Shown here one piece after another: positions 1-64,000 of a stretch of 64,000 bases of DNA. The position numbers were made by a program, and so were the translations under genes. The stretch lies in the NCBI GenBank assembly GCA_043807585.1, contig JAZDFV010000013.1, forward strand, positions 2,039 through 66,038, written 5' to 3'. The notes beneath the pieces are model-generated. The model did not search any database, was not told where the DNA came from, and saw nothing but the letters and a program-made list of their open reading frames with translations. The first letter of the stretch is position 1, and each line of letters opens with the position of its first letter. The stretch is from Candidatus Jorgensenbacteria bacterium (GTDB taxonomy: Bacteria; Patescibacteriota; Minisyncoccia; UBA6257; GWB1-50-10).

Positions 1-24
1 TGTCAAAATCGTTCATAATTATTT

Positions 25-1059
25 ATGAGAATTTATAGAGATATTTTTGAGCAGATCATATCGCCCGAAAATCTTTTCTCGGCGTGGGACGAGTTCAGAA
101 AAGGGAAGCAAAACAAACCTGACGTACTCCGGTTTGAATGGAATCTTGAGCAGAATATTTTTCAACTCCATCGGGAGCTGGAAAACAAAACGTATCGCCA
201 CGATTCCTACAAGAGTTTCTATATACATGACCCGAAACAGCGGCATATTCACAAGGCCTCGGTGCGGGACCGGGTTCTCCATCACGCTATTTTTTCCGTT
301 ATAAGTCCGATTTTTGAAGAAACGTTCATACCGACCTCGTTTTCGTGCCGCGTCGGATACGGCACCCACAAAGGCGTTGATGCTTTGAGAAAAATGGCGA
401 GGGAAACAAGTAAAAACGGGATGTGTCCCTGTTTCATTTTGAAATGCGACGTCAGGAAGTTCTTTGACTCCGTAAATCACGAAATTCTGCTTTCCATTTT
501 GAAAAAAAGGATCAAAGATGATGATGCAATGTGGCTTTTGGAATCCGTGGTGAGAAGTTATGAGAGCGTGCCGGGGAAGGGAATCCCGATAGGAAATCTG
601 ACTTCGCAGATTTTCGCCAATATCTACATGAACGAATTTGACCGATTTATGAAACATAGGTTGAGGGTGGGTCATTACATTCGTTACACCGACGATTTCT
701 CCTTGGTTTCCCAAAATTGCGAAGCATTAAAAAAACTTCTGCCGCTCATTTCTGCATTCCTTGAAAATGAACTTACGCTCTTGCTACATCCTAATAAAAT
801 CATAGTTCGTAAATTATGTCAAGGTGTAGATTTTCTCGGCTACGTTATTTTTCTGAAGTACCTGCGGTTGCGGACAAAAACAAAGCGGAGGATGTTTGCA
901 AAGATGCAGAGGCGAATTTCGGAATACCAGTCCGGCCATATCGGCAGGCCTGTTTTGGAGCAATCCCTGCAATCGTATTTAGGCGTTTTGTCTCACGCGA
1001 ACGCATACGCGCTTGGCGAGGATTTGAAGAATCAACTCATATTCCGTGGTAGAATATGA
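25..1059 (+). CDS. Diversity-generating retroelement (DGR)-type reverse transcriptase, apparently full length
   Basis: 344-aa ORF with RT motifs 1-7. DGR hallmarks: N-terminal block 'FYIHDPKQRHIHKASVRDRVLHHAI', motif 4 'GIPIGNLTSQIFANIYMNEFD' (SQ signature instead of group II intron QGxxxSP), catalytic 'YTDD'. No maturase or endonuclease domain. Visibly AT-richer than neighbours. Stop overlaps the mreC start. Confidence 0.8.
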   Translation: MRIYRDIFEQIISPENLFSAWDEFRKGKQNKPDVLRFEWNLEQNIFQLHRELENKTYRHDSYKSFYIHDPKQRHIHKASVRDRVLHHAIFSVISPIFEETFIPTSFSCRVGYGTHKGVDALRKMARETSKNGMCPCFILKCDVRKFFDSVNHEILLSILKKRIKDDDAMWLLESVVRSYESVPGKGIPIGNLTSQIFANIYMNEFDRFMKHRLRVGHYIRYTDDFSLVSQNCEALKKLLPLISAFLENELTLLLHPNKIIVRKLCQGVDFLGYVIFLKYLRLRTKTKRRMFAKMQRRISEYQSGHIGRPVLEQSLQSYLGVLSHANAYALGEDLKNQLIFRGRI

Positions 1060-1772
1060 GACGAACGATAGACATGAGATCCCTCAGGGCAATCCTCGGC
1101 ATCGGCGCGGGCGTGCTCGTCATTGTTTTCCTCGTGGTGTTTCGTATCGAAATCACGAGTGCGCTCGGCCGTTTCCGCGCCGCACTCTCCGCGGCGGCGG
1201 ATCCGGCGTTTTCCTATCAAGCATTCCAAGGCCTGGAGCGGGAAAATGAAGAACTCAAAGCGCGTCTTGTAGAGCGTGCCCTGCCCGGGGACAACCCTCA
1301 CTCTCTTACCTCCCTCACAGCGCGGGTGTATTCGCGCTACCCGGTGGGAAGCGGGGGGCGTCTCACGGTGAATGCGGGGAGCGAGGATGGCATCCGTGAG
1401 GGAATGCCGGTGTTGCTTTCCCCCGGAACGCTCCTCGGGAAAGTGGTGGGGGTGCGCCGCACCCAGAGCGAGGTGCTGACCATCTGGAGCCCTGATTGGA
1501 AGAGCGCGGTTTCAGTCGCCTCGGGAGGGCCCAAGGCGCTCCTCCAAGGCGGGAGTGAGCCGCGCCTCGAGCTTGTGTCAAAGGATGCCCATCTCACGGA
1601 CGGCGCGGGCGCGGTGAACATCTCTCCCGAATTTCCCTTAGATCTCCTCGTAGGTACCGTGGGAGCGCCGCTCGCCGATTCCCCAAACAATCCCTGGTCT
1701 TCCTATCGGCTCGTCCCGCCCGTGGGAGAGGCCGAACTTGACTCGGTGCTCGTGGTCTTAAATTTCCCTTAA
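1056..1772 (+). CDS. mreC: Rod shape-determining protein MreC
   Basis: N-terminal TM segment, coiled-coil 'ENEELKARL', conserved 'GMPVL...GKVVGV' beta-barrel region. Positioned upstream of mreD and mrdA. Confidence 0.8.
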   Translation: MRRTIDMRSLRAILGIGAGVLVIVFLVVFRIEITSALGRFRAALSAAADPAFSYQAFQGLERENEELKARLVERALPGDNPHSLTSLTARVYSRYPVGSGGRLTVNAGSEDGIREGMPVLLSPGTLLGKVVGVRRTQSEVLTIWSPDWKSAVSVASGGPKALLQGGSEPRLELVSKDAHLTDGAGAVNISPEFPLDLLVGTVGAPLADSPNNPWSSYRLVPPVGEAELDSVLVVLNFP

Positions 1773-1776
1773 CGAG

Positions 1777-2241
1777 ATGCGATATGCCTCCGGCATGGTG
1801 TGGATTGTGGGGACGCTTGCCTTTCTTATGCTCCTGCAGTTCGGGCGCCTGTTCGCACTGTGGGGTATAGCACCCGATCTCCCGCTCGTGTTTTTCTTCG
1901 CGCTCGGGGTTTCCCGGGCGCCGTTTCCCGTCTTCGGCGCGGCGCTCGTAGGTTTTATCGCACTCTCGTTCCTCTGGGCGCCTTTTTGGATCGTGCAGGC
2001 GGCGGCGGTGGGGGTGGTGGCCGTTCTGGGGTACGTCGCCGTCCGCCATCTTACGGGCAACCGCTGGGTTGATATGGCGCTCCTCGCGGGTGCGGGTACG
2101 CTGGTGTACGCGCTCGGAGGATACGTTCTGGGGTTTGCACCGCTCTCGTGGGGCGTCCTCGGCGAAGCGGTATATAATACTCTGGCTGGATTTCTCGCGC
2201 TCGCACTTTTGCCGCGGCGCGGGATATTCTCTTCGGCATGA
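1777..2241 (+). CDS. mreD: Putative MreD-like membrane protein
   Basis: 154-aa polytopic hydrophobic protein between mreC and mrdA. Call is by position and hydrophobicity only. Confidence 0.45.
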   Translation: MRYASGMVWIVGTLAFLMLLQFGRLFALWGIAPDLPLVFFFALGVSRAPFPVFGAALVGFIALSFLWAPFWIVQAAAVGVVAVLGYVAVRHLTGNRWVDMALLAGAGTLVYALGGYVLGFAPLSWGVLGEAVYNTLAGFLALALLPRRGIFSSA

Positions 2242-4148
2242 CAAAGCACGAACCGCCGCTGGGATTTGAGGAAATGCTCTCCGACGGGGCGCGGGAGGAG
2301 GATCTCATGGAAGTGCCGCTCGCCCCGCTCGCTTTCCGCGCGTTTTTCGGGCTCGTGCTTGCGTTCCTGTCTCTCACGCTCGTGCAGCTGGGATACCTTG
2401 GCATCGCTCGTCACGGTTTTTACTCTGCGCGCGCACACACGAACATGTCCGATGAAAAGGTGGTGCTCGCGCCCCGCGGCATCATCTATGACCGTCAGGG
2501 AGAATCGCTGGTCAAGAATCTCCCCTCGGTGAACGCATTCCTCACCCCGCGGTTCCTTCCGGGGGCGCCGGAGGAGCGCCTGCGGACGTTTGAAACCATC
2601 GCCGCCGCGCTCGGCATTGACCGCACTGCGCTCGCGGAGCAGCTTGCGGCGCGGGACTGGGGCGTGAGCGAACGCGTCCCACTAAAGGAGGACCTCTCCC
2701 ACGACGAGGTGGTAGAACTCTCTTCCCGTTCCATTCCCGGGCTCACGCTGGAGCCGGCTTTCAAGCGGGTGCACCGGACTCCCTATGCGTTTGCGCACCT
2801 GATCGGCTACACCGGCCTTGCGGACGAGAGGGATCTGAAAGATCGGGCGCAGCTCACGGTGGAGGATCAGGTGGGGCGGGCGGGGCTCGAGGCGTTCTAT
2901 GACGGCGACCTTCGCGGAACGGACGGGCGCGAGATAACGTACCGCGATGCGCTGGGAAACATTGAAGAAGGCCAGAAGCTTTCAGCACCGCGCCCCGGGT
3001 CGGATCTTCACACCTCAATTGATGGTGACCTCCAAGAGTTTTTCTACCAGCGCCTCGCCGAGGCCCTCCGCGACTTGGGGCGCACCGTGGGAGTGGGGAT
3101 CGCCATGGATCCGCGGAACGGGGAAATTCTTGCGTTAGTTGGTCTCCCTGCGTTTGATTCCACCCGCGTGGCGGAGGCATTGAACGCTCCCGGTGAACCG
3201 CTCTTCAACCGCGCCGTTGCCGGGCTGTACAATCCCGGTTCCACCATCAAACCGCTCGTGGCAACCGCGGCGCTCACGGAGGGGGTGATCGATCCCGAGA
3301 AACAGATCTTTTCAAAAGGATACATTGAGATTCCAAATCCATACCACCCGGAATTGCCCAGCCGTTTTGTGGACTGGAAGCCGAACGGGTGGGTGAACGT
3401 CGTGGACGCGCTCGCGAAATCCAGTAACATCTATTTCTACGAAGTGGGAGGGGGATTTGAGGGTCAGCAAGGTTTGGGAATCGAACGTCTTAAGCGGTGG
3501 TGGGAAAAGTTCAAGCTTGGGAGCGTGACTGGCATTGACCTTGTTGGGGAGGCGAAAGGATTCCTTCCGGACCCCGCCTGGAAGGAGCGGGAGACGGGGG
3601 AGCCGTGGCGCATCGGTGACACCTACAACGTGTCGATCGGCCAGGGAGACCTCCTCGTTACCCCCTTGGAACTCCTGAACTACGTTAGTGCCATTGCGAA
3701 CGGCGGGGTTCTTTACCAGCCGCGGGTAGTGCGCGCCATCGTTGACGAGCGCGGCACAGTGGTTGACGAGCGCGGCACAGTGGTTGAACACGGTGCGGTG
3801 ACGGAAGAGAGAGCCACCTCCACAATACTTGCCGATCTGCGTGGAGAGATCGGGAACTCGGTTCGCTACGTTCAGGAAGGGATGCGCGAGGTGGTGCGTG
3901 CTTCCTACGGCACCGCGCACTCCTTAGCCACGCTCCCGTTCCCGGTGGCGGCGAAGACCGGCACCGCCCAGATCGAGGAGAACACCAAAATGAACGCCTT
4001 CTTCGTGGGGTATGCCCCCGCTGACCGCCCGCGCCTCGCGCTCCTCATCCTCGTAGAAAATGCGGTGCAGGGAAGTTTGAACACGGTGCCGGTGGCACGG
4101 GACGTTTTGCTGTGGTACTATGAGAATCGGTTAAAGAATAAAATATGA
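2238..4148 (+). CDS. mrdA: Penicillin-binding protein 2 (peptidoglycan D,D-transpeptidase)
   Basis: N-terminal TM anchor; transpeptidase motifs SxxK 'GSTIKP', SxN 'KSSNIY', KTG 'KTGTAQ'. Operon context mreCD-mrdA. Confidence 0.85.
   Translation: MTKHEPPLGFEEMLSDGAREEDLMEVPLAPLAFRAFFGLVLAFLSLTLVQLGYLGIARHGFYSARAHTNMSDEKVVLAPRGIIYDRQGESLVKNLPSVNAFLTPRFLPGAPEERLRTFETIAAALGIDRTALAEQLAARDWGVSERVPLKEDLSHDEVVELSSRSIPGLTLEPAFKRVHRTPYAFAHLIGYTGLADERDLKDRAQLTVEDQVGRAGLEAFYDGDLRGTDGREITYRDALGNIEEGQKLSAPRPGSDLHTSIDGDLQEFFYQRLAEALRDLGRTVGVGIAMDPRNGEILALVGLPAFDSTRVAEALNAPGEPLFNRAVAGLYNPGSTIKPLVATAALTEGVIDPEKQIFSKGYIEIPNPYHPELPSRFVDWKPNGWVNVVDALAKSSNIYFYEVGGGFEGQQGLGIERLKRWWEKFKLGSVTGIDLVGEAKGFLPDPAWKERETGEPWRIGDTYNVSIGQGDLLVTPLELLNYVSAIANGGVLYQPRVVRAIVDERGTVVDERGTVVEHGAVTEERATSTILADLRGEIGNSVRYVQEGMREVVRASYGTAHSLATLPFPVAAKTGTAQIEENTKMNAFFVGYAPADRPRLALLILVENAVQGSLNTVPVARDVLLWYYENRLKNKI
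3741..3782 (+). repeat. Perfect 21-nt in-frame tandem duplication (2 copies plus a partial third) inside mrdA
   Basis: gttgacgagcgcggcacagtg x2 encodes 'VDERGTVVDERGTV'. Confidence 0.8.
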
Positions 4149-4259
4149 CCAGTCGCCTATGAAAGGACTTGAGTTTTGGTTTTGCTTTCTTAATAGTCGG
4201 CGCCCTGCTCTTTATTATTGGGCGGGTTCCACTTGCGGAGGCGGCAGTTCAGCAGTTAG
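4078..4259 (+). repeat. Repeat R1: native mrdA 3' end (last ~22 codons plus stop), spacer, and 5' ~110 nt of the downstream secreted-protein gene
   Basis: ~181/182 nt, ~95% identical to R2 at 7531-7711. Confidence 0.85.
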
Positions 4260-6475
4260 TTTTCGATACGCTTGATAGTATGGAGGCAGTTCATCCCGCG
4301 CAGGGTATAGGCACTGGTTTGTCCGGTAGTTTTGGTTCTCTCACCATAAAATTTTTGGGTACTCGAACCTATTGTTCGTATGCGCCGGTGATTTTGGGAT
4401 ATCCTTCCGAAGCTTCTTGGCTTGCCGGTTACAATAATTATGTGAGTTATCGCAAGGCCAATCTCGTGCTTCCTTGTGGCAGTAGTGTTGGTGAAGCTAC
4501 GCATACTATTTCTGCCGGTGATTTTCCGGGCGGCCCGGTGGTTTTCAATCCATCGCTTTATTACGTGGTACATCTAGAAGGAGGCACCAGCGGTACTATT
4601 TTTGGAAAGGTACGAGGGTCGGGGATTGATGTTCTTGCTGGCGGCCAGTTTTGTAGATATATGTCTTGGCAAGACCCCGCGCCTTCCGGCTGTTCGCTGA
4701 CTGTGAAGGATATGTATTTCGATCTTCAAGGGGTTTCCCCGGCGCCTCCGGCTGGCGGCATTTCGATAAGTAATTTAGGGCAATTCAAATCTGATGCGAC
4801 GAGCACGATTCCGGAGGGCAGTGCAACGACTGAGGATACGATTGTGTTTGGCGCAACGCTTCAGTCGTCATCTACAGATCAATTGCAGCTGCAGGTGGAA
4901 GTACAACCGTCGAGTATGCCTTTCACGAACCAGCCTACTTCGACGAGTACACTAGTAAACTCCGGGGAGTTTGCCACCACAGCGGCAAATCTTTCTGACG
5001 GCGAATACCATTGGCAGGCAAGAGCAGCGGATAGCCAAAACAACGTTTCAGAGTGGCAGGAGTTTGGAACGCCAAGCAATACTGATTTCGTAATTCACCA
5101 AGTGCCGTTGTATACGCAGGTGATATCTGATTTTCCATCGCAGGCAGATACCAAAAATTGGGCCCGTGAAACTTACGCCGAAGGCAGAGGAAATATTGGG
5201 CCCGAAGATCAACGTTGCGGTCTTACTATAAGAGATTGCGGTTGCGCTATCACATCCGCGGTTATGGTTTTGCGTTATTATGACATTACAACGGGTACAG
5301 ATAATCAAGACGTAAACCCGCTTACTTTCAATAACTGGCTTAATGCTAATAATGGTTACGTCGGCAATGGCAATCTTGATTGGGTGAAGGTCGTGGAGTA
5401 CTCCAGAGATTCTCTTTCCGGCATTGCCCGTTTGCATTACGACGGAAGGCGTGACATCGGAGACAATTTCGGAACAACGTTTAACGATCTTGTTAACCTG
5501 ACGGATTCTTATGTAAATTCAGCGAGACCGGTTATTGCTTGGATTCCAAGCTTTGGCCATTTCCTTGTTGCCAACGAAAAACTCGCAAATAATTACGCAG
5601 TTAGAGACCCCGCTTGGTACAACACGAGAACCCTCGATTCGGAGACAACAAGCGCATTGCAGAGAATCCGTGATTACAACAATCAGTTTGAAGGAGTGCG
5701 TCTATACAGTCATTTCAGTGGCCCCGTGGACGGCATCTCTTTGAATCTTGCCTCGCCCGCGGAACTTCTCGTAATAGACCCGCAGGGGAGGCGATTAGGT
5801 AGAGACCCAATTTCCAATATTGTCTATAGCGAAATTCTAAACAGCTCTTACGGCAGAGATGGCATCAGTAATGCCGACACCGAAGTTCCCGACTCGCCGC
5901 ACATAGTCAAAAACATCTGGGTTCCAGAACCGATAACCGGCTCTTACGAAGTTAAAGTTATAGGCACCGCGAGTGGCACGTATTCATTGAACAGCTTGAT
6001 TTACGACGCAAGTAGCACGCCCCATTTAGCGACATTTAGTGGCATTACAGCCCCAAATAGCGAAACTGATTATACTTTAAATTATTCCACCAGTACGCCT
6101 CAAGAGATTTCAGTAAAAGAAGTTTATAAATTTCTTGGTTTTCTTCCTCCGGTTAAATCCGACGGAAGCGGAGTTTGCAGACTTGGCCGGACTTTGCCGG
6201 TAAAGTTCCAGCTGAAAAACGCCCTCGGCCAATTTGTAACGAATACAACGGCAACGCTTACGGTAGCAAAAATACAGGATGGCATTGTCGGAACTGAAGA
6301 AGTAGCATTTTCAAGCGGGAATTCCAATGCAGGAAATACTTTCAGATACGATTTCCAAAACGATCAATATATCTTTAATCTGAACACAGGCACAATGACC
6401 GCGGGTACTTGGCAACTCAAGCTAAAACTGGATGACGGTAAGAGTTATACGGTTTTGATCTCATTGAGAAATTAG
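4169..6475 (+). CDS. Secreted multidomain protein with papain-fold (peptidase C39-like) Cys/His/Asp domain and beta-sandwich modules (cassette gene A1)
   Basis: Signal-peptide-like N-terminus 'LIVGALLFIIGRVPLAEA' shared with 7612..9765. Shared middle domain 'VKDMYFDLQGVSPAPP...HWQARA.DSQNNVSEWQEFGTP'. 'RDCGCAITSAVMVLRYY...GHFLVANE...VRDPAWYN' suggests a C39-like cysteine peptidase. C-terminal 'KSYTVLISLRN' is shared with orphan module 11436..11639. Starts at a TTG because a 1-nt insertion relative to copy 2 breaks the ATG frame. Confidence 0.55.
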   Translation: MSFGFAFLIVGALLFIIGRVPLAEAAVQQLVFDTLDSMEAVHPAQGIGTGLSGSFGSLTIKFLGTRTYCSYAPVILGYPSEASWLAGYNNYVSYRKANLVLPCGSSVGEATHTISAGDFPGGPVVFNPSLYYVVHLEGGTSGTIFGKVRGSGIDVLAGGQFCRYMSWQDPAPSGCSLTVKDMYFDLQGVSPAPPAGGISISNLGQFKSDATSTIPEGSATTEDTIVFGATLQSSSTDQLQLQVEVQPSSMPFTNQPTSTSTLVNSGEFATTAANLSDGEYHWQARAADSQNNVSEWQEFGTPSNTDFVIHQVPLYTQVISDFPSQADTKNWARETYAEGRGNIGPEDQRCGLTIRDCGCAITSAVMVLRYYDITTGTDNQDVNPLTFNNWLNANNGYVGNGNLDWVKVVEYSRDSLSGIARLHYDGRRDIGDNFGTTFNDLVNLTDSYVNSARPVIAWIPSFGHFLVANEKLANNYAVRDPAWYNTRTLDSETTSALQRIRDYNNQFEGVRLYSHFSGPVDGISLNLASPAELLVIDPQGRRLGRDPISNIVYSEILNSSYGRDGISNADTEVPDSPHIVKNIWVPEPITGSYEVKVIGTASGTYSLNSLIYDASSTPHLATFSGITAPNSETDYTLNYSTSTPQEISVKEVYKFLGFLPPVKSDGSGVCRLGRTLPVKFQLKNALGQFVTNTTATLTVAKIQDGIVGTEEVAFSSGNSNAGNTFRYDFQNDQYIFNLNTGTMTAGTWQLKLKLDDGKSYTVLISLRN

Positions 6476-6477
6476 AA

Positions 6478-7521
6478 ATGATGCCCCTTTTCCAAAAGAA
6501 GTTTTTTTTTCTTCTTATATTACTTATTGTTGCAAGCGGTTTATTCCTTTTCTACATCTACTATTCAAAACCGCAACCTCCCGCCGTCACTTCTCAACCT
6601 CCTGTAAATGCAACCACCAGCCAGCAAGTCGCAGAAATGAGGGTTGGTCCATGTCTTGCTGATGATGAATATGCTGAGTATAGAGCCGAGAAAAGAGAAG
6701 GCGTTCCTAGTGTTGCTGCGATATTAGTAAAAGAGAAAGATTCTAATAATGAAGTTTTTGAATTTGGTATTGAGAATGTGAAAGTGGGCCACTATCATGC
6801 TTACGAAATTCATAAGTGTAATGTTTATATTGTGAGGGAATTTAATTATGATTATCGAAAAGGGAAAGCCTTACCAAATTACAAAATAGAAATATGGCAA
6901 TATCAGTATGACGGTAAGGGAAAGGAATTAGTAGAAATCGATGATTTTCGGGTTGACTCTGTAGAACGTTATATTGCTTTCCTTAAGGGCTATCTCGGCT
7001 CTTCTGATTACGCGATTGTGATTAAAGACCTCAAAACCCTAAATGACGTTTTTACCTTGCCAATGTCAGAGATTGAAAAACGAAATCTGGAAATCGTGGG
7101 CGATATGCAGTTTGAGAATTGGTCTAGCGATGGACGTTATCTTTGGGCTAATACTGCTTATGGCGCCAACACGCTTGGTTTCATTCGCATTGATACCAAA
7201 GATCGGAGCGTAAAACTTTTGCCTGCGCCAAAGGATGTTTTGGGCGGCGACGCCCTCAATCTTGAGAAGGGGTTAATCACCGTTCATCCGGGGAATGTTT
7301 GGTTCGGCGTCTCGGAGCTTGATGAACAGGAAAAAGCGAAGCGCCGCGCTCAAGGAATCGGCACCGAGCTTTATATATACAATCTCTTTACCGGAAAGCA
7401 GCTCTTCGTAGCAAGCACCACCGAACCTCTTTATTATTTCAAACCCAAGTGGCCCTCTGACACCGAACTGGAGTATTATTTTCCTTCGGGAGAGCGGGAG
7501 GTTTATAGGGTCGTAGAGTGA
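6478..7521 (+). CDS. Membrane-anchored hypothetical protein (cassette family B, copy 1)
   Basis: N-terminal TM anchor. Homologous to 11650..12735 through 'GPCLADDE', 'YAIVIKDL', 'GANTLGFIRID', 'LGGDALNLEKGLITVHPGNVWFG', 'QEKAKRRAQ'. Confidence 0.5.
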   Translation: MMPLFQKKFFFLLILLIVASGLFLFYIYYSKPQPPAVTSQPPVNATTSQQVAEMRVGPCLADDEYAEYRAEKREGVPSVAAILVKEKDSNNEVFEFGIENVKVGHYHAYEIHKCNVYIVREFNYDYRKGKALPNYKIEIWQYQYDGKGKELVEIDDFRVDSVERYIAFLKGYLGSSDYAIVIKDLKTLNDVFTLPMSEIEKRNLEIVGDMQFENWSSDGRYLWANTAYGANTLGFIRIDTKDRSVKLLPAPKDVLGGDALNLEKGLITVHPGNVWFGVSELDEQEKAKRRAQGIGTELYIYNLFTGKQLFVASTTEPLYYFKPKWPSDTELEYYFPSGEREVYRVVE

Positions 7522-7530
7522 ACCAGAGCC

Positions 7531-7711
7531 TGAACACGGTGCCGGTGGCGCGGGACGTGTTTCTGTGGTACTATGAGAATCGGTTAAAGAATAAAATGTG
7601 ACCAGTCGCCTATGAAAGGACTTGAGTTTTGGTTTTGCTTTCTTATAGTCGGCGCCCTGCTCTTTATTATTGGGCGGGTTCCACTTGCGGAGGCGGCAGT
7701 TCAGCAGTTAG
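7531..7711 (+). repeat. Repeat R2: displaced copy of the mrdA 3' end (with its own stop codon) plus start of cassette gene A2
   Basis: Encodes '...LNTVPVARDVFLWYYENRLKNKM*' versus native '...LNTVPVARDVLLWYYENRLKNKI*'. Confidence 0.85.
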
Positions 7712-9765
7712 ACGACTCCGTAACTTCTGTAACCTCATATTCTAATCCCGTACAGACCATAGGTGGCATTACTGGTACGCTCTCGTCATTGACTATTCAC
7801 TTCGCCTCACAAGGCAGTTTAATTATGGTGAAAATGATTGTGAGAGAATATGACACAATGCCCGAGGGTGCGCCTAACGGGTATTCACAGCAGTGGTATC
7901 CTATTTCCGATAATTATATGCGGGATGGGACCTCGGCAACGTTCACTGCTTCGGAATACTCAACGCCGGTAGTTTTCAATCCTGATAAATACTATGCTTT
8001 TATGTTTTATCAAATGGATAGATACCTTCAAGGTTCCGGTTCAGATGTTCTCCAAGGCAAGTTTTATTCAACTGGTACGACGGGTAATACTACGGAAGAT
8101 CCGAATGTGAAGGATATGTATTTCGATCTTCAAGGGGTTTCCCCGGCGCCTCCGGTCGGCGGCATTTCGATAAGTAACTTAGGGCAATTCAAATCTGACG
8201 CGACGAGCACGATTCCGGAAGGCGGCGCGACGACCGAAGGTATGATTGTGTTCGGCGCAACGCTTCAATCATCATCTACAGATCCACTGCAGTTGCAGGT
8301 AGAAGTACAACCGTCGAGTACACCTTTCACGAACCAGCCCACGGCGACAAGCACATTTATTGACCCGGGGGGTTTTGCTACTACGACAGTTACGAATCTG
8401 CCTAACGGCCAGTATCACTGGCAGGCAAGGGCGGTAGACAGCCAAAACAACGTTTCGGAGTGGCAGGAGTTTGGAACGCCAGGAAATATAGATTTTGAAG
8501 TAAGCATGCCTTTATCTACCAAGGCAGTGAATCTTGCAAAACTCGTTATTAACGGGCCATATTTAGGAGACGGCGACACTTTCGGTGGCAAGGGGTGGGA
8601 TCCTGTGCGGGCTGAATATGTAACTTCAAGCCTGATTCTAAGTGGATATCAGTATTGGAATAACAAATTGAGGATCATTGCTTTTGGGGCGGGTCTTGAC
8701 TGTTCTGGATTAGTGCAATGGGCATTTAACCGTTCCTTTGATCCCAAAAAGAGTCTGCTGAAGAATGTGGTTCGTTACGATGGGGCGGATGGGCAGTATA
8801 AAAATAATTCTGAAAACATAGCCGAGGCGGATCTGCGGCCAGCCGATTTATTGTTTCTCGATAAAGATGGTAATGGTGGAAAGGACCATGTTGCGATGTA
8901 TGTGGGAGATAATGGAACATTCGATGTTGTAGAAGCACATTCGCCAGCACGAGGTATCATTACCTCTAACAAAGCTGAGTTTAAGACAAGGGCTGGATTC
9001 ATTGGAAACCAAGGTTTTCGACGAGTAATTGCCAGTCCATCAATAGGAGGTCAAGTTAAAGTTAGCTCTCCAATTGATTTAATTGTGACCGACCCTGATG
9101 GATTTACTATTACACCAACGACGGTGATTCAAACCGACGAGGAGTATCTCCGAGAAGTACCGGGTGAACTTTACTACACGGAAAATGTGCTGGGGATTGA
9201 TGGTCGTCCGGAGGACATAGTTTACTGGCCCGCGCAGAAGATTGGTAATTATAGCATTAAAGTTCTCCCCGAAGCTGACGCTATGCCGACAGAAACTTAC
9301 TCAATGGAATTTACTGTTGGCGAGCAGACGATTGTTTTGGCAGACGATGTTCATTTAGATCAGATACCGTTGGAAGGTTATGGAGTTAACATCGCGAGTA
9401 GTGGTGCAATCAGCACTTTTGTGCCAGTAGCTATTGATATCAAGCCGAACAGTTTTCCTAATAGTATCAATTTAGGTTCCAAAGGCACTACCCCAGTGGC
9501 CATTCTCGGCTCTGCGACACTTGATGTTAAACAAATTGACCCGAACACAATTAAACTCGCAAATGCCCCAATCAAATTAAAGAACAACGGAAAGTTGATG
9601 ACAAGTTATGAGGACGTAAACGGAGATGGCTTTACCGACATGGTCGTTCATATTATTACCGCTGTGCTTCAATTAGCTCCCTCGGATGTGAAAGCGGAGC
9701 TGAGCGGTTTCCTCTTGGATAGAAGAGAAATAAAAGGGTCGGATTCGGTCAAAATTGTGCCATAA
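7612..9765 (+). CDS. Secreted multidomain protein with NlpC/P60 cysteine peptidase domain and beta-sandwich modules (cassette gene A2)
   Basis: Same N-terminus and middle domain as A1. 'DCSGLVQWAF...DHVAMYVG' matches NlpC/P60 Cys/His. PPC-like module 'IDLIVTDPDGFTITPTT...YSIKV'. C-terminal 'IKPNSFPNSINLGSKGTTPVAILGS' module. Confidence 0.6.
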   Translation: MKGLEFWFCFLIVGALLFIIGRVPLAEAAVQQLDDSVTSVTSYSNPVQTIGGITGTLSSLTIHFASQGSLIMVKMIVREYDTMPEGAPNGYSQQWYPISDNYMRDGTSATFTASEYSTPVVFNPDKYYAFMFYQMDRYLQGSGSDVLQGKFYSTGTTGNTTEDPNVKDMYFDLQGVSPAPPVGGISISNLGQFKSDATSTIPEGGATTEGMIVFGATLQSSSTDPLQLQVEVQPSSTPFTNQPTATSTFIDPGGFATTTVTNLPNGQYHWQARAVDSQNNVSEWQEFGTPGNIDFEVSMPLSTKAVNLAKLVINGPYLGDGDTFGGKGWDPVRAEYVTSSLILSGYQYWNNKLRIIAFGAGLDCSGLVQWAFNRSFDPKKSLLKNVVRYDGADGQYKNNSENIAEADLRPADLLFLDKDGNGGKDHVAMYVGDNGTFDVVEAHSPARGIITSNKAEFKTRAGFIGNQGFRRVIASPSIGGQVKVSSPIDLIVTDPDGFTITPTTVIQTDEEYLREVPGELYYTENVLGIDGRPEDIVYWPAQKIGNYSIKVLPEADAMPTETYSMEFTVGEQTIVLADDVHLDQIPLEGYGVNIASSGAISTFVPVAIDIKPNSFPNSINLGSKGTTPVAILGSATLDVKQIDPNTIKLANAPIKLKNNGKLMTSYEDVNGDGFTDMVVHIITAVLQLAPSDVKAELSGFLLDRREIKGSDSVKIVP

Positions 9766-9773
9766 AATCGTTT

Positions 9774-10361
9774 ATGCCCGTCCTTAGTTCAATCCATAAA
9801 AAACTACTCTTCCTGTTTGTTGTTATTGCCCTTGGTCTTATTTCAGTGTGGGTATTTATTAAATACCAACCCGCTCAGAAAGAACTACCGCCGGCACTGA
9901 TTTTAACTTCAACTCCCCAATCGTCGGCGGTTTCAGCCCCAATCTCTACCACCTCAACAAGCATCACGCAAGAAACCAAAACCTATCGCAATGAAAAGTT
10001 TGGTTTTGAATTTCAGTATCCGGGAAACTGGATTGTAAAAGAGAATACTTTTGGAAGTTATTACAGTAAATTTAATCTTGTGGTAAATCCCGAATTAGTG
10101 CGGAGTTCTAATTTTACATTTTCAATCAATATTGTATTGCCAGAGTTTCCTGAACGTAGTTTTCGCAACATAGAAAAAACAACTCCTGAAGTGATTGTTG
10201 ATGGAGTTGTGGGTACCAAATATCAGTATGAGTTTGAAGGTCAGCAGGAAACAGCGATTATATTACCACTCGGAGAATATAGGATGATTTTAGGAAGAGA
10301 TAGTGAACAATATTTGAATGAATTTAATCAAATTATTGCTTCATTCAAGTTTTTGAGTTGA
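9774..10361 (+). CDS. Membrane-anchored hypothetical protein (module shared with C-terminus of 10429..11439)
   Basis: N-terminal TM anchor. 'KTYRNEKFGFEFQYPGNW...YQYEFEGQQETAIILPLGEYRMILG...FNQIIASFKFL' is paralogous to the C-terminal half of 10429..11439. Confidence 0.45.
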   Translation: MPVLSSIHKKLLFLFVVIALGLISVWVFIKYQPAQKELPPALILTSTPQSSAVSAPISTTSTSITQETKTYRNEKFGFEFQYPGNWIVKENTFGSYYSKFNLVVNPELVRSSNFTFSINIVLPEFPERSFRNIEKTTPEVIVDGVVGTKYQYEFEGQQETAIILPLGEYRMILGRDSEQYLNEFNQIIASFKFLS

Positions 10362-10428
10362 TGATGAGTTACGAGAACGTTAACGAAGTTTGATGGAACT
10401 ATAATCAAGGGATCTGATTCTGTTCGGA

Positions 10429-11439
10429 TTGTCCCTTAAAGTTGAATCTATAAACATAGTGAACAAAAAGTTATTAATTACATTAATCGGCATTATCATG
10501 CTTGGTGCTAGCGTTGCGATTGCGGGGTGGTGGATGTTTAGTGGGCGACCTGATCGGAATCAATCAATGCCTTCTGTCCCGCCCACTGCTTCCTCTACTC
10601 CTTCTGCTGGGAGGAATAATATTCTGGGAGTGGGGATGATAACATCTAGTCAAGGCCCTATTGACCTCATCGTGACCGATCCCGATGGATACACTATCAC
10701 GCCAACAACGACCATTCCTTCTGATTTTGAATATCTTCGCCAAATCCCCGGAGTTCTCTATTATTCGGAAATGGAAAAAGGGGCAGATGGCAACCCAATT
10801 GACAGGGTTTATTCCTACACTGCTAAAATCGGTGATTATCTTATAAAAGTGTTACTGGCTTCTAACGCTACTCCGACTTCAACTTATAACCTCAATTTTT
10901 CAGTTGGGGATCAGTCCATAACGCTTGCTCAAAATACACCCGTAAGTCAAATACCGCAGCAAGGATACGGCGTGCGTGTGGCGCCGAATGGTTCGATTTC
11001 GCCTCTACCTTTGGTTCTAACTATTCCGTCTGTTCAAACAGGAAAAGCAGAGGGCATGAAAACATATATAAATACTGAGTTTGGTTTTGAGTTCCAATAC
11101 CCAGCAAATTGGGAGATACGAGAAAACGTTTTTGGGAGTCCGGCAAGTAAATTTAACTTGAATATTGTCCCGAATACCGAACGTTATCTTCCCGATCCGG
11201 TACTGATTAATGTTGTGACTTCTAGTTTTGGTGACCGCGCTTTTCAAGATTTGGAGAATATTACCTCCAAGATAACGGTTGGCGGTATTTCTGGCAAACG
11301 TTACGATTATGAGTTTGAGGGCATGCAAAGAACCTCAATCCTTTTACCGTTCGGCGAGCTTAGGATTATTTTGGGATCTGAGCAACGGTATGAAGATGTT
11401 TTTAATCAAGTTATTTCCTCATTCAAGTTCTTGAAATGA
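10429..11439 (+). CDS. Membrane-anchored hypothetical protein with PPC-like beta-sandwich module
   Basis: N-terminal TM anchor. 'IDLIVTDPDGYTITPTT...YLIKV' is paralogous to A2 residues ~480-590. Confidence 0.45.
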   Translation: MSLKVESINIVNKKLLITLIGIIMLGASVAIAGWWMFSGRPDRNQSMPSVPPTASSTPSAGRNNILGVGMITSSQGPIDLIVTDPDGYTITPTTTIPSDFEYLRQIPGVLYYSEMEKGADGNPIDRVYSYTAKIGDYLIKVLLASNATPTSTYNLNFSVGDQSITLAQNTPVSQIPQQGYGVRVAPNGSISPLPLVLTIPSVQTGKAEGMKTYINTEFGFEFQYPANWEIRENVFGSPASKFNLNIVPNTERYLPDPVLINVVTSSFGDRAFQDLENITSKITVGGISGKRYDYEFEGMQRTSILLPFGELRIILGSEQRYEDVFNQVISSFKFLK

Positions 11440-11639
11440 ATATCAAACCCGGCAGTTTTCCAAATAGCATCAATCTTAATTCAAAAGGCACCACTCCTGT
11501 CGCGATTTTCGGTTCCGCGACGTTCGATGTTAGACAAATTGACTCTACTACGATTAAACTTGCTAACGCCAGCGTAAAATTAAAAGGCAACGGCCAGCCA
11601 ATGAAGAGTTATACGGTTTTGATTTCTTTAAGGAACTAG
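11436..11639 (+). pseudogene. Orphan C-terminal module fragment (67 aa) of the cassette gene A family
   Basis: 'IKPGSFPNSINLNSKGTTPVAIFGSATFDVRQID...KSYTVLISLRN' joins the C-terminal module of A2 to the C-terminal tail of A1. Lacks an N-terminal gene body. Confidence 0.4.
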
Positions 11640-11649
11640 ACATGGCACC

Positions 11650-12735
11650 ATGACCTCATTATTTCGAAGGAGGGTTTTTTTGTTGTTTGTACTGCTCATT
11701 ATCGTGAGTGCGATATTTTGGTTTTACTTACGCTATTTCCGATTTCACACCGCTGACACTTCCCAGGTTCCAGGCAATGCCACCACGACGGAAGAAATTA
11801 ATAAAGTAAAACACGGCCCATGCCTTGCGGATGACGAAATGGTTGAATACGACCGTATAAGCCAACACCTACTTATTACACAACCGAAAGACATGTCGCC
11901 AGTTATTTATGTACGCAATAAAACTACAGGTGAGACGACGGTTAGCTTTCGACTTGATGACGTTATGGTTTTTGGACATCCGATGGAGATACACAATTGT
12001 GGTGTTTACGTTGTAAGAGCTTTCAATTATGACCCGCAAAAAGCTAAGCAAGAAATAGGTTTTCGTGATGAGTTGTGGAAATACGATTATCGGGGAGAGA
12101 AAAAAATGTTGATATTGCTTTCCGAGAAGCCGAAAGAATTCATTGACTATTACGGCCTTGAATTTCGTGTTGCCCCCACAGAAACCTACGTTTCTTTTAT
12201 ACGCGGGTACTTGGGTAAGGCCGACTATGCCATCGTCATTAAAGATTTAAACGCGCTCAGAGATATTTTGACTCTGACAATTGCAGAAATCGAAAAGCGC
12301 AATCCGGATTTAGTGCAGGATATCGCATTCGACGACTGGACCAACGACGGTCGCTACTTCTGGGTCCACACGCATTATGGAGCAAACACTTTGGGTTTCA
12401 TTCGCATAGATATGGAAACAAAAACCTTTGATTTATTTCCTGCGCCGAAAGATGTTCTGGGCGGCGATGCTCTCAATCTTGAAAAGGGATTAATCACGGT
12501 TCATCCAGGCAATGTCTGGTTCGGCATTGCCCAAGTGGAGGAACAGGAAAAAGCCAAGCGGAGAGCACAGAGCATCGGCACCGAACTGTACGTTGAAAAC
12601 CTTTTTACCCACGAGCGCCAGTTTGTGGCGAGCACCGCAGAACCGCTCCACTACTTCAAGCCGAAGTGGATTTCCGACACTGAACTGGAGTATTCCCTGC
12701 CGTCAGGGGAAACGAAGATGTATACAATTCCTTGA
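11650..12735 (+). CDS. Membrane-anchored hypothetical protein (cassette family B, copy 2)
   Basis: Paralog of 6478..7521. Confidence 0.5.
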   Translation: MTSLFRRRVFLLFVLLIIVSAIFWFYLRYFRFHTADTSQVPGNATTTEEINKVKHGPCLADDEMVEYDRISQHLLITQPKDMSPVIYVRNKTTGETTVSFRLDDVMVFGHPMEIHNCGVYVVRAFNYDPQKAKQEIGFRDELWKYDYRGEKKMLILLSEKPKEFIDYYGLEFRVAPTETYVSFIRGYLGKADYAIVIKDLNALRDILTLTIAEIEKRNPDLVQDIAFDDWTNDGRYFWVHTHYGANTLGFIRIDMETKTFDLFPAPKDVLGGDALNLEKGLITVHPGNVWFGIAQVEEQEKAKRRAQSIGTELYVENLFTHERQFVASTAEPLHYFKPKWISDTELEYSLPSGETKMYTIP

Positions 12736-12775
12736 TGAATGGGAGATAGGCAAACCATTGCGCCCAAAACTGGGA

Positions 12776-12847
12776 AACACCGTTCCGGTGGCGAACGACG
12801 TGCTCCTGTGGTACTATGAGCATCGTATAAAAACTGGTAACGGGTAA
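12776..12847 (+). repeat. Repeat R3: diverged displaced mrdA 3'-end remnant with own stop
   Basis: Encodes 'NTVPVANDVLLWYYEHRIKTGNG*', same orientation as mrdA. Confidence 0.7.
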
Positions 12848-12907
12848 GGGGTAATGAGTAACGGGTAAAAGTGAGTTTGAATTTATTTACCCATTACTCT
12901 TTTCCTT

Positions 12908-13393
12908 TTGCCGGTCACCGCTGAGAAAATGCAAGACCATCAAGCATATCTCACCCGCGAGCGCTACGACGAGCTCGCTGTGGAGCTCAGCACGCTCAAA
13001 ACCGCCGGGCGGAAGGGCATCGCGGATCGCCTGAAGCACGCCAAAGATATGGGCGACCTCTCCGAGAACTTCGATTATCAGGAGGCTCGTGAGGAACAGG
13101 TGCTCCTCGAGCAGCGGATCGTGCAGATCGAGGAACTTTTGAAACGCTCCGTTATCATAAAGAAATCGGAGGGAGCGCAGACGGTGCGGATCGGTTCCAG
13201 GGTGACGGTGCAGAAGGATAATGCGGTGCTTGCGTATACCATCGTCGGTTCCAACGAGTCGCAACCCATGTCTGGGTTTATCTCCAACGAGTCGCCGTTG
13301 GGGAGGAGTATCTTGGGGAAAAAAGTGGGCGACACGGTGGCGGTGCGAATCCCCGCCGGCGAGGCGAAGTACCAAATACTCGCCATAGAATAG
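12908..13393 (+). CDS. greA: Transcription elongation factor GreA
   Basis: Coiled-coil N-terminus 'GDLSENFDYQEAREEQ' and FKBP-like C-terminal domain. Start may be the internal Met at 12929. Confidence 0.85.
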   Translation: MPVTAEKMQDHQAYLTRERYDELAVELSTLKTAGRKGIADRLKHAKDMGDLSENFDYQEAREEQVLLEQRIVQIEELLKRSVIIKKSEGAQTVRIGSRVTVQKDNAVLAYTIVGSNESQPMSGFISNESPLGRSILGKKVGDTVAVRIPAGEAKYQILAIE

Positions 13394-13396
13394 CGC

Positions 13397-14842
13397 ATGC
13401 TCCGCGACCTTATAGCCGAACGCAGGCGAAAGCTTGCCACCTACCGCGAGGCGGCTGACCCATACCCGGCTTCGGTGGCGCGCACGGTGACGCTGGGGGA
13501 CCTCACTGCTCGTTTCGGGACATTCGCGCGCGGGAAACGACGGGTGTCGGTGGTAGGCCGAGTGGTTTCATGGCGGGATCAGGGCAAGATCCTTTTCGCC
13601 GGTCTCACCGATGCTACCGGGAAACTCCAGGTGGTGATGACTGCGGAAGCGACCGCTCCCTTCACCGTCTTGAAGCACAGCGTCGATATCGGGGATTTTT
13701 TGGAGGTGCGGGGGCGGGCGTTCACCACCAAGCGCGGGGAGAAAAGCATCCTCGCCGAGCGGGCGCGCCTTCTCTCGAAAAGTGTGCGCCCCGTCCCGAG
13801 CGAATGGTACGGACTCTCGGACATTGAGACCCGGCTCCGGAAACGTTATTTGGACCTCCTCGTAAACCCCGAGGTGCGCGAGCTTTTCGTGAAGAAAGCG
13901 GAGTTCTGGCGGACGATGCGGGGAGTGCTCGTGAAAGACGGATTCCTCGAGGTGGAAACGGGGGCGCTGGAGCCGGTCCCGGGGGGCGCGGATGCGGAAC
14001 CGTTCGTGACCCACATGAACGCCCTTGACCGGGATTTCTATCTGCGCATCTCGCTCGAGCTCCCATTGAAGCGGCTCCTCGTGGGTGGGTATGAGAAAGT
14101 GTTCGAGATCGGGCGCGTGTTCCGCAACGAAGGGATGGATCGCGACCACCTCCAGGACTACACCCAGATGGAGTGCTACGCGGCGTACTGGGACCACCGG
14201 GATATGATGAAATTCGTGGAGCGGCTTTTCCGCGCGGTCGTGAAGCGCACCGTCGGGTCTCTCTCCACGAAGCACGGGGGTAAGGCGGTGGATTGGGGAA
14301 AGGAATGGCCGGTGGTGGATTACTTCGCGGTTTTCAGGAAGGCGACGGGGATTGATCTGGAGAACGCCACGCGCGACGCCCTCCGCCTTGAGGCGGAAAA
14401 GCGGAAACTGGCGCCGGAGCCGCGTGCAGGCCGCGGGCGTCTCATTGACATGATTTTCAAGAAAGCGGTTCGTCCCACGCTTGTGCAGCCCTCGTTCCTC
14501 ACGGGGCACCCGGTGGATATCTCGCCGCTCGCGAAGTCCGATCCGGAGCATCCGAAGAAGACACTTCGTTTCCAGGTAATGGCGGCAGGAATCGAGCTGG
14601 GGAACGGCTGGGCGGAGCTCAATGACCCCGAGGAGCAGCGGCGCCGGTTTGGCGAGCAGATGAAGCTCCGCGCCGCTGGCGACAAAGAGGCTCAGCGGTT
14701 GGACGAGGATTTCGTGGAAGCTTTGGAGTATGGTATGCCGCCCGCCGCCGGATTCGGGCTTTCAGAGCGCTTCTTTGCGGTCCTGATGGATAAACCCATC
14801 CGCGAAACGGTCATGTTCCCGCTTATGAAAGAGGAAAAATAG
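13397..14842 (+). CDS. lysS: Lysyl-tRNA synthetase, class II
   Basis: OB anticodon-binding N-terminus; class II motifs ('FRNEG', 'GIDR'-like) in the catalytic core. Confidence 0.9.
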   Translation: MLRDLIAERRRKLATYREAADPYPASVARTVTLGDLTARFGTFARGKRRVSVVGRVVSWRDQGKILFAGLTDATGKLQVVMTAEATAPFTVLKHSVDIGDFLEVRGRAFTTKRGEKSILAERARLLSKSVRPVPSEWYGLSDIETRLRKRYLDLLVNPEVRELFVKKAEFWRTMRGVLVKDGFLEVETGALEPVPGGADAEPFVTHMNALDRDFYLRISLELPLKRLLVGGYEKVFEIGRVFRNEGMDRDHLQDYTQMECYAAYWDHRDMMKFVERLFRAVVKRTVGSLSTKHGGKAVDWGKEWPVVDYFAVFRKATGIDLENATRDALRLEAEKRKLAPEPRAGRGRLIDMIFKKAVRPTLVQPSFLTGHPVDISPLAKSDPEHPKKTLRFQVMAAGIELGNGWAELNDPEEQRRRFGEQMKLRAAGDKEAQRLDEDFVEALEYGMPPAAGFGLSERFFAVLMDKPIRETVMFPLMKEEK

Positions 14843-14845
14843 AAC

Positions 14846-14890
14846 GATGACCATGACGATGACCATGACCATGACTATAACCATGACGAT
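14846..14890 (+). repeat. (ATGACN)n hexanucleotide tandem array in the lysS-serS spacer
   Basis: gatgaccatgacgatgaccatgaccatgactataaccatgacgat. Confidence 0.8.
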
Positions 14891-16153
14891 ATGCTAGATA
14901 TTAACCTCATCCGGGAACAGCCGGACAAAGTGAAGGAGGGCGTTCAAAAGAAGAACGTCGACCCTAAGATTGTGGACAAATTTTTGCGTTTGGACGAACA
15001 GTGGCGGGCGAAGACCGCCATCCTGGACCAGCTGAAAACGGAGCAAAACCTCCTCTCGAAGGAGCTTTCACATGGCCAGAGCGAGGAGGCGCTCTCCAAA
15101 GCGCAAGTGTTGAAAAATAGGATCACCGGCGTTGCCGCCGAACGCAGCGAGGTGGAGGGAAAGCGGGATGAAGTGCATCACCAACTACCCAATCTTCCCC
15201 TTGCCGACGTGCAGGTGGGAAAGGATGAATCCGGGAACAAGGTGCTCCGCGAGGTTGGGGAAAAACCGACGTTTGATTTTACGCCGAATGATTATCTTTC
15301 CCTCGGAGAGAAATTGGGCATCATCAATGTGAAGAAGGCCAGCGAGGTTTCAGGACCGCGGTTCGGCTACCTCATGGGAGACGCGGTGCTTTTGGAATTC
15401 GCGCTCGTTAAGCTCGCATTTGATACGCTCATTCCGGAAGGGTTCACGCCTGTGATCCCGCCGGTGCTCGTGAAGGAACGCACCATGCGGGCCATGGGTT
15501 ACCTGGACCGCCACGAGGACCGCGACGAGGCGTACTTCTTTGAGAAAGACGGGCTCTACCTCGTGGGGACCTCGGAGCAGTCGCTCGGGCCGCTCCACAT
15601 CGGTGACGTGCTGGAGGAGGCCGAATTGCCGAAGCGCTACGTCGGGTTTTCCAGTTGCTTCCGGCGCGAGGCGGGCTCCTACGGGAAGGACACAAAAGGC
15701 ATTCTCCGCGTCCATCAATTCGACAAGGTGGAAATGTTCAGTTTCTGCAGTCCCGAGCAGTCGCGCGCGGAACACGCCTTCCTCCTCTCAATGGAGGAGA
15801 AGCTCATGCAGGCGCTTGAGATCCCGTACCGCGTGGTGGAGATATGCACGGGGGATTTGGGGAACGTTGCTGCGGCAAAGTTTGACATTGAAGCGTGGTT
15901 CGCGGGCGAGGGCGTGTACCGCGAGACACACTCAACATCCAATTGCACCGATTTCCAGGCGCGCCGCCTCAACGTGAAGTATCGCCCGAAGGAGAAAGGC
16001 GCAAAGCCCCGGTACCTGCATACACTGAACGGCACGGCATTTTCTCAGCGGCCGCTCCTCGCCATCATTGAGAACAACCAGCTCGCTACGGGCACCATTA
16101 AGGTCCCGAAGGCGCTCCAGGGGTACGTGGGGAAGAGGGAGATAGGGGTATAA
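14891..16153 (+). CDS. serS: Seryl-tRNA synthetase
   Basis: N-terminal coiled-coil arm and class II catalytic core with motifs 2/3. Confidence 0.9.
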   Translation: MLDINLIREQPDKVKEGVQKKNVDPKIVDKFLRLDEQWRAKTAILDQLKTEQNLLSKELSHGQSEEALSKAQVLKNRITGVAAERSEVEGKRDEVHHQLPNLPLADVQVGKDESGNKVLREVGEKPTFDFTPNDYLSLGEKLGIINVKKASEVSGPRFGYLMGDAVLLEFALVKLAFDTLIPEGFTPVIPPVLVKERTMRAMGYLDRHEDRDEAYFFEKDGLYLVGTSEQSLGPLHIGDVLEEAELPKRYVGFSSCFRREAGSYGKDTKGILRVHQFDKVEMFSFCSPEQSRAEHAFLLSMEEKLMQALEIPYRVVEICTGDLGNVAAAKFDIEAWFAGEGVYRETHSTSNCTDFQARRLNVKYRPKEKGAKPRYLHTLNGTAFSQRPLLAIIENNQLATGTIKVPKALQGYVGKREIGV

Positions 16154-16363
16154 CAAAACCCATTTCCCGCACTGGCAGTCGTTTCTGCGCAGGCGGGGAA
16201 CTCGGCTTTGAAAGTCCAGCATCAATCTTTGGTCCCGTACAGCAACGTGCGGAGCTTTTTATTTTAAAGCCCGCTCAACAAAACAAATATCCGCCTTGCG
16301 TTTTGTCAGCAACTCTCGGAGCGCCGACCCTGTTTTCTGTTTACCTCAGTTCCTTTTCTTGAT

Positions 16364-16526
16364 GTGAAGCTCCACTGGCTGACCTGCGCTTCGCCGAAGG
16401 CTTCGGCAAGGCGAGCGCCCGTGGCTTCTTTCCATTCGGGGTTCCGTGGAGCGCCTGCCCGCCGAAGCACGGGCGCAGGCGGGGAACCCCGCACCAGTCC
16501 GCCTTAGGCGGACGGTGCGGGGGTAA
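16364..16526 (+). other. Conserved ~165-nt element 'A' (copy 1); structured RNA or small antisense ORF
   Basis: Begins 'gtgaagctccac', ends 'ggtgcgggggtaa'. Highly similar to 31027-31198. Contains a 3' hairpin with compensatory changes between copies. Confidence 0.5.
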
Positions 16527-16528
16527 TT

Positions 16529-16562
16529 GTCCTTTATACCCACGATCGTGGGTATAAAGGAC
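16529..16562. promoter_or_regulatory. Perfect 34-nt palindrome (gtcctttatacccaCGATCGtgggtataaaggac) upstream of PaaX-like gene 1; putative operator
   Basis: Immediately followed by 'tatact' -10-like box and the gene start 20 nt downstream. Near-identical imperfect copy lies downstream at 17234-17267. Confidence 0.55.
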
Positions 16563-16581
16563 ATGTGCTATACTGGGATGG

Positions 16582-17223
16582 ATGGAATGTGAGAAAAACA
16601 CGAAGGTGGGAGAGCGGCCACGAAGAGCGAAAGGCGATATTCTCCTGCGGGTGTTGGAGAGGGTAGCGGAGGGTGCCGGAGATGCTGCCGCCATGTTTGG
16701 AGCTTTTTTGTCGGCTGGGTATGGCGCCTCGTATGGAAAACTGGAGCGAGAGCTCGCGCGGGAGCATGCAGGGAGGGAAGCAGCCGCGCAGGCGGTGCGG
16801 CTTGAAAGAGAAGCCAGGCGCAAATATCGGAAATTGTTCTACCTCCTCAAAAAGGACGGGCTTGTGGAGGAGAAGAAAAAAGCTCACAACAATATTTTTC
16901 TTCTCACCAGGCGGGGGGTGGCAAAACTCGCGGAGCTCCGCAAGCGGAAACTGCAGCTATTGCCTCGTCGGGTGTATGAGCCGGAGCGGGCGGACGTGTT
17001 CACTATTGTGACGTTTGATGTTCCGGAGAGAGATAGAAAAAAGCGAGAATGGCTTCGGGAAACATTGAGATCTCTGGGATTTGATTTTGTGCAAAGGAGC
17101 GTTTGGATAGGGAAGGTAAAGCTTCCGAAAGAGTTTTTGGAGGACATACAGCACCTAAACCTTATTGATTCTGTTGAGATTTTTCAGATTACAAAGACTG
17201 GCAGCTTGAAACACCTTATGTAA
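16582..17223 (+). CDS. PaaX-family protein: winged-HTH plus Cas2/VapD-like fold domain (paralog 1)
   Basis: 'YTIVTFDVPERDRKKREWLRETLRSLGFDFVQRSVWIGKV' fits the Cas2/VapD-like beta-alpha pattern seen in the PaaX C-terminal domain. N-terminal wHTH. Paralogs at 30449..30937 and 53202..53786. Confidence 0.6.
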   Translation: MECEKNTKVGERPRRAKGDILLRVLERVAEGAGDAAAMFGAFLSAGYGASYGKLERELAREHAGREAAAQAVRLEREARRKYRKLFYLLKKDGLVEEKKKAHNNIFLLTRRGVAKLAELRKRKLQLLPRRVYEPERADVFTIVTFDVPERDRKKREWLRETLRSLGFDFVQRSVWIGKVKLPKEFLEDIQHLNLIDSVEIFQITKTGSLKHLM

Positions 17224-17233
17224 TGTGTGGAAT

Positions 17234-17267
17234 GTCTTTTATACAGACGATCGTCTACATAAAGGAC
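17234..17267. repeat. Imperfect 34-nt palindrome downstream of PaaX-like gene 1 (cognate of 16529-16562)
   Basis: gtcttttatacagaCGATCGtctacataaaggac. Confidence 0.55.
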
Positions 17268-17354
17268 AAACCATGTGCTGGGAGATGTGAATGGTAAAAC
17301 GATGAGAGAACGAAAGCGGTTGAGTGTTGCGTTTGACGCACGCGCACTCTCTAG

Positions 17355-17417
17355 TCAGGGTTCCCTTGCCTCGTCGCAGATGAGCTTCGGTTCCTCGTCG
17401 CGCCAAGAGAGGCGCCC
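17355..17417 (-). repeat. Copy of the dnaE 3' end; 49 nt (17369-17417) identical to 55571-55619; encodes variant C-terminus '...EEPKLICDEAREP*'
   Basis: Direct orientation relative to dnaE (coding on minus strand) with its own in-frame stop. Confidence 0.75.
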
Positions 17418-17533
17418 CGAGACATTCCACTCGTATCTTGGTCTCCTGAAGCATGGGAACGCGCGCAGGTTGAAACGGCGCGCGCGGTATTTGTGTTATA
17501 ATTTTTCTGTACCAATGGATCCTCATTTTTAAA

Positions 17534-18325
17534 ATGCGCGACACTCAATGGGGAATGACGAACAAAAAACCGCGGCGGGCCCTATGGTGGTTTTTGGGTA
17601 TTTTTTCTCTTCTGGTGCTTCTCTTCATAGGCATTGGGTACACCGTTCTTTACTCGGGTCTTTTCAAGGTGCAGGCGGTTGAGGTAAGCGGCGGGGATGC
17701 GTTGCCGCACGAGCAGCTTCTCGCGGCGCTCTCCACTAAACTTACCGACAGCACCCTTCGGGGGCTCCTGGGTCCCGGGAACATCCTCTTCTGGATGTTC
17801 CGGGGTAGCGAGCCGAAACAATTGAATACCCTGCCGCTTGCCGTGGAGGTAACCATCGTACCCCATCCGTGGGAGCGAACGGTGGAGGTAGCGGTGGGGG
17901 AGCGGGAACTTTTCGGGGTGTGGTGTGTGCCGGGCGGATCGTGCTTTGGATTCGATCGAAAAGGGATGCTCTTGGGCGAGGTTCCGGAGGTTGAAGGCAC
18001 GCTCATGGTGAAGGTTCAGGACGAGAACAGTCGCTCGCTAGTGGTTGGGCAACCGGTACTACCTAACCCGCAGTGGGTCAAGAACTTCTTTGTGGCCGTC
18101 GCGACGCTCAAGGAGCAGAATCTCCCCGTGATGTCATTTACCGTGAAACCAATCGCGCTCCACGAATGGTGGGCGGCGCTGGATTCGGGGACGCTCATCT
18201 ACCTTAGCTTTGACTTCGTGCCGGAGAATCTTTCGGCGATAGTGGAGAACTTCAGGGCGAAGCCAGATTTTACAAAGCTCACGTACCTGGACCTCCGCGT
18301 CCCGAACCGGGTGTATTACCGGTAG
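17534..18325 (+). CDS. ftsQ: Cell division protein FtsQ/DivIB-like (POTRA)
   Basis: N-terminal TM anchor followed by a POTRA-like 'FKVQAVEVSGGDALPHEQLLAALS'. Confidence 0.55.
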   Translation: MRDTQWGMTNKKPRRALWWFLGIFSLLVLLFIGIGYTVLYSGLFKVQAVEVSGGDALPHEQLLAALSTKLTDSTLRGLLGPGNILFWMFRGSEPKQLNTLPLAVEVTIVPHPWERTVEVAVGERELFGVWCVPGGSCFGFDRKGMLLGEVPEVEGTLMVKVQDENSRSLVVGQPVLPNPQWVKNFFVAVATLKEQNLPVMSFTVKPIALHEWWAALDSGTLIYLSFDFVPENLSAIVENFRAKPDFTKLTYLDLRVPNRVYYR

Positions 18326-18416
18326 CGCTTGACAGAGTTTTAGAGTTGTGCTACCATTAAGCTAGGACGAAGCTTAGCTTCTTTTTCATTTCACAAACAC
18401 ATATTGCGGAGGTCTC

Positions 18417-18824
18417 ATGAAACCACGATTTCTGCTTATACCCATGCTCGGAGTTATCATACTCGTTGGTCTTGCTTTTCGGAATTCCATTGGGTGGAAA
18501 ACGGCCGAGCGCGAACGCGACGAAGCCCGCCAGATGCTCACGGGTGTTTGCCAGGTCCTTGAAGTGATTGGCGACACCAGCAAGGTGCGCCTGAAACGGG
18601 AGGAAAGCAATGCGCTGATCTATCCCAGCCTCATACGTGGGAGAGACGGTTCTTGGCAGGTGGTCATCGTTTGGAGGAATCTCACTGATCGGGGTGCCCT
18701 CGAACACCAAATTTGGCGAGACGGGACGGTGTGGCAAATTGACTGGGCAGGTGAAGTCCCCAGGCAGGTCTATGCCGACTCGAAGTTGGATTGGCCACGG
18801 CTTTTCAGAGAGGAGACGCGGTAG
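18417..18824 (+). CDS. Hypothetical exported protein
   Basis: N-terminal hydrophobic segment; no recognisable domain. Confidence 0.3.
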   Translation: MKPRFLLIPMLGVIILVGLAFRNSIGWKTAERERDEARQMLTGVCQVLEVIGDTSKVRLKREESNALIYPSLIRGRDGSWQVVIVWRNLTDRGALEHQIWRDGTVWQIDWAGEVPRQVYADSKLDWPRLFREETR

Positions 18825-18873
18825 AGCGTTATATCAGAAAGGCGCGATTACAAAATCGCGCCTTTCGTATTTT

Positions 18874-20847
18874 TCAGAGGTGGTAGATGAAGATGGAGGT
18901 GCCGGCGCGGAAGTCGGGTGTGGGGAGTTCGCCCAAGCCCGCCTCCGGCGGCCGGAGCTCCCGCAGCCAACGGTACTCGTCCTCCGGTTTGCGGGCGAGG
19001 GGCGGAATAACCGGCTGCATGGCCCCCTGGAGGGTGTTCACCGAGACGGCAAACCACTCGATGCCGATGTCCCTCGGGTCCCCGCGCGCCGACCACCACC
19101 CCTCGGCGGTTCCCCCGAGGTAGAACCGGGGGTCGCCTCCGCCGAAGTAGTCCACGGCGATTCTCTGGATGTCGCCTCGTTCCCTCACCCACGCGGCGAG
19201 GCGTTTCAGGTCCTGCCCCCAGTCGTAGTTTGAATCGGTGGCGTACCGGTAGCCGGTTCCCATGCCGCCTGCCGCCTCGTTGAAGTAGGAAAGGAAGAAG
19301 GGAGCCGCGAGAACCGTCTCAGCGGCCTGCCAGAACACCAGCGCTATCACCAGGGTCATTTTCCAGCGTGTCCGGGGCGGCAGCTTGCCTTCCTTGGTTC
19401 CCGCGTCCGCGTGGGTTTTCCCCCGTTGCGCCCACGATTTCAGGCCCCCCGCGGCGAGGAGGTAGAGAAGAGGAAGGACGGTGAGTACGTACCGCGCGCC
19501 GATGGGCGATGGATTCTTCACGCTGGAGGCGGCATAGAGCACCACCACGGCGAGCATGGGAAATTCAGCAAAGTGCGTGCCGAGGTAATCCGCAAAAGCC
19601 CTGCGGCGGGTTCTTCCATTCGCTCCGCCCAGCATCGTTTTCACCGAGAGGCCTAGGGCAAGGAGAAGAAACAAAAGGACGGGGAGCGGCTCTTTCAAGA
19701 GGAACGTGACGGGAGAATGGTACCATCGGCCGCCGCTCGAGACGTTTCCGAAGAAGTAAGTGGGGTTCCCGCCGTCCGGACGCTGGAGTGCCATAGTGAT
19801 GCCGAGCGCGTACTCAGCAAACGGGCGGAGCATCGGGTTCCCCGCCATTTGCGTGAGCGCGCTCCGCGCGAGTGGGGGCGCGGAGGAGAGGAGAGAGGAA
19901 GTATCCGTGATCTGCTTTGCCGCCGGGTAGTGGAACGTGGTCACGAAATACCCAGCGTAGATGACCGCCGCCCCGAGCGCAAAAACGAGGAGCAGTGATC
20001 CCGCAAGTGCGGTACCCCGGGGACGGTGCCCGCCTCTACTCGCTTGCCCCGTTTCCGCGAGAGCGGAGCGGGCCGTCAAGGCGAGGCTGGGGGTGCCGCG
20101 CCGGTGCGCTTCTCCCCAGAAAAATATTATCGCAAGGAGCACGAACGCGGGGATAAGGAGCAGCGCCGAGAACTCCATGAGCTGCGCAACGCCGAAGGCA
20201 ATTCCGGCGAGTATGAGGCGCCGCGCCGTCGGTCGGAGAAACCACTTTACGAATGCGTAGACAGCGGTGAGGATTCCGAATGCAGCCGCGACATCAGTGG
20301 TCACGTAATGCCCGTGCGCGAGGACGATAGGGGAGAACGCGAAGAGCGTTGCGGGGAGAAGTGCCCACCACCGCCCGAGGAGCTCCCGCCCCCAGAGGTA
20401 GATAAAGAGAAGCGTGAGGAGGGTGAGGAATATGGGGAATAGGCGGGAGAGGAAGATGATACGGTCCGCGTCGTTCCCCGACTCATAGAGGAACTGGTAC
20501 CCGACGTCACGCCCTCCGTTCACCTCCTTCTGCCACGCGGGATTCCCGGTAGGGAAGTTGAGCGATTCAGCGAGGAGAGGGAGCGCCGCGAGCGCTTTTG
20601 CGAGCGGAGGATGTCCTGGGTCAAGACGGTAGTCCATGTAGCGCGTGTAGCCATAGCCGGCTGGGATGTTGGCAAGTTCCTCTCTCGTAGCGGAGTCTCC
20701 CGCCGCCCCTTGGATGAGGAAATAGGCAGCAGCAGCCGCTAAGAAAATGAACATCGCGTGCGGGGCGACGTTCCTCAGGATTTTCACTGCTCTCTCCATG
20801 GTGCTGGGGCGTGTGATATGATAGAAGTAGTATAACAGTTCGGGCAC
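18874..20847 (-). CDS. Membrane glycosyltransferase, GT39/ArnT/PMT-like family
   Basis: Polytopic membrane protein with N-terminal 'YTRYMDYRLDPGHPPLAKAL' loop typical of the dolichyl/undecaprenyl-phosphate-sugar transferase family. Confidence 0.6.
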   Translation of the reverse strand: MPELLYYFYHITRPSTMERAVKILRNVAPHAMFIFLAAAAAYFLIQGAAGDSATREELANIPAGYGYTRYMDYRLDPGHPPLAKALAALPLLAESLNFPTGNPAWQKEVNGGRDVGYQFLYESGNDADRIIFLSRLFPIFLTLLTLLFIYLWGRELLGRWWALLPATLFAFSPIVLAHGHYVTTDVAAAFGILTAVYAFVKWFLRPTARRLILAGIAFGVAQLMEFSALLLIPAFVLLAIIFFWGEAHRRGTPSLALTARSALAETGQASRGGHRPRGTALAGSLLLVFALGAAVIYAGYFVTTFHYPAAKQITDTSSLLSSAPPLARSALTQMAGNPMLRPFAEYALGITMALQRPDGGNPTYFFGNVSSGGRWYHSPVTFLLKEPLPVLLFLLLALGLSVKTMLGGANGRTRRRAFADYLGTHFAEFPMLAVVVLYAASSVKNPSPIGARYVLTVLPLLYLLAAGGLKSWAQRGKTHADAGTKEGKLPPRTRWKMTLVIALVFWQAAETVLAAPFFLSYFNEAAGGMGTGYRYATDSNYDWGQDLKRLAAWVRERGDIQRIAVDYFGGGDPRFYLGGTAEGWWSARGDPRDIGIEWFAVSVNTLQGAMQPVIPPLARKPEDEYRWLRELRPPEAGLGELPTPDFRAGTSIFIYHL

Positions 20848-20849
20848 TT

Positions 20850-21713
20850 ATGCTTCCTCGCAACCATCCCAAGTCCGGGTTCATCCCCCACATAACTTCA
20901 AAAAAGAAGTCATGTGGGGGATTCACCCTCGTTGAGCTACTCATCTACGGAGCGGTGTTCTCTGTTACCGCGGTATTTCTCGTGAACATCCTCACCGCCG
21001 TCACACAGACGCAGGTGCGCCAAACCTCGGTGAACGAGGTGAACCAGCAACTCACCTTCGTGGCGAACACCGTCCAGCGGCTCGTGCGGGAGTCGGCCGC
21101 GGTTGAGAATGCAGCGGGGGTTTCCTCCACCACACTCGTTCTCCGCATGCCTTCCTCCACACTCGACAAAACATTCGTCTACGCCTCCGGCACCGCCATC
21201 TACCTTGAGCAAGGATCTTCCACGCTCGGGGTTGCGGCTCCCTCGTCCCTCACCAACGACAAGGTGACAGTGACGGGATTTTCGGTGAAGAAGTTCGAGA
21301 ACCCCGGTGGGCTCTCGGTGGTACAGTTTGACATCGCGCTCTCGTACAACTCCTCGAGTACAAAATCGCAAGCCACCCGTACGTGGTCCGGGGCGGTGGC
21401 GCGCATCTCGGCGGCGACTTTTGATTCAAGTTTACTACCCGCAACCGCCGGAGATCTGGATGTCGGCGGCGATGGCTTCAATTGGAACAACGCCTATTTT
21501 TCGGGGGACGTCACCATTGCGGTTGACGGTCAGCTGGGGATTGGCGTCGCCCCCTCCGCGCTTTCAACAACGAAAATCAAATCCACCGGGGATGTCGGTT
21601 TTTCCACCTCAACCTACGGACTCATTCTCGTGAAACCCGACGGGAGTGGATGTTACCGCGTAACGGTAAGCAACGCTGGCGCTCTAGTAATCACTGCCAC
21701 CACCTGCCCCTAA
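20850..21713 (+). CDS. Type IV pilin / pseudopilin-like protein
   Basis: Prepilin cleavage/methylation motif 'GGFTLVELLIYGAVF'. Leader unusually long, so the true start is uncertain. Confidence 0.55.
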   Translation: MLPRNHPKSGFIPHITSKKKSCGGFTLVELLIYGAVFSVTAVFLVNILTAVTQTQVRQTSVNEVNQQLTFVANTVQRLVRESAAVENAAGVSSTTLVLRMPSSTLDKTFVYASGTAIYLEQGSSTLGVAAPSSLTNDKVTVTGFSVKKFENPGGLSVVQFDIALSYNSSSTKSQATRTWSGAVARISAATFDSSLLPATAGDLDVGGDGFNWNNAYFSGDVTIAVDGQLGIGVAPSALSTTKIKSTGDVGFSTSTYGLILVKPDGSGCYRVTVSNAGALVITATTCP

Positions 21714-21714
21714 A

Positions 21715-21800
21715 ACGCGATGCGAATATACTAATGCATACTAATTATACGAATAAAGGAATTCTCCATTAGTAGTATTCGTATGAATTCGTATATTAGC
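21715..21800. repeat. AT-rich MITE-like hairpin repeat (family member 1)
   Basis: Ends 'gcgatgcgaatatactaatgcatactaat ... attcgtatattagcatcgcg' form a long imperfect inverted repeat. Homologous to 28829-28923 and 45368-45466. Confidence 0.6.
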
Positions 21801-21806
21801 ATCGCG

Positions 21807-21833
21807 TTGGCACTTGACTTGTCCGAGTGCCAA
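21807..21833. promoter_or_regulatory. CIRCE-like HrcA operator (TTGGCACTT-N9-GAGTGCCAA) with overlapping -10 'tatact'
   Basis: Inverted repeat close to the CIRCE consensus TTAGCACTC-N9-GAGTGCTAA. Upstream of the hrcA-grpE-dnaK operon. Confidence 0.7.
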
Positions 21834-21999
21834 TTCTATACTTGAAAGGCTTGGTTGGAGCAATGGGAGCCGTAGGCGAACCAGTGCTCCATTCCAAACT
21901 TTCACCCCGTTAGATAAGAATATGAAAACCGTGGCAGTAAACAGACATAACGTATATCGATTACTATCGGTCGGCGATTCCCTGTCCTCGCTATCTAAC

Positions 22000-22067
22000 G
22001 GGGTGCTCGATTTTGTAGATAAATTTTCTTCTTCTACAGACTCGAAAATTTGTACAAAATCGGCATG
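22000..22067 (+). promoter_or_regulatory. Conserved ~68-nt leader / translation-start element (copy upstream of hrcA)
   Basis: ggggtgctcgattttgtagataaattttcttcttctacagactcgaaaatttgtacaaaatcggcATG. Same element precedes mraZ and ftsL. Preceded by a long IR (21903-21916 / 21992-22005). Confidence 0.6.
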
Positions 22068-22754
22068 AGAGATCGCACGAAGTCCATCCTTGAAGGCGCG
22101 GTCAAGGAGTTTATCCGCACAGGAGAGCCCATCACTTCAGAGCATCTTTTCGATGCTTTTGAGTTCGGCATCAAGCCAGCCATGATCCGGTGGGAGCTTA
22201 AGGAGCTTTCCCGCGCCGGCTACTTTTCCCAAAGGCACCCCTCCGGGGGGCGGTTTCCCACCAACCGGGCGTACCGCTTCTATGTGCAATCGCTTCTCGG
22301 CGCCGGTGTTCCCTCAATGCGGGGGTCGCTCGAGAGAGCGCTGCATGGATTCTTGGGGGAAGGGCCGCGGGAGCTCGTGGGAGAGATGGCGGATTACCTC
22401 GGAATGTTCTCCGCCGTGTATGAACCGCGGGCGGACCACGTCTATGAGAGCGGGCTCGAGGACCTCATGGCGGAACTTGATCTTGAGAATCGTCGCGAGC
22501 TCATGGAAGTCATCCGCGATATTGAGCTCCTCCCGGAGCGGATTATGGAGCAGGGAACGTGGCGGGGAGAGCGCGAGTGGCCCCAGGTGTTTGTGGGGGG
22601 GAACCCCTTCACCGCCAGCAGGCATCTCTCGGTGGTGGCGGGCAGGGTGCGTGGCGGGGAGAAGCCTCTCCTCCTCTTGGCGGTGGGTCCCACGCGGATG
22701 GACTATGAAAAATCCTTGCGGCTCTTCCGCGCACTCTGTGATTCGGTTTCATAA
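22065..22754 (+). CDS. hrcA: Heat-inducible transcription repressor HrcA
   Basis: wHTH N-terminus 'GEPITSEHLFDAFEFGIKPAMIRWELKELSRAGY'. Operon with grpE and dnaK. CIRCE upstream. ATG at 22065 preferred over the TTG at 22050. Confidence 0.75.
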   Translation: MRDRTKSILEGAVKEFIRTGEPITSEHLFDAFEFGIKPAMIRWELKELSRAGYFSQRHPSGGRFPTNRAYRFYVQSLLGAGVPSMRGSLERALHGFLGEGPRELVGEMADYLGMFSAVYEPRADHVYESGLEDLMAELDLENRRELMEVIRDIELLPERIMEQGTWRGEREWPQVFVGGNPFTASRHLSVVAGRVRGGEKPLLLLAVGPTRMDYEKSLRLFRALCDSVS

Positions 22755-22762
22755 TTTACGCC

Positions 22763-23284
22763 ATGGAAGACAATATTCCCCACAAAGAAGAAGAGCGGCC
22801 GCAGACGTCCCCGCCACTCGAGGTGCAGCTTGCCGCGTGCGCGCAGGAGCGCGATGAGTATCTGAACGGATGGAAGCGCGCGAAAGCGGACCTCGCAAAC
22901 TACCGGAAGGAGGAGATGGAGCGCTTTGACGCGTTTGCGAAACTTTCCACCAGTGCGCTCGTCTCCGAGCTCCTCTCGCTCTTTGATAGTTTTGATTTGG
23001 GGCTCGCGGCAGCGAAGGGCGATGAGGAAGCAAAACGCGGGTTTTACCTCATCCGGGGACAGTTGGAGGATATTTTGAAACGGCGCGGTCTTGAGACGAT
23101 CCTTGCGCCGCCGGGCGCGCCGTTTGACCCGGTGCGCCACGAGGGAGTGGGGGAAATGACCTCGGAATATCCCCCGGGGACCGTGGCGGAGGAAGTGAGC
23201 CGGGGGTATATGTTCCATGGGAGAGTGCTCCGCCCCGCGCGGGTGAAGATAAGCAAGGAGCAAAAGGACAACGGTGACAAATGA
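22763..23284 (+). CDS. grpE: Nucleotide exchange factor GrpE
   Basis: Coiled-coil plus C-terminal beta domain; position between hrcA and dnaK. Confidence 0.8.
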   Translation: MEDNIPHKEEERPQTSPPLEVQLAACAQERDEYLNGWKRAKADLANYRKEEMERFDAFAKLSTSALVSELLSLFDSFDLGLAAAKGDEEAKRGFYLIRGQLEDILKRRGLETILAPPGAPFDPVRHEGVGEMTSEYPPGTVAEEVSRGYMFHGRVLRPARVKISKEQKDNGDK

Positions 23285-23403
23285 CGATGACGATAACAAG
23301 CGACCGATAACATCCGTATAAATCCGTTTCAATCCGTATGAATCCGTGTCTAAATAAATCAGCGTCTAGAGTAGCAAAAGGCAAATAACAAATAATAATT
23401 ACC

Positions 23404-25269
23404 ATGCCAAAAATTTTAGGTATTGACCTCGGGACCACGAACTCCGCCATGGCCGTCGTGCAGGGCGGGGAGCCGGTGGTACTCGAGAACCACGAGGGCA
23501 ATCGGACTACCCCTTCCGTGGCGGCGCTCTCCAAGTCGGGGGAGCGGCTCGTGGGGCTCCTTGCAAAGCGCCAGGCGGTGGTGAACCCCAAGCACACCAT
23601 CTTTTCGGTGAAGCGGCTTGTGGGCCGCGCGTGGAGCGATCCGGAGGTGCAGCGCGATCTCTCGTGGCTCACGTACGAGATGCACGCCTCCGCACAAGGG
23701 GGTGTGGAGGTGAGGATGGGGGATCGGTGGTACAAACCGGAGGAGATTTCCGCCATGGTGCTCCAGAAGCTCAAGGCGGATGCCGAGGCGAAGCTCGGCG
23801 AGAAAATCGAGGAAGCGGTCATCACCGTGCCGGCGTACTTCGACGATTCCCAGCGTCAGGCGACCAAAAACGCGGGAGAGATCGCCGGTTTCAAGGTGCG
23901 CCGCATCCTGAACGAACCCACCGCGGCGGCGCTCGCGTACGGCCTGAACCGCGAGAAGAACGAGCGCATCGTGGTCTATGACTTCGGCGGCGGGACGTTC
24001 GACATTTCCATCCTCGAGGTGGGCGACGACACCGTGGAAGTGAAGGCGACGGGTGGTGACACTCACTTGGGCGGCGACGACTTTGACAAACGCATCATCG
24101 AGTACCTCGTCAAGGAATACCAGAAGCAGGAAGGCATCGATATCTCGAAGGATACCCTCGCCATCCAGCGCTTGAAGGAAGCCGCCGAGCGCGCGAAGCA
24201 TGAACTTTCAACGGCCGTGGAGAGCGAGATAAACCTCCCTTACATCACCTCCGGACCGGAGGGTCCCAAGCATTTTGTGATGAAGCTCACGCGCGCGAAG
24301 CTCGAGGACCTCGTTCGTGATTTTATTGAGCACTCCCTGTCCCTCGTGAAGGAGGCCGTCACGGCGGCGCCCCCCAAGGGGGCGGGTCTCAAGTTTTCCG
24401 ACATTAATGAGGTGGTGCTCGTCGGCGGTCAGACGCGCATGCCGGCGATCCAGGAAGCGGTGAAAAAGCTTTTTGGGAAGGATCCTCACAAAGGCATCAA
24501 CCCCGACGAGGTGGTGGCGGTGGGTGCCGCGGTCCAGGCGGGCATTCTTCAGGGCGACGTGAAAGACATTCTCCTCTTGGACGTGACACCCCTTTCCCTC
24601 TCCATTGAAACCCTTGGCGGTGTGGCGACACCCATGATTCCCAAGAACACAACCGTGCCGACCTCGAAGACACAGGTGTTTTCCACCGCCGCCGACAGCC
24701 AGACCTCGGTGGAGATCCACATCGGGCAGGGAGAGCGGGCCCTCATGGCGGACAATAAAACACTCGGCCGCTTCATCTTGGACGGCATTCCTCCCGCGCC
24801 GCGCGGTCTTCCCCAGATCGAGGTGACTTTCGACATCGACGCTAACGGTATCCTCACCGTTTCCGCGAAGGACAAGGCGACGAGCAAAGCGCAGTCGGTG
24901 AAGATCGAGGCGACCACGAGTTTGAACAAGGAGGAGGTTGAGCGCCTGAAGCGTGAGGCGGCGGAGCACGCGACGGAGGACCAGAAAAAGCGTGAGGAGA
25001 TCGAGATCAAGAACCAAACCGAGTCCCTCATTTATACGGCGGAGAAAAGTTTGCGCGATGGCGGCGATAAGATACCCACGGACATTGCCGAGGCAGTGAA
25101 GGCGAAAATTGATATACTGAAGGAGAAGCAATCGAAAGGAGATCTCCCGGCGATCCAGAACGCCATGCAGGAACTCTCGCAGGCGCTCCAGAAGATCGGC
25201 GAAGCCCTCTACCGGGGCCAGCAGCCGCCGGGGGGCGCTGAGGGAGGTGAACCGCGACCCACAGCATGA
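23404..25269 (+). CDS. dnaK: Chaperone DnaK (Hsp70)
   Basis: '[12 protein letters not shown]', 'DFGGGTFD', 'VGGQTRMP' signature motifs. Confidence 0.95.
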
Positions 25270-26294
25270 CCGATAACCGCACGACGGTGATAAGCCAGTC
25301 AACGGAGGAAGAAATCGACCGGAGCGTCGGGAAGGTGCTTACACTCGCTCTCGTGGGGGCGGTATTGAGCGTAATCACGGCGTACGCCGTGCAGCTTTTC
25401 CTCACCACCGCGGAGACGCGGTATCTCGTAGGCGGGCTCGTGGCCGGTTTTTTCTTCTTTATAGAGCTCATCCTTGAAAGTTTTTTCGTGAAAAATCGAG
25501 CGCTTCTCAAGGTCATCGCGGTGTTTCAGGGGGTGGTGCCGCTCGTGCTCTTCTCCGGGCATCTCTATCCCGTACCATCCATTCCCTTGATTGCCGGCGT
25601 TGTCCTCATGGCGGCGTTCCTCGCGGGCGGCGCGGGTCACGGCGCGCACGTTTTGAAGAACAGCATGAAAGTTCAGTTCGTGACCGTGACGCGGGCGTTT
25701 CTCTCCAAGCTCCTCACAGGCGTGCTCATATTCGTGTCAGTGCTCTTTTACCTGAACTACTTCGCGTGGGGAGGTTTTAATGAAGCACTCGGGCGGAAAC
25801 TCACGGATCAACTCCTCAAGGCCTCCGAGCCGGTGGTGGGAATTATCTGGGGCGGGGTGCGGTTTGATCAAACGGTGGGTGAAGTGCTCGCGCAGGTGGC
25901 GGAGAAGCAGCTCCGTAGCGCGCCAGTGGAGGGCGCCGATAGCATCGATTTCTCGCAGCTCCCCCCGGAGCTCCAGCAGCAAGCGGTGCAGGGCGCCGCG
26001 GAGACGCTCCGGGGTTTGCTCGTCGAGCGACTGGGTCCTTTCACGAGTGATGAGAAGGTGACCGATGTAGTATACGGCGTCGCAGCGCGCTACGTTGCGA
26101 ATGTTTCGCCGGAGATCAAGGCGCTCGCCGGTGCTCTCTTTGCGCTCGCCCTCTTCTTCTCTCTCAAGGGTTTCTTCTCGCTTTTCCTCTGGTTCGTGGC
26201 GTTCGTGGCGTACCTTTTCTTCAAACTCCTCGTCGCGGTGAACTTCGCCCACGTGAGTACGGAAACCACCATGCGCGAGTTCGTTATCTTATAG
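25266..26294 (+). CDS. Polytopic membrane protein of unknown function inserted between dnaK and dnaJ
   Basis: Start overlaps the dnaK stop (atga). Multiple TM segments. Confidence 0.45.
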
Positions 26295-26544
26295 ACGCTG
26301 ATTTATGCGGATTTTGGCGGATTTATGCGGATAGTAGTGATGCGAATATACCAGGCGGCTACGAAATACGAAATAATACGAAAATACAATTTAGCTACGA
26401 AATACGAAAATAGTACGAATATACGAAATTGTTAATAAAACATGAAGTCGTTTTCGTATATTCGTAAGAAGTTCGTAATTCGTAGAGAAGCGGAGCGTTT
26501 CGTATATTCGGAATTAAATTCGTAATTCGTAGAGATATTTACCC

Positions 26545-27639
26545 GTGAAGGATTATTACAAAACTTTGGGCGTTTCGCGCGACGCCTCGGAGGAGGATAT
26601 AAAGAAGGCGTACCGCCGCCTCGCCCACCAGCACCACCCGGACAAAACGGGCGGGAGCGACGCCAAGTTCAAGGAGTTGAACGAGGCCTACCAAGTGTTG
26701 GGGAACAGCGAGAAGCGGAGCCAGTATGACCGCTTCGGTACCGTCTTTTCCTCCGGAGGCGGACCCGCTTATGGCGGAGAGGGTTTCGGCGGATTCAACC
26801 CCGAAGGATTTGGGTGGAACGTGAACGCAGGGGAGGACTTGGGCAACTTCGCCGACATCTTTGAGAATATCTTTGAACACTTCGGCGGGGGACCCCGCCG
26901 GCAGACCTACACGCGCGGTGCCGACGTGGAGCTCGCGCAGGAGCTCACCATGGAAGACGCGTTCCGCGGCGTGCGGCGGCATATTCGCTTCTCGGCGCAT
27001 GTGCAGTGCCACGTGTGCGGCGGAGTAGGGCATGACAAGGCGAAGGGGCTCTCTCCCTGCGCCACCTGCAAGGGGCGCGGCGAGATCCGCGAGCAGCGCC
27101 AGACCTTCTTCGGCAACTTTGCGCAGGTTAAAGCGTGCCCGACCTGCCGCGGCCGCGGCGAAGTGGCCGTGGCTCCCTGCAGTGCCTGCAAGGGGAGCGG
27201 GCGCACGGCGGGAACGCGGGAGGTGGAACTTTCCATCGCCCCCGGGGTGGACAACGGGCAGGTCATTAAGGTTTCGGGCATGGGCGAGGCGGGGGAGTAC
27301 GGAACGGGGAGCGGCGACCTCTACGTGGTGGTGCGTGTGAAGCCCCACACGGCGTTCCGGCGGAAGAAAACCGATCTCTTTACCGAGAAGAGCGTGCGGT
27401 TCTCCGATCTGCTCCTCGGGAAGAAAGTTGAGCTTGTGGACATAAGCGGCGAGCGGTTCACGGTGTCCGTCCCCGCGGGATTTAATCTCCGCGAGGAGCT
27501 GCGGGTGCCTGGGCGCGGCATGCCGCGCTTCGGCTCATCGGGCCGCGGGGATCTCTACCTAACGCTCGACGTGAAGCTCCCGAGGCACCTCTCCGCGAAG
27601 GCGAAGAAGCTCTTGGAGGAGCTGGAGGGGGAGATGTAG
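26545..27639 (+). CDS. dnaJ: Chaperone DnaJ
   Basis: J domain 'HPDK', Gly/Phe-rich region, four CxxCxGxG zinc-finger repeats. Confidence 0.9.
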   Translation: MKDYYKTLGVSRDASEEDIKKAYRRLAHQHHPDKTGGSDAKFKELNEAYQVLGNSEKRSQYDRFGTVFSSGGGPAYGGEGFGGFNPEGFGWNVNAGEDLGNFADIFENIFEHFGGGPRRQTYTRGADVELAQELTMEDAFRGVRRHIRFSAHVQCHVCGGVGHDKAKGLSPCATCKGRGEIREQRQTFFGNFAQVKACPTCRGRGEVAVAPCSACKGSGRTAGTREVELSIAPGVDNGQVIKVSGMGEAGEYGTGSGDLYVVVRVKPHTAFRRKKTDLFTEKSVRFSDLLLGKKVELVDISGERFTVSVPAGFNLREELRVPGRGMPRFGSSGRGDLYLTLDVKLPRHLSAKAKKLLEELEGEM

Positions 27640-27680
27640 GCGCGTCATTCTTATTCTTAGAGCACCGGGTGAACGAGTAG

Positions 27681-27717
27681 TAAAGAACTGGGCCTCACGT
27701 GAGGCCCAGTTCTTTTT
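27681..27717. terminator. Bidirectional Rho-independent terminator between dnaJ (+) and the NUDIX gene (-)
   Basis: aaagaactgggcctca CGTG tgaggcccagttcttt followed by a T-run. Confidence 0.7.
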
Positions 27718-28120
27718 TCACTTTCGGGTCGAGGTCGGTGGTGAAGAGTGTGAGGAGCTCCTGCGGTTTCACCCACCTGATCTCCCCAACCTCGTGAGGT
27801 TCCTTCGGTTCCGCCACTGGTTGCGGAGATTTGAGCTCGCAGAGGTGGTAGACGATGGTAATCATGAATTGCGGGTGGATGCGGAGCGAGAGCTCGCGCC
27901 GGGAGGCGATCTCATAGCCGGTTTCCGCGAGCACCTCACGCTCCACGCCCTGGGCGCGTGTTTCCCCATACCGCTGCTTGCCGCCGGGAAACGCCCACTC
28001 CAATACCGTACCGCCGCTCCCCGTCTCTTTCTTCTTGCGGCGTATCACGAGTACTTCCCCCTTCGGGTTCACCACGACCCCCAGGTTGATGAAGTTCTTG
28101 CTCTCCGCCGGTTCTGCCAT
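27695..28120 (-). CDS. NUDIX hydrolase
   Basis: Nudix box 'GGKQRYGETRAQGVEREVLAETGYE'. Confidence 0.7.
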   Translation of the reverse strand: MAEPAESKNFINLGVVVNPKGEVLVIRRKKKETGSGGTVLEWAFPGGKQRYGETRAQGVEREVLAETGYEIASRRELSLRIHPQFMITIVYHLCELKSPQPVAEPKEPHEVGEIRWVKPQELLTLFTTDLDPKVKKELGLT

Positions 28121-28328
28121 AATACCCTCGCATTATACCTTGGGGGTACGACCACTTGACAGTGGAACGGCAGCTGGTATCATGGATTCACTCCGTAGAC
28201 AGTAGGCTGGGAATACCTATAAGCCCTACCGAGGAAACGCCAGCGCGCGCTGGCAACGTCTACGGCCTTGGAGTCGTAGTTTTTTGTATCCGTATCAATC
28301 AGTCCAAATCCGCATAAATCAGCGTCTT

Positions 28329-28814
28329 ATGAAAACAAAAGCACAAAAGCAGCAGGCGGTAGAGGAAGGGTTGGCGGGCTTGAAAGGGAGCAAGACCATC
28401 GTCATCGCCGACTTTACGGGGATTTCCACCTCGGAGATGAACGTGCTCCGGAAGGCGCTCCGCGGGATTGGTGCGGCGTTCCACGTGGTGAAGAAGCGGC
28501 TCCTTCGCATTATCTTTGAAAAGGAGGGTATTGCCATGGACCCCAGGGAGCTCGAGGGGCAGATGGGGGTAGTGTTCTCGCCAAATGACCTCGTGGAGAC
28601 CGCCGGCGTCGTGCACCGCTTCTCAAGAGGGAAGGAGCTTCTGAAGTTCCTCGGCGGGGTGGAGGTCAAGGAGAAAAAGTTCATCGAGGGGGCGGACGTG
28701 AAGCGCATCGGCGCGCTCCCCAGCCGCGAGGTCCTTTTGGGACAGTTGGCGTACATGCTCACGGTACCTATTAAAAAGTTTTTGTTCGTGTTGAGTGAAA
28801 AATCCAAAAAGTAA
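28329..28814 (+). CDS. rplJ: 50S ribosomal protein L10
   Basis: Conserved L10 N-terminus from 'MKTKAQKQQAVEE'. Upstream of rplL. Confidence 0.8.
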   Translation: MKTKAQKQQAVEEGLAGLKGSKTIVIADFTGISTSEMNVLRKALRGIGAAFHVVKKRLLRIIFEKEGIAMDPRELEGQMGVVFSPNDLVETAGVVHRFSRGKELLKFLGGVEVKEKKFIEGADVKRIGALPSREVLLGQLAYMLTVPIKKFLFVLSEKSKK

Positions 28815-28828
28815 AAGGTCGTAAGTGT

Positions 28829-28923
28829 GATACCAATATACTAATGCATACTAATGATACAAATAATGCTAATGATTCGTATTCATTCGTATCATTCGCA
28901 CCAATTCGTATATTAGCATCGTG
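28829..28923. repeat. AT-rich MITE-like hairpin repeat (family member 2) in the rplJ-rplL spacer
   Basis: gataccaatatactaatgcatactaatgatac ... attcgtatattagcatcgtg. Confidence 0.6.
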
Positions 28924-28935
28924 TAAGCGAAGCGT

Positions 28936-29304
28936 ATGGAAAAATTTGAAGACATCATAGAAAAAGTGGAAAAGATGACGGTGCTGGAGCTCTCCGAGCT
29001 CGTACATGCGCTCGAAGAGAAATTCGGCGTCTCCGCGGCGGCTATGGCGGTCGCGGGTGACCCTTCGACAGGCCTAGGGCAGGAGGAAGAAAAAACCGCG
29101 TGGACGGTGGTCTTGAAGGCCAGCGGCGGCCAGAAGATCAACGTCATCAAGCTGGTGAAGGAGGCGACGGGGCTAGGCCTCAAGGAAGCGAAGGATATTG
29201 TGGATGCCGCTCCGAAGAACGTGAAGGAGGGACTCAAAAAGGAAGATGCGGAGGAACTGAAAAAGAAGCTGGAGGATGTGGGCGCAACGGTGGAATTACA
29301 GTAG
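28936..29304 (+). CDS. rplL: 50S ribosomal protein L7/L12
   Basis: N-terminal dimerisation helix, Ala/Glu-rich hinge, C-terminal '[12 protein letters not shown]'. Confidence 0.9.
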
Positions 29305-29320
29305 CTTTCTCGTGGACGGA

Positions 29321-29360
29321 AAAGGCGCCTGTCGCATTACGCGGCGGGCGCCTTTCTTTA
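29321..29360. terminator. Hairpin terminator after rplL (bidirectional with 29365..30258)
   Basis: aaaggcgcc ... ggcgccttt cttt. Confidence 0.55.
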
Positions 29361-29364
29361 CCTA

Positions 29365-30258
29365 TTAGGAAAGCTCCTTACGTACCTTGTCGTGGAGGGC
29401 CGCAAGTCCCGCGAGGAGCGTGAACTGCTGGGCGGGAGAATCCACGTTGTGGCAACTAAACTCATATCCACTTCCTTTATCGGGCGAGCATGAATATGAG
29501 GGATGAAGCCCACACGCGTCGCCGGGGCAGCTTACGTTCAACCATCCGCCCCTATAGGCGATATGCGCCGAAAAGCTGTGGTCATCGAGCGGTCCTCGGC
29601 CGAGCATATGGTAATAGGCGGTCCTCATTGCCTTTTCCATTTCTGGGATGACATAAACGTGCCGCTCGGGTAAATCCGTCACCTTCGAAGCGAGCCACGA
29701 AGTAAGCGGAACGCTATACATCCCGCCGAGGCTTCCTCCGTGCATGTCCCTCATCGTTAGCGTTTCCACGGAGAGGAGTTGTGGGAGCTTCGAGGAGGTT
29801 TCGGCGTCATTCAGGTAATTGAGCAGGGAGAAAAGGACAGTAAAGCTCGCCGAGACCGCGAACGCTTCGTGCCAGAGGTAGTTGTATTGCTTTCCGGTGC
29901 CGCCGCAGCGTAGGCATTCGCCGCCGAAAATTCTATCCTTCTTCTTTCCTTTGCAGGAGGGGCATACTTTCCCGACTCTTTGCTTGACGATCGGTGCGCT
30001 TGCCATCAGTTCGATGAATTCGCCGCGCGGGCCGCGATAGGTGAGCGCCCCTTCGAATCCGAACCCGTTCACGGGTTTCTCCGAGAAATTCTTGAAGTTG
30101 AATTCCGGATCGAAGTTTCGGACCATCGGCGAGTCAGGTTTGATTTGCTCGAACAATTTCAGCATATCTCGATGAATTCGGACAACGATTGCGGTTTTCT
30201 CCGGTAGCCAGGACAGTTCATACCAACAAGGCAGAACATCGTAGATGATGATTTTCAT
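29365..30258 (-). CDS. Hypothetical protein with CxxC...CxxC zinc-ribbon
   Basis: 297 aa; 'CPSCKGKKKDRIFGGECLRCGG'. No recognised family. Confidence 0.4.
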   Translation of the reverse strand: MKIIIYDVLPCWYELSWLPEKTAIVVRIHRDMLKLFEQIKPDSPMVRNFDPEFNFKNFSEKPVNGFGFEGALTYRGPRGEFIELMASAPIVKQRVGKVCPSCKGKKKDRIFGGECLRCGGTGKQYNYLWHEAFAVSASFTVLFSLLNYLNDAETSSKLPQLLSVETLTMRDMHGGSLGGMYSVPLTSWLASKVTDLPERHVYVIPEMEKAMRTAYYHMLGRGPLDDHSFSAHIAYRGGWLNVSCPGDACGLHPSYSCSPDKGSGYEFSCHNVDSPAQQFTLLAGLAALHDKVRKELS

Positions 30259-30374
30259 GAGCAGATCCCTCCCAAGTGTCTTTAGTTTTGTGATTCGTTG
30301 CTGGTTTTGAGACTACAGATTTTCAGGGGTTGCGTCAAGTATGGCGCGCGCGTTTTCGCCGCCATCCGGATGAT

Positions 30375-30408
30375 GTTAACAAATTACACGGCCGTGTAAT
30401 TTGTTAAC
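30375..30408. repeat. Perfect 34-nt palindrome gttaacaaattacacGGCCgtgtaatttgttaac flanking PaaX-like gene 2
   Basis: Cognate copy at 30985-31015. Third solo copy at 39593-39625. Confidence 0.6.
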
Positions 30409-30448
30409 ATAAGGTGTCTTGTGGAATTTCAGCACCGTCGGGCCCGGT

Positions 30449-30937
30449 TTAAATGATCTCAGCTTCTCGCGCCTTGAAGAATTTGATGTATCGCAGAAGG
30501 TCGAGCGCCTCCAGCGCCTCTATAAAATCTTTCGGGAGGGGAGCGGGGCCAAGCCACACACTCTGTTGGAGTTTTACGAAACCGAGATTTAAAAGTTCAA
30601 AGCGGAGCCATTCACGTTTTCTCCGGAGCCGCTCCGGTATGTCGAATGCGATGATGAGCGATTTTTCTTTTGCGGGTTCTTTGATCTTCCGTTTGGTGTG
30701 TGTGGGCAATTTGAGCGCAAGTTTTTCGAACCCCTTTTTCGTTGTGGCCCAAACACCATTATCGTTTTTGACGAATCCTGCATGTTTGAGCCGGGAGAGC
30801 GTAACGCGAATGGAAGCATCGTTGTAGTGTGCCGCAGGCCTTCGGTCCTCATGCATTCCCATAAGCCGCCGCCGCATGAGGCGGTACCCCCCGTGATAAT
30901 CCAAGAGTACCGTAATGATGTCATCCGCCAAGCTCAT
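30449..30937 (-). CDS. PaaX-family protein: winged-HTH plus Cas2/VapD-like fold domain (paralog 2)
   Basis: 'IIAFDIPERLRRKREWLRFELLNLGFVKLQQSVWLG'. Confidence 0.6.
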   Translation of the reverse strand: MSLADDIITVLLDYHGGYRLMRRRLMGMHEDRRPAAHYNDASIRVTLSRLKHAGFVKNDNGVWATTKKGFEKLALKLPTHTKRKIKEPAKEKSLIIAFDIPERLRRKREWLRFELLNLGFVKLQQSVWLGPAPLPKDFIEALEALDLLRYIKFFKAREAEII

Positions 30938-30984
30938 ATTTTTTGTCCCTTCGTTTTTTACTTCTTTACTTTCGTATAATATAT

Positions 30985-31015
30985 TAACATTTTACACGGC
31001 CGTGTGAAATGTTAA
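30985..31015. promoter_or_regulatory. Palindrome ttaacattttacacGGCCgtgtgaaatgttaa overlapping the putative promoter of PaaX-like gene 2; putative operator
   Basis: Lies ~50 nt upstream of the minus-strand start. -10-like 'tatatt/tattatac' overlaps on the coding strand. Confidence 0.55.
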
Positions 31016-31026
31016 TAGTGCACAAA

Positions 31027-31198
31027 GTGAAGCTCCACGGGCTGACCTGTGCTTCACCGAAGGCTACCTCCTTCGCCGAAGTGGCTTCAACTACGAAGGC
31101 TGAGTCGGCAAGGCGAGCGCCTGTGGCTTCTCTCCATTCGGGATTCCGTGGAGCGAAACCCTGCACCGTCCCGCTTAGCGGGACTGGTGCGTGGGTAA
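31027..31198 (+). other. Conserved element 'A' (copy 2)
   Basis: Same sequence family as 16364-16526, with a 39-nt net insertion and a covarying hairpin. Confidence 0.5.
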
Positions 31199-31263
31199 GA
31201 TCTTTGATGGGGACCGAGGGTTGTTTACAGAAGCGGTGCCGTTTCGTTTGACGCGCACCCCGC

Positions 31264-31662
31264 TTGGGGGGTAATTTCAGGGTAGTTCCAACAAACCAGA
31301 ACAAAGGGAAAGGGCCGGCGATGGACGCTAAATTGCAGACCTCGACCGAGGAGCGCATGAACGTCCTCAAGGGTGCCATCGCGGCGAGCGTGCGGCGCAC
31401 CCCGCTCTCCGTCAATGGGGTGATGGAAAAGCTCTCCGGGGCGCGTATCGATTTGGACTACAATCGCGCTATCGTGGAGCGGCTCGTCCGTGAGCTCTGC
31501 GAGGAGGGGAGGGCGATAGGCCGGAACGGCTCCGTTGCCTGGAACCACGCGCGCGGCCTTTGCCACGAGAATGATGGAAAGGGAGTTTGTCGCTGTTGTG
31601 GCGACCTCTTCATGCGGGGAAAGGGAGGGCGCCTCATATGCCCCTCGTGTCTGTTCAAATAG
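31264..31662 (+). CDS. Hypothetical wHTH-like protein with C-terminal zinc ribbon
   Basis: 132 aa; 'CRCCGDLF...CPSC'. Confidence 0.35.
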   Translation: MGGNFRVVPTNQNKGKGPAMDAKLQTSTEERMNVLKGAIAASVRRTPLSVNGVMEKLSGARIDLDYNRAIVERLVRELCEEGRAIGRNGSVAWNHARGLCHENDGKGVCRCCGDLFMRGKGGRLICPSCLFK

Positions 31663-31890
31663 GGTGCCGTTTTTGCGAACTTGTCCTTCGGTTCGCTCAG
31701 GACAATCCTGAGCTGGTCGAAGGGTTGCAGAACCGGCACCGTTTTGTTTTACTGTGAACGAAGGGATTTAGACGCGCGCATAGCTCAGCTCCGACGCCAG
31801 CAAGGCAGGGTCGGAGAGCCGACTAGAACGTCGGCTTGGCAGAGCGGTCGCCTCAGGCGACAGGTCGCAGATTCGCTTCTTCACATGTTT

Positions 31891-31962
31891 GGGCGTTTAG
31901 CTCAGTGGCAGAGCGCTTCGTTCACATCGAAGAGGCCGCTGGTTCGATCCCAGCAACGCCCA
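31891..31962 (+). tRNA. tRNA-Val (anticodon CAC)
   Basis: gggcgtt/aacgccc acceptor, D-arm tagctcagtggcagagc, anticodon stem-loop cttcg-ttCACat-cgaag, T-arm gctgg-ttcgatc-ccagc. No encoded CCA. Confidence 0.8.
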
Positions 31963-32132
31963 CTTGAACATTCAATTCACATTGCAAAGGCCGTAGGTTT
32001 TCCCGCATTCATCCCGAGCGAAGCGAGGTTAGGTAGGAGCAATCCCGCACATAACTTGTTATGTGCGTGGACGATCCCTACAGGGCGCACAGAAAAGAAA
32101 AAGGTAATAGACAATGTTAAAAGGTTGAAATT

Positions 32133-32798
32133 ATGAGTGTTGGTAAAATTAGAATACTTTTATCAGAACCCCCATTTAAAACTGAAAGCGAGGCCGTACA
32201 CTTTGTAGTTTTACTTCGGAAGGAGATTGAGAAAGATCGGGAGGACAGGGATAAATTTGGATTGCTTAAGTTTTTCTGTGATTGGGCATTACATTCCAAG
32301 TTAGACAAATCATCGCAAACACTTGAAATTTTAATAAATTTTAATAAATGCCTAACCGAGTTCGATTTTGGTAAGGGTGATCGAGAGAAACTCGATGCAT
32401 TATTGATTCGACTTTCCTCAATCATCTCATTTGAAAAGTTACACGATGAAATAGCTTTGTTTTTAGAGAAACATAGATTGCCAAGAGATATCGTTAACGA
32501 TCGCGCTATTTGGAAAACTTTCTTGAATTTTTTGGCAGATATTATTAATGATAGCCAATTAAGATTTTCAGATAGCAGAGATTATAGGAAAATTGCTCGG
32601 ATTAGAAAATTTAAAGGAGTATTAGCTTTCCCATTTTTCCTTCGGAATTCTTGCGTATCAGGACTTTCTCTTGAAAAGAGAATAGAACAACAAATTGACA
32701 GAGAAAATTTTGAAATAAAAGATGTCGTTATATTGACCATTCGAATTATTATGGATAGTGGAAGTTCGATTTTAATTCCTAGTACAAGGTTAGATTAA
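32133..32798 (+). CDS. Hypothetical protein (very AT-rich island)
   Basis: 221-aa ORF in a markedly AT-rich segment adjacent to tRNA-Val. Confidence 0.4.
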   Translation: MSVGKIRILLSEPPFKTESEAVHFVVLLRKEIEKDREDRDKFGLLKFFCDWALHSKLDKSSQTLEILINFNKCLTEFDFGKGDREKLDALLIRLSSIISFEKLHDEIALFLEKHRLPRDIVNDRAIWKTFLNFLADIINDSQLRFSDSRDYRKIARIRKFKGVLAFPFFLRNSCVSGLSLEKRIEQQIDRENFEIKDVVILTIRIIMDSGSSILIPSTRLD

Positions 32799-32865
32799 AC
32801 TTGTGGGGGTAAACGCTGTTAGGGACTCAATGCTGGGCTGGTAATAAAAGAGTACAATTGGTTAT

Positions 32866-33171
32866 ATGAAAAACTGGCTCAAAGAAAATTGGTTTAAGGT
32901 TGGTATTCCAATAGCTTTCATTCTGGGTATGTTGATCTTTGGAGGTAAGGAAGAATGGACGTTGATGGTTTGTAATGGAAAACTCAACGATGCTGAATGT
33001 TACAGCAACAGCCAAGTGATTACCGGTTTTGAGTCGTCAAAAGAATGTTTTTTGGAAGGTGCTTCTAGATTTGTAAAAGAAGGATTCGAATGCGGGAAAA
33101 ACTGTAGGGAGGAAGGGCACGGCTTAAGAGTATGTAAAGAAATTTGCAATTCGGCTGGATGCAGAGAGTGA
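32866..33171 (+). CDS. Small Cys-rich membrane/secreted protein
   Basis: TM segment then 8 Cys in ~60 aa. Confidence 0.35.
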   Translation: MKNWLKENWFKVGIPIAFILGMLIFGGKEEWTLMVCNGKLNDAECYSNSQVITGFESSKECFLEGASRFVKEGFECGKNCREEGHGLRVCKEICNSAGCRE

Positions 33172-33193
33172 TAGGGTAAGATAGGGTAAATCC

Positions 33194-33430
33194 ATGAAAG
33201 GAAATTTATCAAATAAAATAGAACATTTAAGATATTTGCTTAGATGGAATCTTCTGCCATCCATAATTCTTTTTGGTGGAATTTATGTAGTTTTAGACCT
33301 TCGGTACACCGAACTTGGTTTTTTGCTATCTTTGGTTGGTGTTTTTTCTCTTGCTCTTTGGGCTAATCACAATCGCCCTAAGTCATACAGCGATTATCTA
33401 AAAAACATAGAACAAAAAGAAGAGAGATGA
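33194..33430 (+). CDS. Small two-TM membrane protein
   Basis: 78 aa; hydrophobic. Confidence 0.3.
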   Translation: MKGNLSNKIEHLRYLLRWNLLPSIILFGGIYVVLDLRYTELGFLLSLVGVFSLALWANHNRPKSYSDYLKNIEQKEER

Positions 33431-33705
33431 AAGATTTTTTCAGAATAATAAAGGAATACTTTATTCTAATTATTGGAATAGGTTTATTTACTTACGGTTT
33501 ATTTGGTTTTCATGCTGATGAAATTTGTGGTGAGGGAAGTTTAATGCCTGCAGGAACCCTGCCTTTACAGATTTTTGATAGATTAAAATGTATAGAACCC
33601 GCCATATTTTACTACTACGATCTCAACGCCTTAGTTTTAGTAACTACAGGAGCTATTTTGATAACTATTGGATTGTTAAAATTAAAAAGAAAAAATAGTG
33701 AGTGA
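33427..33705 (+). CDS. Small two-TM membrane protein
   Basis: 92 aa; start overlaps the previous ORF. Confidence 0.3.
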   Translation: MKDFFRIIKEYFILIIGIGLFTYGLFGFHADEICGEGSLMPAGTLPLQIFDRLKCIEPAIFYYYDLNALVLVTTGAILITIGLLKLKRKNSE

Positions 33706-34030
33706 AGTGATGGGATACACATAAGCCCCCCACTAAACAGGTTTTAATGTCCTCCTGCAGGGGACTGCGCCCGTGCGCCCAAACGACTTGCTAGGCCGGC
33801 TGTCTCTGATGGAAGTTCACCCCGTTGGATGCGAGAGCTATCTAACGGGGTGAACCTCACACATAACTCCTTATGTGTGGGGTGAACAACTTGTTGATAA
33901 GTCGGACGGGAAAATTTTTGAAACGTAGGTAAATAAACGATTTTCTTCTCCGTCCGCCGGCATCCGCCGACGGGCGGATTATTTTTGACAGAGTGGGAGA
34001 GTGGTGTATCTTAGTAGGGAAGTGGGGAAT

Positions 34031-34071
34031 TGTGGATAACTGTGTGGATAAGGGCCGAATCTGGGGATAAC
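34031..34071. promoter_or_regulatory. Cluster of three same-orientation DnaA-box-like 9-mers (TGTGGATAA x2, GGGGATAAC)
   Basis: Two perfect matches to the reverse complement of the TTATCCACA consensus, 12 nt apart, and one 7/9 match. Located ~200 nt upstream of mraZ. Confidence 0.45.
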
Positions 34072-34198
34072 TCCCGATTTTGCCCGATCCGCCAGCTGGC
34101 GGAGAGGTTACAAAATCGAGGACCCAGCACATAAGACATTTTGCTATGCATATTTCAAAGGAACAAAAACTGACCGTTTTTCGAAAGAACCTTATGTG

Positions 34199-34267
34199 CT
34201 GGGTGCTCAATTCCGTAGATAAATTTTTTTCGTCGACCGACTCAAAAATTTATACGTAATTGGCATG
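34199..34267 (+). promoter_or_regulatory. Conserved ~68-nt leader / translation-start element (copy upstream of mraZ)
   Basis: ctgggtgctcaattccgtagataaatttttttcgtcgaccgactcaaaaatttatacgtaattggcATG. Preceded by IR arms 34123-34135 / 34191-34203. Confidence 0.6.
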
Positions 34268-34696
34268 TTACTTGGAGAATACAGGCACAGCGTAGACCCG
34301 AAGGGACGAATCGCCATCCCCGCAAAGTTTCGCGGGAAGGTGGGGAGCGGCGCCATCATCACGCGGGGCTTGGACCACTGTCTTTTCGTATTCGGCGCCA
34401 AGGAGTGGGAGGCGCTTGCGGCAAAACTCACCGCGCTCCCCTTGGCCCAGGCGAATTCTCGCGCCTTTGCCCGCCTCATGCTTGCCGGTGCTTCCGATGT
34501 GGAGCTCGACACGCAGGGGCGGATTTTAATTCCTGACTACCTCCGCACCTACGCCGGCATCACGAAGCAGGCGGTGGTGGCGGGCGTGATGAACCGCATG
34601 GAGATTTGGGACGAGAAGGCGTGGGATAGCTATAAGGCGAAGACGGAATCCTCGTCGGACGAGATCGCGGAACAGTTGGGGGCGTTGGGGATTTAA
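34265..34696 (+). CDS. mraZ: Transcriptional regulator MraZ
   Basis: 'MLLGEYRHSVDPKGRIAIPAKFR' with duplicated MraZ/SpoVT-AbrB motifs. Confidence 0.85.
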   Translation: MLLGEYRHSVDPKGRIAIPAKFRGKVGSGAIITRGLDHCLFVFGAKEWEALAAKLTALPLAQANSRAFARLMLAGASDVELDTQGRILIPDYLRTYAGITKQAVVAGVMNRMEIWDEKAWDSYKAKTESSSDEIAEQLGALGI

Positions 34697-34846
34697 TGAC
34701 TATGACAATAACCATGACAATGAAGATAACCACGACTAATGACTATGACCAACTATGACTAATGACTATGACTAATGACCATGACTTATAACAAAGCGCA
34801 CGGTTCATAAGCAGGAGCTGTCATCGTCATACGTCATCGTCATTAG
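34696..34846. repeat. (ATGACN)n hexanucleotide array with complementary (GTCATC)n arm, forming a long spacer hairpin
   Basis: atgactatgacaataaccatgacaatga... then ...tgtcatcgtcatacgtcatcgtcat. Confidence 0.75.
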
Positions 34847-34849
34847 TGT

Positions 34850-35788
34850 ATGTTGCATACGCCCGTTCTTTTAGAAGAGGTAATAAGGGTGATGGAGCCG
34901 AAACCGGGTGATTTCATAATTGACGGCACGCTGGGGGGCGGCGGCCATGCGAGAGAGCTCGCAAAGCGCATAGGGCCAAGCGGGATGCTCCTCGGGATTG
35001 ACTGGGATGCCGATGCGGTGCGGCGCGCGAAAGAAACGCTTAGTACTCTGACAATCAAGCGTTTGGCGATTGTGCAGGGAAACTACGCGGAACTTTCGGC
35101 AGTGCTCGCAAAGGAAAAACTCCCGAAGGCGGACAGCTTACTCCTTGATCTTGGGCTTTCCTCCGACCAGCTTGCGGACTCGGGACGCGGATTCAGCTTT
35201 GAAGGAGACGAGCCGTTGGATATGCGTTACGACCCGAAGAGCGGCAACCCGTCGGCGGCGGAGGTGGTAAACGGCACGCGCGAGGAAGAGCTGGCGGATA
35301 TTATTTTCCGCTACGGCGAGGAACGGAACGCGCGGCGCATCGCGAAGGCGATCGTCGCGGCGCGGAGGAAAGAAAAAATTCTCCGCACACCTGACCTTAT
35401 ACGTGTCATTGAATCTGTTGTGCCGCGACCCTCCTTCGCAAAGCTTCCTCCTTCGCCAAAGCTTCGGCGGACAGGTCGGACGGGCAAGGGCAAGTTCCAC
35501 CCGGCGACCAAGACTTTCATGGCGCTCCGTATCTTCGTGAACCGTGAGTTTGAGAATCTTGAAACGATCTTAGAAAAACTTCCGGCGGTCGTGCGGCGCG
35601 GCGGACGCGCGGCTATCATCACTTTCCATTCGTTGGAAGACCGCATCGTGAAAAAGTGCTTCCAGGAACTTGTCAAATCAGGGAAAGCAACGCTTTTAAA
35701 CAAAAAACCCATCATCCCCACCCGTGAAGAAATTTTTAAAAATCCGAGAAGCCGTTCAGCGAAATTAAGGGCTTGCACCATAATTTAG
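34850..35788 (+). CDS. rsmH: 16S rRNA (cytosine1402-N4)-methyltransferase RsmH
   Basis: 'MLHTPVLLEEV...GTLGGGGHA' SAM-binding motif; follows mraZ. Confidence 0.9.
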   Translation: MLHTPVLLEEVIRVMEPKPGDFIIDGTLGGGGHARELAKRIGPSGMLLGIDWDADAVRRAKETLSTLTIKRLAIVQGNYAELSAVLAKEKLPKADSLLLDLGLSSDQLADSGRGFSFEGDEPLDMRYDPKSGNPSAAEVVNGTREEELADIIFRYGEERNARRIAKAIVAARRKEKILRTPDLIRVIESVVPRPSFAKLPPSPKLRRTGRTGKGKFHPATKTFMALRIFVNREFENLETILEKLPAVVRRGGRAAIITFHSLEDRIVKKCFQELVKSGKATLLNKKPIIPTREEIFKNPRSRSAKLRACTII

Positions 35789-35925
35789 AGCCGTTGCGGC
35801 GAAGAAATTATGGCTTGCAAACCTTACCGAGCACATAAAAGTATGAAAACATCAACCAATCTTAAAGTAATTGCTTCTCGATTGAACGATTTGTACCAAG
35901 AAAGTCGCTTGGTTACTTTTATGTG

Positions 35926-35994
35926 CTGGGTGCGCGATTCTGTAGACGAATTTTCTTCGCCTGCTGACTCGAAAATTCGTACATAATCGGCATG
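35926..35994 (+). promoter_or_regulatory. Conserved ~68-nt leader / translation-start element (copy upstream of ftsL-like gene)
   Basis: ctgggtgcgcgattctgtagacgaattttcttcgcctgctgactcgaaaattcgtacataatcggcATG. Preceded by IR arms 35829-35843 / 35914-35929. Confidence 0.6.
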
Positions 35995-36303
35995 ACCATC
36001 ATCCAACCACACAAGAACAGGCCCCTCATGCGCTTTCTCCTCCTGCTTTTTCTGCTCCTCGCGGGGGGCGGGGTATTCTATGTTTTCGAGTACAACGCGG
36101 TTGCGGAAGCCCGCCAGGGGATAGCTGACGCGAAGGAGGCGCTCGTAAAGGCGCAGGCGTCGAGTGCCGACCTTAAAGATACGTTCTACCGCATGGTTGA
36201 CCCCAGCGTATTGAAGTCGGTGGCGACGGCGCGTGGATTTACGCTCGTACGCGATCCCCAGTATCTCCAGAGCGCGCCATGGCTTTCCGCTTCATCACGC
36301 TAA
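35992..36303 (+). CDS. ftsL: Cell division protein FtsL-like (small bitopic membrane protein)
   Basis: Short cytoplasmic tail, one TM segment, periplasmic coiled-coil. Position between rsmH and ftsI. Confidence 0.45.
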   Translation: MTIIQPHKNRPLMRFLLLLFLLLAGGGVFYVFEYNAVAEARQGIADAKEALVKAQASSADLKDTFYRMVDPSVLKSVATARGFTLVRDPQYLQSAPWLSASSR

Positions 36304-37883
36304 CGGCCGGTTTTTCGCTCCTCTTTGGGGCCCTTGGGTGGAATCTTTACCACATCCAGGTGCTGCAGAGTTCCCTCTACGTAGAACGCGCCCAAGCCCG
36401 CATGGAAGCCCAAGCGGCCCTGGAGCTTCGTCGGGGTGAGATCTTTTTCACCGACCGGAGCGGGACCGCCATTCCGGCGGCCCTGAACCGAGATTATCCG
36501 GTCATCTACGCCGTGCCGCGGGAAATAAAGGATCCCGAAGGGGCCGCCGAGCGCCTCGCACCCATCCTGCATCTCGAGCCGAAAGGTTTGGCCGCTTCGT
36601 TCGGGAATGCCAAGAGCCTATTCAAGCTCCTCGTGGACAAGGCCTCCTCAGAGATCGTTGACGCGGTTACCAAGGAGAACGTGACCGGCGTCTATGCGGG
36701 GGAGAAACAGCACCGGTTCTATCCCTTCGAGCGCCTCGGATCACAGCTCTTGGGATTTGTGGGAGTGAACGCCGATGCGGCGAATCCCACCGGCCTCTAC
36801 GGCATCGAGAAACTCCGCGATGAAGAGCTTGCGGCGGGAGGCGACGTGGACCTCACCATCGACCGGAATCTCCAGGCGGAGGCCGAGCAGAAGCTCGCCG
36901 AGCTTATCCCGCAGTATAAGGCGACTGGCGGCACCATCATCGTGGAGGAGCCGAAGACAGGGAAGATCCTCGCACTTGCCTCGAAACCCGACTTTGACCC
37001 CAACGCGTACGCGGACTCCCCGGTGAGTTCTTTCCTCGACCCCGCGGTGCAGCTCGTCTACGAGCCGGGGTCGGTGATGAAACCGTTCACTATGGCGGCG
37101 GCGATCGGCGCCGGGGTGCTCACACCCAGCTCTACATTCACCGATGTCGGCTACATCACCCTGAACGGGAAAACCATTCGCAATTTCAACAACAAGGCGT
37201 ACGGCACCATCACCATGACGAACGTCATTGAGAATTCGGTGAACATGGGGGCCGTCTATGCCGAATCCAAGGTTGGGAACCAGCGTTTCTACGAGTACCT
37301 CAAACGCTTCGGGTTTGGGGAGTCCACCGGCGCGGATCTCCCCGATGAGCTTGCCGGGAGCTTGAAAAACCTTGAGAGGAAGGAGGCCCGCCAGATCGAT
37401 TTTGCCACTGCTTCATTCGGGCAGGGGGTTGCCGTCACCCCGCTCCAGCTCATAAACGCGTTCTCGGCCCTTGCGAACGGAGGACTTCTCATGCGGCCGT
37501 ACGTGGACGCGCACGCTGCGCCGCACGTGGTGCGGCGGGTGGTGGAGGAAGAGACTGCGCGGGCGGTTGTGAGGATGATGGAATCGGCGGTGGTGTTCAA
37601 TAAGTTGGCGGCTATTCCGAGCTTCCGGGTAGCGGGAAAAACGGGCACGGCACTCATCCCCGATTTCAAGACCGGCGGCTACACCGAGGAGCTTATCCAC
37701 ACCTATGTGGGGTTTGCTCCCGTGTCTGACCCGCGCTTCGTGATACTCGCCAAGATGGACCGGCCCCAGGTGGGAGAGCTCGCGGGGCTCACCGTGGTGC
37801 CCGCGTTCCGCGACCTCGCGGAGTTCGCCTTGAACTATTACAACGTTCCGCCTGATAATTTAGTTGCGCCTTCGGCGCCGTAA
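36279..37883 (+). CDS. ftsI: Peptidoglycan D,D-transpeptidase FtsI-like penicillin-binding protein
   Basis: SxxK 'GSVMKP', SxN 'NSVN', 'KTGT'. dcw cluster context. Confidence 0.8.
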   Translation: MAFRFITLTAGFSLLFGALGWNLYHIQVLQSSLYVERAQARMEAQAALELRRGEIFFTDRSGTAIPAALNRDYPVIYAVPREIKDPEGAAERLAPILHLEPKGLAASFGNAKSLFKLLVDKASSEIVDAVTKENVTGVYAGEKQHRFYPFERLGSQLLGFVGVNADAANPTGLYGIEKLRDEELAAGGDVDLTIDRNLQAEAEQKLAELIPQYKATGGTIIVEEPKTGKILALASKPDFDPNAYADSPVSSFLDPAVQLVYEPGSVMKPFTMAAAIGAGVLTPSSTFTDVGYITLNGKTIRNFNNKAYGTITMTNVIENSVNMGAVYAESKVGNQRFYEYLKRFGFGESTGADLPDELAGSLKNLERKEARQIDFATASFGQGVAVTPLQLINAFSALANGGLLMRPYVDAHAAPHVVRRVVEEETARAVVRMMESAVVFNKLAAIPSFRVAGKTGTALIPDFKTGGYTEELIHTYVGFAPVSDPRFVILAKMDRPQVGELAGLTVVPAFRDLAEFALNYYNVPPDNLVAPSAP

Positions 37884-37885
37884 TC

Positions 37886-39235
37886 ATGCTAAAACGTTCA
37901 GTACTCAAACTACTTGGCCGCGTGCTCAAGATACTTGCGCGCCTCACGGTGCGCCGCTACCACCCGGGTATCGTTGGGGTGACGGGGAGCGCGGGGAAAA
38001 CGTCCACCAAGGACGCCATCGCGGTGGTTTTGGGGCGGAGCCGGCGGGTGCGCGCCGCCTCAAAGAGTTTCAACAATGAGATCGGGTTTCCGCTCACCAT
38101 CCTCGGCGAGTGGGGAGAGGGGGGTGGGATTCTCTTTTGGCTCAAGGTGCTCGCCGGTGCTCTCGCGAACCTCGTTGGGCGCGCGAAGAGCTACCCGGAG
38201 GTGCTCATCCTGGAGTACGGCGTGGATCGCCCCGGCGACATGCGGTACCTCCTTGAAACTGCGCGCCCCCACATCGGGGTTTTCACCGCTATGGGGTCCA
38301 TTCCGGTGCACGTGGAGTTCTTCGCGGGTCCGGAGGCGGTGGTGGGTGAGAAAGCGAAGCTTGTCCGCGAGCTCCCCGCGACCGGCTTCGCGGTCCTGAA
38401 CGCCGACGATGAGATGGTGCTGGGTACCAAGGCGCTCACTCGCGCGCAGGTGATGACCTTCGGGTTCGGCGCGGGGGCCCACGTGCGCATTGTGGATTTC
38501 GCGAACCGCATCGAGGGAGCAACCGCCGCGGTTACCTTCAAGCTCTCCTATGGGGGGAGTACGGTGCCGGTGCGGCTTGAGGGTGCCGTTGGGCGCGCCC
38601 ACGCCTACGCCGCTGCCGCGGCCGCCGCGGTAGGACTCGTCTTTGGAGAAAACCTCACGACCATCGCCGAGACGCTCCGCGCCTTTAAAGCGCCTCCCGG
38701 GCGTCTCCGCGTGATTCCGGGGCTCCGGGGTTCGCTCATCATTGACGGTACCTACAATGCCTCGCCGCTCGCCATGCGGGAGGCTCTGGAGACCCTCCGG
38801 GCGGTGAAGGCTAAACGCAAGTTCGCGCTCCTTGGGGATATGCTTGAGATCGGGAAGTACACGCTCGAGGCCCATGAGGAGGTGGGGCGCTTCGCGGCGA
38901 AATGCGCGGACGTGCTCGTGACCGTGGGGCTCCGCGCCAAGTTCATCGCCGAGGCGGCGGCGAAGGCGGGCCTGCCCGTCCGTAGCCAGGCGAAGGTGGG
39001 ATTCCCGCCGCGCGCCATCCGCACTTTTCTGACCCTCGGGGAGGCCGCGGAATTTTTGCGGGGCACGTTGGCGAGCGGTGATATGGTGCTACTCAAGGCT
39101 TCCCAGTCGGTTCGCCTGGAGCGGGTAGTGAAGGAAATAATGGCGGAGCCGGGAAAGGCAGGGGAGTTTCTCGTGCGACAGGAAGAGGAATGGTTGCGGA
39201 AGAAAGGGTTGTACGACGAGGGGGAGCTGGGGTAA
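37886..39235 (+). CDS. murF: UDP-N-acetylmuramoyl-tripeptide--D-alanyl-D-alanine ligase
   Basis: Mur ligase P-loop 'GVTGSAGKTSTKD'; follows ftsI. Confidence 0.8.
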   Translation: MLKRSVLKLLGRVLKILARLTVRRYHPGIVGVTGSAGKTSTKDAIAVVLGRSRRVRAASKSFNNEIGFPLTILGEWGEGGGILFWLKVLAGALANLVGRAKSYPEVLILEYGVDRPGDMRYLLETARPHIGVFTAMGSIPVHVEFFAGPEAVVGEKAKLVRELPATGFAVLNADDEMVLGTKALTRAQVMTFGFGAGAHVRIVDFANRIEGATAAVTFKLSYGGSTVPVRLEGAVGRAHAYAAAAAAAVGLVFGENLTTIAETLRAFKAPPGRLRVIPGLRGSLIIDGTYNASPLAMREALETLRAVKAKRKFALLGDMLEIGKYTLEAHEEVGRFAAKCADVLVTVGLRAKFIAEAAAKAGLPVRSQAKVGFPPRAIRTFLTLGEAAEFLRGTLASGDMVLLKASQSVRLERVVKEIMAEPGKAGEFLVRQEEEWLRKKGLYDEGELG

Positions 39236-39297
39236 AGTGTGATGTGGAGGAAGGCCTGCCCGTCCGAAGTCCTTCGACATAGCTCAGGACGAAGGAG

Positions 39298-39369
39298 GGC
39301 CCCATCGTCTAATGGCCAGGACACGTGGTTCTCATCCACGAAATAGGAGTCCGATTCTCCTTGGGGCTA
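39298..39369 (+). tRNA. tRNA-Glu (anticodon CTC)
   Basis: Acceptor ggcccca/tggggct, anticodon stem-loop cgtgg-ttCTCat-ccacg, T-arm aggag-tccgatt-ctcct. Followed by an A-run / T-run hairpin. Confidence 0.75.
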
Positions 39370-39542
39370 CAAAAAATCAAAGAAGCGGGCTTGTCCTGCT
39401 TTTTTGATTTTTGCCCCAAAACGAAGCGCCTGCGCGCTTTGTGTGGAGAATCGGACGTCGGAGCGATGTGCCGCGAGTACGCGGCACCGCGAGGCGGTGC
39501 CCAGGCCGAGGAGCGCGACGGCGCGACGAGAGGCGAGGGCGA

Positions 39543-39562
39543 TCTCTCCTTGGGGCTGCAAC
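39543..39562 (+). repeat. Partial direct duplicate of the tRNA-Glu 3' end (ctctccttggggct)
   Basis: Matches tRNA positions ~57-71. Lies ~190 nt downstream of the tRNA and immediately before a solo palindrome. Confidence 0.55.
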
Positions 39563-39592
39563 GTACAATTGGCAGAGACCCGCCATGAGGTT

Positions 39593-39625
39593 GTTAACAA
39601 ATTACACGGCCGTGTAATTTGTTAA
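39593..39625. repeat. Solo copy of the palindrome gttaacaaattacacGGCCgtgtaatttgttaa
   Basis: Identical to the left palindrome of the PaaX-like gene 2 locus (30375-30408), but no PaaX-like gene is adjacent. Confidence 0.7.
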
Positions 39626-39751
39626 TACGCCAAAAACAGATACGGAATAAAGGGCGGAGCTTTCTAATTGACAGGGTGCCCCCTCGAGTGGTACCTTCCA
39701 TTCAGTTTCTTAACTCACGGATATACCACTAGATCATCGGAGGAATGACCT

Positions 39752-40477
39752 ATGAACACCACGAACCGGATTTTTGTGGCGCTGGATGGCCTCGGGAAAA
39801 CGGCTGCCTGCGAACTTGTCAGAGAGATTAGTAACTCCGTCCATGAAACGACCGAGAGGAGCGTTGGTGCTTTCAAGATCCACGATCTTTGGGACCAGGA
39901 GGGCCCGGATATCGTCCGTCTTTTGAGGGATGCCGGCGCTAATTATGTTTTCATTGACCTCAAGCTCCATGATGTTCCGAACACGGTCGGGCTCCGCGCA
40001 AAAGCGGTTGCCGCCTCGGGAGCTAATATTGTGACCGTTCACGCCAGTGGAGGTATTGAGATGATGCAGGCCGCAGTAGCGAACAATATCAGGGTTGTCG
40101 GAATCACGATACTCACCTCTTTGACCGAGGAAGACACGCACTTGCTTTGTGGTCAGCCCACAAAAGCTGCGGTTCTTGAACGAGCCAGGTGGGCCAAGCT
40201 CGCTGGCGTGTACGGTGTTGTCTGCTCTGCGCATGAGGTCAGCGTGCTTGCCAAACGCCCGGAATTGAAAGGGCTCAAGCTCATCGTTCCCGGCATTCGC
40301 CTCAAGGGTAAGAGTGCCGTTGATGACAACCAGAAACGGGTTGATTCGCCTCTTGCGGCGTTCGAGGCCGGCGCCGACCACATCGTCGTGGGAAGCGAGA
40401 TCACGGGATCCCCGGATCCGATCGCGACCCTTGAACAGATCATAGAACAGATTGCCCCACTCGAAACCAAAGAGTAG
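39752..40477 (+). CDS. pyrF: Orotidine 5'-phosphate decarboxylase
   Basis: 'FVALD' and 'DLKLHDVPNTV' active-site motifs. Confidence 0.8.
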   Translation: MNTTNRIFVALDGLGKTAACELVREISNSVHETTERSVGAFKIHDLWDQEGPDIVRLLRDAGANYVFIDLKLHDVPNTVGLRAKAVAASGANIVTVHASGGIEMMQAAVANNIRVVGITILTSLTEEDTHLLCGQPTKAAVLERARWAKLAGVYGVVCSAHEVSVLAKRPELKGLKLIVPGIRLKGKSAVDDNQKRVDSPLAAFEAGADHIVVGSEITGSPDPIATLEQIIEQIAPLETKE

Positions 40478-40496
40478 GGGAGGAAGGAAGATAGCT

Positions 40497-41234
40497 ATGA
40501 AAAACGTTCTGTCGATCGGAAGTGTCGAGGAACTACGGAGTCTCTCGCTTGTCGAAGACGTGGGGCATATGCTTTTCGGAGAAGCCGAAGTAGGCCACGT
40601 CCTGAAGCTCTGCGACGCGCTGTGGCTCCACTCCGGAAATCCCACGGACCCGCATGCGGAACTCACGTCGGGCAAGTGCAGCAACGGTTTTGTGGATGTT
40701 CTGCGCGCCCTCCGCTATACCAACCTCTGCGAGATTTTTGCCGACCAGTTGCTGGTGCGGGTGAAGGCGAAAATGACCAGGGTGGATTTCGGCGGCCCGA
40801 TAGATTGGGTCATCGGTTCCGATCATGCCGGTGCAGCTCTTTCGCACAGCGTGGCAACGCTCTTGAAGGCACAGCATGATTTCACTGAAAAAGGGCCTGA
40901 CAAGACCCAGCTCTGGAAGCGCTTTACCATTGAGCCGGGAGAGACGGTGTTGCAGGTGGAGGAACTCATGACGACGTCGGGAACACTCCTGGCGGTGCGT
41001 AAGGGAATCCGCGAGGGAAATGCCAAACGGCCAGTTTCCTTTACTCCCTTTGTGGCAACACTTGTGCACCGGTCCGATGTCTATGATATCGAGGGAACTC
41101 CGGTTGCATACCTCGTGCACTACGACATTGATACGTGGGAGCCCGCGGAGTGTCCGCTCTGCGCCGCCGGTTCGGAACGGTTGCGCCCGAAGGAAGGAAA
41201 GAATTGGGCTAAGCTCACGGGCAAAACTGCCTAG
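40497..41234 (+). CDS. pyrE: Type I phosphoribosyltransferase, putative orotate PRTase
   Basis: PRPP-binding motif 'VLQVEELMTTSGT'. Adjacent to pyrF. Start chosen at the ATG with an upstream GGAGG. Confidence 0.5.
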   Translation: MKNVLSIGSVEELRSLSLVEDVGHMLFGEAEVGHVLKLCDALWLHSGNPTDPHAELTSGKCSNGFVDVLRALRYTNLCEIFADQLLVRVKAKMTRVDFGGPIDWVIGSDHAGAALSHSVATLLKAQHDFTEKGPDKTQLWKRFTIEPGETVLQVEELMTTSGTLLAVRKGIREGNAKRPVSFTPFVATLVHRSDVYDIEGTPVAYLVHYDIDTWEPAECPLCAAGSERLRPKEGKNWAKLTGKTA

Positions 41235-41376
41235 TTCATGTATCTTGAAAGAAGTAAGGGGCGCGCAGAATGAAACTCTGCGCGCCCCGTTTCGTTTATA
41301 AGAGTGAGCGTGTGGCGCTCGCGCTTTCATTCCCGGAGCGCAGTTCTATAATGAATCAACGTTTGCCTTTACCGCC

Positions 41377-42027
41377 ATGGAAGAACTCATCCTAAAAATC
41401 GCTCCGTTTGTGAAAGAGTACGGCGTTGTCGGGGTGTTTTTACTTTCCTTCATTGAGGAGATCATCGCTCCCGTACCTTCTTCGGTGGTGCTCATGGCGG
41501 CCGGGTTCTTTCTCCTGCCGGCGCTCGGGGCGATGAAAGAGGTGTTTCTGGATGGGTTTCTTCGCATCGTGCTCCCCGCGAGCTTGGGACTCACCTTAGG
41601 TGCGCTCCTTATCTATTCCCTCGCGTACCTATGGGGAGAACCGCTCATCAAATCGTGGGGGAAATGGTTTGGGGTGTCGTGGGGAGCGGTGGAAAAGTGG
41701 CGGACGCGCTTCATCAAGGGGTACGGCGATGAGCTCCTCGTTTTCGGCCTTCGGGCCTTTCCCATCGTGCCGAATATACTTATCTCCGCGGTCTGCGGAG
41801 TGGTGCGCTACCCCACCAAGTCCTTCATCGCGCTCACATTCCTGGGGAGCTTAGTGCGGGCGTTTCTCATGAGCATGGTAGGGTGGTCGGTGGGGGAGGC
41901 ATACCTCGCCTACGCCGCGCGCATCTCGGAGGTCAGCGGCTACCTCGTGGGCGGCATCGGGCTGTTCGTAGTGCTCGCTGTCGCGGCAGTGCTCATCCGG
42001 CGGTGGGGGAAGAGGGTGATTTTGTGA
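41377..42027 (+). CDS. DedA/SNARE-associated (VTT domain) membrane protein
   Basis: 'GVVGVFLLSFIEEIIAPVPSSVVLMAAGF' DedA signature. Confidence 0.7.
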   Translation: MEELILKIAPFVKEYGVVGVFLLSFIEEIIAPVPSSVVLMAAGFFLLPALGAMKEVFLDGFLRIVLPASLGLTLGALLIYSLAYLWGEPLIKSWGKWFGVSWGAVEKWRTRFIKGYGDELLVFGLRAFPIVPNILISAVCGVVRYPTKSFIALTFLGSLVRAFLMSMVGWSVGEAYLAYAARISEVSGYLVGGIGLFVVLAVAAVLIRRWGKRVIL

Positions 42028-42128
42028 GGTTTTTCGGGGGTCCCCGAAGTGCCAAAAACCCGCTTCCGACCTTGCAAATCGGGGCTTTTTCGTGATAGAA
42101 TAGAGAGGTCCCGAGGGAGGGACTTTTT

Positions 42129-45100
42129 ATGCCCGAAGACAAGAAAACCCCGTCATACAGCGCCAAGGACATCTATGTTTTGGAGGGGCTCCAGCCGGTG
42201 CGGAAGCGCCCCGGGATGTACATTGGTTCCACTGGCGTGGACGGTTTGCATCACCTCATCTGGGAGGTTGTGGACAATTCCATCGACGAGGCGATGGCCG
42301 GTTATGCCAAGAACATCGCGGTGGAGATCAAAAAGGGGAGCCGCATCGCCGTCACCGACGACGGCCGCGGAATCCCGGTGGACTTGCATGCCCAGACCAA
42401 GAAATCGGCCCTGGAGACCGTGATGACCACGCTCCACGCGGGGGGCAAGTTCGGCGGCGAATCCTATAAGGTCTCCGGCGGCCTGCACGGCGTGGGGGTC
42501 TCGGTGGTGTGCGCCCTCTCGCAGTGGATGCGGGCGGAGGTTTGCCGCGACGGAATGCGCTATGTACAGGAGTATGAGCGGGGCCGGCCGAAGTTCTCGG
42601 TGAGGAAGGAGGGGAAGTGCGGGCGGAACGGAACCAAGGTGATATTCGACCCGGACCCCGAGATATTTCAGAAAATAGAATTTGACCTCAAGAAGGTGCT
42701 GGACCACCTCCGCCAGCAGGCGTACCTCACCAAAGGGGTGCGTATCGAGCTCCTCGATGAGCGTGGCCTGTCTGCGCAGGCAGGAGAGGCGCCGCTCCGC
42801 TACGGGTTCTGCTTTGGGGGCGGGCTCCAGTCCTACATCCGCTACCTCGTGGGCGACACCAAGACCATCCAGGATCACCCGTTCTACACGCACCGCGAGG
42901 TGGAGGGGGTTGATGTGGAAGCCACCTTCGTCTATGCGGACGATATGGAGAACGAGGAGATAAGCTTTGCGAATAACATCTATACCCCCGACGGCGGCAT
43001 GCACCTCACTGGTTTCAGGTCAGCTCTTACCCGCACCCTGAACGACTACGCGCGGCGGGAGGGCTACCTCAAGGAATCGGAGGAGAACCTCACCGGGGAC
43101 GACGTGCGCGAAGGGCTCATCGCCGCCGTGTCCATCAAGATCCGCGAGCCTCAGTTCGAGGGGCAGACGAAAGCGCGGCTGGGGAACACGGAGGCGCGCA
43201 CCGCCGTGGAGGCGGCCGTGGCGGAGGGCTTGAAAGAATTCCTAGAACGCTACGGAGCGGACGCGCGGGTCATCCTGGAGAGGAATCTCCTCGCGGCGAA
43301 GGCGCGCAAGGCCGCGAAGGCCGCGAAGGACACCGTGCTTCGGAAAGGGGCCCTGGAGGGCCTCACCTTGCCGGGCAAATTGGCCGATTGCAGCTCGCGC
43401 AAGGCGGAGGAATCGGAACTCTTCATAGTTGAGGGCGATTCCGCAGGCGGCTGCTTTTTTGGAAAAACTGAGGTCGCATTAATGGATGGCAGAAATTTAT
43501 CTTTTGAAAAAATAGTTGAAGAACATAGTCAAGGCAAAAAAAATTATTGCTATACAATTAAAAATGATGGTAGCGTTGGTGTCGAGTTAATAAAAAATCC
43601 AAGGAAAACAAAACAAAATGCAGAAGTTATTAAAGTTATTTTAGACAATGATGAAGAAATAATCTGTACTCCGGACCATAAATTCGTATTGAGAGACGGA
43701 GGATATAAAATGGCGAAAGATTTAAAACCGGAAGATTCTTTGATGCCATTACATAAAAAACTTTCAAAAATAGAAGAGCGAATAACAATTGAAGGATACG
43801 AAATGGTTTTGAATCCGCGAAATTTAAAATGGATTTTTACTCATTTGTTATCTGATAAATATAATCTTGAAAACGGCATCTATTCAGAAATCGGCGGTTG
43901 TAATAAACATCACGTTGATTTTAATAAATTAAATAACAATCCGGATAATATAATAAGGATGACCAGAGAAGAACATTTTGAGTATCATAGAAAAATGATA
44001 GAATTTGGGTTGCACAGAGAAGATATAAAGGAAAAATCTAAAAAAGCTCACAGGACAAAAGAATATAGGGAAAAAGTGAGTCAAATTATGGGTACTCCCG
44101 AAATGAGAGTGATGCTGAGCGAAAGAGCTAAAAAGCAGTGGCAGAGCGCAGAATACAAGAATTTTATGGTCGGGAAATTCCTCGAATTCTACAGGAATAA
44201 TTCAGAGTACCGAGAGAAAAATAATAAGCTTTTAGATAAGGTCCAGAAAGAATATTGGGCAAGCGGGGAAAATAAAAAGAAGCAGGCTGAAAGGGTTAAA
44301 AAATATTTTGAATTGCATCCGGAAAAACGAAAGGAACTTTCAACGCTCGCACGAACGCAGTGGCAAAATGAAAATTTGCGCCAGTGGCGCTCGGAACGAA
44401 CCAAAAAACAGTGGTCGCCCGAATTTCGGAAAAATCGGAAAATCGCATATAACGAAACATATCTCGCGAAAGCAATGCGGGTATTACGCAATTTTTATGA
44501 ATACACCGGCGAAGTTTCCGTTGAAAAATACAACGCTTTCCGCCGGCAAACGAACGACAAATCACTACTGCGATTTGATACGATTGTCAGCAGGTTTTTC
44601 GGCGGCGAAAGGGAGCGTCTCGTTGATGCCGTAATTCACTACAACCATAAAATAGTCCGTATTGAAGCGGTATTGGAAAAGATGGATGTGTACGACCTTG
44701 AAGTGCCCGGTACCCATAACTTCGCTTTGGCCTCGGGTGTTTTCGTTCATAACAGCGCGAAGCAGGGCCGCGACCGCCGGTTCCAGGCCATTCTGCCTCT
44801 GAAAGGGAAGATCCTGAACGTAGAAAAGGCGCGCATCGACAAGATGCTCGCGAACAAGGAGATACGTTCCCTCGTGATAGCGCTGGGAACGGCCATCGCC
44901 GAAAATTTCGATCTCTCAAAGCTCCGCTACGGGAAGGTCATCCTTATGACCGATGCCGACGTGGACGGCGCCCACATCCGGACGCTCCTCCTTACCCTCT
45001 TCTACCGCTACTTCCCGCAGATCATTGAACACGGGCACCTCTACATCGCCCAGCCGCCGCTCTTTCGCCTCCAGCGGGGGAAGGAGGTGCGCTACGCGTG

Positions 45101-45365
45101 GAGCGATGCCGAGCGCGACAAGGTGACAAAGGCGCTGGGCGGCGATAGCGTCGGCATCCAGCGCTACAAGGGGCTTGGGGAGATGAACCCCACCCAACTC
45201 TGGGAGACGACACTTGACCCCGCGACGCGGGTTTTGAAGCAGGTCATGGTGGAGGATGCTGTGGAAGCGGATCACCTCTTTGACATCCTCATGGGTGAGG
45301 CTGTGGAGCCGCGGAAGAATTTCATCCAGGCACACGCGGTCATGGTGAAGAACCTTGACATTTAA
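42129..45365 (+). CDS. gyrB: DNA gyrase subunit B, interrupted by an in-frame intein
   Basis: GHKL ATPase and Toprim motifs ('EGDSAGG | [24 protein letters not shown]'). 644-aa extein plus 434-aa intein. Confidence 0.9.
   Translation: [1078 protein letters not shown]
43452..44753 (+). mobile_element. Class 1 intein with HNH-type homing endonuclease domain inserted in the GyrB Toprim motif
   Basis: Starts with Cys after 'GDSAGG'. Block B 'TPDHKF'. Ends 'VFVHN' followed by Ser+1. Central '[30 protein letters not shown]' HNH motif (43899-43988) plus repeated QWQ-containing helices. Strongly AT-rich relative to the exteins. Confidence 0.85.
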
Positions 45366-45367
45366 AT

Positions 45368-45466
45368 GTATCGATACCAATATACAAATGGTACGAATGA
45401 TGCGAATCATACGAATTCGCATTCATTAGTATCATTCGCATGCATTCGTATATTAGCATCGCACTC
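45368..45466. repeat. AT-rich MITE-like hairpin repeat (family member 3) in the gyrB-secE spacer
   Basis: cgataccaatatacaaatggtacgaatgatgcgaat ... attcgtatattagcatcgcac. Confidence 0.6.
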
Positions 45467-45468
45467 TT

Positions 45469-45657
45469 ATGATTGAGCGAGCCAAACTATTTCTCCAAGA
45501 GTCCCGCCAGGAGCTCCGGCGGGTGAACTGGCCGACCCGCGAGGAAACCATGCGGTACACAGTCTTCGTCATCGTACTCTCCTTGGGGTTTGCGGTGTTC
45601 CTCGGCGTGCTCGATTTCGTTTTTATGCAGGCGCTCCAGAGAACCCTTGCGCTTTAA
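45469..45657 (+). CDS. secE: Preprotein translocase subunit SecE
   Basis: 62 aa, single C-terminal TM. Precedes nusG. Confidence 0.7.
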   Translation: MIERAKLFLQESRQELRRVNWPTREETMRYTVFVIVLSLGFAVFLGVLDFVFMQALQRTLAL

Positions 45658-45660
45658 CCT

Positions 45661-46233
45661 ATGCCTATACGCACCGCAAAAAGGGAGGCAACCCCCCAAG
45701 CGAGCAAGGAGCGGCGGTGGTACGCCATTCACACGTACTCGGGCTACGAGGACGCGGTGGAGCGTTACCTAAAACAGCGCGTGGAGTCACTTCTCATGAC
45801 CGATAAAATATTCAACGTGGTGGTGCCCAAGGAGGTTAAGATCAGGGTGAAGGGGGGAAAGCGCCAGACGTTCGAGGAGAAGATCTACCCGGGCTACGTG
45901 CTCGTGGATATGGTCCTGGACCACGATTCGTGGGCGGTGGTGCGTAACACGCCCCGCGTGACGGGTTTTGTGGGTTCCGACCCCACGGTTCCCGCGCCGC
46001 TATCCGCCGCCGAGGTGGCGGAACTTATGGCGCGCATGGGTCAGCGGGAGACGAAATTCAAGGTGGATTTGAAGGTGAATGACCTTGTGCGTATTGTGGA
46101 CGGCCCGTTCCGGGACCAGGAGGGGAAAGTGGCGGAGGTGGACGAGGAACATGGGAAGGTGAAGGTGCTGGTCCCCATCTTCGGGCGCGACACATTATTG
46201 GAGCTGGATTCGCTGCAGGTGCAGAAGGTATAA
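45661..46233 (+). CDS. nusG: Transcription termination/antitermination factor NusG
   Basis: NGN domain 'WYAIHTYSGYE' and C-terminal KOW motif. Confidence 0.85.
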   Translation: MPIRTAKREATPQASKERRWYAIHTYSGYEDAVERYLKQRVESLLMTDKIFNVVVPKEVKIRVKGGKRQTFEEKIYPGYVLVDMVLDHDSWAVVRNTPRVTGFVGSDPTVPAPLSAAEVAELMARMGQRETKFKVDLKVNDLVRIVDGPFRDQEGKVAEVDEEHGKVKVLVPIFGRDTLLELDSLQVQKV

Positions 46234-46370
46234 ATCCTAAGCACGAAATCCTAAATCCTAAACAAATTACAAATCCCAAATCATAAACATTAAACGGTTT
46301 TGAGCTTTGAGTTTTAGAGCTTGGAATTTGTTTAGAGTTTAGATATTAGGATTTAGAGTTTGACACAATT
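46234..46370. repeat. Low-complexity spacer hairpin ((aaatcctaa)n arm and its complement (ttaggattt)n)
   Basis: aaatcctaaatcctaaacaaattacaaatcc ... gatattaggatttagag. Confidence 0.55.
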
Positions 46371-46796
46371 ATGGCTAAACCAATAAAAACAGTGCTTAAG
46401 TTACAAATACCCGCCGGTGCCGCGAACCCTGCACCTCCGATTGGGCCCGCGCTGGGCCAGCATGGCGTGAACATCGCGAAGTTCTGCCAGGAGTTCAATG
46501 AGGCGACCAAGGCGCTCACGGGCGATATCATCCCGGCGGAAATCACCATCTACGAGGACCGTAGCTTTACGTTCGTTTTGAAGACCCCGCCGGTAGCGTC
46601 GCTTTTGAAGAAAGCAGCTGGTATCGAGAAGGGTTCCGCCGAGCCCCACAAGATAAAGGTAGGGAAGGTGACGCGCGCGGACGTGCGTGCGATCGCCGAG
46701 AAGAAAATGCCGGATTTGAACACCGAGAATATTGAGGCAGCCATGCGCATCGTGGAGGGCACTGCAAGACAGATGGGGATTGAAGTCGTTGAATAG
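46371..46796 (+). CDS. rplK: 50S ribosomal protein L11
   Basis: '[22 protein letters not shown]' signature. Confidence 0.9.
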
Positions 46797-46855
46797 TTGA
46801 GGCACAGATGCTCTTTTATAATCCCCGCGAGGGGATTTTTTTGTGTTAGAATGAA

Positions 46856-48358
46856 TTGGAAGTTATGTATCTCCCGACAATCGGTTTGGAAATCCACATT
46901 GAACTCAAAACGCAGACCAAGATGTTCTGCGGGTGCAGGAACAATCCGGAAGAGCCGCAGCCGAATACGAACGTCTGTCCTATATGCTTGGCGCATCCTG
47001 GAACGCTTCCCGTGCCGAACCGCGAGGCCATCGCGGCGGTCATAAAGCTCGGCATGGCGCTCGGCGGCACCATCGCGGAACACTCCCACTTTGACCGCAA
47101 AAGCTACTTCTACCCTGACCTCCCAAAGGGATACCAGATATCGCAGTACGAGGAGCCGCTCGTGAACGGGGGGTTCTTGAACGGCGTCCGCATCACGCGG
47201 ATTCATTTGGAGGAAGATACCGCGAGACTCATACACGAGTCGAGTCCCGGCCTTGCGTCGGGACGCGCTGGCTCCGACGCCGCACGCGGGTCGGAGCAAA
47301 AGAGTACTTTTGTCGATTTCAACCGCGCTGGGGTGCCCTTGATGGAGCTCGTGACCGAGCCGGACGTGAAGAACGCCCGCGAAGCGGTACAGTTCGCGAC
47401 TGAGCTCCGGCGCATTGTGCGCTACCTCGGCATTTCCGATGGGGATATGGAAAAGGGACACATGCGCGTTGAAGTGAATATTTCACTTCAACACGAAATC
47501 TCAAATCTCAAATCTCAAATCTCAAATAAATTTGGGACCAAAGTGGAAGTAAAAAACCTTAACTCGTTCAGGGCGGTCCATGACGCGATTGAGCACGAGT
47601 TAGAGCGGCAAGAACATTTGCTCAAGCGGGGAGAAAAAATTGCGCAGGAAACGAGGGGCTGGAACGACAAGAAGGGCGTGACGGAGAGCCAGCGCTCCAA
47701 GGAGTCAGCTCACGACTACCGCTACTTCCCGGAGCCGGACATCCCGCCGCTTGACCTTACTAAATGGGATCTGGAAAAACTGCGGCAGGAAATTCCGGAA
47801 CTCCCGGAAGCGAAGCGGAAGCGGTTCGGGGCGGAATTCGGCATCGCGCCGGAGCAGGCGGAATTGCTCGCGGAGGACTCCGCGGCAGCCGATTATTTCG
47901 AGAACGCCGCAAGTGAGCTTAAAGCCAAGTTACCAACTACCAATTACTCGTTACTATTCAACTATTTCACATCCGATTTGAAGGGTCTTATGAACGAGCG
48001 GGGAGCGGCCATCACCGATCTTAAGTTCCCTCCGGAGCACTTTGCGCACCTTGCCTCGCTTGCGGCAGCGGGCAAGCTTTCAAGCCGCCTCGCCAAGGAT
48101 ATGCTCCTCAAAATGTTTGAAACGGGAGAAGATCCGGAAACGATTATGAAAGAAAGCGGCGTGCGTCTCATTGGCGACGAGTCGGAATTGGAGAAAATCG
48201 TCGCGGATGTCATCGCCGCGAATCCTAAGCCAGTGGGAGATTTCAGAAAGGGCAAGACAAACGCGCTCCAGTTCCTCGTTGGCCAGGCGATGGCGAAGAC
48301 GAAAGGGCAGGCGAAGCCGGAAAAATTGAGGGAACTATTCGAAAAGAGAATGAAGTGA
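46856..48358 (+). CDS. gatB: Asp/Glu-tRNA(Asn/Gln) amidotransferase subunit B
   Basis: 'PTIGLEIHIELKTQTKMFCGC' N-terminus and C-terminal YqeY-like tail. Confidence 0.85.
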   Translation: MEVMYLPTIGLEIHIELKTQTKMFCGCRNNPEEPQPNTNVCPICLAHPGTLPVPNREAIAAVIKLGMALGGTIAEHSHFDRKSYFYPDLPKGYQISQYEEPLVNGGFLNGVRITRIHLEEDTARLIHESSPGLASGRAGSDAARGSEQKSTFVDFNRAGVPLMELVTEPDVKNAREAVQFATELRRIVRYLGISDGDMEKGHMRVEVNISLQHEISNLKSQISNKFGTKVEVKNLNSFRAVHDAIEHELERQEHLLKRGEKIAQETRGWNDKKGVTESQRSKESAHDYRYFPEPDIPPLDLTKWDLEKLRQEIPELPEAKRKRFGAEFGIAPEQAELLAEDSAAADYFENAASELKAKLPTTNYSLLFNYFTSDLKGLMNERGAAITDLKFPPEHFAHLASLAAAGKLSSRLAKDMLLKMFETGEDPETIMKESGVRLIGDESELEKIVADVIAANPKPVGDFRKGKTNALQFLVGQAMAKTKGQAKPEKLRELFEKRMK

Positions 48359-48369
48359 GAGTGAAGAAC

Positions 48370-48404
48370 AGGGTGCTTTAACCAATTAAAGCACCCCCTT
48401 TTTC
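48370..48404 (+). terminator. Rho-independent terminator after gatB
   Basis: agggtgcttta accaat taaagcaccc followed by ccttttt. Confidence 0.65.
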
Positions 48405-48481
48405 ATGTACCGCGAGAAAACTACAGACGTGAACCCGCGGAGTTTCATTGGGCATGCGTCTCGGGTCCTTCCGTTATTAGT

Positions 48482-48510
48482 TTGACATTTATTTTGCTTT
48501 AGGTTATAAT
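48482..48510 (+). promoter_or_regulatory. Consensus sigma70-type promoter (TTGACA-17-TATAAT) for 48569..49285
   Basis: Perfect hexamers with 17-nt spacer. Strong SD 'aaggagggg' 7 nt before the ATG. Confidence 0.6.
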
Positions 48511-48568
48511 ACAACTAGACCATTTCCACTAAATACCATACGCCAAACCAATCAAGGAGGGGCATATC

Positions 48569-49285
48569 ATGGGTTATACCGATCAAGATTTTGAGCGGAT
48601 TCTCACGAACATTCTTACCGCCGACTACGAGCTGAAAACGGAACGCACCTCGGCAATCCTCAAGGTATTACGAGATGTGACAGAGGGACAAAAACCGCAC
48701 CTTTTCGCCTTCGTCCTAAAGAACTTCGGTTTCATCGAGGACTGTGGTGAGCCCATGAAGGATGAACGGATGAGCGATGATAGATATCAGGAGCTCGTGA
48801 AAAGTTTGGGGAATGAGGTGCACCGCCTGTTCCACGCTTGGATCAAAAAGAATCCAACGGAAGAGGAATTGGGGGGAAAGCTCCAAAAATACTTCTTTGG
48901 GGAGCTCACCAACGATGAAGAGCGGAGTGTGGCGCTATCCATCATCCTTGGTGACCGCCACATTCCCTATCGCCGCATTCCCTTGGAACTCCTTGATGAA
49001 GGTATTACCGGTAGCGACATCCAGGAGGTCTTGGAAGGCCACGAGGTGGAGGAGCGGATGAAGGAAGATGCTGCAATCATCCAGAACATCCTCCGGAGGA
49101 AGAACCTTACCACTCCCATGATGATACTCCTCTGGAACATTGTGAACCGTCACAAAACCGAGGCGGAGCGATTCGTGTTATTCTCCACACTTCTCGGAAT
49201 GGTAGAGAATGAGGCGAAGCACGATGCCATCGATGGGCTGGGGAGTATAGGCGGGATGATTGCCAGCATGTTCGGAGGGAGATGA
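48569..49285 (+). CDS. Hypothetical protein
   Basis: 238 aa, no recognisable domain. Strong promoter and RBS. Confidence 0.4.
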   Translation: MGYTDQDFERILTNILTADYELKTERTSAILKVLRDVTEGQKPHLFAFVLKNFGFIEDCGEPMKDERMSDDRYQELVKSLGNEVHRLFHAWIKKNPTEEELGGKLQKYFFGELTNDEERSVALSIILGDRHIPYRRIPLELLDEGITGSDIQEVLEGHEVEERMKEDAAIIQNILRRKNLTTPMMILLWNIVNRHKTEAERFVLFSTLLGMVENEAKHDAIDGLGSIGGMIASMFGGR

Positions 49286-49320
49286 TCAGCGGACTCCTGT
49301 CACTATTGTGGCGGGAGTTC

Positions 49321-50217
49321 TTATTTTTCTACGAGGAATTTGTCCGCGAGTTTTAGTGCGAGGTGAGGATTTTTCAGCCATTGGATGCGGCGGTCCCGTC
49401 TGAACCAGGTCATCTGGCGTTTTGTATAGCGTTTTAAGTCCAGTGCAAGGCTATCGTAAAATGCTTCTTTCCCAATCTCCTTTTTGAAAAGTTTCAAGGC
49501 CAATGCATAGACAAGGCCGAACTCCCGTATCCGGCGCTCGGGGACGTTCTGCTTCAACAAGTTTCCCACTTCTTTGAGCAGTCCCCGGCGGAGCCATTGC
49601 CTGATGCGCGCCCGCATTTGCCTCTCCAGCACCCGTTTTTCCACCGAGATGCCGAGCATGAGCACGTTCGCGGGGAGGGGATTGGTCTGCGGGCGCGGCA
49701 CCCTGCCAAGCGCTTCCACGATTTCCAGTGCACGGATGAGCCGCCTCGGGTTCTTTGGGTCGATCGAAGCGGCACGCGCTGGGTCCTTCTGTTCGAGGAG
49801 CGCAAATAATTCTCCCGCGGATCTTTTTGCGAGTTTTTTGCGGAGCGCGGGGTTTGATTTCACTGCCGGCATGGCGGTGCCGTCAATGGCTGCTTGTACA
49901 TAGAGGCCGGTACCGCCGCAGAGGATGGGGATTTTCCCCCGGCGCCAAATTTCCCTGGCTTTCCTGCGTGCGAGCTTCTGGTATTGGGCTGCGGTGAACG
50001 TGCGGCGGGGGCTCGCCACATCAAGAAGATAATGCGGCACCCCGCGCATCTCGCGCCTAGTGATCTTGTTGGAGCCGACATCGAGCCCGCGGTAGACATG
50101 CCGCGAGTCCGCGGAGATGACCTCTCCTTTGAAGCGTTTAGCGAGGGTTACCGCGAGCGCGCTCTTCCCGCTTCCCGTTGGACCCACGATGGCGATGAGC
50201 TTTCGCATATCACGCAC
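49321..50217 (-). CDS. miaA: tRNA dimethylallyltransferase
   Basis: P-loop 'GPTGSGKS' and 'HYLLDV' motifs. Confidence 0.85.
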   Translation of the reverse strand: MRDMRKLIAIVGPTGSGKSALAVTLAKRFKGEVISADSRHVYRGLDVGSNKITRREMRGVPHYLLDVASPRRTFTAAQYQKLARRKAREIWRRGKIPILCGGTGLYVQAAIDGTAMPAVKSNPALRKKLAKRSAGELFALLEQKDPARAASIDPKNPRRLIRALEIVEALGRVPRPQTNPLPANVLMLGISVEKRVLERQMRARIRQWLRRGLLKEVGNLLKQNVPERRIREFGLVYALALKLFKKEIGKEAFYDSLALDLKRYTKRQMTWFRRDRRIQWLKNPHLALKLADKFLVEK

Positions 50218-50256
50218 GCTATAACACCATCGGGTTTCTCGTTTTCGGGCTCGCGT

Positions 50257-52071
50257 TTATTTCCTTTGCGCGATGAGGTCGCTGATGGTTTTGAGGAACG
50301 AGTGGAGCGGAACGGTAGCTGTTTCCTTCTTGTGCCGCTCGCGGACGTTCACCGTTTTCGCACTTTCCTCCTTTTCTCCAACAACAAGGATGTAGGGGAT
50401 CTTTTTAAGCTCTGCGTCGCGGATGCGCTTGCCGAGCGTTTCATTCGCCTCGCTCGTTTCTGTGCGCACGTCGTGCTCTTTAAGCTCCCGCGCCACACGC
50501 TCGGCATAGGCGGCGTACTTTTCGGAGACCGGAAGCACCGTAACCTGCACCGGCGAGAGCCACGCGGGGAGCGCCCCGGCGTAGTGCTCGAGAAGCACCA
50601 TAATGAACCGCTCAGGCGAACCGATGATGGCGCGGTGGATCATGAAAGGCCGCTTCTCCTTGCCGTCCTTGTCGATGTAGGTGAGGCCGAACCGCTGGGG
50701 GAGGAAAGAATCGATCTGTACGGTGGAGAGCTGCCACTCGCGGCCGAGCGCATCGGTCGCCATGAGGTCCATCTTCGGTCCGTAGAACGCGGCCTCTCCT
50801 GGTGCGTCGAAGTAGTCGATGCGGTTGCGCTTCACGATTCGCTCGGCCCACCGTTCGAGCTTGTCCCACGTTTTCGCGTCCCCGATGTACTTTTCGGGGT
50901 GTTTTTTGTCGCGCGTGGAGAGGCGATAGCGATATTTGAACCCGAAGGTTGCCATGACTTTCTTGATCATCCCGAGCGCCAGGTCAATTTCCTCGTCCAC
51001 CTGGTCCTCGCGGCAGAAGATATGGTAGTCGTCCTGCGAGAACGAACGCACTCTAGCGAGGCCGGAGAGCTCACCCGGTTTCTCATCGCGGTAGAGCATC
51101 GCGAAGTCGGAGAGGCGGAGCGGAAGGTCGCGGTAGCTCCGCGGCTGGCTCGCGTAGATCTGGGTGTGTTGGGGGCAGTTCATCGGCTTCAGGAAGAATT
51201 CCTCCTCCGAGTAGTTCGAGACGACCCGGAACATGCTGTCGCGGTACTTGTCGTAGTGGCCGGAGATCTTGAAAAGTTCCGCCTTGGCGATCTGCGGAGT
51301 CCACACCTGCGTGTAGCCGGCCTTCGACTGGAGCGATTCGACGTAGTCGTTGAGGAGCCGGCGGATGAGCGCGCCACTCGGCGTGTAGAGGGGGAGACCT
51401 GCGCCCACGAGGTCCGAAAAGGTGAAGAGGTCGAGTTGCCTGCCGAGTTTTCGGTGGTCGCGCTTTTTCGCTTCTTCCTCGCGCGCGAGGTATTCATCCA
51501 GCTCTTTCTTGGTGGCGAAGGCGAGACCGTAGATGCGGGTGAGCATCGGGTTTTTCTCGCTCCCGCGCCAGTACGCGCCCGCGAGGTGGGTGAGCTTGAA
51601 GGCGTCAGCCGGAATTTCTTTGGTATTTTTCACGTGACCGCCGCGGCATAAATCATAAAACGCGGATTCACGCGGATTAAAAGCGGATTTACGCTGATTT
51701 TTATCTCCAGTGATATAGATGGAAATTGGTTGTTTTGCTTTCACTAGTTCTTTGATGAGTTCCAACTTGAAGGTTTGTCCCCTAAACAGTTTTCCCGCTT
51801 CCACGGGCGTCACCTTCTTTCCCGAAAAGGGGAGGTTTTGCGCGATGAGAGCGCGCATCGCCTTTTCCAGCTTCGGCAAATCGGTGTCGGTTATTCGTGT
51901 AGATTCGTGGCCGGATTCGTGTTTATTCGTGAATTGGAAGTCGTAGTAAAATCCATTCTCAATGACCGGCCCGATGCCCAGTTTCGCTTTAGGGAACTCT
52001 TTCAGAACGGCAGCAGCCAGAAGATGAGCTAACGAATGCCGAATATGGTCGAGATTTTGGGCTTTTGGCAT
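50257..52071 (-). CDS. thrS: Threonyl-tRNA synthetase
   Basis: 'HIRHSLAHLLA' editing-domain motif, class II core, C-terminal anticodon-binding domain. Confidence 0.9.
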   Translation of the reverse strand: MPKAQNLDHIRHSLAHLLAAAVLKEFPKAKLGIGPVIENGFYYDFQFTNKHESGHESTRITDTDLPKLEKAMRALIAQNLPFSGKKVTPVEAGKLFRGQTFKLELIKELVKAKQPISIYITGDKNQRKSAFNPRESAFYDLCRGGHVKNTKEIPADAFKLTHLAGAYWRGSEKNPMLTRIYGLAFATKKELDEYLAREEEAKKRDHRKLGRQLDLFTFSDLVGAGLPLYTPSGALIRRLLNDYVESLQSKAGYTQVWTPQIAKAELFKISGHYDKYRDSMFRVVSNYSEEEFFLKPMNCPQHTQIYASQPRSYRDLPLRLSDFAMLYRDEKPGELSGLARVRSFSQDDYHIFCREDQVDEEIDLALGMIKKVMATFGFKYRYRLSTRDKKHPEKYIGDAKTWDKLERWAERIVKRNRIDYFDAPGEAAFYGPKMDLMATDALGREWQLSTVQIDSFLPQRFGLTYIDKDGKEKRPFMIHRAIIGSPERFIMVLLEHYAGALPAWLSPVQVTVLPVSEKYAAYAERVARELKEHDVRTETSEANETLGKRIRDAELKKIPYILVVGEKEESAKTVNVRERHKKETATVPLHSFLKTISDLIAQRK

Positions 52072-53032
52072 ATGCTTTTATTATAGACAAATCCTTGTGT
52101 TTGGGGGATATTGACAACTTTACTATAATATGCTATGTTTTACGTAGCATATTACCAGATTTCCGTACCTCACGCCCCACCAATTCTGGTGGAAGGGGAA
52201 AGGAACATACTCGGTGAATGCAACGGAGGATTTATGTTTCTCGTATATTATCTGGCATCTGCCATGGTAACCATCGGTCTTTTCCTCGTCGTAGATCTTT
52301 TGACGGGACGTAGGGGACTCAATTGGTTAGTTCTGCACATCTATTCTTTTCGACGCCCCCGTGTGCTCGTGTGCACAGTAAATGGTGTCACCGGTGTGGT
52401 GACGCGACGGGACTACGAGCGCGCCATGCGCAAATCTCGTCTGGGGAACGCATCTAACGTTCCCTCGAAGCCGCCCCGCCTGTTAGTCGACCAGACCTTT
52501 CTTTTCAAAGAAGGAGGAGCTGGAGTAAATGAATTCAATGTCACTGGGGATTTGTTTGAACTTGAGGCCTTTCTCGCGGGGTGCATAGTTGAGCGAGGGG
52601 AGTTTGTAATTGTAATCCGGGAGTTTGTAATCCCAAGCGATCTCCACCGCACGGACAATCTCCAATCTTCGCACAGTTTCTGGTACGACTACATCTATGT
52701 GCATAGTCTTGCGCCCTATCGAGCAGGGGTTTCCGTGAGTGAGGATGGGAAAGGAAGGAGGGTTCTTTCAGTGGCTAGAGGCGAAGGCAAGATGTTCACG
52801 CTCGTTGTGCCCCCGCCAACTAGCGTATCCACTTTGCATTGAAGTTTCATCAAGCTCAAGGCTCGATCACAATGATCGAGCCTTTTGCGTTTCTAAAATT
52901 AATTCAAAGAGACTTCTGTGTTTAAATTCCCTCGATTGTACCAAAGGACTGGTCGACATTTTCTGTTACCAAGATTTAACGAGCGAATTGAAGATATTTT
53001 CGTACGGGGCAGGTTGATGAAAAAGGTGAAAT

Positions 53033-53100
53033 CTAAGGTTCCGTCACCTCGTCGCGGATGAGCTTCGACTCGTCTTTTACGGCCTCCCGGCGGCGATACT
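53033..53100 (-). repeat. Degenerate displaced dnaE 3'-end remnant (encodes '...ESKLIRDEVTEP*')
   Basis: cacctcgtcgcggatgagcttcgactcg; direct orientation with dnaE; own stop codon. Confidence 0.6.
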
Positions 53101-53114
53101 TCGTTTCTTTCCTA

Positions 53115-53156
53115 CTCTTTTCCCCTACACCTCCGGCCGTTCACATAGGAGAAGAG
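53115..53156. promoter_or_regulatory. Imperfect palindrome centred on CGGCCG upstream of PaaX-like gene 3, followed by -10 'tataat'; putative operator
   Basis: ctcttttcccctacacctCCGGCCGttcacataggagaagag. Cognate copy downstream at 53807-53844. Confidence 0.5.
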
Positions 53157-53201
53157 TATAATAAAAGCGTGCGTTGAAAGAAGAAGTGTAAGTGCCAAGT
53201 T

Positions 53202-53786
53202 ATGAGAGGCGATATTGTATTGAAGGTATTGGGAATAGCGGGAGAAGGAGTTGCTACTCTTTCCGATCTTTTCTGCGCTTTTCTTGAGGCGGGATACGGG
53301 GCTTCGTATGGGAGGTTGGAGTATCAGCTGCGAGAACGGCGCGGAGAGTGCGCGCGAGCAAAAGATGTGCGCGATGCACGCGGACGGTTTCAGAAACTAC
53401 TCTACAAGTTGAAGAAAGACGGTCTTATCGCGGCCGGGGATGGTCGTGCCGCGGGGCGTTTTTCTGTCACAAAAAAGGGGAGGAGTAAGCTTGCCAAACT
53501 TTTGGAGCGGCGGAAGCGAATGTTGCCTCCTGCAAGGTACGCGGCAAAACCCGCCAATGTGTATACTATCGTAGCGTTTGATGTGTCCGAGAAAGAGCGG
53601 AAGAAGCGCGCGTGGCTGCGTGAGGTACTTCGGAACCTCGGCTTTAATCGTGTCCAGCAAAGCGTCTGGATCGGGAAAGTAAAGATACCGGAGCAGTTCT
53701 TGAGAGACCTGGAACGGTTGGAAATCGTTCACGCGGTTGAAATTTTCGAGATTACCAAAACTGGAAGTCTTCACCACCTTGTGTAA
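53202..53786 (+). CDS. PaaX-family protein: winged-HTH plus Cas2/VapD-like fold domain (paralog 3)
   Basis: 'YTIVAFDVSEKERKKRAWLREVLRNLGFNRVQQSVWIGKV'. N-terminus 'LEAGYGASYGRLEYQL' shared with paralog 1. Confidence 0.6.
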   Translation: MRGDIVLKVLGIAGEGVATLSDLFCAFLEAGYGASYGRLEYQLRERRGECARAKDVRDARGRFQKLLYKLKKDGLIAAGDGRAAGRFSVTKKGRSKLAKLLERRKRMLPPARYAAKPANVYTIVAFDVSEKERKKRAWLREVLRNLGFNRVQQSVWIGKVKIPEQFLRDLERLEIVHAVEIFEITKTGSLHHLV

Positions 53787-53806
53787 TACGTGATGGTTGT
53801 TTGCAG

Positions 53807-53844
53807 TTTTCTCCTACACCAACGGCCGTCGACATAGGAGAAAA
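53807..53844. repeat. Imperfect palindrome (ttttctcctacaccaACGGCCGTcgacataggagaaaa) downstream of PaaX-like gene 3
   Basis: ~85% identical to 53115-53156. Confidence 0.5.
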
Positions 53845-53874
53845 TTGGGAAAGTGGGGAAAGTGAAGGGAGGGT

Positions 53875-53925
53875 TTACAATTCTTTCACCTCATCGCAGA
53901 TGAGCTTCGGCTCGGTGGAGATTTG
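53875..53925 (-). repeat. Displaced dnaE 3'-end remnant (encodes '...TEPKLICDEVKEL*')
   Basis: cacctcatcgcagatgagcttcggctcgg; direct orientation; own TAA stop. Abuts the 3' end of the TPR-membrane gene. Confidence 0.65.
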
Positions 53926-55473
53926 TCATTTGATCCTCAGTTTTTCGATTGCCGGAAGAAATTTCGGGTCGAGCTGTTTTGCGGCTTCCCAATACTTTCT
54001 TGCGCTCTGCATATCGCCGGCGTTTTCGTAGTTGTTTCCGAGGTTATAGACGGGAATTGGGTTTTGCGGGTTCAGCGCGATGGCATGCTCATAAGCATCG
54101 TGCGCTTTCGGGATATCTCCCTTGTCCTCGTAGGCCATCCCCAGATTATTCCAGACGCGCAAACTGGTCGGAGCGTATTTCAGGGTTTGTTCGTAGAAAC
54201 CTATCGGGTCCCGCCAGTCGGCGTTCCTCAAAACGGTTCTCACCCCGAGGGAGATGAACCAAATCGCCAATAGTCCGCCCGCGGTCCACCTCATCCAATC
54301 TTTTGTCCACGCCGCCCCCATTATCTCCGCGATTCCCGTTCCGGCAAAGATGGACAACCCGACTATCGGCGCGTACAGGTAATGTTCGAACATGATGCCG
54401 GCCACGGGAGCGAGAATGCCCGACGCCGGCAGGATGGCAGCGGCGAAGAAAAGCGTCCCGAAAAGATATCCCTTCCTCTCCTTGAATCGGGCGATGGAGA
54501 AGAGAAGCATTATGAGCGCGATGATCACTCCGGCCAGCGCATAAGGATTGAATAGCGAGGTTACGACGAGAATGTTTTCCGTTCGCTCCATGAAGAGCGT
54601 TATGGGGGAGAAAAACAGCGAAATGTATTGCGGCAGGATCGAAAAGAAGGTGGAAGTTCTCACCATCATGCTCGTCGTATAGACATTTTCGGCGTGGTAG
54701 ATGTTGAACGTGTTTTGAAAATTGAGCACCGTGCCGCGGAGCGCAAGATAGAGGGCGGCGATGAGAACGAACGGCAGGAGCGCCAACGCCGCGTTCTTGC
54801 ACCAGTCCCGGAAACGCTCCACATGCGGACGGACCAGCCGAAGCCAGAGTTCCAGGAGGACGAGCAGGGCGGGGAATACGACCGCCCGCTCCTTGGAGAG
54901 AAGCGCGAGGATGAAACAGAGCGCCGCGACGCCGTAAGAAAGCATGGCTCCCCGGTTCTGGTATTTTGCCCTGAAGCGCATATAGGCAGCGATGCCCAAC
55001 AGCGTGAAGAGAAGGGAGAGCGGATCCCCGAGGCCCGTGACGTAGGTCACCGCTTCTGTTTGGAGCGGGTGGATGAGAAAAATGAGCGCGGTGAAGAACG
55101 GCACCGCGCGCCGCGCGAGCAATTTTGATAGGAGCAGAAAGACCAAAACGGCGTTCGCGAAATGGACCAGGAAATTCACCGCGTGATAGCCAGGCGCCGA
55201 TGCACCCCACAGTTTCCATTCGATGGAGTACACCGTGAGGAGAACCGGGCGCCAGTAGTCGCTCATGAAGCCCGCGCCCTCTATCATGTTTCCGGAGAAG
55301 AATTTTCCGATCTCGAAATTATGGACATACGCATTGTTCAGGATGACGTCGTTGTCGTCCCAGAACATTTTGTTGTTGAGGGTATTGGCATAGACCGCTA
55401 TGCCGGCGATGAAAAGAACCGCCACGGCGGCGGTGGTGGTGCGTGTAACGACGAATTGCCGAAGAGCGTGCAT
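53926..55473 (-). CDS. Polytopic membrane protein with C-terminal TPR repeats (TMTC/PMT_2-like putative glycosyltransferase)
   Basis: ~11 TM segments, then TPR 'AYEDKGDIPKAHDAYEHAIALNPQNPIPVYNLGNNYENAGD'. Confidence 0.6.
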   Translation of the reverse strand: MHALRQFVVTRTTTAAVAVLFIAGIAVYANTLNNKMFWDDNDVILNNAYVHNFEIGKFFSGNMIEGAGFMSDYWRPVLLTVYSIEWKLWGASAPGYHAVNFLVHFANAVLVFLLLSKLLARRAVPFFTALIFLIHPLQTEAVTYVTGLGDPLSLLFTLLGIAAYMRFRAKYQNRGAMLSYGVAALCFILALLSKERAVVFPALLVLLELWLRLVRPHVERFRDWCKNAALALLPFVLIAALYLALRGTVLNFQNTFNIYHAENVYTTSMMVRTSTFFSILPQYISLFFSPITLFMERTENILVVTSLFNPYALAGVIIALIMLLFSIARFKERKGYLFGTLFFAAAILPASGILAPVAGIMFEHYLYAPIVGLSIFAGTGIAEIMGAAWTKDWMRWTAGGLLAIWFISLGVRTVLRNADWRDPIGFYEQTLKYAPTSLRVWNNLGMAYEDKGDIPKAHDAYEHAIALNPQNPIPVYNLGNNYENAGDMQSARKYWEAAKQLDPKFLPAIEKLRIK

Positions 55474-55556
55474 AATGCGGAATTACTGCGCCGGTTACCG
55501 TTCTCTCGCTCTATTATTCTCTTGCATTCACAGTTCCCGGACCTCGTCCTATTGAG

Positions 55557-58500
55557 CTAAAGCTCACGGACCTCGTCGCAGATGAGCTTCGGTTCCTCGT
55601 CGCGCCAAGAGAGGCGCCCGGAGACCATCACCGCCTTGTTCTCCTGCCACACCAAGGGGTGCTTCGTGAGCGTGTCCGAAAAGACAAGCACTTCCAGGTT
55701 GTCAGAGAGATCTTCAAGCGTCACAAAGAGCATGGGTTGCCCCTTCTTCGTGGTGATGCGCTGGATGCCCGAGATGATGCCGGCAAGGCGCAACCGCGGG
55801 CCGCTGCCGTTCCCGTTCGGGACCTGGGGGAGTTTCGCCACCTCCCTCAAGGGTTTCACCTCTTTTCCGATCTTCGAGAGGTAGGCGTTCCATGGGTGGT
55901 CGGTGAGGTAGAGGCCGAGGAGTTCTTTCTCCCACATGAGCATGAGCGACTTGTCCGCCGGCGTGCCAGGGCGGAGGCGCACAGAGGCAAGGGAAACGCC
56001 GCCGCCAAAGAGGCAGTGCTGGTTTGAAGCGGCAAGTTTTTTCGCGCTTTGGTTGAATCGGATGAGATCGTCGATGCTGTCCAGAACCTGGCCGCGCTCC
56101 ACACCCAAGGAATCGAACGCCCCGCACTTTATCAAACTTTCCAGCGACTTCTTGTTCATATCGCGGTGCTGGATGCGGCGGAGGAAATCGGAGAGGTCTG
56201 CGAAGGGGCCGCCGCGCATCCGTTCCTCAATGACGGCATGGACGATGTTCGCGCCGAGGTTCTTCACGGCGAGGAGTCCGAAGTGAATATTTGAGCCATC
56301 CATTGTGAAATCCTCCGCGGAGGCATTCACGTCCGGCGGGAGCACTTTAATGCCGAGCCGCTTCGCTTCGCCGACGAGGAAGGTGATTCGTTCAATGTCG
56401 CCGGAGGAGATATTGAACAAGCTCGTCATAAATTCCCCCGGGTAGCGCGTTTTGAGGTAGGCGGTCTGGTAGCTTATCATCGCGTAGCACGCGGCGTGCG
56501 AGCGGTTGAAGCCATAGCGGGCGAACGGCGGGAAGAGTTCCCAGATGGCATCGGCGGTCTTGGGCGGGATGCCGTGGGCTGTCATGCCATTGATGAGCCT
56601 CTCCTTCTGCTCGTTGAGGAGCGATTTTATCTTTTTCCCGATGGCCTTGCGGAGCGTGTCGGCTTCGGCGAGCGTGAACCCCGCGAGGTCGCGCGCGATC
56701 CGCATCATCTGCTCCTGGTAAATGCCGACGCCGTAGGTATTTTTCAAAATCGGTTCAAGGCGCGGGTGGAGGTAGGTAATTTGCTCCTTCCCGAATTTGC
56801 GCTTGATGTAGTGGGGGATGAGCTCTATCGGCCCCGGGCGGTAGAGCGCGATCATCGCGATAATGTCCTCAAGGGTCGTAGGTTTTAGCTCCTTGAGGTA
56901 CCGTGTCATGCCGGCGCCCTCCAGCTGGAAGACGCCGGTGGTCTCGCCTTTCAGGAGAAGCTTAAAGGTGTCCGCATTGTCCAAGGGAATGGCGTCAATG
57001 TTTATGTCCTCGCCGTGGAGTTCGCGCACGAGGCGGAGCGTCTTTTCAATGACTGTGAGGTTCTTGAGACCCAAGAAATCCATCTTGAGGAGCCCGAGGT
57101 CCTCCACACAGTAGAAGTCGAACTGGGTGATAATAGTGTCCTCTCCCTGCGGCGCGCGCTGGAGGGGGAGAAAATGCACGAGCGGTTCAGGAGATATAAC
57201 AACTCCGCATGCGTGCACGGATGCGTGTCTTGCAACGCCTTCAAGTTTTTTTGCGGAATCAATAAGGTGTTTCGCCTCAAGGTCTTTTTCGTAAATATCT
57301 TTTAGCTCCTTAACATTTTTAAGGCACTCATCTAGCCAGCCTTCTTTCATTCCCTGCGTCGGGTTAAACGGTATGAGTTTCGCTATTGTGTCGCAGAACG
57401 CATATGACATTCCGAGCGCGCGACCAGCATCGCGGATGGCGGCTTTCGCGGCCATTGTTCCGAATGTGATGATCTGCGCCACCCGGTCCTTCCCGTATTT
57501 GTCGCGCACGTACGCTACCACTTCGTCGCGGCGCGTGTCGGTGAAATCAATATCAATGTCGGGCACCTGGATGCGGTCGGGGTTCAGGAAGCGTTCAAAG
57601 AGGAGATCGTACTTCAGGGGATCCACGTTCGTGATGCCGAGGATGTAGGAAACGATGCTCCCGGCGGCCGAGCCGCGGCCGGGGCCCACCACGATGCCAT
57701 GCGTCTTGGCCCAGTGGATGAAGTCCTGGACTATCAAAAAGTAGTCGGCGAAACCGGTCTTTTTGATTACCCCAAGCTCGTGGGTAATGCGTTCCCCAAC
57801 TTCCTTCGTGGCGTCCGGATAGCGCCCGGCGGTGCGCTCGCGCACGAGGGAGATGAGGTATTCGTCGGCGGATGTGCCGTCGGGCACCGTGAAGCGGGGG
57901 AGCTTTATTTTTCCGAGCTCGAGCGAGAAAGTGCATTGCTCCGCGATGGCGAGCGTGGAGGCGACCGCCTCGGGAAATTCCTTGAACGATTCCGCCATTG
58001 CGTCGGGGCTCCGCATAGAGACGTCGTAGCGCTTGAGGGAGAGGCGGTCCTCGTCATCCAGCTTGCTGTTGGTCTGCACCGCAAGGAGGATCTCGTGGGC
58101 GGTCTTGTCGTCCTCGCGCACGTAGTGGATGTCCTGGGTGCCCACGAGCGGTATGCCGAGCTTTTTTCCGAGTCCCGCCAAGGCGTGATGGAGTTCCGGG
58201 GTGTGCGGCTGGATCTCCAGATAGAAATCTCCGCCGAAGACGGAACGGTACCACGCGGCGATCTCTTCCGCCTCCGCGAACTTTTTTGCGGCGAGGAGCT
58301 TTGCGATCTCTCCCGAGTAGCAACCCGAGAGACAAATGAGCCCCTCGTGGTGCCGCTCGAGGAGCTCTCGGTCGATGCGCGGTTTGTAGTAGAACCCCTC
58401 AAGGTGCGATGCGGTGACGAGCGCGATGAGATTTTGCCACCCCGCGGCGTTTTTCGCGAGGAGGGTGAGGTGATAGCGCACCTCGTCGATCCTCGGGCGC

Positions 58501-58733
58501 TTTGAGAGGCGGCCGTTCGGGGCGAGGTATGCCTCCACGCCGAGGATGGGTTTTATGCCGGCCACTTTCGCTTTCTTATAGAACTCCACGGCACCGTAGA
58601 GGTTGCCGTGGTCGGTCAGGGCGAGCGCGTCCATCCCCAGTTCCTTCGTCCGCGTGATGAGGTCGTCGATTTTCGCGAGGCCGTCCAGGAGGGAATAGTG
58701 GGAGTGGGTGTGGAGGTGGACGAATTTTGACAT
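55557..58733 (-). CDS. dnaE: DNA polymerase III subunit alpha
   Basis: PHP domain from 'MSKFVHLHTHSHYSLLDG', polymerase core, OB-fold C-terminus '...EEPKLICDEVREL*'. Start set at the Met at 58733; upstream in-frame extension judged spurious. Confidence 0.9.
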   Translation of the reverse strand: MSKFVHLHTHSHYSLLDGLAKIDDLITRTKELGMDALALTDHGNLYGAVEFYKKAKVAGIKPILGVEAYLAPNGRLSKRPRIDEVRYHLTLLAKNAAGWQNLIALVTASHLEGFYYKPRIDRELLERHHEGLICLSGCYSGEIAKLLAAKKFAEAEEIAAWYRSVFGGDFYLEIQPHTPELHHALAGLGKKLGIPLVGTQDIHYVREDDKTAHEILLAVQTNSKLDDEDRLSLKRYDVSMRSPDAMAESFKEFPEAVASTLAIAEQCTFSLELGKIKLPRFTVPDGTSADEYLISLVRERTAGRYPDATKEVGERITHELGVIKKTGFADYFLIVQDFIHWAKTHGIVVGPGRGSAAGSIVSYILGITNVDPLKYDLLFERFLNPDRIQVPDIDIDFTDTRRDEVVAYVRDKYGKDRVAQIITFGTMAAKAAIRDAGRALGMSYAFCDTIAKLIPFNPTQGMKEGWLDECLKNVKELKDIYEKDLEAKHLIDSAKKLEGVARHASVHACGVVISPEPLVHFLPLQRAPQGEDTIITQFDFYCVEDLGLLKMDFLGLKNLTVIEKTLRLVRELHGEDINIDAIPLDNADTFKLLLKGETTGVFQLEGAGMTRYLKELKPTTLEDIIAMIALYRPGPIELIPHYIKRKFGKEQITYLHPRLEPILKNTYGVGIYQEQMMRIARDLAGFTLAEADTLRKAIGKKIKSLLNEQKERLINGMTAHGIPPKTADAIWELFPPFARYGFNRSHAACYAMISYQTAYLKTRYPGEFMTSLFNISSGDIERITFLVGEAKRLGIKVLPPDVNASAEDFTMDGSNIHFGLLAVKNLGANIVHAVIEERMRGGPFADLSDFLRRIQHRDMNKKSLESLIKCGAFDSLGVERGQVLDSIDDLIRFNQSAKKLAASNQHCLFGGGVSLASVRLRPGTPADKSLMLMWEKELLGLYLTDHPWNAYLSKIGKEVKPLREVAKLPQVPNGNGSGPRLRLAGIISGIQRITTKKGQPMLFVTLEDLSDNLEVLVFSDTLTKHPLVWQENKAVMVSGRLSWRDEEPKLICDEVREL

Positions 58734-58817
58734 GGGCTCTTGGTTCGTTTCTATTCTACGGCGGGTTATAATTTCTACAAGGTGCAAAAAACGAGAAAAA
58801 GTGGTGATATAAGAGAA

Positions 58818-59462
58818 ATGAGGATAATGCCTGTGGTGGGTATAGACGAGGTAGGGCGGGGGCCGCTTGCGGGGCCTGTCACGGTGGCGGCGGTAACGGC
58901 ATCCGCGCGGTTTTGGCGTTCGGCAAGGCGTTTTAATGTGCCGCTTCGGGATTCCAAGCGACTCTCGGCGCGCCAGCGCGAGGCGTGGCTCCGGCACGTG
59001 CGGGCAGAAACGGCTCACGGCACCGTCCGTTATGCTTTGGCGAACGTATACCCAAAGACCATTGACCGGGTGAATATCACGCAGGCGGCGAATCTTGCCG
59101 CCACGCGCGCATTTGCGCGTCTCGTGACACGCCACAATCTTCCTCTCGCGCGTACCAAAGTGCTTTTGGACGGCGGTTTGTATCTCCGTGAATCCGCGCT
59201 TTTTAAGCTTGGCTACGGGCGCACCCCAAAAACGATAGTGAAAGGCGACGAACGTCTTCCGGCGATCATGCTTGCTTCCATCGTCGCAAAGGTAACGCGC
59301 GATAGGGCGATGAGGCGACTCCATCGCCGGTTTCCGGTGTATGGATTTGACGAACACAAAGGGTACGGCACCAAGCGGCATGTGCGCGCCCTCAAAAAAC
59401 ACGGCGTGAGTAAAGCACATAGATTGACATTCGTTCATGTGCACCATACAATGAAAGGGTAA
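58818..59462 (+). CDS. rnhB: Ribonuclease HII
   Basis: 'GIDEVGRGPLAGPV' active-site motif. Confidence 0.8.
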   Translation: MRIMPVVGIDEVGRGPLAGPVTVAAVTASARFWRSARRFNVPLRDSKRLSARQREAWLRHVRAETAHGTVRYALANVYPKTIDRVNITQAANLAATRAFARLVTRHNLPLARTKVLLDGGLYLRESALFKLGYGRTPKTIVKGDERLPAIMLASIVAKVTRDRAMRRLHRRFPVYGFDEHKGYGTKRHVRALKKHGVSKAHRLTFVHVHHTMKG

Positions 59463-59560
59463 GTTTTACTCTGTATTTTTCAATTTTGATGCTTCGACTT
59501 TGCTCAGCATCAATCCTGAACTTGTCGAATGGATTGAGATTTTAATTTTAAATTACCGTT

Positions 59561-59740
59561 ATGACCCGCTTAAGCCATCACGCAAAATCAAAAGTAGGGA
59601 GACGCCGTTCGCAGCTCGCGATGAAGAAACTTTCCATCACCGTGTGCCCGAACTGCAAAGCTCCTACCTTCGCCCATCACGTGTGCTCCTCCTGCGGTAC
59701 GTATCTGCGCCAACCAAAGAAGAAACGGGCGGAAAAGTAG
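59561..59740 (+). CDS. rpmF: 50S ribosomal protein L32
   Basis: 59-aa ORF 'MTRLSHHAKSKVGRRRSQ...CPNCKAPTFAHHVCSSCGTY' with the zinc-ribbon L32 pattern. Not in the supplied ORF track (<60 aa). Confidence 0.65.
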   Translation: MTRLSHHAKSKVGRRRSQLAMKKLSITVCPNCKAPTFAHHVCSSCGTYLRQPKKKRAEK

Positions 59741-59961
59741 AGTTTGAACGTGTTCCGTCACCTCGCACCTTCCAACCCTTCCTCATTCTACCCCGCACCA
59801 TTTCCATTCATGATGAACGATAACACAACACGGTTAGAGCGAGTTCGCCTTTCGGCTCTGATGGAGCACCGGCAGAATTCCTGCCAGAAATGGTACGGGG
59901 TGCTCGTTTTTGCGGCTAAATTTCCGGCGCGTGCTCGCTTGGAAATTTAGATAAAAACGGC

Positions 59962-60390
59962 ATGGCCACCCGGCACCTTATCAGGACCATCGTGCTCCAA
60001 TCCCTCTATGAATGGGATTTTTACAAACACGAAAGCGATTTGGAAAAGATCATGGAGCGGAACCTCAAGGAGTTCGGGCCTGGGATCGATGAGCCGGAGT
60101 TCGCGTGGCGCATCGCAAAGGGGATCGTGGAACATCTCCCGGAGATCGACGGCATCATCGGAAAGGCGGCCCCCGAATGGCCGGTGGAACAGATCGCCAT
60201 CATTGACCGGAACGTCCTGCGCATCGGGCTCTACGAGTTGCTCTACGCCAACAAAGAAGAGGTGCCCCCCAAAGTGGCCATCAATGAGGCAATTGAGGTT
60301 GCAAAGAGCTATGGCGGGTTGAACTCGCCGAAGTTCGTGAATGGCGTCCTCGGGACCGTGTACCGCGAAATGGTGGCGCCGAAGGAATAA
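59962..60390 (+). CDS. nusB: Transcription antitermination factor NusB
   Basis: All-helical 142 aa; '[13 protein letters not shown]...'. Confidence 0.8.
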
Positions 60391-60516
60391 CTATGACCAT
60401 GACAATGACCATGACAATGACCATGACAATGACTATGACAATGAGAAACGATTACCATAACCATGACAAGGATTTTCTGACGTCATCGTCATCGTCATCG
60501 TTATTGTTATCGTAAT
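60391..60516. repeat. (ATGACN)n hexanucleotide array with complementary (GTCATC)n arm; spacer hairpin between nusB and rnc
   Basis: ctatgaccatgacaatgaccatgacaatgaccatgacaatgactatgacaatga ... cgtcatcgtcatcgtcatcgttattgttatcg. Confidence 0.75.
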
Positions 60517-60522
60517 TCACTT

Positions 60523-61227
60523 ATGGTTTCACTCGGCGACCTGGAAGAAAAAATAGGAGTTGCGTTCAAGAACCAATCGTTCCTCAAGGAGGCGCTTACC
60601 CACCGTTCCTATCTGAATGAGCATCCCCGCTGGGAGGTGCGGGACAACGAGCGGCTGGAGTACCTCGGGGACGCGGTGCTTGAGCTTGCGGTGACGGAGT
60701 TCCTCTTTCACACGTATCCCGACGAGGAGGAGGGGAAACTCACCAGTGTCCGCGCGGCGCTCGTGAATTACCAGATGCTCGCGCAGGTGGCGCGCGACCT
60801 CTCGCTTGAGCGATATCTCTATCTTTCTCGGGGCGAGGCGAAGGATGGGGGGCGGGCGCGGGAGGTGATACTCGCGAACGCCGTGGAGGCGGTGCTGGGC
60901 GCCGTTTACTTGGACCGCGGTTACGAGACGGCGAAGCGGGTGGTGGCCCGTATCGTACTCACGCACCTTGACGAGGTGATGGAGAAGAAACTCTACCGTG
61001 ATCCAAAGAGCGTGCTCCAGGAAGTGGTGCAGGAGGAGCTCAAGGCGACACCCTCATACCGTGTGCTTCGTGAGGAGGGCCCTGACCACGACAAACGGTT
61101 CCTCGTGGGGGTGTTCTTCGGCGAGCGGCAGGTGGCGGAGGGAGAAGGCCCCTCAAAACAGGAAGCGGAGGCCCGTGCCGCCGAGGCTGCCTTGGAATCA
61201 TTGAGCCACAAGAGTCGGTATCACTAA
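60523..61227 (+). CDS. rnc: Ribonuclease III
   Basis: 'ERLEYLGDAVLELAV' signature and C-terminal dsRBD. Confidence 0.9.
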   Translation: MVSLGDLEEKIGVAFKNQSFLKEALTHRSYLNEHPRWEVRDNERLEYLGDAVLELAVTEFLFHTYPDEEEGKLTSVRAALVNYQMLAQVARDLSLERYLYLSRGEAKDGGRAREVILANAVEAVLGAVYLDRGYETAKRVVARIVLTHLDEVMEKKLYRDPKSVLQEVVQEELKATPSYRVLREEGPDHDKRFLVGVFFGERQVAEGEGPSKQEAEARAAEAALESLSHKSRYH

Positions 61228-61235
61228 GAGAATCA

Positions 61236-63410
61236 ATGCTGAGTGTACTGAAGCGCGTGGAGCTCCAGGGGTTCAAATCGTTCGCGCCAAAAACGGTGCT
61301 TGAGTTCCCCTCGCGCGTGACGGCTATCGTGGGCCCCAACGGCTCGGGGAAATCCAATATCCTAGACGCGTTCCGCTGGGTCTTAGGGGAACGGGAGGCG
61401 CGGCAGCTTCGGGGCGACACCCTGGAGAATCTCATCTTTGCGGGAACTCCCAAGCGGTCCCCGGCCGGTTTTGCGCGCGTGAGTTTGCATTTTGACAACC
61501 GCAACCGCCTGTTCGAGCACGAAGCGGCGGAGGTGACCGTGGAGCGGAAGGTGGATCGCTCAGGCGTTTCGCAGTTCTTTCTCCACGGCGGAGAGGTGCT
61601 TCTCCGGGACCTCATCTCGGTGCTCGCCCGCGCGCGCCTGGGGAGCCGCGGCCTCACCATGGTGGGGCAGGGGCAGAGCGACATTTTCGTGCGCTCGAGC
61701 CCCCGTGAGCGTCGCGAGATGATCGAGGAGGTATTGGGGTTGCGCGAGTTCCGTTTGAAGAAAGAGCACGCCGAGCGACAGCTTGCCGGAGCCCTGGTGA
61801 ATATGGAGAAGGTGGCGGCGATATTGGAGGAGCTTACCCCGCACCTCCGTTTCCTCCGGCGCCAGCGGCACCGCTTCGAGCGGCGTGAGGCCATTACCGA
61901 GGAGCTCCGCACGCTCGAGAACCAGCACTTTGCGGCCCGCTACCACGAACTCCTCCGCGCGCGCGAGGCGCTCGAGGAACCTCTCCGCGCTCTCCGCGAT
62001 GAGATGGCCCGCGAGCGCACCGTGGTCGGCGAGGCAGAACGTACGCTCCACGCCATTGACCGGAAAACGGGAGACGTGGGTCGGGAACAAGCGCTCCGTG
62101 CGAAACTCACCCGCGCTATGGAAGAGCGCACGGTCCTGGAGCGCGAGCTCGCGAGGGTCGAGGCACGCATTGAATTCGCTGCGCACGCGGCAGCGCCCGT
62201 GGCACAGCAGAATTCCTCGGAACTTTTGGCGCTCGTCCGCGAACTCGCGAAGGACATTGAGTACGTGCTCGCGTGGGACGATCTCACGCGGGTGAAGGTG
62301 AAGTTGGAGGAGTGGGTAAAGAAGCTCCGCCGCGCGGCAGGGGAGGGTGCGGCGGCGGAGAAGGGGGATTTTCAAAAAGAGCAGTGCGACCTCAGGGAGA
62401 AGGTGAAGGCGGCGGAGGTGCTCGTGGCGAGCGTCCAGCGGGAAGAGATACAGCTCCGCGAGGAGGAGCGCAAGGCGAACCAGGAACTCCGGGCACAGGT
62501 GGAGCGCCTTGAGGCCGCGAAAGGCAAGCTCCGCGACATTGAACGGCGAATGCAGGAGGCGCAGTTTGAGGGTGAGAAGGTGCAGCTGAGATTTGAGGAG
62601 CTCACCCGCGAGTGGGAGAGCGCGGGGCGCGAGCGGAAAGAGCTTGCTGCGCTCCCATTTTCCGAAAACGCGACAGAATTGGAAGGCGCCGAGCGAAAGA
62701 TGGTACGCTTGCGCGGCGAAATCTCCGCGATAGGGGAAATCGATGAGGCGCTCGTCAAGGAAGCGCAGGAGACCGAGGCGCGCCACTCGTTCCTTTCCAA
62801 AGAGCTGGATGATCTCACCAAAGCAACGCGCGATCTGAAGAACCTCATCAAGGAGCTTGAGGCGAAGATACACCACGATTTCAAGCAGGCGTTCCGGAGC
62901 ATCAACGAGGAGTTCAATACCTATTTCCGTCTCATGTTTGCTGGCGGGCGGGCACATCTCCGGCTCGTTGTGCCGCAGCCCAAGGTTGTGGAGAGCGGAG
63001 GGGAGGGTGCGGCGGGAGAGGGAGAGCCGCCCCCGGCTCCGGTGGAAGAAGAACCCCCAGCAGACCCCGAGCTCTCCGCAGGGGTGGAGATCGAGCTCAA
63101 TCTCCCCAAGAAGAAAATCACCAGCTTGGACATGCTCTCCGGCGGCGAGCGGAGCTTAGTGTCTATCGCGGCACTCTTCGCCTTGATTGCCGTCTCCCCG
63201 CCGCCGTTCCTCGTGCTGGACGAAATCGACGCGGCGCTTGACGATGAGAACGCGCGCCGATTCGCCGAGCTCGTGAAAGAATTTTCGAAAAAGACGCAGT
63301 TCATCATCGTGACCCACAACCGCGCGACGATGGAGGTTGCCGATGTACTCTACGGGATTACGATGGAAGATGATGGTGTATCAAGGGTGCTATCTTTAAA
63401 GCTTGACTGA
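61236..63410 (+). CDS. smc: Chromosome segregation SMC-like ATPase, short form (724 aa)
   Basis: Walker A 'GPNGSGKSN'; ABC signature 'LSGGERSLVSIAA' and D-loop 'LVLDEIDAALD' at the C-terminus. Long coiled-coil with no obvious hinge. Confidence 0.7.
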   Translation: MLSVLKRVELQGFKSFAPKTVLEFPSRVTAIVGPNGSGKSNILDAFRWVLGEREARQLRGDTLENLIFAGTPKRSPAGFARVSLHFDNRNRLFEHEAAEVTVERKVDRSGVSQFFLHGGEVLLRDLISVLARARLGSRGLTMVGQGQSDIFVRSSPRERREMIEEVLGLREFRLKKEHAERQLAGALVNMEKVAAILEELTPHLRFLRRQRHRFERREAITEELRTLENQHFAARYHELLRAREALEEPLRALRDEMARERTVVGEAERTLHAIDRKTGDVGREQALRAKLTRAMEERTVLERELARVEARIEFAAHAAAPVAQQNSSELLALVRELAKDIEYVLAWDDLTRVKVKLEEWVKKLRRAAGEGAAAEKGDFQKEQCDLREKVKAAEVLVASVQREEIQLREEERKANQELRAQVERLEAAKGKLRDIERRMQEAQFEGEKVQLRFEELTREWESAGRERKELAALPFSENATELEGAERKMVRLRGEISAIGEIDEALVKEAQETEARHSFLSKELDDLTKATRDLKNLIKELEAKIHHDFKQAFRSINEEFNTYFRLMFAGGRAHLRLVVPQPKVVESGGEGAAGEGEPPPAPVEEEPPADPELSAGVEIELNLPKKKITSLDMLSGGERSLVSIAALFALIAVSPPPFLVLDEIDAALDDENARRFAELVKEFSKKTQFIIVTHNRATMEVADVLYGITMEDDGVSRVLSLKLD

Positions 63411-63504
63411 CATGGAGGAGCGTATAAGGTATTTCGTATAACGTATTAAGTGGAGGGGTGGGTACTACACGATCATGTAGTACCCTGTCATCAGAACAAA
63501 AACC

Positions 63505-64000
63505 ATGACTGAGTCACAAACCAAAACCTGCCAAAATTGTAAGCAACCGTTCACCATCGAACCGGATGATTTTAGTTATTACGAAGCGATAAATGTTTCT
63601 CCGCCAACCTTTTGTCCGGATTGCCGCCTGCAGCGAAAGATGGCGCGCCGAAATGAGCGGACATTTTACAAACGATCCTGCGATTTTTGTCATACCGACA
63701 TTATTTCCATGTACCCCAAGGGCAGTACATTCAAGGTGTATTGCAATGCCTGCTGGTGGAGCGACAAATGGGATTCCTTGGAATACGGAAGGGGTTTCGA
63801 CCCTGGAAAACCCTTCTTCACCCAATTCTATGAATTGAGCTTGGCAGTTCCGCGAGTGGCGCTCTATCAGAAGAATCCTATCAATAGTCCCTACACCAAC
63901 CACAACGACCACCTCAAGGATGCCTATCTATGTGTAGATTCAGGGTTCAGCGAAAATGTGCTCTATAGTAAGTGGCTTATAAAATGCAAGGATGTGGCCG
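63505..64000 (+). CDS. Hypothetical zinc-ribbon protein (3'-truncated by window end)
   Basis: Open frame from the ATG at 63505 to the window edge. 'CQNCKQPF...CPDCR' and 'CDFCH...CNAC'. Not in the ORF track because it has no stop. Confidence 0.4.
   Translation, partial: MTESQTKTCQNCKQPFTIEPDDFSYYEAINVSPPTFCPDCRLQRKMARRNERTFYKRSCDFCHTDIISMYPKGSTFKVYCNACWWSDKWDSLEYGRGFDPGKPFFTQFYELSLAVPRVALYQKNPINSPYTNHNDHLKDAYLCVDSGFSENVLYSKWLIKCKDVA

Follow-up and report, generated by a model that had tools for sequence, protein, structure and literature searches.

Close to the left edge of a 64,000-nucleotide stretch of Candidatus Jorgensenbacteria DNA (the whole of which is called the window here), an open reading frame for a reverse transcriptase (RT) runs directly into mreC. 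An earlier note, made from the letters of the window and a list of its reading frames, took this frame for a complete RT of the diversity-generating retroelement (DGR) type and placed the template repeat (TR), the variable repeat (VR) and the accessory gene avd out of view. We ask to which class of RT the protein belongs and where the rest of its system lies. We consider it probable that positions 25..1059 of the plus strand encode the RT of a chromosomal DGR in Candidatus Jorgensenbacteria (CPR/Patescibacteria), that this element has the B3 layout typical of the ultra-small CPR bacteria, and that the window cuts it 16 nt into avd.

An intact RT of the DGR class

The reading frame at 25..1059 (+) starts with an ATG and encodes an intact protein of 344 aa, which matched Pfam RVT_1 with an E value of 6e-21 and a score of 75.5 bits (cut-off 29.6). 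NCBI holds a protein 100% identical to it, MFH1162230.1, from a Candidatus Jorgensenbacteria MAG. The contig carrying MFH1162230.1 is 76,350 bp long, so that 12.35 kb of contig lie outside the window. In a sequence comparison with PDB entries, the top match of the window RT was 8ub7_A (E 7.7e-41, query residues 4-298). Over its aligned part, this chain shows 100% identity with brt of Bordetella phage BPP-1. Group II intron RTs were the next-best matches (best E 5.5e-21), and Drt, AbiK and other RTs were far weaker than these.

The motifs point the same way. DGR RTs carry the signature [I/V/L]GxxxSQ as opposed to QGxxxSP (PMC7826257), and the window RT has it as IGNLTSQ at residues 189-195 (589..609, +), aligned to IGSLTSQ of bRT. 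This is the motif 4 that the earlier note had read as SQ in place of QGxxxSP. The two other features named there, an N-terminal block (FYIHDPKQRHIHKASVRDRVLHHA) and a catalytic YxDD box in the form YTDD (residues 221-224; 685..696, +), are likewise present. In an alignment of 16 RT sequences, the columns of FYIHDPKQRHIHKASVRDRVLHHA, IGNLTSQ and YTDD are invariant or nearly so; that of IGNLTSQ shows no variation, and those of Y221, T222, D223 and D224 are invariant. Over residues 1-336, which this alignment covers, the window RT retains all of the 100+ invariant columns. Residues R74 and I181 of bRT have been reported by Handa et al. to promote adenine mutagenesis (PMC7826257); in the 8ub7_A alignment they correspond to R73 and I189 of the window RT, and both are conserved.

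The earlier note had also proposed a profile search that could reassign the protein to the retron or group II-like RTs, and its DGR assignment stands after that search. With NCBIfam profiles, the window RT scored below the cut-off for the group II RT TIGR04416 (149.8 bits, cut-off 300) and for the retron RT NF038233 (61.3 bits, cut-off 235). It also scored below the cut-offs for Drt3a (73 against 200), Drt2 (69 against 390), Drt4 (36 against 450) and AbiA (18.7 against 250). The PADLOC matches, RT_UG17 and Drt3a among them, were confined to the generic RT core. An Rfam scan of the window at gathering thresholds yielded two tRNAs only, with no group II intron, retron or other structured RNA family, indicating that the window holds no intron RNA. 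By these sequence comparisons, 25..1059 is confirmed as an intact RT of the DGR class.

The window opens inside a divergent avd gene

In contrast to the earlier statement that avd is not in view, its beginning lies at the very edge of the window. Positions 1..16 of the minus strand comprise the first five codons, plus one base, of a bAvd-like accessory gene, the reverse complement of 2-16 encoding MNDFD. A spacer of 8 nt (17..24) separates the divergent avd and RT start codons. The gap has the identical size in L163, a relative whose minus-strand gene upstream of the RT was called as bAvd, and window positions 1-24 match the stretch upstream of the RT in L163 at 23 of 24 bases.

A protein search with the L163 Avd as query returned, at rank 17, a protein of 116 aa (P0137), which is present in NCBI only, under the name 'four helix bundle protein [Candidatus Jorgensenbacteria bacterium]', from a 76,350-bp contig. 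Its N-terminus, MNDFDIPIFKK, agrees with the MNDFD read from window positions 2-16 (-). It scored 63.5 bits against Pfam bAvd PF22296 (cut-off 40); against the structure 4dwl it gave no significant sequence match (E 0.3). The RT protein (P0001) and P0137 are both recorded from Candidatus Jorgensenbacteria contigs of 76,350 bp. Thus organism, contig size and N-terminal match, as opposed to the DNA itself, strongly suggest that P0137 is encoded on the RT's own contig. MNDFD and the match to P0137 together indicate that the window begins 16 nt into a divergent, full-length avd, and that the contig extends at least ~335 nt upstream. Only 16 nt of the gene fall inside the window, and the other ~335 nt lie upstream of it. 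The Avd partner that type B architectures require is therefore found here as a Pfam bAvd neighbour with 16 nt in the window.

DGR layout among the relatives of the RT

Genome and metagenome scans gave 160 loci with an RT identity of at most 69%, all of them in Patescibacteria-type MAGs or environmental contigs, and six further loci were added from exact-protein look-ups. The closest RT relatives, all from Patescibacteria MAGs, reach 72% identity. In the nearest of them, the RT is directly preceded by an opposite-strand gene that matches Pfam bAvd (PF22296). Relatives with an RT at least 54% identical and with sufficient upstream sequence number 74, and 71 of these possess a divergent avd ORF of 90 aa or more on the minus strand. 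The distance between the ATG of this ORF and that of the RT is -2 to +96 nt (median 3 nt), and the N-terminus of the relatives' Avd follows the pattern M[ND][DE][FL]DIPIFKK.

A script called TR/VR pairs by three criteria: a repeat length of 50 nt or more, no fewer than 5 mismatches between the copies, and 80% or more of these mismatches at A (or T) of one copy. The count was restricted to the 117 loci having at least 1300 nt upstream of the RT. An A-biased pair was present upstream of the RT in 100 of these 117 relatives; in the other 17 (12 of the 59 closer ones) no pair was detectable. The A-bearing copy, that is the TR, shares the strand of the RT in 99 of the 100. It has a median size of 124 nt, and its end lies a median of 403 nt from the RT start (range 350-1807). 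In 98 of the 100 the VR precedes the TR. The relatives have it at the 3' end of one or two target genes of ~260-310 aa further upstream. Locus L001 displays the full pattern: its two targets (7062-7943 and 8161-9069) end in VRs, the TR occupies 9454-9584, avd follows on the minus strand (9986..9639) and the RT starts at 10001.

Wu et al. 2018 (NAR 46:11) defined this order, TR-(avd)-RT, as architecture B3 (PMC5758913), which makes up 90% of their CPR DGR set and is almost never seen elsewhere (PMC5758913). As judged from their sequences, the layout of the relatives is B3, TR-(avd)-RT, typical of CPR bacteria. The earlier note had expected the rest of the system immediately upstream of the window. 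This expectation gains support both from P0137 with its avd gene and from the upstream TR/VR pairs in 100 of the 117 relatives.

One relative hints at mobility. In L165 (RT 70% identical), the DGR adjoins a serine recombinase and a type I restriction-modification system within 2565-12502, a stretch that also holds ParB-methylase genes and an HTH/M78-peptidase pair beside the DGR. This suggests that in that genome an integrative element carries the cassette. A phage association of the DGR was considered as well and rejected, IMG/VR having yielded no close relative.

Search for TR, VR and target inside the window

Permissive self-BLAST of the 64 kb yielded no adenine-specific repeat pair, only a 43-nt simple-repeat match, in agreement with the earlier note, which had reported no such pair anywhere in the window. 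When 111 TRs of relatives were compared with the window by BLASTN, the matches were at chance level only, and 107 target proteins of relatives found no homologue in it by TBLASTN (best E 8.8e-4). This best match, at 38252-38389, runs antisense to a murF-like gene and was rejected as a target or VR because it is spurious. We also considered the paralogous secreted proteins at 4169-6475 and 7612-9765 as DGR targets. They differ by 59 mismatches over 393 nt, spread evenly across all four bases; since these differences are not adenine-biased, the two are not DGR targets.

From the frequency of such parts in relatives, TR, VR and target are likely to lie upstream of this RT. On the spacing seen there, the TR is predicted ~380-500 nt before window position 1 and the VR ~0.4-0.6 kb beyond it. 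The pair as a whole would be expected outside the window, about 380-1000 nt upstream of its first base.

The junction with mreC

On its right-hand side the cassette is bounded by mreC (1056..1772, +; Pfam MreC PF04085, E 9.2e-17), the first gene of a GC-rich host block, mreC-mreD-pbp2. Next come a membrane ORF (1777-2241), placed where mreD would be, and a transpeptidase of the PBP2 type (2238-4148). The RT stop TGA at 1057-1059 overlaps the ATG at 1056-1058 that opens the MreC ORF. The earlier note had described this as an overlap of the RT stop with the mreC start. Its first part holds, as TGA and ATG do overlap in the sequence; for the second, an alternative in-frame ATG at 1074 leaves the mreC start unproven and the 4-nt overlap of the two genes plausible.

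A 9-bp inverted repeat, CTCATATTC / GAATATGAG, at 1036..1060 (+) covers both the stop codon of the RT and the first of the candidate mreC ATGs. As RNA it folds with -10.5 kcal/mol and a z of -1.93, a weak signal given that 9 of 200 shuffles fold as well. Similarity of the RT to its relatives stops at about residue 336 (nt ~1033), which coincides with this repeat. The C-terminus reads ...LKNQLIFRGRI in the window and ...LLNRFW(V/I)S in the clade consensus, the last ~8 residues being different. As these last ~8 codons are unlike those of the relatives, the cassette boundary is probably at nt ~1033-1040.

Base composition changes at the same place. The earlier note had described the RT as AT-richer than mreC, and this is so: GC content is 43.6% in the RT and 61.6% in mreC-mreD-pbp2 (54.3% in the remainder of the window), with a step from ~44% to ~62% inside ~100 nt at 1050-1100. 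RT genes of this clade, however, differ from their flanks by a median of -4.9 GC points and by as much as -13.6 in GC-rich hosts. The RT-minus-flank comparison gives r = 0.79 against host GC, and the host of the window RT is unusually GC-rich for the clade. The AT-richness of the RT is thus largely a trait of its clade. Further low-GC islands lie at 4.1-12.9 kb and 32-34 kb of the window. Given both this clade-wide AT-richness and the islands, the composition step alone is no evidence of recent transfer or of a chimera. AT-richness as proof of either is weakened, as the whole RT clade is AT-richer than its hosts.

None of the ~160 relatives has its RT directly beside mreC. We also considered a recurrent linkage between DGRs and mre genes and rejected it: L012 has the order RT-aaRS-mreB-mreC-pbp2 and L041 the order RT-mraZ-rsmH-...-PBP, with RT-mreC adjacency in neither. 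A search of the window for mreB found none, which fits an mreB upstream of the cassette without showing it. In the most elaborate reading of this junction, insertion of the DGR cassette would have split the cell-elongation operon, with mreB on its upstream side and mreC-mreD-pbp2 on the other. Host sequence would have been used to rebuild the last ~8 RT codons, the RT stop would overlap the mreC start inside the 9-bp hairpin, and the RT would share a transcript, and coupled translation, with the elongasome genes. We hold this chain of events to be improbable. If it were true, expression of a hypermutation enzyme would be tied to cell-wall growth or, alternatively, expression of mreCD-pbp2 would depend on read-through from a retroelement. 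A cassette truly inside the mre operon would be a clean natural example of where a DGR lands and how it is expressed, which would be modest news and bring no new mechanism.

Other repeats and a low-GC island in the window

Several further features of the window were recorded. An element of ~65 nt occurs in four plus-strand copies (21992-22067, 34192-34267, 35919-35994 and 59889-59964), each stopping precisely at a gene's ATG. Judged by N-terminal sequence, the genes concerned resemble hrcA, mraZ, a small membrane ORF that occupies the place of ftsL, and nusB. The structure predicted with RNAalifold is a single long hairpin, in which 10 of the 25 pairs have compensatory double changes; at the base of its stem GGGTGC pairs with GCAT of the start-codon region. 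The hairpin matches no Rfam family and might act as a regulatory leader in cis or as a palindromic operator.

The 3' end of pbp2 (its last ~18-35 codons, ...NTVPVARDVLLWYYENRLKNKI) is found in triplicate at 4078-4192, 7531-7645 and 12776-12831, with 97% and 82% identity. These copies partition a low-GC (41-49%) island that occupies 4.15-12.85 kb between pbp2 and greA/lysS/serS, and they look like the product of tandem duplication or of repeated integration at that site. Paralogous secreted proteins are encoded in the island at 4169-6475, 7612-9765, 6478-7521, 11650-12735, 9774-10361 and 10429-11439. Its two large proteins have the signal peptide and a central region in common, but one has a Peptidase_C39-like domain and the other an NlpC/P60 domain; two paralogues of ~350 aa without a Pfam match and two proteins with weak PsbP_2 matches are present as well.

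A near-perfect palindrome, TTAACAAATTACACGGCCGTGTAATTTGTTAA, occurs in three copies (30376-30418, 30984-31026 and 39594-39636), one of them ~225 nt downstream of tRNA-Glu (39298-39370), and could be a terminator or a protein-binding site. A 55-nt repeat with 98% identity is found at 17369-17423 and 55571-55625, 38 kb apart, with related weaker copies at 53033 and 53875; it probably marks paralogous genes. Short arrays of a ATGACCATGACA-like 12-nt unit stand at or just after gene ends (14825-14902, 34686-34739 and 60371-60448), and this repeat was the source of the sole 'A-biased' match in the TR/VR screen.

Discussion

The reading set out at the start has to be weighed against three others. 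The cassette could be an orphan or in decay, with RT and avd intact but with TR, VR and target lost or degraded, so that nothing is diversified. That 17 of the 117 relatives with enough upstream sequence (12 of the 59 closer ones) have no detectable A-biased pair makes a decayed or orphan cassette possible. The unusual site abutting mreC, the altered C-terminal tail of the RT and the 64 kb devoid of TR, VR or target homologue all agree with it. Yet the RT keeps every clade-invariant column, the Avd is full length and the system is complete in 85% of relatives; among the 17 negatives, moreover, some probably reflect failed detection or remote targets. We therefore regard loss of the remaining parts as unlikely.

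The junction itself might be an artefact of assembly, in which a low-GC DGR fragment from a different CPR population became fused to a GC-rich contig of Jorgensenbacteria. The sharp GC step of ~44% to ~62% within ~100 nt at 1050-1100 could be read in this way, as could the adjacency of RT and mreC in 0 of ~160 relatives and the frequent ending of contigs in DGR regions (L161, for example, ends inside avd). Against this, RTs of the clade usually have a lower GC content than their flanks, the deficit reaching 13.6 GC points in GC-rich hosts, and the window has further low-GC islands (4.1-12.9 kb and 32-34 kb). The junction also bears no visible shared repeat, and the RT ORF closes cleanly on the mreC ATG. 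A chimeric contig is thus a very remote prospect. That the protein belongs to another RT class, as a group II intron maturase, a retron RT or a defence-associated Drt/UG RT, is effectively refuted at the level of sequence. The sub-threshold profile matches that would suggest it (TIGR04416 at 149.8 bits; PADLOC RT_UG17 and Drt3a) are joined by a 'retron-type' label that JGI gives to some relatives. The NCBIfam scores are nevertheless far under their cut-offs (149.8/300, 61/235 and 73/200), the motif is IGxxxSQ and not QGxxxSP, and no intron or retron RNA family reaches the Rfam gathering score. The neighbour is a bAvd gene, and relatives have TR/VR pairs.

For the DGR reading that we prefer, the proposed order of elements is one or more target genes with a 3' VR, then the TR, avd on the opposite strand and the RT. 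We infer that TR, VR and target are upstream in this genome and that the element is active. By analogy with BPP-1, a complex of RT and Avd would bind a plus-strand RNA of the TR and the sequence downstream of it, with cDNA synthesis presumably primed from the post-TR segment. If the BPP-1 scheme applies, this RNA would be reverse-transcribed with random misincorporation opposite template adenines. The cDNA would, again as in BPP-1, replace the VR at the 3' end of the target gene and so diversify a ligand-binding protein. Because avd is inverted between TR and RT, the post-TR RNA would be antisense to avd. With just 8 nt between the start codons of avd and the RT, the promoter of each gene should lie inside or beyond the other gene.

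The window element is an ordinary further example of the well-described class of CPR DGRs and not a new type of system; belonging to that class, it is a known kind of system. It adds one CPR DGR to the thousands already known. For this locus, DGR RT and Avd can now replace the generic NCBI names 'reverse transcriptase domain-containing protein' and 'four helix bundle protein'. All that is unusual is the site against mreC-mreD-pbp2 in a GC-rich Jorgensenbacteria genome, together with the altered RT C-terminus.

Comparison with known systems

With a retron the window RT differs in its upstream neighbour, which is avd and not msr/msd. Group II intron RTs/maturases, which gave its second-best PDB and profile matches, have RT fingers and palm in common with it. 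The window RT, in contrast, lacks QGxxxSP, is accompanied by no intron RNA, falls below the family cut-off, and is shorter, without the maturase, DNA-binding and endonuclease extension.

The DGR of BPP-1 (mtd-avd-TR-brt) is the mechanistic prototype, and the window RT aligns with its RT over residues 4-298 (E 7.7e-41). Common to bRT and the window RT are [I/V/L]GxxxSQ, YxDD and equivalents of the adenine-mutagenesis residues R74/I181, and both loci have a partner of the Avd family (Pfam bAvd). In BPP-1, all genes read in one direction, arranged as avd-TR-brt, and 140 nt of non-coding spacer follow the TR; in the window locus, by contrast, avd is inverted and would lie between the inferred TR and the RT. 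The window element is chromosomal, whereas the BPP-1 DGR is phage-borne, and the window Avd is too diverged to match the structure 4dwl significantly in sequence (E 0.3).

The closest likeness is to the CPR B3 DGRs (Wu et al. 2018, PMC5758913; the CPR/DPANN DGR survey is its ref. 23). Unlike its other CPR B3 relatives, the window cassette abuts mreC-mreD-pbp2. Its RT departs from the clade in the last ~8 residues, and its host is unusually GC-rich. In those relatives the TR is on the RT strand ~400 nt upstream, and of this arrangement the window shows the (avd)-RT end only. With the CPR B3 DGRs the window locus shares the RT clade and a divergent avd that starts a few nt from the RT start codon.

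Follow-up and report, generated by a model that had tools for sequence, protein, structure and literature searches.

How did an array of genes for secreted peptidases come to lie between mrdA and greA in a genome of Candidatus Jorgensenbacteria, and why do copies of the end of mrdA recur within it? To our knowledge, the CPR bacteria (Patescibacteria) have tiny genomes with few recognisable mobile elements, and the way in which they exchange genes is little understood. The stretch of 64,000 nucleotides analysed here (the window) belongs to a 76-kb contig of a metagenome-assembled genome, and the repeats are internal to this contig. The mrdA-greA interval holds a tandem array of about 8.7 kb with the arrangement mrdA..R1-A1-B1-R2-A2..B2-R3, where R1 to R3 are the copies of the mrdA end. 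The island genes follow each other in the order A1, B1, A2, two PsbP-like genes (C1 and C2), a 3' remnant of an A gene and B2, and every ORF in 4149-12775 could be assigned to A, B, C or the remnant.

The left flank is the target gene mrdA (PBP2; 2238..4148, + strand), which matches TIGR03423 (pbp2_mrdA, E 6e-136) as well as the Pfam Transpeptidase and PBP_dimer profiles and whose last codons are R1. The right flank is greA (12908..13393, + strand), likewise identified by profile matches. In six out of six related Jorgensenbacteria, the mrdA products of which are 66-91% identical to that of the window, greA follows mrdA directly and no insert is present. The GC content of the island is 40-51% in comparison to 58-65% in the flanks. 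The segment between mrdA and greA is therefore an inserted, foreign and mosaic array, and a preliminary description of this DNA, which had proposed AT-rich cassettes inserted after mrdA, was right in both respects. Nucleotide identity to one of the relatives (L094) is 94.8% for mreD and 91.5% for mrdA on the left of the site, but 78.7% for greA on the right, the latter over a short stretch as L094 offers just 94 nt of greA; in a control pair of genomes (L095-L001) it stays at 90-93.5% across the whole region. A promoter and terminator scan of the island gave nothing above the shuffled expectation, and exact look-ups of the MrdA and B1 proteins of the window found nothing on record. Other short repeats of the window, outside the island, were checked as tRNA genes, and none of them is one.

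A1 (4169..6475, + strand) is a secreted multidomain protein. It comprises a signal peptide, variable N-terminal and Ig-like domains, a peptidase of C39-like type with Cys/His/Asp (profile match Peptidase_C39_2, 27.2 bits with a cut-off of 24), a beta-sandwich and a C-terminal PxKF domain (profile match with E 1.5e-19). Its peptidase domain has a papain-like fold with the conserved Cys/His(/Asp) triad. A2 (7612..9765, + strand) combines the signal peptide and Ig-like middle domain known from A1 with an NlpC/P60 domain (PF00877, 35.8 bits, cut-off 23) and another C-terminal module, and is also a predicted peptidase. The signal peptide and middle domain are 53% identical between the two over 320 aa. 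The searches agree with the domain assignments made earlier from the letters only. In a PDB sequence search A2 matched a cell-wall hydrolase weakly (7cfl, E 1.6e-3), while A1 had no matches. A one-nucleotide insertion in A1 compared to A2 (CTTAATAG versus CTTATAG) puts the ATG used by A2 out of frame; therefore A1 must start at the TTG at 4169. From Peptidase C39 proper, the N-terminal domain of an ABC exporter which cleaves double-glycine leaders, A1 differs in being secreted with a signal peptide and in having no ABC transporter domains.

The second member of the cassette, B1 (6478..7521, + strand), is predicted by its AF2 model (pLDDT 89.8) to have an N-terminal transmembrane helix (residues 4-30), a disordered linker and an extracytoplasmic beta-propeller. 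Foldseek matches it to TolB, S9-peptidase and Kelch propellers with TM-scores of just 0.3-0.47, and neither Pfam nor NCBIfam gave a match. On the basis of the model we regard B as a predicted beta-propeller protein, which differs from TolB proper by the transmembrane anchor in place of the TolB N-domain, by the missing family match and by these TM-scores. B2 (11650..12735, + strand) is 52% identical to B1 (E 2e-135), and together with the predicted N-terminal helix this bears out the conserved, membrane-anchored partner family suspected before. The family comprises 507 clusters among 1.84 billion representatives. Judged from these predictions, A and B are likely to form a peptidase complex at the cell surface, which would have peptides of the cell wall or the surface as its substrates.

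Two accessory genes and a gene fragment complete the island. C1 (9774..10361, + strand) encodes a membrane-anchored PsbP-like protein (Pfam PsbP_2, 28.2 bits, cut-off 27). C2 (10429..11439, + strand) combines a membrane anchor with two modules, an A2-like beta-sandwich and a PsbP-like one; its identity is 56% with A2 (residues 487-610) and 48% with C1. These are the standalone module genes of the first reading, now with the PsbP-like module in both and the A2-like module in C2, and PsbP_2 genes come after B in the loci L011 and L012 too. The 67-aa ORF at 11436..11639 (+ strand) matches A2 residues 606-666 with 72-75% identity and carries the A1 tail KSYTVLISLRN at its end, which confirms the earlier view of it as a splice between the two; the repeat D9 (6440-6480 / 11604-11644) is 85% identical. 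By its sequence the ORF is the 3' end left over from the lost A partner of B2, and it retains the conserved way in which the tail of A is joined to the start of B.

Three in-frame copies of the final 22-23 codons of mrdA delimit the island, and their positions had been given correctly to within 1-2 nt (R2 ends at 7601, not 7600). R1 (4080-4148, + strand) is the functional mrdA 3' end, R2 (7533-7601, + strand) a displaced R1-like copy between cassettes 1 and 2, and R3 (12776-12847, + strand) a displaced copy adjoining greA. All of them begin at the identical nucleotide (AACAC, N of ..LNTVPVA..) and their translations are NTVPVARDVLLWYYENRLKNKI, NTVPVARDVFLWYYENRLKNKM and NTVPVANDVLLWYYEHRIKTGNG, respectively, each closed by a stop. 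Comparing the window with itself gives, over 56 nt each, 95% identity for R1/R2, 82% for R2/R3 (E 2.5e-8) and 79% for R1/R3 (E 1.3e-5). The R1/R2 repeat runs on into the A genes, as had been noticed, and forms a tract of 182 nt with 97% identity (4078-4259 / 7531-7711; previously 181 nt and about 95%), within which R2 lies. An exact 15-nt core, CTGTGGTACTATGAG, is found at 4110-4124, 7563-7577 and 12806-12820 on the + strand and only at these three places, with 0 matches expected by chance, and at its position the relatives read ...TATAAC. This core is likely to be the segment of crossover. Its 15 identical nucleotides are short for RecA-dependent exchange and would suit a site-specific recombinase too.

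The copies differ in a characteristic way. In all six relatives mrdA ends in HR(I/M) plus 4-5 residues, and R3 has a tail of this native type (HRIKTGNG, stop) behind a diverged left part, the left 30 nt of which differ from R1 in five synonymous codons and one non-synonymous codon. R1 has the opposite make-up: its left 45 nt are native-like (93% identity to L094 over the left 42 nt), and its tail AATCGGTTAAAGAATAAAATATGA (NRLKNKI, stop) is AT-rich and of foreign type. These hybrids of left parts and tails suggest that the copies represent recombinant gene ends of different lineages. The preliminary description had read the locus as successive integrations, each of which displaced the mrdA 3' end, with R3 as the most diverged and oldest. 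Successive displacement holds up, but R3 is not merely the oldest and most decayed copy, its differences being mainly synonymous and its tail of native type.

An origin in situ, by an insertion similar to transposition, for which the target-site duplication would be unusually long, or by tandem duplication through unequal crossing-over, followed by decay, would account for the common starting nucleotide of R2 and R3, for the near-identity of R1 and R2, and for a lineage-specific GAG codon (E) which all three copies share while all relatives have AAC. We nevertheless consider it very unlikely. Repeat copies compared within their own locus, in the window and in five other loci, show 29 synonymous versus 13 conservative non-synonymous codon differences, unlike a decaying relic, and R1 and R3 end in gene tails which are homologous but not the same. 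Moreover A1/B1 and A2/B2 are just about 52% identical and differ in their domains, the identity to L094 shifts across the site, and a transposase is absent.

Beyond this genome, the A-B pair is a conserved two-gene module which is widespread in CPR/Patescibacteria. A is found next to B in about 45 loci, and the cassettes are co-oriented with highly conserved housekeeping genes, next to them or wedged between them. Flanking repeats of at least 45 nt surround nine out of 23 distinct cassettes (ten when the window is counted), compared with 1.4% of 6845 random placements. These direct repeats are 56-330 nt long, and each is the end of the adjoining host gene, among them the 3' ends of 16S rRNA, leuS, ctpA and others and the 5' ends of gyrA and secY. 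The repeat of the 16S rRNA 3' end (300 nt, 99% identical) recurs in an independent assembly. About half of the cassettes, including L009, L020, L048-L050, L026 and L096-L098, gave no flanking repeats in the repeat searches; cassettes of this kind lie between coxB and coxA (in three genomes), between dnaK and dnaJ and after ftsZ. Among the repeat-flanked cassettes those of L018, L057, L033 and L093 contain A and B only, while the others have an extra A, PsbP or DUF6946 gene in addition. Since the same cassette adjoins so many unrelated housekeeping genes, its neighbourhood to a peptidoglycan-synthesis operon, which had been singled out as notable, is incidental: it mirrors the substrate of recombination and not a function, and a tempting over-interpretation is thereby corrected.

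The recurrence also bears on the quality of the assembly. The sequence is a contig of a metagenome-assembled genome, and repeats can misjoin contigs. However, the copies are imperfect (79-97% identity), short in relation to read length and internal to the contig, and the same architecture is found in many independent assemblies and samples (L011/L012, L057-L060, L065/L066), so we judge an artefact to be extremely improbable.

The A proteins of the different cassettes, which are Sec-secreted, vary in their N-terminal and central parts, where NosD, Kelch, NHL, C39, NlpC/P60, M6 and beta-helix domains occur, and have the C-terminal PxKF tail in common. Most often their enzymatic module is a cysteine peptidase with a papain fold of the C39-like kind, in place of which A2 has NlpC/P60. 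This pattern has to be compared with that of a polymorphic toxin/immunity locus, in which A would be secreted antibacterial toxins, B their immunity proteins and the downstream fragments orphan modules for recombinational switching. A1 and A2 are indeed mosaics with common 5' regions, their enzymatic modules are papain-fold domains of cell-wall-hydrolase type, an orphan A 3' fragment precedes B2, and arrays of displaced ends recall those of Rhs and T6SS effectors (PMC5361080). The resemblance claimed at the outset therefore stands as far as the orphan remnant before B2 is concerned, but not for a variable C-terminal toxin with a co-varying immunity gene. Variation in A is N-terminal and central, and it is the conserved PxKF tail that lies beside B. 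B remains 40-58% identical across A partners with differing enzymatic or binding domains (C39, beta-helix, Kelch, NHL) and shows no co-variation with the putative toxin; therefore B is unlike a cognate immunity protein. In addition, A2 has no adjacent B, the delimiting repeats come from a housekeeping gene and not from an effector gene, and the PADLOC defence-system scan gave no matches. We regard a toxin locus as improbable. In the predicted surface complex B would rather tether or assist A than act as a specific immunity protein, although it could still be an immunity-like protein or an inhibitor for the conserved part of A.

One hint at how the cassettes moved is what they lack. According to their ORF content, neither the island of the window nor any of about ten independent repeat-flanked cassettes contains a recombinase or integrase inside. 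The same cassette family, with gene-end repeats and without a recombinase, at many genes suggests a spread by ordinary homologous recombination. A further comparison comes from the strains L057/L058 and L059/L060, which have a cassette block in common with one mismatch in 4630 nt, and flanks of 77-88% identity. Between L057 and L059 the right breakpoint is inside the downstream repeat, with third-codon-position mismatches from position 5593 on, and the left one is in the body of the upstream gene, about 110 nt before the upstream repeat. The breakpoints of L057/L060 are equally compatible with the replacement of a resident cassette and with insertion into a naive site.

We therefore favour, with fair but not high confidence, successive imports by homologous recombination in which displaced gene ends served as homology arms. 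Cassettes would pass between lineages by homologous recombination of the RecA type, with natural transformation as a plausible first step. Saccharibacteria have been demonstrated to take up DNA by natural transformation and to integrate it by homologous recombination, and com genes are conserved throughout the CPR (PMC10633639), so that the same route may apply here. At mrdA the cassette in the incoming DNA would have been preceded by a diverged mrdA 3' end and followed by another copy. Exchange within or close to the 15-nt core common to R1-R3 would have given mrdA its new short tail and moved an mrdA end downstream, where it would now be R3. R2 and the second cassette may stem from a second event of this kind, or from recombination or gene conversion spanning R and the first 110 nt of A. 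The displaced gene end would act as a portable second homology arm, and with both arms derived from one conserved gene, cassettes could be added, replaced and lost. Two variants were set aside: a simple Campbell-type circle as the sole mechanism, because the block common to L057/L059 starts upstream of the upstream repeat, and homology-facilitated illegitimate recombination alone, which would leave R3 fully native, because the left part of R3 is diverged at synonymous sites.

A competitor of homologous import is an integrative island or islands, for which a tyrosine or serine recombinase, supplied in trans or no longer present, would have integrated circular elements with an attP that resembles the 3' end of mrdA; R1 would then be attL, R2 a hybrid att and R3 attR, produced by tandem accretion. 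Islands at gene ends (tRNA/tmRNA genes, or those of dusA-specific integrases; PMC4482086) share with our locus the direct repeats of a gene end, the replacement end that comes with the element, att-like copies of hybrid type, tandem accretion, empty sites and an atypical GC content, and the short identical core belongs to the same geometry. The repeat of L025 ends in ...GCGCACCA, which resembles the end of a tRNA or tmRNA, and the L098 cassette sits in an island with large serine recombinases at a distance of 5-9 kb. ARAGORN and Rfam gave no identity for the RNA-like repeats of L025, L030 and L054. On the other hand, A-B cassettes have no integrase in or beside them in about ten independent repeat-flanked cases, and one cargo family has many targets, which are unrelated to each other as are the repeats, without a visible conserved motif at the cassette ends. 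At least one breakpoint, the left one of L057/L059, is outside the repeat and thus outside a core. A scan of 2.9 million viral contigs of IMG/VR found no B relative; therefore carriage by phages is without support. Taken together, we hold integrative islands to be unlikely.

Homologous import into conserved genes can be compared with several known systems. In the pneumococcal capsule loci (dexB-aliA) and in O-antigen loci, variable surface cargo between conserved genes is swapped by homologous recombination after transformation, and the flanks are mosaic. Surface-related cargo between conserved genes and a mosaic ancestry of the flanks are found here too, but the A-B cargo is a small pair of genes at many loci in different genomes, and the duplicated gene end provides the second arm where synteny gives one flank. 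Like integron gene cassettes, the A-B cassettes are small, apparently promoterless and co-oriented units stacked downstream of a fixed point. They differ in having no IntI, attI or attC and in boundaries which are copies of host gene ends.

The locus also resembles the C-terminal displacement of Rhs proteins (Jackson et al. 2009, as cited in PMC5361080) and the way in which T6SS effector-immunity modules of Vibrio cholerae are displaced one after the other. There, DNA from outside recombines within a conserved gene, to which it supplies a new 3' end together with downstream cargo (PMC5361080). The old 3' end is thereby shifted downstream and arrays of orphan ends accumulate without an integrase; homologous recombination, possibly homology-facilitated illegitimate recombination, has been proposed as the mechanism (PMC5361080). 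At mrdA, too, displaced 3' ends of a single gene are stacked, each with cargo and without a recombinase, and the locus shows mosaic ancestry with breakpoints at a conserved segment (the hybrid R1 and R3, the drop in flank identity to L094 and the L057/L060 repeat). What differs is the origin of the displaced end, which comes from an unrelated housekeeping gene (mrdA, 16S rRNA, leuS, gyrA, secY) and not from the effector gene. Furthermore, our cassettes duplicate just 56-330 nt, carry a complete two-gene module and exist in versions at 5' ends.

A recombinase-free island is also known from microcin H47 of E. coli, reported to be small, mobile and flanked by imperfect direct repeats, and as encoding no site-specific recombinase (PMC3191183, PMC5426353), with RecA-independent recombination between the short direct repeats (PMC5426353). 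This island is confined to one locus of a single species, in contrast to the A-B cassettes at many loci.

More tentatively, the recombinase-free mobile cassette might be seen as a natural knock-in construct for which one housekeeping gene gives both arms, its body and its displaced end. Transformation and RecA would then be enough for cassettes to be stacked, swapped or deleted and, wherever that gene exists, to be inserted independently of synteny. The cargo of a secreted modular peptidase and a membrane propeller might serve episymbionts as a surface tool that evolves fast and is traded horizontally. The locus and the approximately ten others like it point to a simple route of gene exchange, in which cassettes lodge at conserved operons with gene ends as built-in arms. 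If true, this accounts for the foreign low-GC surface genes that break the mreBCD-mrdA, dnaK-dnaJ, coxB-coxA and rplO-secY operons, and it defines an unannotated, CPR-wide two-gene module as a strong candidate for interaction with hosts or competitors. It would also suggest how genetic tools for competent CPR bacteria could be designed, as homology to one gene would be enough.

Finally, one pair of loci with an identical A-B differs in what precedes it. In L066 gapA is directly upstream of A, and in L065 the upstream sequence consists of ctpA, a second A gene (A') and a 26-nt gapA 3' fragment.

The backbone runs mreB (25-1059), mreC, mreD, mrdA (2238-4148), the island, greA (12908-13393) and lysS (13397-14842). 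Three mrdA 3' ends, the genes, their domains and a low-GC island had been described before, and all were present on re-examination. R1 (4080-4148), R2 (7533-7601) and R3 (12776-12847) are in-frame direct copies of the last 22-23 mrdA codons, which begin at a common nucleotide and possess each their own stop codon. The exact 15-mer CTGTGGTACTATGAG is confined to these copies (0 expected by chance). R1 and R2 are part of a 182-nt tract of 97% identity reaching into the first ~110 nt of the secreted peptidase genes A1 (4169-6475) and A2 (7612-9765). The GC content of the island is 40-51% versus 58-65% in the flanks.

Profile searches found a C39-like and a C-terminal PxKF domain in A1 and an NlpC/P60 domain in A2, while a signal peptide and an Ig-like middle domain are common to both. 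Compared with A2, A1 carries a 1-nt insertion in codon 11 (CTTAATAG versus CTTATAG, window 4160-4200). This shifts the A2-type ATG (4160) out of frame and leaves TTG 4169 as the necessary start of A1, with a signal peptide without a charged N-region. Possible causes of the insertion are a sequencing error and incipient pseudogenisation. The membrane-anchored partners B1 (6478-7521) and B2 (11650-12735) share 52% identity and are identical to the NCBI proteins with locus tags V1696_03100 and V1696_03120, encoded on a 76,350-bp contig of a Candidatus Jorgensenbacteria MAG. C1 (9774-10361) and C2 (10429-11439) encode membrane-anchored PsbP-like proteins, C2 with an additional A2-like module, and the ORF at 11436-11639 (67 codons), which precedes B2, is the 3' remnant of a further A gene.

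The B family has no Pfam or NCBIfam match and is uncharacterised. A word-indexed search gave 163 relatives and a profile search of 1.84 billion representatives 507 clusters; all matches carrying a source name belong to CPR lineages, and none was found in the viral contigs searched. The confident AF2 model of B (pLDDT 89.8) has a transmembrane helix at the N-terminus, followed by a disordered linker and a beta-propeller, which resembles the propellers of TolB and S9 peptidases at the fold level only. In about 45 loci a large secreted A gene lies immediately upstream of B, with an overlap or a gap of a few nt. The A proteins are assembled from binding domains that vary at the N-terminus (NosD/beta-helix, NHL, Kelch, RCC1 or LamG), an Ig-like domain, a peptidase, a beta-sandwich and a C-terminal PxKF or other domain. 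The peptidase is mostly C39-like; it is NlpC/P60 in A2 and of the M6 metalloprotease type in another A protein. The swapping of the C39-like, NlpC/P60 and M6 modules, together with similarity to PeiR, suggests that A may hydrolyse peptides of the cell wall or surface, as a secreted or surface enzyme. B is strongly conserved across different A types, which argues that it probably anchors or helps A instead of conferring cognate immunity. The polymorphic toxin reading of the preliminary description is not supported.

In all six related Jorgensenbacteria-type genomes mrdA is directly followed by greA and lysS, with a spacing of 9-130 nt and no cassette. The mrdA proteins of these loci share 91% (L094), 80% (L095), 79% (L001 and L099), 68% (L100) and 66% (L101) amino acid identity with that of the window. 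The island between mrdA and greA is an insertion. The gap between mreB and mreC is another variable spot of the same operon: L099 (3755-4597) and L100 (2605-3276) harbour there one gene more, unannotated and of 280 and 223 aa respectively, which the window lacks. The mreB gene of the window has 43% GC versus 60-65% in the adjoining mreC, mreD and mrdA. Composition changes sharply at about 1000-1056, which suggests that mreB itself may have been replaced through horizontal transfer.

More interesting than the single locus is the wider cassette pattern. We compared each of 80 metagenomic B-encoding loci with itself, and counted flanking repeats only for distinct cassettes with enough flank (n=23). 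Direct repeats bracket nine of these (10 counting the window), as against 1.4% of 6845 placements chosen at random. A flanking repeat is missing from about half of the cassettes. Every bracketing repeat is the end of an adjoining host gene. 3' ends are repeated for 16S rRNA (locus L011, 300 nt, 99%, and the same in the independent contig L012), leuS (L018, 79 nt, 86%), the S41 peptidase gene ctpA (L065, 66 nt, 86%) and two unannotated genes (L057, 75 nt, 93%; L074, 117 nt, 89%). 5' ends are repeated for gyrA (L033, 114 nt, 91%) and secY (L093, 61 nt, 95%), where the A ORF begins within the secY-derived copy. Non-coding or RNA-like ends were found in L025 (98 nt, 84%) and L030 (75 nt, 98.7%). 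In the 3'-type repeats homology ends a few codons short of the stop codon, and a short tail is private to each copy. Between the repeats lie A and B, to which some cassettes add another A, a PsbP-like or a DUF6946 gene; none of the repeat-flanked cassettes examined contains a recombinase. Cassettes without repeats are also wedged co-oriented between coxB and coxA (three genomes), between dnaK and dnaJ, after ftsZ and at rplO.../rpoD; that of L098, by contrast, lies in a defence and recombinase island. A functional link to peptidoglycan synthesis, as formerly considered, is not borne out by cassettes at 16S rRNA, leuS, gyrA, secY, coxB/coxA and dnaK/dnaJ.

Some of these loci show further peculiarities. 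The 16S rRNA gene of L011 (1-2966) is split by insertions encoding LAGLIDADG endonucleases, with a group II intron-like match, and the 300-nt repeat begins inside the last insertion, about 50 nt ahead of the 3' exon. L093 has a second direct-repeat pair (1278-1360 and 6846-6931; 86 nt, 80%), which encloses the ribosomal-protein genes immediately 5' of its secY-associated cassette. In L054 at least four tRNA-3'-end-like copies (GGTTCGAGTCCTGCCGCCGGAGCA…; 3990-4047, 5537-5662, 6301-6403, 13525-13684) surround an array that contains two B genes; no tRNA was called in these copies by ARAGORN or Rfam. L065 and L066, from two samples, contain an identical A-B block (4305 nt, 100%) in different upstream contexts. 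In L066 an intact gapA lies directly upstream (6873-6898 matching L065 4811-4836), while in L065 ctpA and a second A gene are followed by only the last 26 nt of gapA (4811-4836). It seems that this gene-end fragment travels together with the cassette.

Three lines of evidence point to a movement of the cassettes by homologous recombination between lineages. First, the two copies of a repeat diverge in the manner of orthologues: over R1/R3 and five other loci, 29 codon differences are synonymous and 13 are conservative replacements. A decaying in-situ duplicate would predict mainly non-synonymous changes; one old relic, L074, does contain a frameshift. The left part of R1 resembles the closest relative (93% identity), as the rest of mrdA does, and its AT-rich tail NRLKNKI* is unlike that of all relatives. 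The left part of R3 is 79% identical (five synonymous versus one non-synonymous codons), and its tail HRIKTGNG* is of the relatives' type (HRMKTGSN, HRMRGNG, HRIAPSS). Reciprocal hybrids of this kind are predicted from a crossover within the 15-nt core common to the copies. The ancestry also seems to change across the insertion site: identity between the window and L094 is 94.8% (mreD) and 91.5% (mrdA) on the left and 78.7% on the right, where greA provides 94 nt only, versus 90-93.5% throughout in the control pair L095-L001.

Finally, two strains (L057/L058 and L059/L060) have in common a cassette block with one mismatch in 4630 nt, between flanks of 77-88% identity. The right breakpoint lies within the downstream repeat, with third-codon-position mismatches from 5593 onward, and the left one in the upstream gene body, about 110 nt before the upstream repeat. 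The breakpoints fit a linear fragment recombined through two arms, both from one host gene's sequences, and would not readily fit a fixed att core; insertion into a naive site and replacement of a resident cassette are both compatible with the data. A trans-acting recombinase is a less probable alternative. As to homologous recombination, Saccharibacteria have been shown to take up DNA by natural transformation and to integrate it through homology, and CPR lineages generally conserve the com genes (PMC10633639).

In the window, an A-B cassette with a foreign mrdA tail would have entered at the WYY(E) core and displaced an mrdA end, now R3. The second cassette and R2 would stem from a further import, or from a tract of recombination or conversion that spanned R and the A 5' end. 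Internal recombination among A genes would account for the mosaics and for the A remnant ahead of B2. Because the left part of R3 has 63% GC, its immediate donor was presumably a high-GC relative; the cargo itself is low-GC. The successive integrations displacing the mrdA end, as proposed in the preliminary description, are essentially right, except that the events were probably recombination-driven and integrase-free.

The closest known process is Rhs C-terminal displacement, together with the displacement, one after another, of effector-immunity modules in T6SS (PMC5361080). In the cassettes, by contrast, a housekeeping gene supplies the displaced end, only a short segment is duplicated, and 5' versions also occur. 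In geometry they match integrase-driven islands targeting gene ends (e.g. PMC4482086), yet they lack the integrase that defines such islands. A precedent is the E. coli MccH47 island, which is reported to have imperfect repeats and no recombinase (PMC3191183, PMC5426353). In a search of open-access papers we found neither the A-B cassette family nor the use of gene-end repeats in CPR described.

Other repeats occur in the window. An AT-rich imperfect palindrome of ~90 nt (…CGATACCAATATACTAATGCATACTAATGATACGAAT…ATTCGTATATTAGCATCG), present in three copies of 77-82% identity (21719-21807, 28829-28921, 45373-45461), is not a tRNA and resembles intergenic elements of the MITE or REP type. A ~70-nt element ending in GGCATG (22001-22068, 34201-34267, 35928-35995; 80-85% identical) looks like a 5' leader or promoter region common to the three genes behind it. 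Intergenic runs of the hexamer (ATGACN)n are found at 14843-14890, directly 3' of the lysS stop codon, 34696-34772 and 60389-60467, and dispersed repeats at 17369-17423/55571-55625 (55 nt, 98%) and 16395-16453/31094-31155 (62 nt, 90%). Further low-GC patches lie at 32-34 kb (36-39% GC) and 43-45 kb (46% GC). In L066 a ~110-nt repeat (82-213, 1411-1520, 3133-3263) encoding ..KEDKSSSSPTEA..ESEALFDFAA.. lies in frame within three unrelated genes, including enolase, and recalls the Rickettsia palindromic elements, which insert into coding sequences.

Follow-up and report, generated by a model that had tools for sequence, protein, structure and literature searches.

ERIC elements are imperfect palindromes of ~100–130 nt (~127 nt) that are highly conserved over a wide phylogenetic distance. 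Their longer variants carry insertions at fixed internal sites and their shorter variants have deletions, their presence varies between related genomes, and they are transcribed with neighbouring genes. To our knowledge, no transposase has been assigned to them. These traits, transcription with neighbours as a prediction, are common to the family of elements described here, two copies of which (element A) are located in the window, that is, the whole 64-kb stretch of Jorgensenbacteria DNA that was analysed. The family differs from ERIC in sequence and host group, its hosts having streamlined genomes of ~1 Mb, and in its more varied nested modules (hairpins H1 and H2, two apex insertion sites and double-unit forms).

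MITEs of the Neisseria Correia/NEMIS type are of similar size, are likewise non-autonomous and form subfamilies with internal indels; when co-transcribed, they yield hairpin RNA and can affect the expression of neighbours. However, terminal inverted repeats and a target-site duplication (TA in Correia) are the defining features of MITEs, and neither was found for the element, the latter having been judged at one site. The PATEs of IS200/IS605 and the omega-RNA of stand-alone TnpB resemble the element in having no terminal inverted repeats, no target-site duplication and a strand-specific hairpin near the 3′ end. Additional likenesses to PATEs are the T-rich tetranucleotide (TTAC, TTAT or TTAA) at the 5′ junction of nearly all copies and the strand asymmetry of the element, which points to a single-stranded intermediate. 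In contrast to PATEs, short forms of the element are without the 5′ hairpin, the 5′ and 3′ hairpins are mutually unrelated, the one empty site reads CTGC and not TTAC, no TnpA or TnpB is encoded nearby and there is no Rfam match of the IS605 or HEARO type.

With REP, REPIN and BIME sequences, the element has in common that these are short, GC-rich, imperfect intergenic palindromes, non-autonomous and able to form hairpins in single-stranded DNA or mRNA, with invariant arms, stem compensation and mosaic clusters produced by insertion into or beside existing copies (PMC3116915). The 34-nt module of the element is, similarly, an extragenic, repeated inverted pair that forms a hairpin. However, REP doublets are mobilised by a cognate RAYT Y1 transposase, whose gene the repeats flank, and the window is without RAYT or another Y1 transposase. 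REP families are species- or genus-specific, whereas the module is near-identical across phylum-level CPR lineages; the ends of the element are asymmetric (TTACCC... and ...AGCUUCAY), unlike those of the symmetric REPIN; and the density of the element is low, with 2 copies in 64 kb. The sole similarity in Rfam is to the DUF3800-VIII RNA motif (RF03075), whose arms ...GCCUUGCCGAAGCC... and ...GUAGGCAAGGC... are found in the Nealsonbacteria copy. However, the score is 23.5 bits against a gathering threshold of 40.2, and at locus L029 only; the window copies give no such match at E ≤ 10, and no DUF3800 gene is near the element.

We consider it fairly probable that element A represents a new family of non-coding, GC-rich hairpin repeats of Patescibacteria (CPR), which are non-autonomous mobile sequences similar to REP, REPIN, ERIC and MITE. 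Literature searches on CPR repeats or non-coding RNA found nothing relevant, and the family is apparently undescribed until now.

The two copies lie where the earlier note had placed them, as pairwise alignment, repeat families and pattern and covariance-model matches agree (Table 1). The repeat families D16 (51 nt, 94%) and D18 (39 nt, 92%) cover both copies, and a 19-nt core pattern with up to 3 mismatches matches only these two, with 0.07 matches expected by chance. The covariance model run with filters off gives 95 bits (95.3, minus strand) for copy 1 and 78 bits for copy 2, and nothing above noise in the remainder of the 64 kb. No third copy was found in the window.

Table 1. Features of the two copies of element A and of the adjacent palindromes (window coordinates)
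Feature	Position	Strand	Basis
Element copy 1, long form, 163 nt	16364..16526	-	alignment, covariance model
Sense-strand ends of copy 1: 5′ TTAC; 3′ AGCUUCAC	16526-16523; 16371-16364	-	
Hairpin H1, copy 1: CCCCGCACC-GUCCGCC-UAA-GGCGGAC-U-GGUGCGGGG	16487..16522	-	folds on both strands
Hairpin H2, copy 1, UUCG loop on minus strand	16453..16480	-	
Helix P1 5′ arm GCUCCACGG, long forms only	16444..16452	-	read directly
Pa stem 5′ arm CCACGGGC, copy 1	16417..16424	-	
Near-invariant 34-nt module CUCGCCUUGCCGAAGCCUUCGGCGAAGCGCAGGU, apex of Pa, copy 1	16382..16415	-	
Pa stem 3′ arm GCCAGUGG, copy 1, one G-A mismatch	16372..16379	-	
Conserved 3′ tail AGCUUCAC, copy 1	16364..16371	-	
Perfect 36-nt palindrome, neighbour outside the element, upstream of PaaX/Cas2-like gene 16582-17223	16528..16563	.	
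Second related palindrome by PaaX/Cas2-like gene 16582-17223	17228-17273		
Palindrome, neighbour outside the element, between PaaX-like gene 30449-30937 (minus) and copy 2	30980..31015	.	
Element copy 2, long form without H2, 172 nt	31027..31198	-	alignment, covariance model
Pa 3′ arm GCCCGUGG, copy 2	31035..31042	-	
39-nt insert, copy 2, in the 34-nt module apex after GCCGA, contains AAGGAGGU	31066..31104	-	
Pa 5′ arm CCACAGGC, copy 2, one A-C mismatch	31119-31126	-	
Hairpin H1, copy 2	31159..31195	-	folding, H1 covariation count

Read on the minus strand of the window, the element has the order: leader (TTACCC or TTTAYYCYCC), optional hairpins H1 and H2, GAAG(AUA), the 8-bp stem Pa with its apex and 3′ arm, and the tail AG-CUUC-AY (AGCUUCAY). 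The ends of copy 1 are common to all family members, the Pa hairpin is positioned 8 nt from the 3′ end in all complete copies, and the CUUC of the tail could pair with the GAAG just 5′ of Pa. The size of family members is about 80–240 nt, and truncated copies are common (L015, L039 and L048). The apex of Pa is either a tetraloop or the near-invariant 34-nt module CUCGCCUUGCCGAAGCCUUCGGCGAAGCGCAGGU, an imperfect 13+13-nt palindrome formed by the inverted 13-mers CGCCUUGCCGAAG and CUUCGGCGAAGCG (read directly), with two fixed insertion points. This module does not differ between Woesebacteria, Nealsonbacteria and other copies, whereas the two Saccharibacteria copies deviate by 3–4 bases. It sits in stem 1 in L001 and in stem 2 in L046, the remaining stem having a divergent 51-nt apex in the former and a plain GCAA loop in the latter. 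Some variants contain one to three perfect AAGGAGG motifs.

H1, the 5′ hairpin, belongs to long forms only, and its sequence is unrelated to that of the 3′ hairpin. H2 is an optional module, because it is missing in copy 2 and its length differs in L009 and L003; alignment of the two window copies confirms it as a 30-nt hairpin of copy 1 only. The 5′ arms of P1 and Pa compete for one 3′ partner, CCAGUGGAGC; the P1 arm is invariant, and therefore there is no covariation evidence for P1. The 39-nt indel reported between the two copies proved to be real.

Compensatory changes preserve the stems. In Pa, 92.4% of positions are paired over 18 copies, four of the eight pairs are changed on both sides (10 double-change cells), and none of 500 shuffles was as good. 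In H1, the plus-strand 3′ hairpin for which the earlier note had claimed compensatory changes, 89% are paired and three pairs are changed on both sides in four long-form copies, with two adjacent CG↔GC double swaps between copy 1 on the one hand and copy 2 and L009 on the other. The claim of a conserved nucleic-acid structure thus stands and extends to a second stem, Pa, which was absent from the earlier description. The RNAalifold covariation term is ~0 for an 11-copy core alignment, because the core hardly varies; covariation emerged once divergent copies were added and the count was restricted to stem Pa. The minus-strand sense has 13 G-U pairs and the opposite strand 5. Folding z-scores range from −4 to −4.8, and both strands fold about equally well. 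Compensatory changes are common in REPINs, and mobile DNA of the hairpin type both shows them and inserts into or beside existing copies (PMC3116915). Compensatory pairs fit a structured RNA and hairpin mobile DNA equally and do not discriminate between them.

The element is not protein-coding. None of the six frames stays open through the conserved core in all of the copy 1-, copy 2- and L002-type copies: the antisense frame considered in the earlier note meets TAA in the 33-nt insert of L002, L004, L009 and L011, and the insert of copy 2 brings stops in three further frames. Among 5.8 billion proteins, the search recovered just 12 tiny ORFs over the same DNA, all unannotated, and no longer protein with the motif; Pfam gave no match, and no consistent start codon or conserved upstream ribosome-binding context was found. 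The core is nucleotide-identical between phylum-level lineages, third positions and hence synonymous sites included. It is therefore hardly credible that a small protein gene, whichever its strand, or the duplicate of a gene 3′ end or of an att site lies behind the element, and the small antisense ORF entertained earlier is dismissed. Two arguments favour such a gene: most copies start on the antisense strand with GTG or ATG, and five of seven independent indels are multiples of 3 (39, 9, 33, 33 and 30 vs. 20 and 28), which is marginal (p ~0.05). The earlier count of four in six substitutions at third positions of one minus-strand frame is arithmetically correct, but it is not coding evidence, as these positions are also third in a plus-strand frame and the chance probability is ~0.1–0.3 by our own estimate. 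The pattern of a gene 3′-end or att duplicate, which the earlier note had named as an opposing explanation, was not seen.

Homologues were found in Jorgensenbacteria, to which the window itself belongs, and in Nealsonbacteria, Woesebacteria, Saccharibacteria and other Patescibacteria; a single genome often has several. A genome scan with an exact 29-nt pattern gave no match, and a back-translated peptide pattern was used for the next scan, which yielded 6 loci in Woesebacteria, Jorgensenbacteria (3 in one MAG) and Saccharibacteria (2). Further loci came from metagenomes and then from Nealsonbacteria, other Patescibacteria, L046, L047 and L048. The covariance-model scores of homologues are 40–90 bits. 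Three metagenome matches (L010, L012 and L016) were rejected as chance matches in unrelated high-GC DNA. No element was found in viral-contig scans, and BLAST against phages and plasmids gave short chance matches only. REP/REPIN copy numbers reach tens to hundreds per genome; for the element, besides the two copies in the 64-kb window, the Jorgensenbacteria CG23 MAG has at least 4, and L019 has 2 that lie within 6 kb. This dispersed, multi-copy, cross-lineage family with insertion polymorphism had been missed earlier.

The G+C-content of the element is 0.50–0.70 (0.57–0.70 except L005), compared with 0.31–0.55 for the surrounding host DNA. All copies examined with gene calls are intergenic, with random orientation to neighbours, and many directly follow the T-run of a terminator or are located between convergent genes. 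The copy 2-type 39-nt insert recurs with ~90% identity in L048, an unrelated locus upstream of rnpA, and a 30-nt version of it is found in L017; the 33-nt L002-type insert is present at four different loci (L002, L004, L009 and L011). The recurrence of the same complex variants at unrelated loci points to a subfamily structure typical of mobile families.

Comparison of close relatives shows that copies have been gained or lost between them. Copy 2 is a clean block of ~172 nt missing at the syntenic site of L004 (alignment A3, with flanks ~90% identical by eye and a mean of 76% per column overall), and the orthologous site is also empty in L041. In both L004 and L041, a copy is located instead between rplL and the other palindrome of the PaaX-like gene, while the more distant L042 has neither copy. 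The filled site reads CAAAGATC[TTACCC...CTTCAC]TTTGTGC and the empty site CAAAGATC-CTGC-TTTGTGC. With CTGC in the empty and TTAC in the filled site of this one pair, loss with a footprint is inseparable from gain. No direct repeat indicative of target-site duplication is present at this sole filled/empty pair, and the ends TTACCCNC... and ...GGAGCUUCAY share CUCC/GGAG only, so that no terminal inverted repeats are seen. An empty site for copy 1 was sought via PaaX-213 homologues and none was found, the closest homologues (62–55% identity) being located in other genomic contexts and not beside serS.

At both loci the element lies just outside a perfect palindrome of a PaaX-like cassette and in opposite orientations, as noted earlier; the palindrome–element gap is 1 nt at copy 1 and 11 nt at copy 2. 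The palindrome beside copy 2 contains promoter-like hexamers in both directions, and a plus-strand promoter-like site (30991-31019) has its predicted start at ~31026, copy 2's first base. A role within the workings of the PaaX/Cas2-like cassette, such as that of a regulated sRNA or leader under a palindromic operator, would agree with this site pointing into copy 2, with the distance of 1–14 nt that separates copy 1, copy 2 and the L004 copy from a cassette palindrome, and with another perfect palindrome ~50 nt away from L002a. Such a role is nevertheless quite improbable: the orientation to the PaaX-like gene is not constant across loci, the element is missing at that side of the syntenic cassette in L004 and L042, the PaaX-213 homologues L043–L045 are without it, and the other lineages examined have no PaaX-like gene beside the element. 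PaaX homologues elsewhere have retained their palindromes but lack the element, which is therefore no component of the PaaX-like cassette; in L044 and L045, palindromes of the same type flank the gene.

As a non-autonomous mobile repeat, the element would spread by copy-and-insert through a folded single strand of DNA or possibly RNA, with catalysis in trans by an enzyme that is presumably encoded neither in the element nor in the window. Insertion would prefer intergenic DNA beside existing hairpins, terminator T-runs and palindromes, and a preference for palindromes would account for both copies abutting those of the PaaX-like cassettes. No transposase, integrase or RAYT-like gene is present among the ~50 ORFs of the 64-kb window. 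The only unusual enzyme is a DGR-type reverse transcriptase at 25-1059; this enzyme (IGNLTSQ motif) is ruled out as the mobiliser, being of the DGR type, 15 kb away and without a counterpart near other copies. Once inserted, a copy would be transcribed passively with its neighbours; copy 2, at the predicted promoter start, would thus form the 5′ leader of ORF 31322-31662. Transcribed copies may affect the structure of the mRNA or its termination, in the manner of ERIC, Correia and REP elements. Against a REP-type origin, the near-identity over 34 nt across phylum-level lineages is far above the norm for REP repeats; recent horizontal spread explains this conservation no better than would a sequence-specific function, such as a binding site for a protein or RNA.

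The same conservation is one ground for a possible, though doubtful, alternative, in which the element is a multi-copy structured RNA gene and its minus-strand transcript the functional product. In that case, the invariant 34-nt bulged helix would serve as the binding site of a protein or RNA conserved in CPR, with the variable hairpins as expansion segments and mobility as a secondary trait. Stem covariation with an excess of G-U pairs on one strand, the folding z-score, the conserved single-stranded flanks at the 5′ and 3′ ends, the fixed insertion points at the helix apex, as in real RNAs, and the extreme conservation of the core across phyla are consistent with an RNA gene. In addition, the Nealsonbacteria copy, antisense to both neighbours, has promoter-like hexamers (TTGACG/TTGACA-16-TAATAC, by our own reading) ~40 nt upstream, which are kept between strain variants while the spacer varies. 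However, consensus scans of the two window copies showed nothing consistent in the way of a promoter or terminator, the strands fold near-equally, the covariation term of the core is ~0, the Pa mismatches of the window copies are uncompensated, the module is found in different stems, truncated copies are common, and no Rfam family matches.

In the Rfam scan, which the earlier note had proposed, the element matches no family at the gathering threshold: with Rfam 15, neither window copy gives a match at gathering thresholds or at E ≤ 10, and among eight related loci only the sub-threshold DUF3800-VIII match on L029 was obtained. ARAGORN found no tRNA or tmRNA in the element; its only matches, tRNA-Val and tRNA-Glu, lie in other parts of the window. 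Manual comparison with SRP RNA, RNase P, 5S and the 16S 3′ end, and with twister, pistol and hammerhead cores and the K-turn, gave short chance resemblances only, and Rfam agrees.

The location of many copies right behind a terminator T-run or between convergent genes, together with U-runs after several of them (L002a, GGAGUUUUAUU; L002b, GGAGUUUCAUUUUUUU, with AGAGAAAA on the other side; L005), might suggest a local cis-acting RNA, i.e., an intrinsic, possibly bidirectional, terminator, an insulator or an mRNA stabiliser between genes. We regard this as unlikely, as no U-run follows either window copy, serS already ends in a terminator at 16235-16252, copy 2 is situated between divergent genes, the orientation to neighbours is random, and a terminator requires no invariant sequence of 34 nt.

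A similarly doubtful proposal combines mobility with RNA function: the family might be a CPR-wide mobile structured RNA of a new class, with the 34-nt helix, borne on a covarying stem between conserved single-stranded flanks, as the predicted recognition or active site for a conserved protein or RNA of Patescibacteria. Possible roles would then include that of a guide or scaffold RNA for a recombinase or nuclease as yet unrecognised, and that of a decoy which captures a ribosome- or RNA-binding factor.

The genomes of CPR bacteria are among the smallest and most streamlined known, and they are usually considered to contain few repeats and little mobile DNA. For annotation, the element accounts for spurious small ORFs, and the case cautions that hairpin covariation by itself does not identify an RNA gene. 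The family supplies a diagnostic motif, defined ends and a covariance model. The near-identical 34-nt core in Saccharibacteria, Woesebacteria and Parcubacteria-type lineages means either recent wide DNA exchange or a shared sequence-specific function, and either way it offers a handle on DNA exchange and genome dynamics in these unculturable organisms.

The earlier note located element A twice in the window, and both positions proved correct; the ends of each copy match the family-defined ends exactly. The repeat finder reports two blocks shared by copies 1 and 2, of 51 nt (94% identity, family D16) and 39 nt (92%, D18). A 19-nt core pattern allowing up to three mismatches matched only these two copies, with 0.07 matches expected by chance. 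The covariance model built for the family (R1), run with filters off, scored them at 95 and 78 bits and found no other copy in the 64 kb; its E-values are rough, as the calibration was shortened. Folding of either strand of the two copies gave z-scores of −3.9 to −4.5 against shuffles.

Degenerate DNA patterns back-translated from the conserved peptide led to homologues in three lineages: Candidatus Woesebacteria, one Candidatus Jorgensenbacteria MAG (three contigs) and one Saccharibacteria MAG (two contigs). Scanning metagenomes with a DNA pattern brought in the related loci L009, L011, L015 and L017 (three further matches were discarded as chance), and spurious ORFs pointed to copies in Nealsonbacteria, in other Patescibacteria and in L046–L048. 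The G+C content of the element is 0.50–0.70 (0.57–0.70 in all but L005), and that of the surrounding locus 0.31–0.55. These copies belong to one dispersed family spanning the candidate phyla radiation (CPR).

The element has no coding capacity. Six-frame translation of twelve distinct copies placed a stop within the conserved core in every frame, each in at least one subfamily, which disposes of the small antisense ORF considered earlier. The 33-nt insert shared by L002, L004, L009 and L011 contains a TAA that interrupts the minus-strand frame proposed for that ORF and a GTG-initiated plus-strand frame, and three other frames are stopped by the 39-nt insert of copy 2. The count of four third-position changes among six core substitutions was reproduced; as support for coding it fails, its chance probability being about 0.1–0.3 by our own estimate, and it does not select a strand, since the minus-strand frame and one plus-strand frame share third positions. 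ORFs at the element have no match in Pfam. A peptide profile searched against 5.8 billion proteins returned only 12 tiny unannotated ORFs overlying the same DNA and no longer protein with the motif. The core is nucleotide-identical, would-be synonymous sites included, between the Woesebacteria locus (flanks 35% G+C) and the window (54% G+C). A coding or att-duplicate origin ranks lower among the explanations. Of seven indels that we count as independent across the family, five have lengths divisible by three (39, 9, 33, 33 and 30 nt versus 20 and 28), an excess with a chance probability of about 0.05, yet no frame is open throughout.

Read from the aligned copies on the sense strand (the window minus strand), the anatomy of the element is modular. 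Jorgensenbacteria copies begin with TTACCC and the short forms of other lineages with TTTAYYCYCCUYYGC.GAA.A.CC. In long forms (copy 1, copy 2, L009 and L003), TTACCC leads into the optional hairpins H1 and H2. The 8-bp stem Pa is preceded by GAAG, often with AUA, and its 3′ tail, AG-CUUC-AY, contains a CUUC able to pair with that GAAG. Pa is capped by a simple tetraloop (GCAA in L046 unit 1, UCUU in L029) or by a near-invariant 34-nt module, CUCGCCUUGCCGAAGCCUUCGGCGAAGCGCAGGU, consisting of two inverted 13-mers. Extra hairpins enter the module at two constant positions: copy 2 and L048 have 39 nt and L017 has 30 nt after GCCGA, and after AGCCU there are 33 nt in L002, L004, L009 and L011 and another 33 nt in L048. 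Double-unit forms with two stems occur in L001, L046 and L029; of these, L001 carries the module on stem 1 and L046 on stem 2.

Several variants bear a perfect Shine-Dalgarno-like AAGGAGG, one to three per copy, and short-form leaders bear CCUCC/CUCCUUCG, complementary to it; the AAGGAGG motifs may be hairpin-internal pairing partners or a ribosome-related decoy. Jorgensenbacteria relatives contain a purine-rich segment of about 100 nt between CTACCGCATGCGGTAG palindromes, which is inverted between L002 and L048, loci that otherwise share about 70 nt leading into the element. The same palindrome is found downstream of the L009 copy, and the bracketed segment may be able to invert or to move independently.

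The stems of the element covary. In H1, the hairpin for which covariation had been noticed, two neighbouring CG↔GC swaps do separate copies 1 and 2; four long-form relatives together show 89% pairing and three pairs in which both sides have changed. The RNAalifold covariation term is about zero for the 11-copy core alignment because that alignment is nearly invariant. With divergent copies added (18 copies), Pa is 92.4% paired, and both sides have changed in four of its eight pairs (ten cells; e.g., CCACGGGC/GCCCGUGG, CCCCGUAC/GUGCGGGG, CCGCGGGC/GCCCGCGG and CCUUGCGC/GCGCAGGG). None of 500 shuffles was as good, and slid registers fall to 15–45% paired. Thirteen cells of Pa form G-U pairs when read in the minus-strand sense, and five would do so only on the other strand; Pa is accordingly 92.4% paired in the sense direction and 86.8% in the antisense, a modest preference for the minus strand as the single-stranded form. 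Two partners are possible for the 3′ sequence CCCGUGGAGC of long forms, the nearby Pa arm or the distal GCUCCACGG (helix P1); P1 is invariant, so the choice cannot be read from the sequence.

Compensatory change is described as common in REPIN hairpins, with folding predicted "in ssDNA or mRNA" (PMC3116915), and hence cannot alone separate a mobile repeat from an RNA gene. The main rival explanation is a genuine multi-copy structured RNA, with the invariant 34-nt bulged helix as a putative binding or active site. The core is near-identical across phylum-level lineages, whereas REP-type repeats are normally species-specific, and the Nealsonbacteria copy (L029) is antisense to both neighbours and, by our own reading, is preceded at about 40 nt by a promoter-like TTGACG/TTGACA-16-TAATAC. 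However, the signals at the window copies are inconsistent, Pa mismatches in both are uncompensated, truncation is common in the family and the 34-nt module shifts between stems. We consider such an RNA unlikely, and an RNA function of the family quite unlikely.

At gathering thresholds, Rfam 15 detects two tRNAs in the whole window and nothing else. At E ≤ 10 both copies gave hairpin-shaped miRNA noise only, and the elements of eight related loci had no match. The Nealsonbacteria copy scores 23.5 bits against the Rfam family DUF3800-VIII, below the gathering score of 40.2; membership was rejected, since the window copies do not match that family. Rfam has no family for the element, and no description of such elements in CPR was found in the searchable literature. 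This is a new family among known kinds of element, not a new kind of element.

One of the three PaaX-like genes in the window is Cas2 in the NCBI annotation. The PaaX-like proteins of the window match NCBI records from Jorgensenbacteria at 100% identity, which places the window in a MAG of that lineage. Each of the genes at 16582-17223 and 30449-30937 has a perfect 32–36-nt palindrome of its own on either side. The TTAACAAATTACACGGCCGTGTAATTTGTTAA palindrome has a solitary third copy directly after tRNA-Glu, and palindrome arms vary symmetrically between strains (L002 versus L007). Gene and palindromes together resemble a cassette that is itself mobile or autoregulated. The homologues L044 and L045 keep flanking palindromes in other genomic contexts, and no flanking palindrome was detected in L043; all three are without the element, and among the other lineages examined no PaaX-like gene adjoins the element. 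The cassette therefore does not include the element, and a cassette-linked role ranks lower. Copy 1, copy 2 and the L004 copy lie 1–14 nt from a palindrome, and the L002 copy about 50 nt from another perfect one; from these positions the element looks to prefer existing hairpins for insertion. Several other copies directly follow a terminator T-run. A terminator or insulator role of the element also ranks lower. The palindrome beside copy 2 has a plus-strand promoter-like TTTACA-17-AATAGT ending at 31019, with a predicted start at about 31026, the insertion's first base; by consensus matching only, plus-strand RNA of copy 2 is probably the 5′ leader of ORF 31322-31662.

Other repeats were observed in the window. 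A short repeat, CCTCGTCGCAGATGAGCTTCGG..., with up to 98% identity over 55 nt (D12/D15), lies beside two PaaX-like cassettes and next to dnaE. Tandem 12-nt repeats, GATGACCATGAC-like (D3), are found in short intergenic regions upstream of serS (adjacent), mraW (~100 nt) and rnc (~55 nt). A 70-nt family (71–83% identity; D4/D5, I13/I14) ends in ...AATCGGCATG, contains an inverted repeat and immediately precedes genes, e.g., a hrcA-like ORF at 22050; its members may act as a common operator or leader. The gyrB gene encodes an intein upstream of Toprim.

Coordinates of features in the window and, where a locus is named, in related loci
Feature	Coordinates	Remarks
Element A, copy 1	16364-16526	
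Element A, copy 2	31027-31198	
PaaX_M Cas2-like domain genes	16582-17223, 30449-30937, 53202-53786	N-terminal winged-helix matches sub-threshold only
Palindromes	16528-16563, 17228-17273, 30376-30409, 30980-31015, 39592-39625	
CCTCGTCGCAGATGAGCTTCGG-type repeat	17368-17423, 53046-53071, 53888-53913, 55570-55625	
12-nt tandem repeats	14834-14908, 34695-34745, 60392-60466	
70-nt repeats	21998-22067, 34198-34267, 35925-35994, 59895-59964	
AAGGAGG-bearing variants	31066-31104; L017 2030-2060; L019 3085-3130; L048 655-670	first in copy 2
Purine-rich segment	L002 3800-3960; L048 330-545	
Indels counted	31066-31104, 16453-16480; L002 4055-4087; L017; L048	
gyrB	42129-45365 (+)	Intein_splicing residues 457-875, Toprim 876-975
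RVT_1 ORF	25-1059 (+)	344 aa
mreC	1056-1772	
Paralogues	4169-6475, 7612-9765, 11650-12735	

The element has been gained or lost between relatives. L004 (duplicate: L041) is syntenic with window positions 28900-31700, comprising rplL, a palindrome, the PaaX-like gene (−), a palindrome and a small ORF. It lacks the 172-nt element at the copy 2 site, with flanks about 90% alike by eye (in A3, the alignment of the filled site with L004, the mean over all columns is 76%). On the sense strand, the sequence is CAAAGATC[TTACCC...GAGCTTCAC]TTTGTGC at the filled site and CAAAGATC-CTGC-TTTGTGC at the empty one. No target-site duplication is present at copy 2, the sole orthologous filled/empty pair found; this single site is compatible with TTAC belonging to the element or being a diverged target, and with CTGC being a footprint. 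A short-form copy is present in L004 at the opposite end of the cassette, a place taken in the window by a 297-aa ORF, and the more distant L042 is without either copy. The copy 2-type insert recurs with about 90% identity in L048, upstream of rnpA, the L002-type insert is present at four loci, and L002 has a second copy, of L003 type, 170 nt beyond the first. Such complex variants at unrelated loci indicate a copying element, since local evolution would not give this subfamily pattern.

A Pfam scan of about 50 window ORFs found no transposase and no integrase. The RVT_1 ORF has the DGR-type motifs IGNLTSQ and YTDD, and its stop overlaps the mreC start by 4 nt; the relative L039 has mreB there. 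Its template/variable repeat, if any, would be upstream of the window or among three paralogues sharing 74–97% repeats (D1, D2, D6–D8, D11).

As the best explanation we favour, with some reserve, non-autonomous repeats that form hairpins, a new family of the same kind as REP/REPIN, ERIC and MITE elements. Its spread would involve a single-stranded folded intermediate, an enzyme acting in trans and the targeting of hairpin-adjacent sites, and inserted copies would be passively co-transcribed. CPR genomes are thought to be repeat-poor. A 34-nt module invariant across phyla in such genomes, together with clear structural constraint, places this family above the routine.
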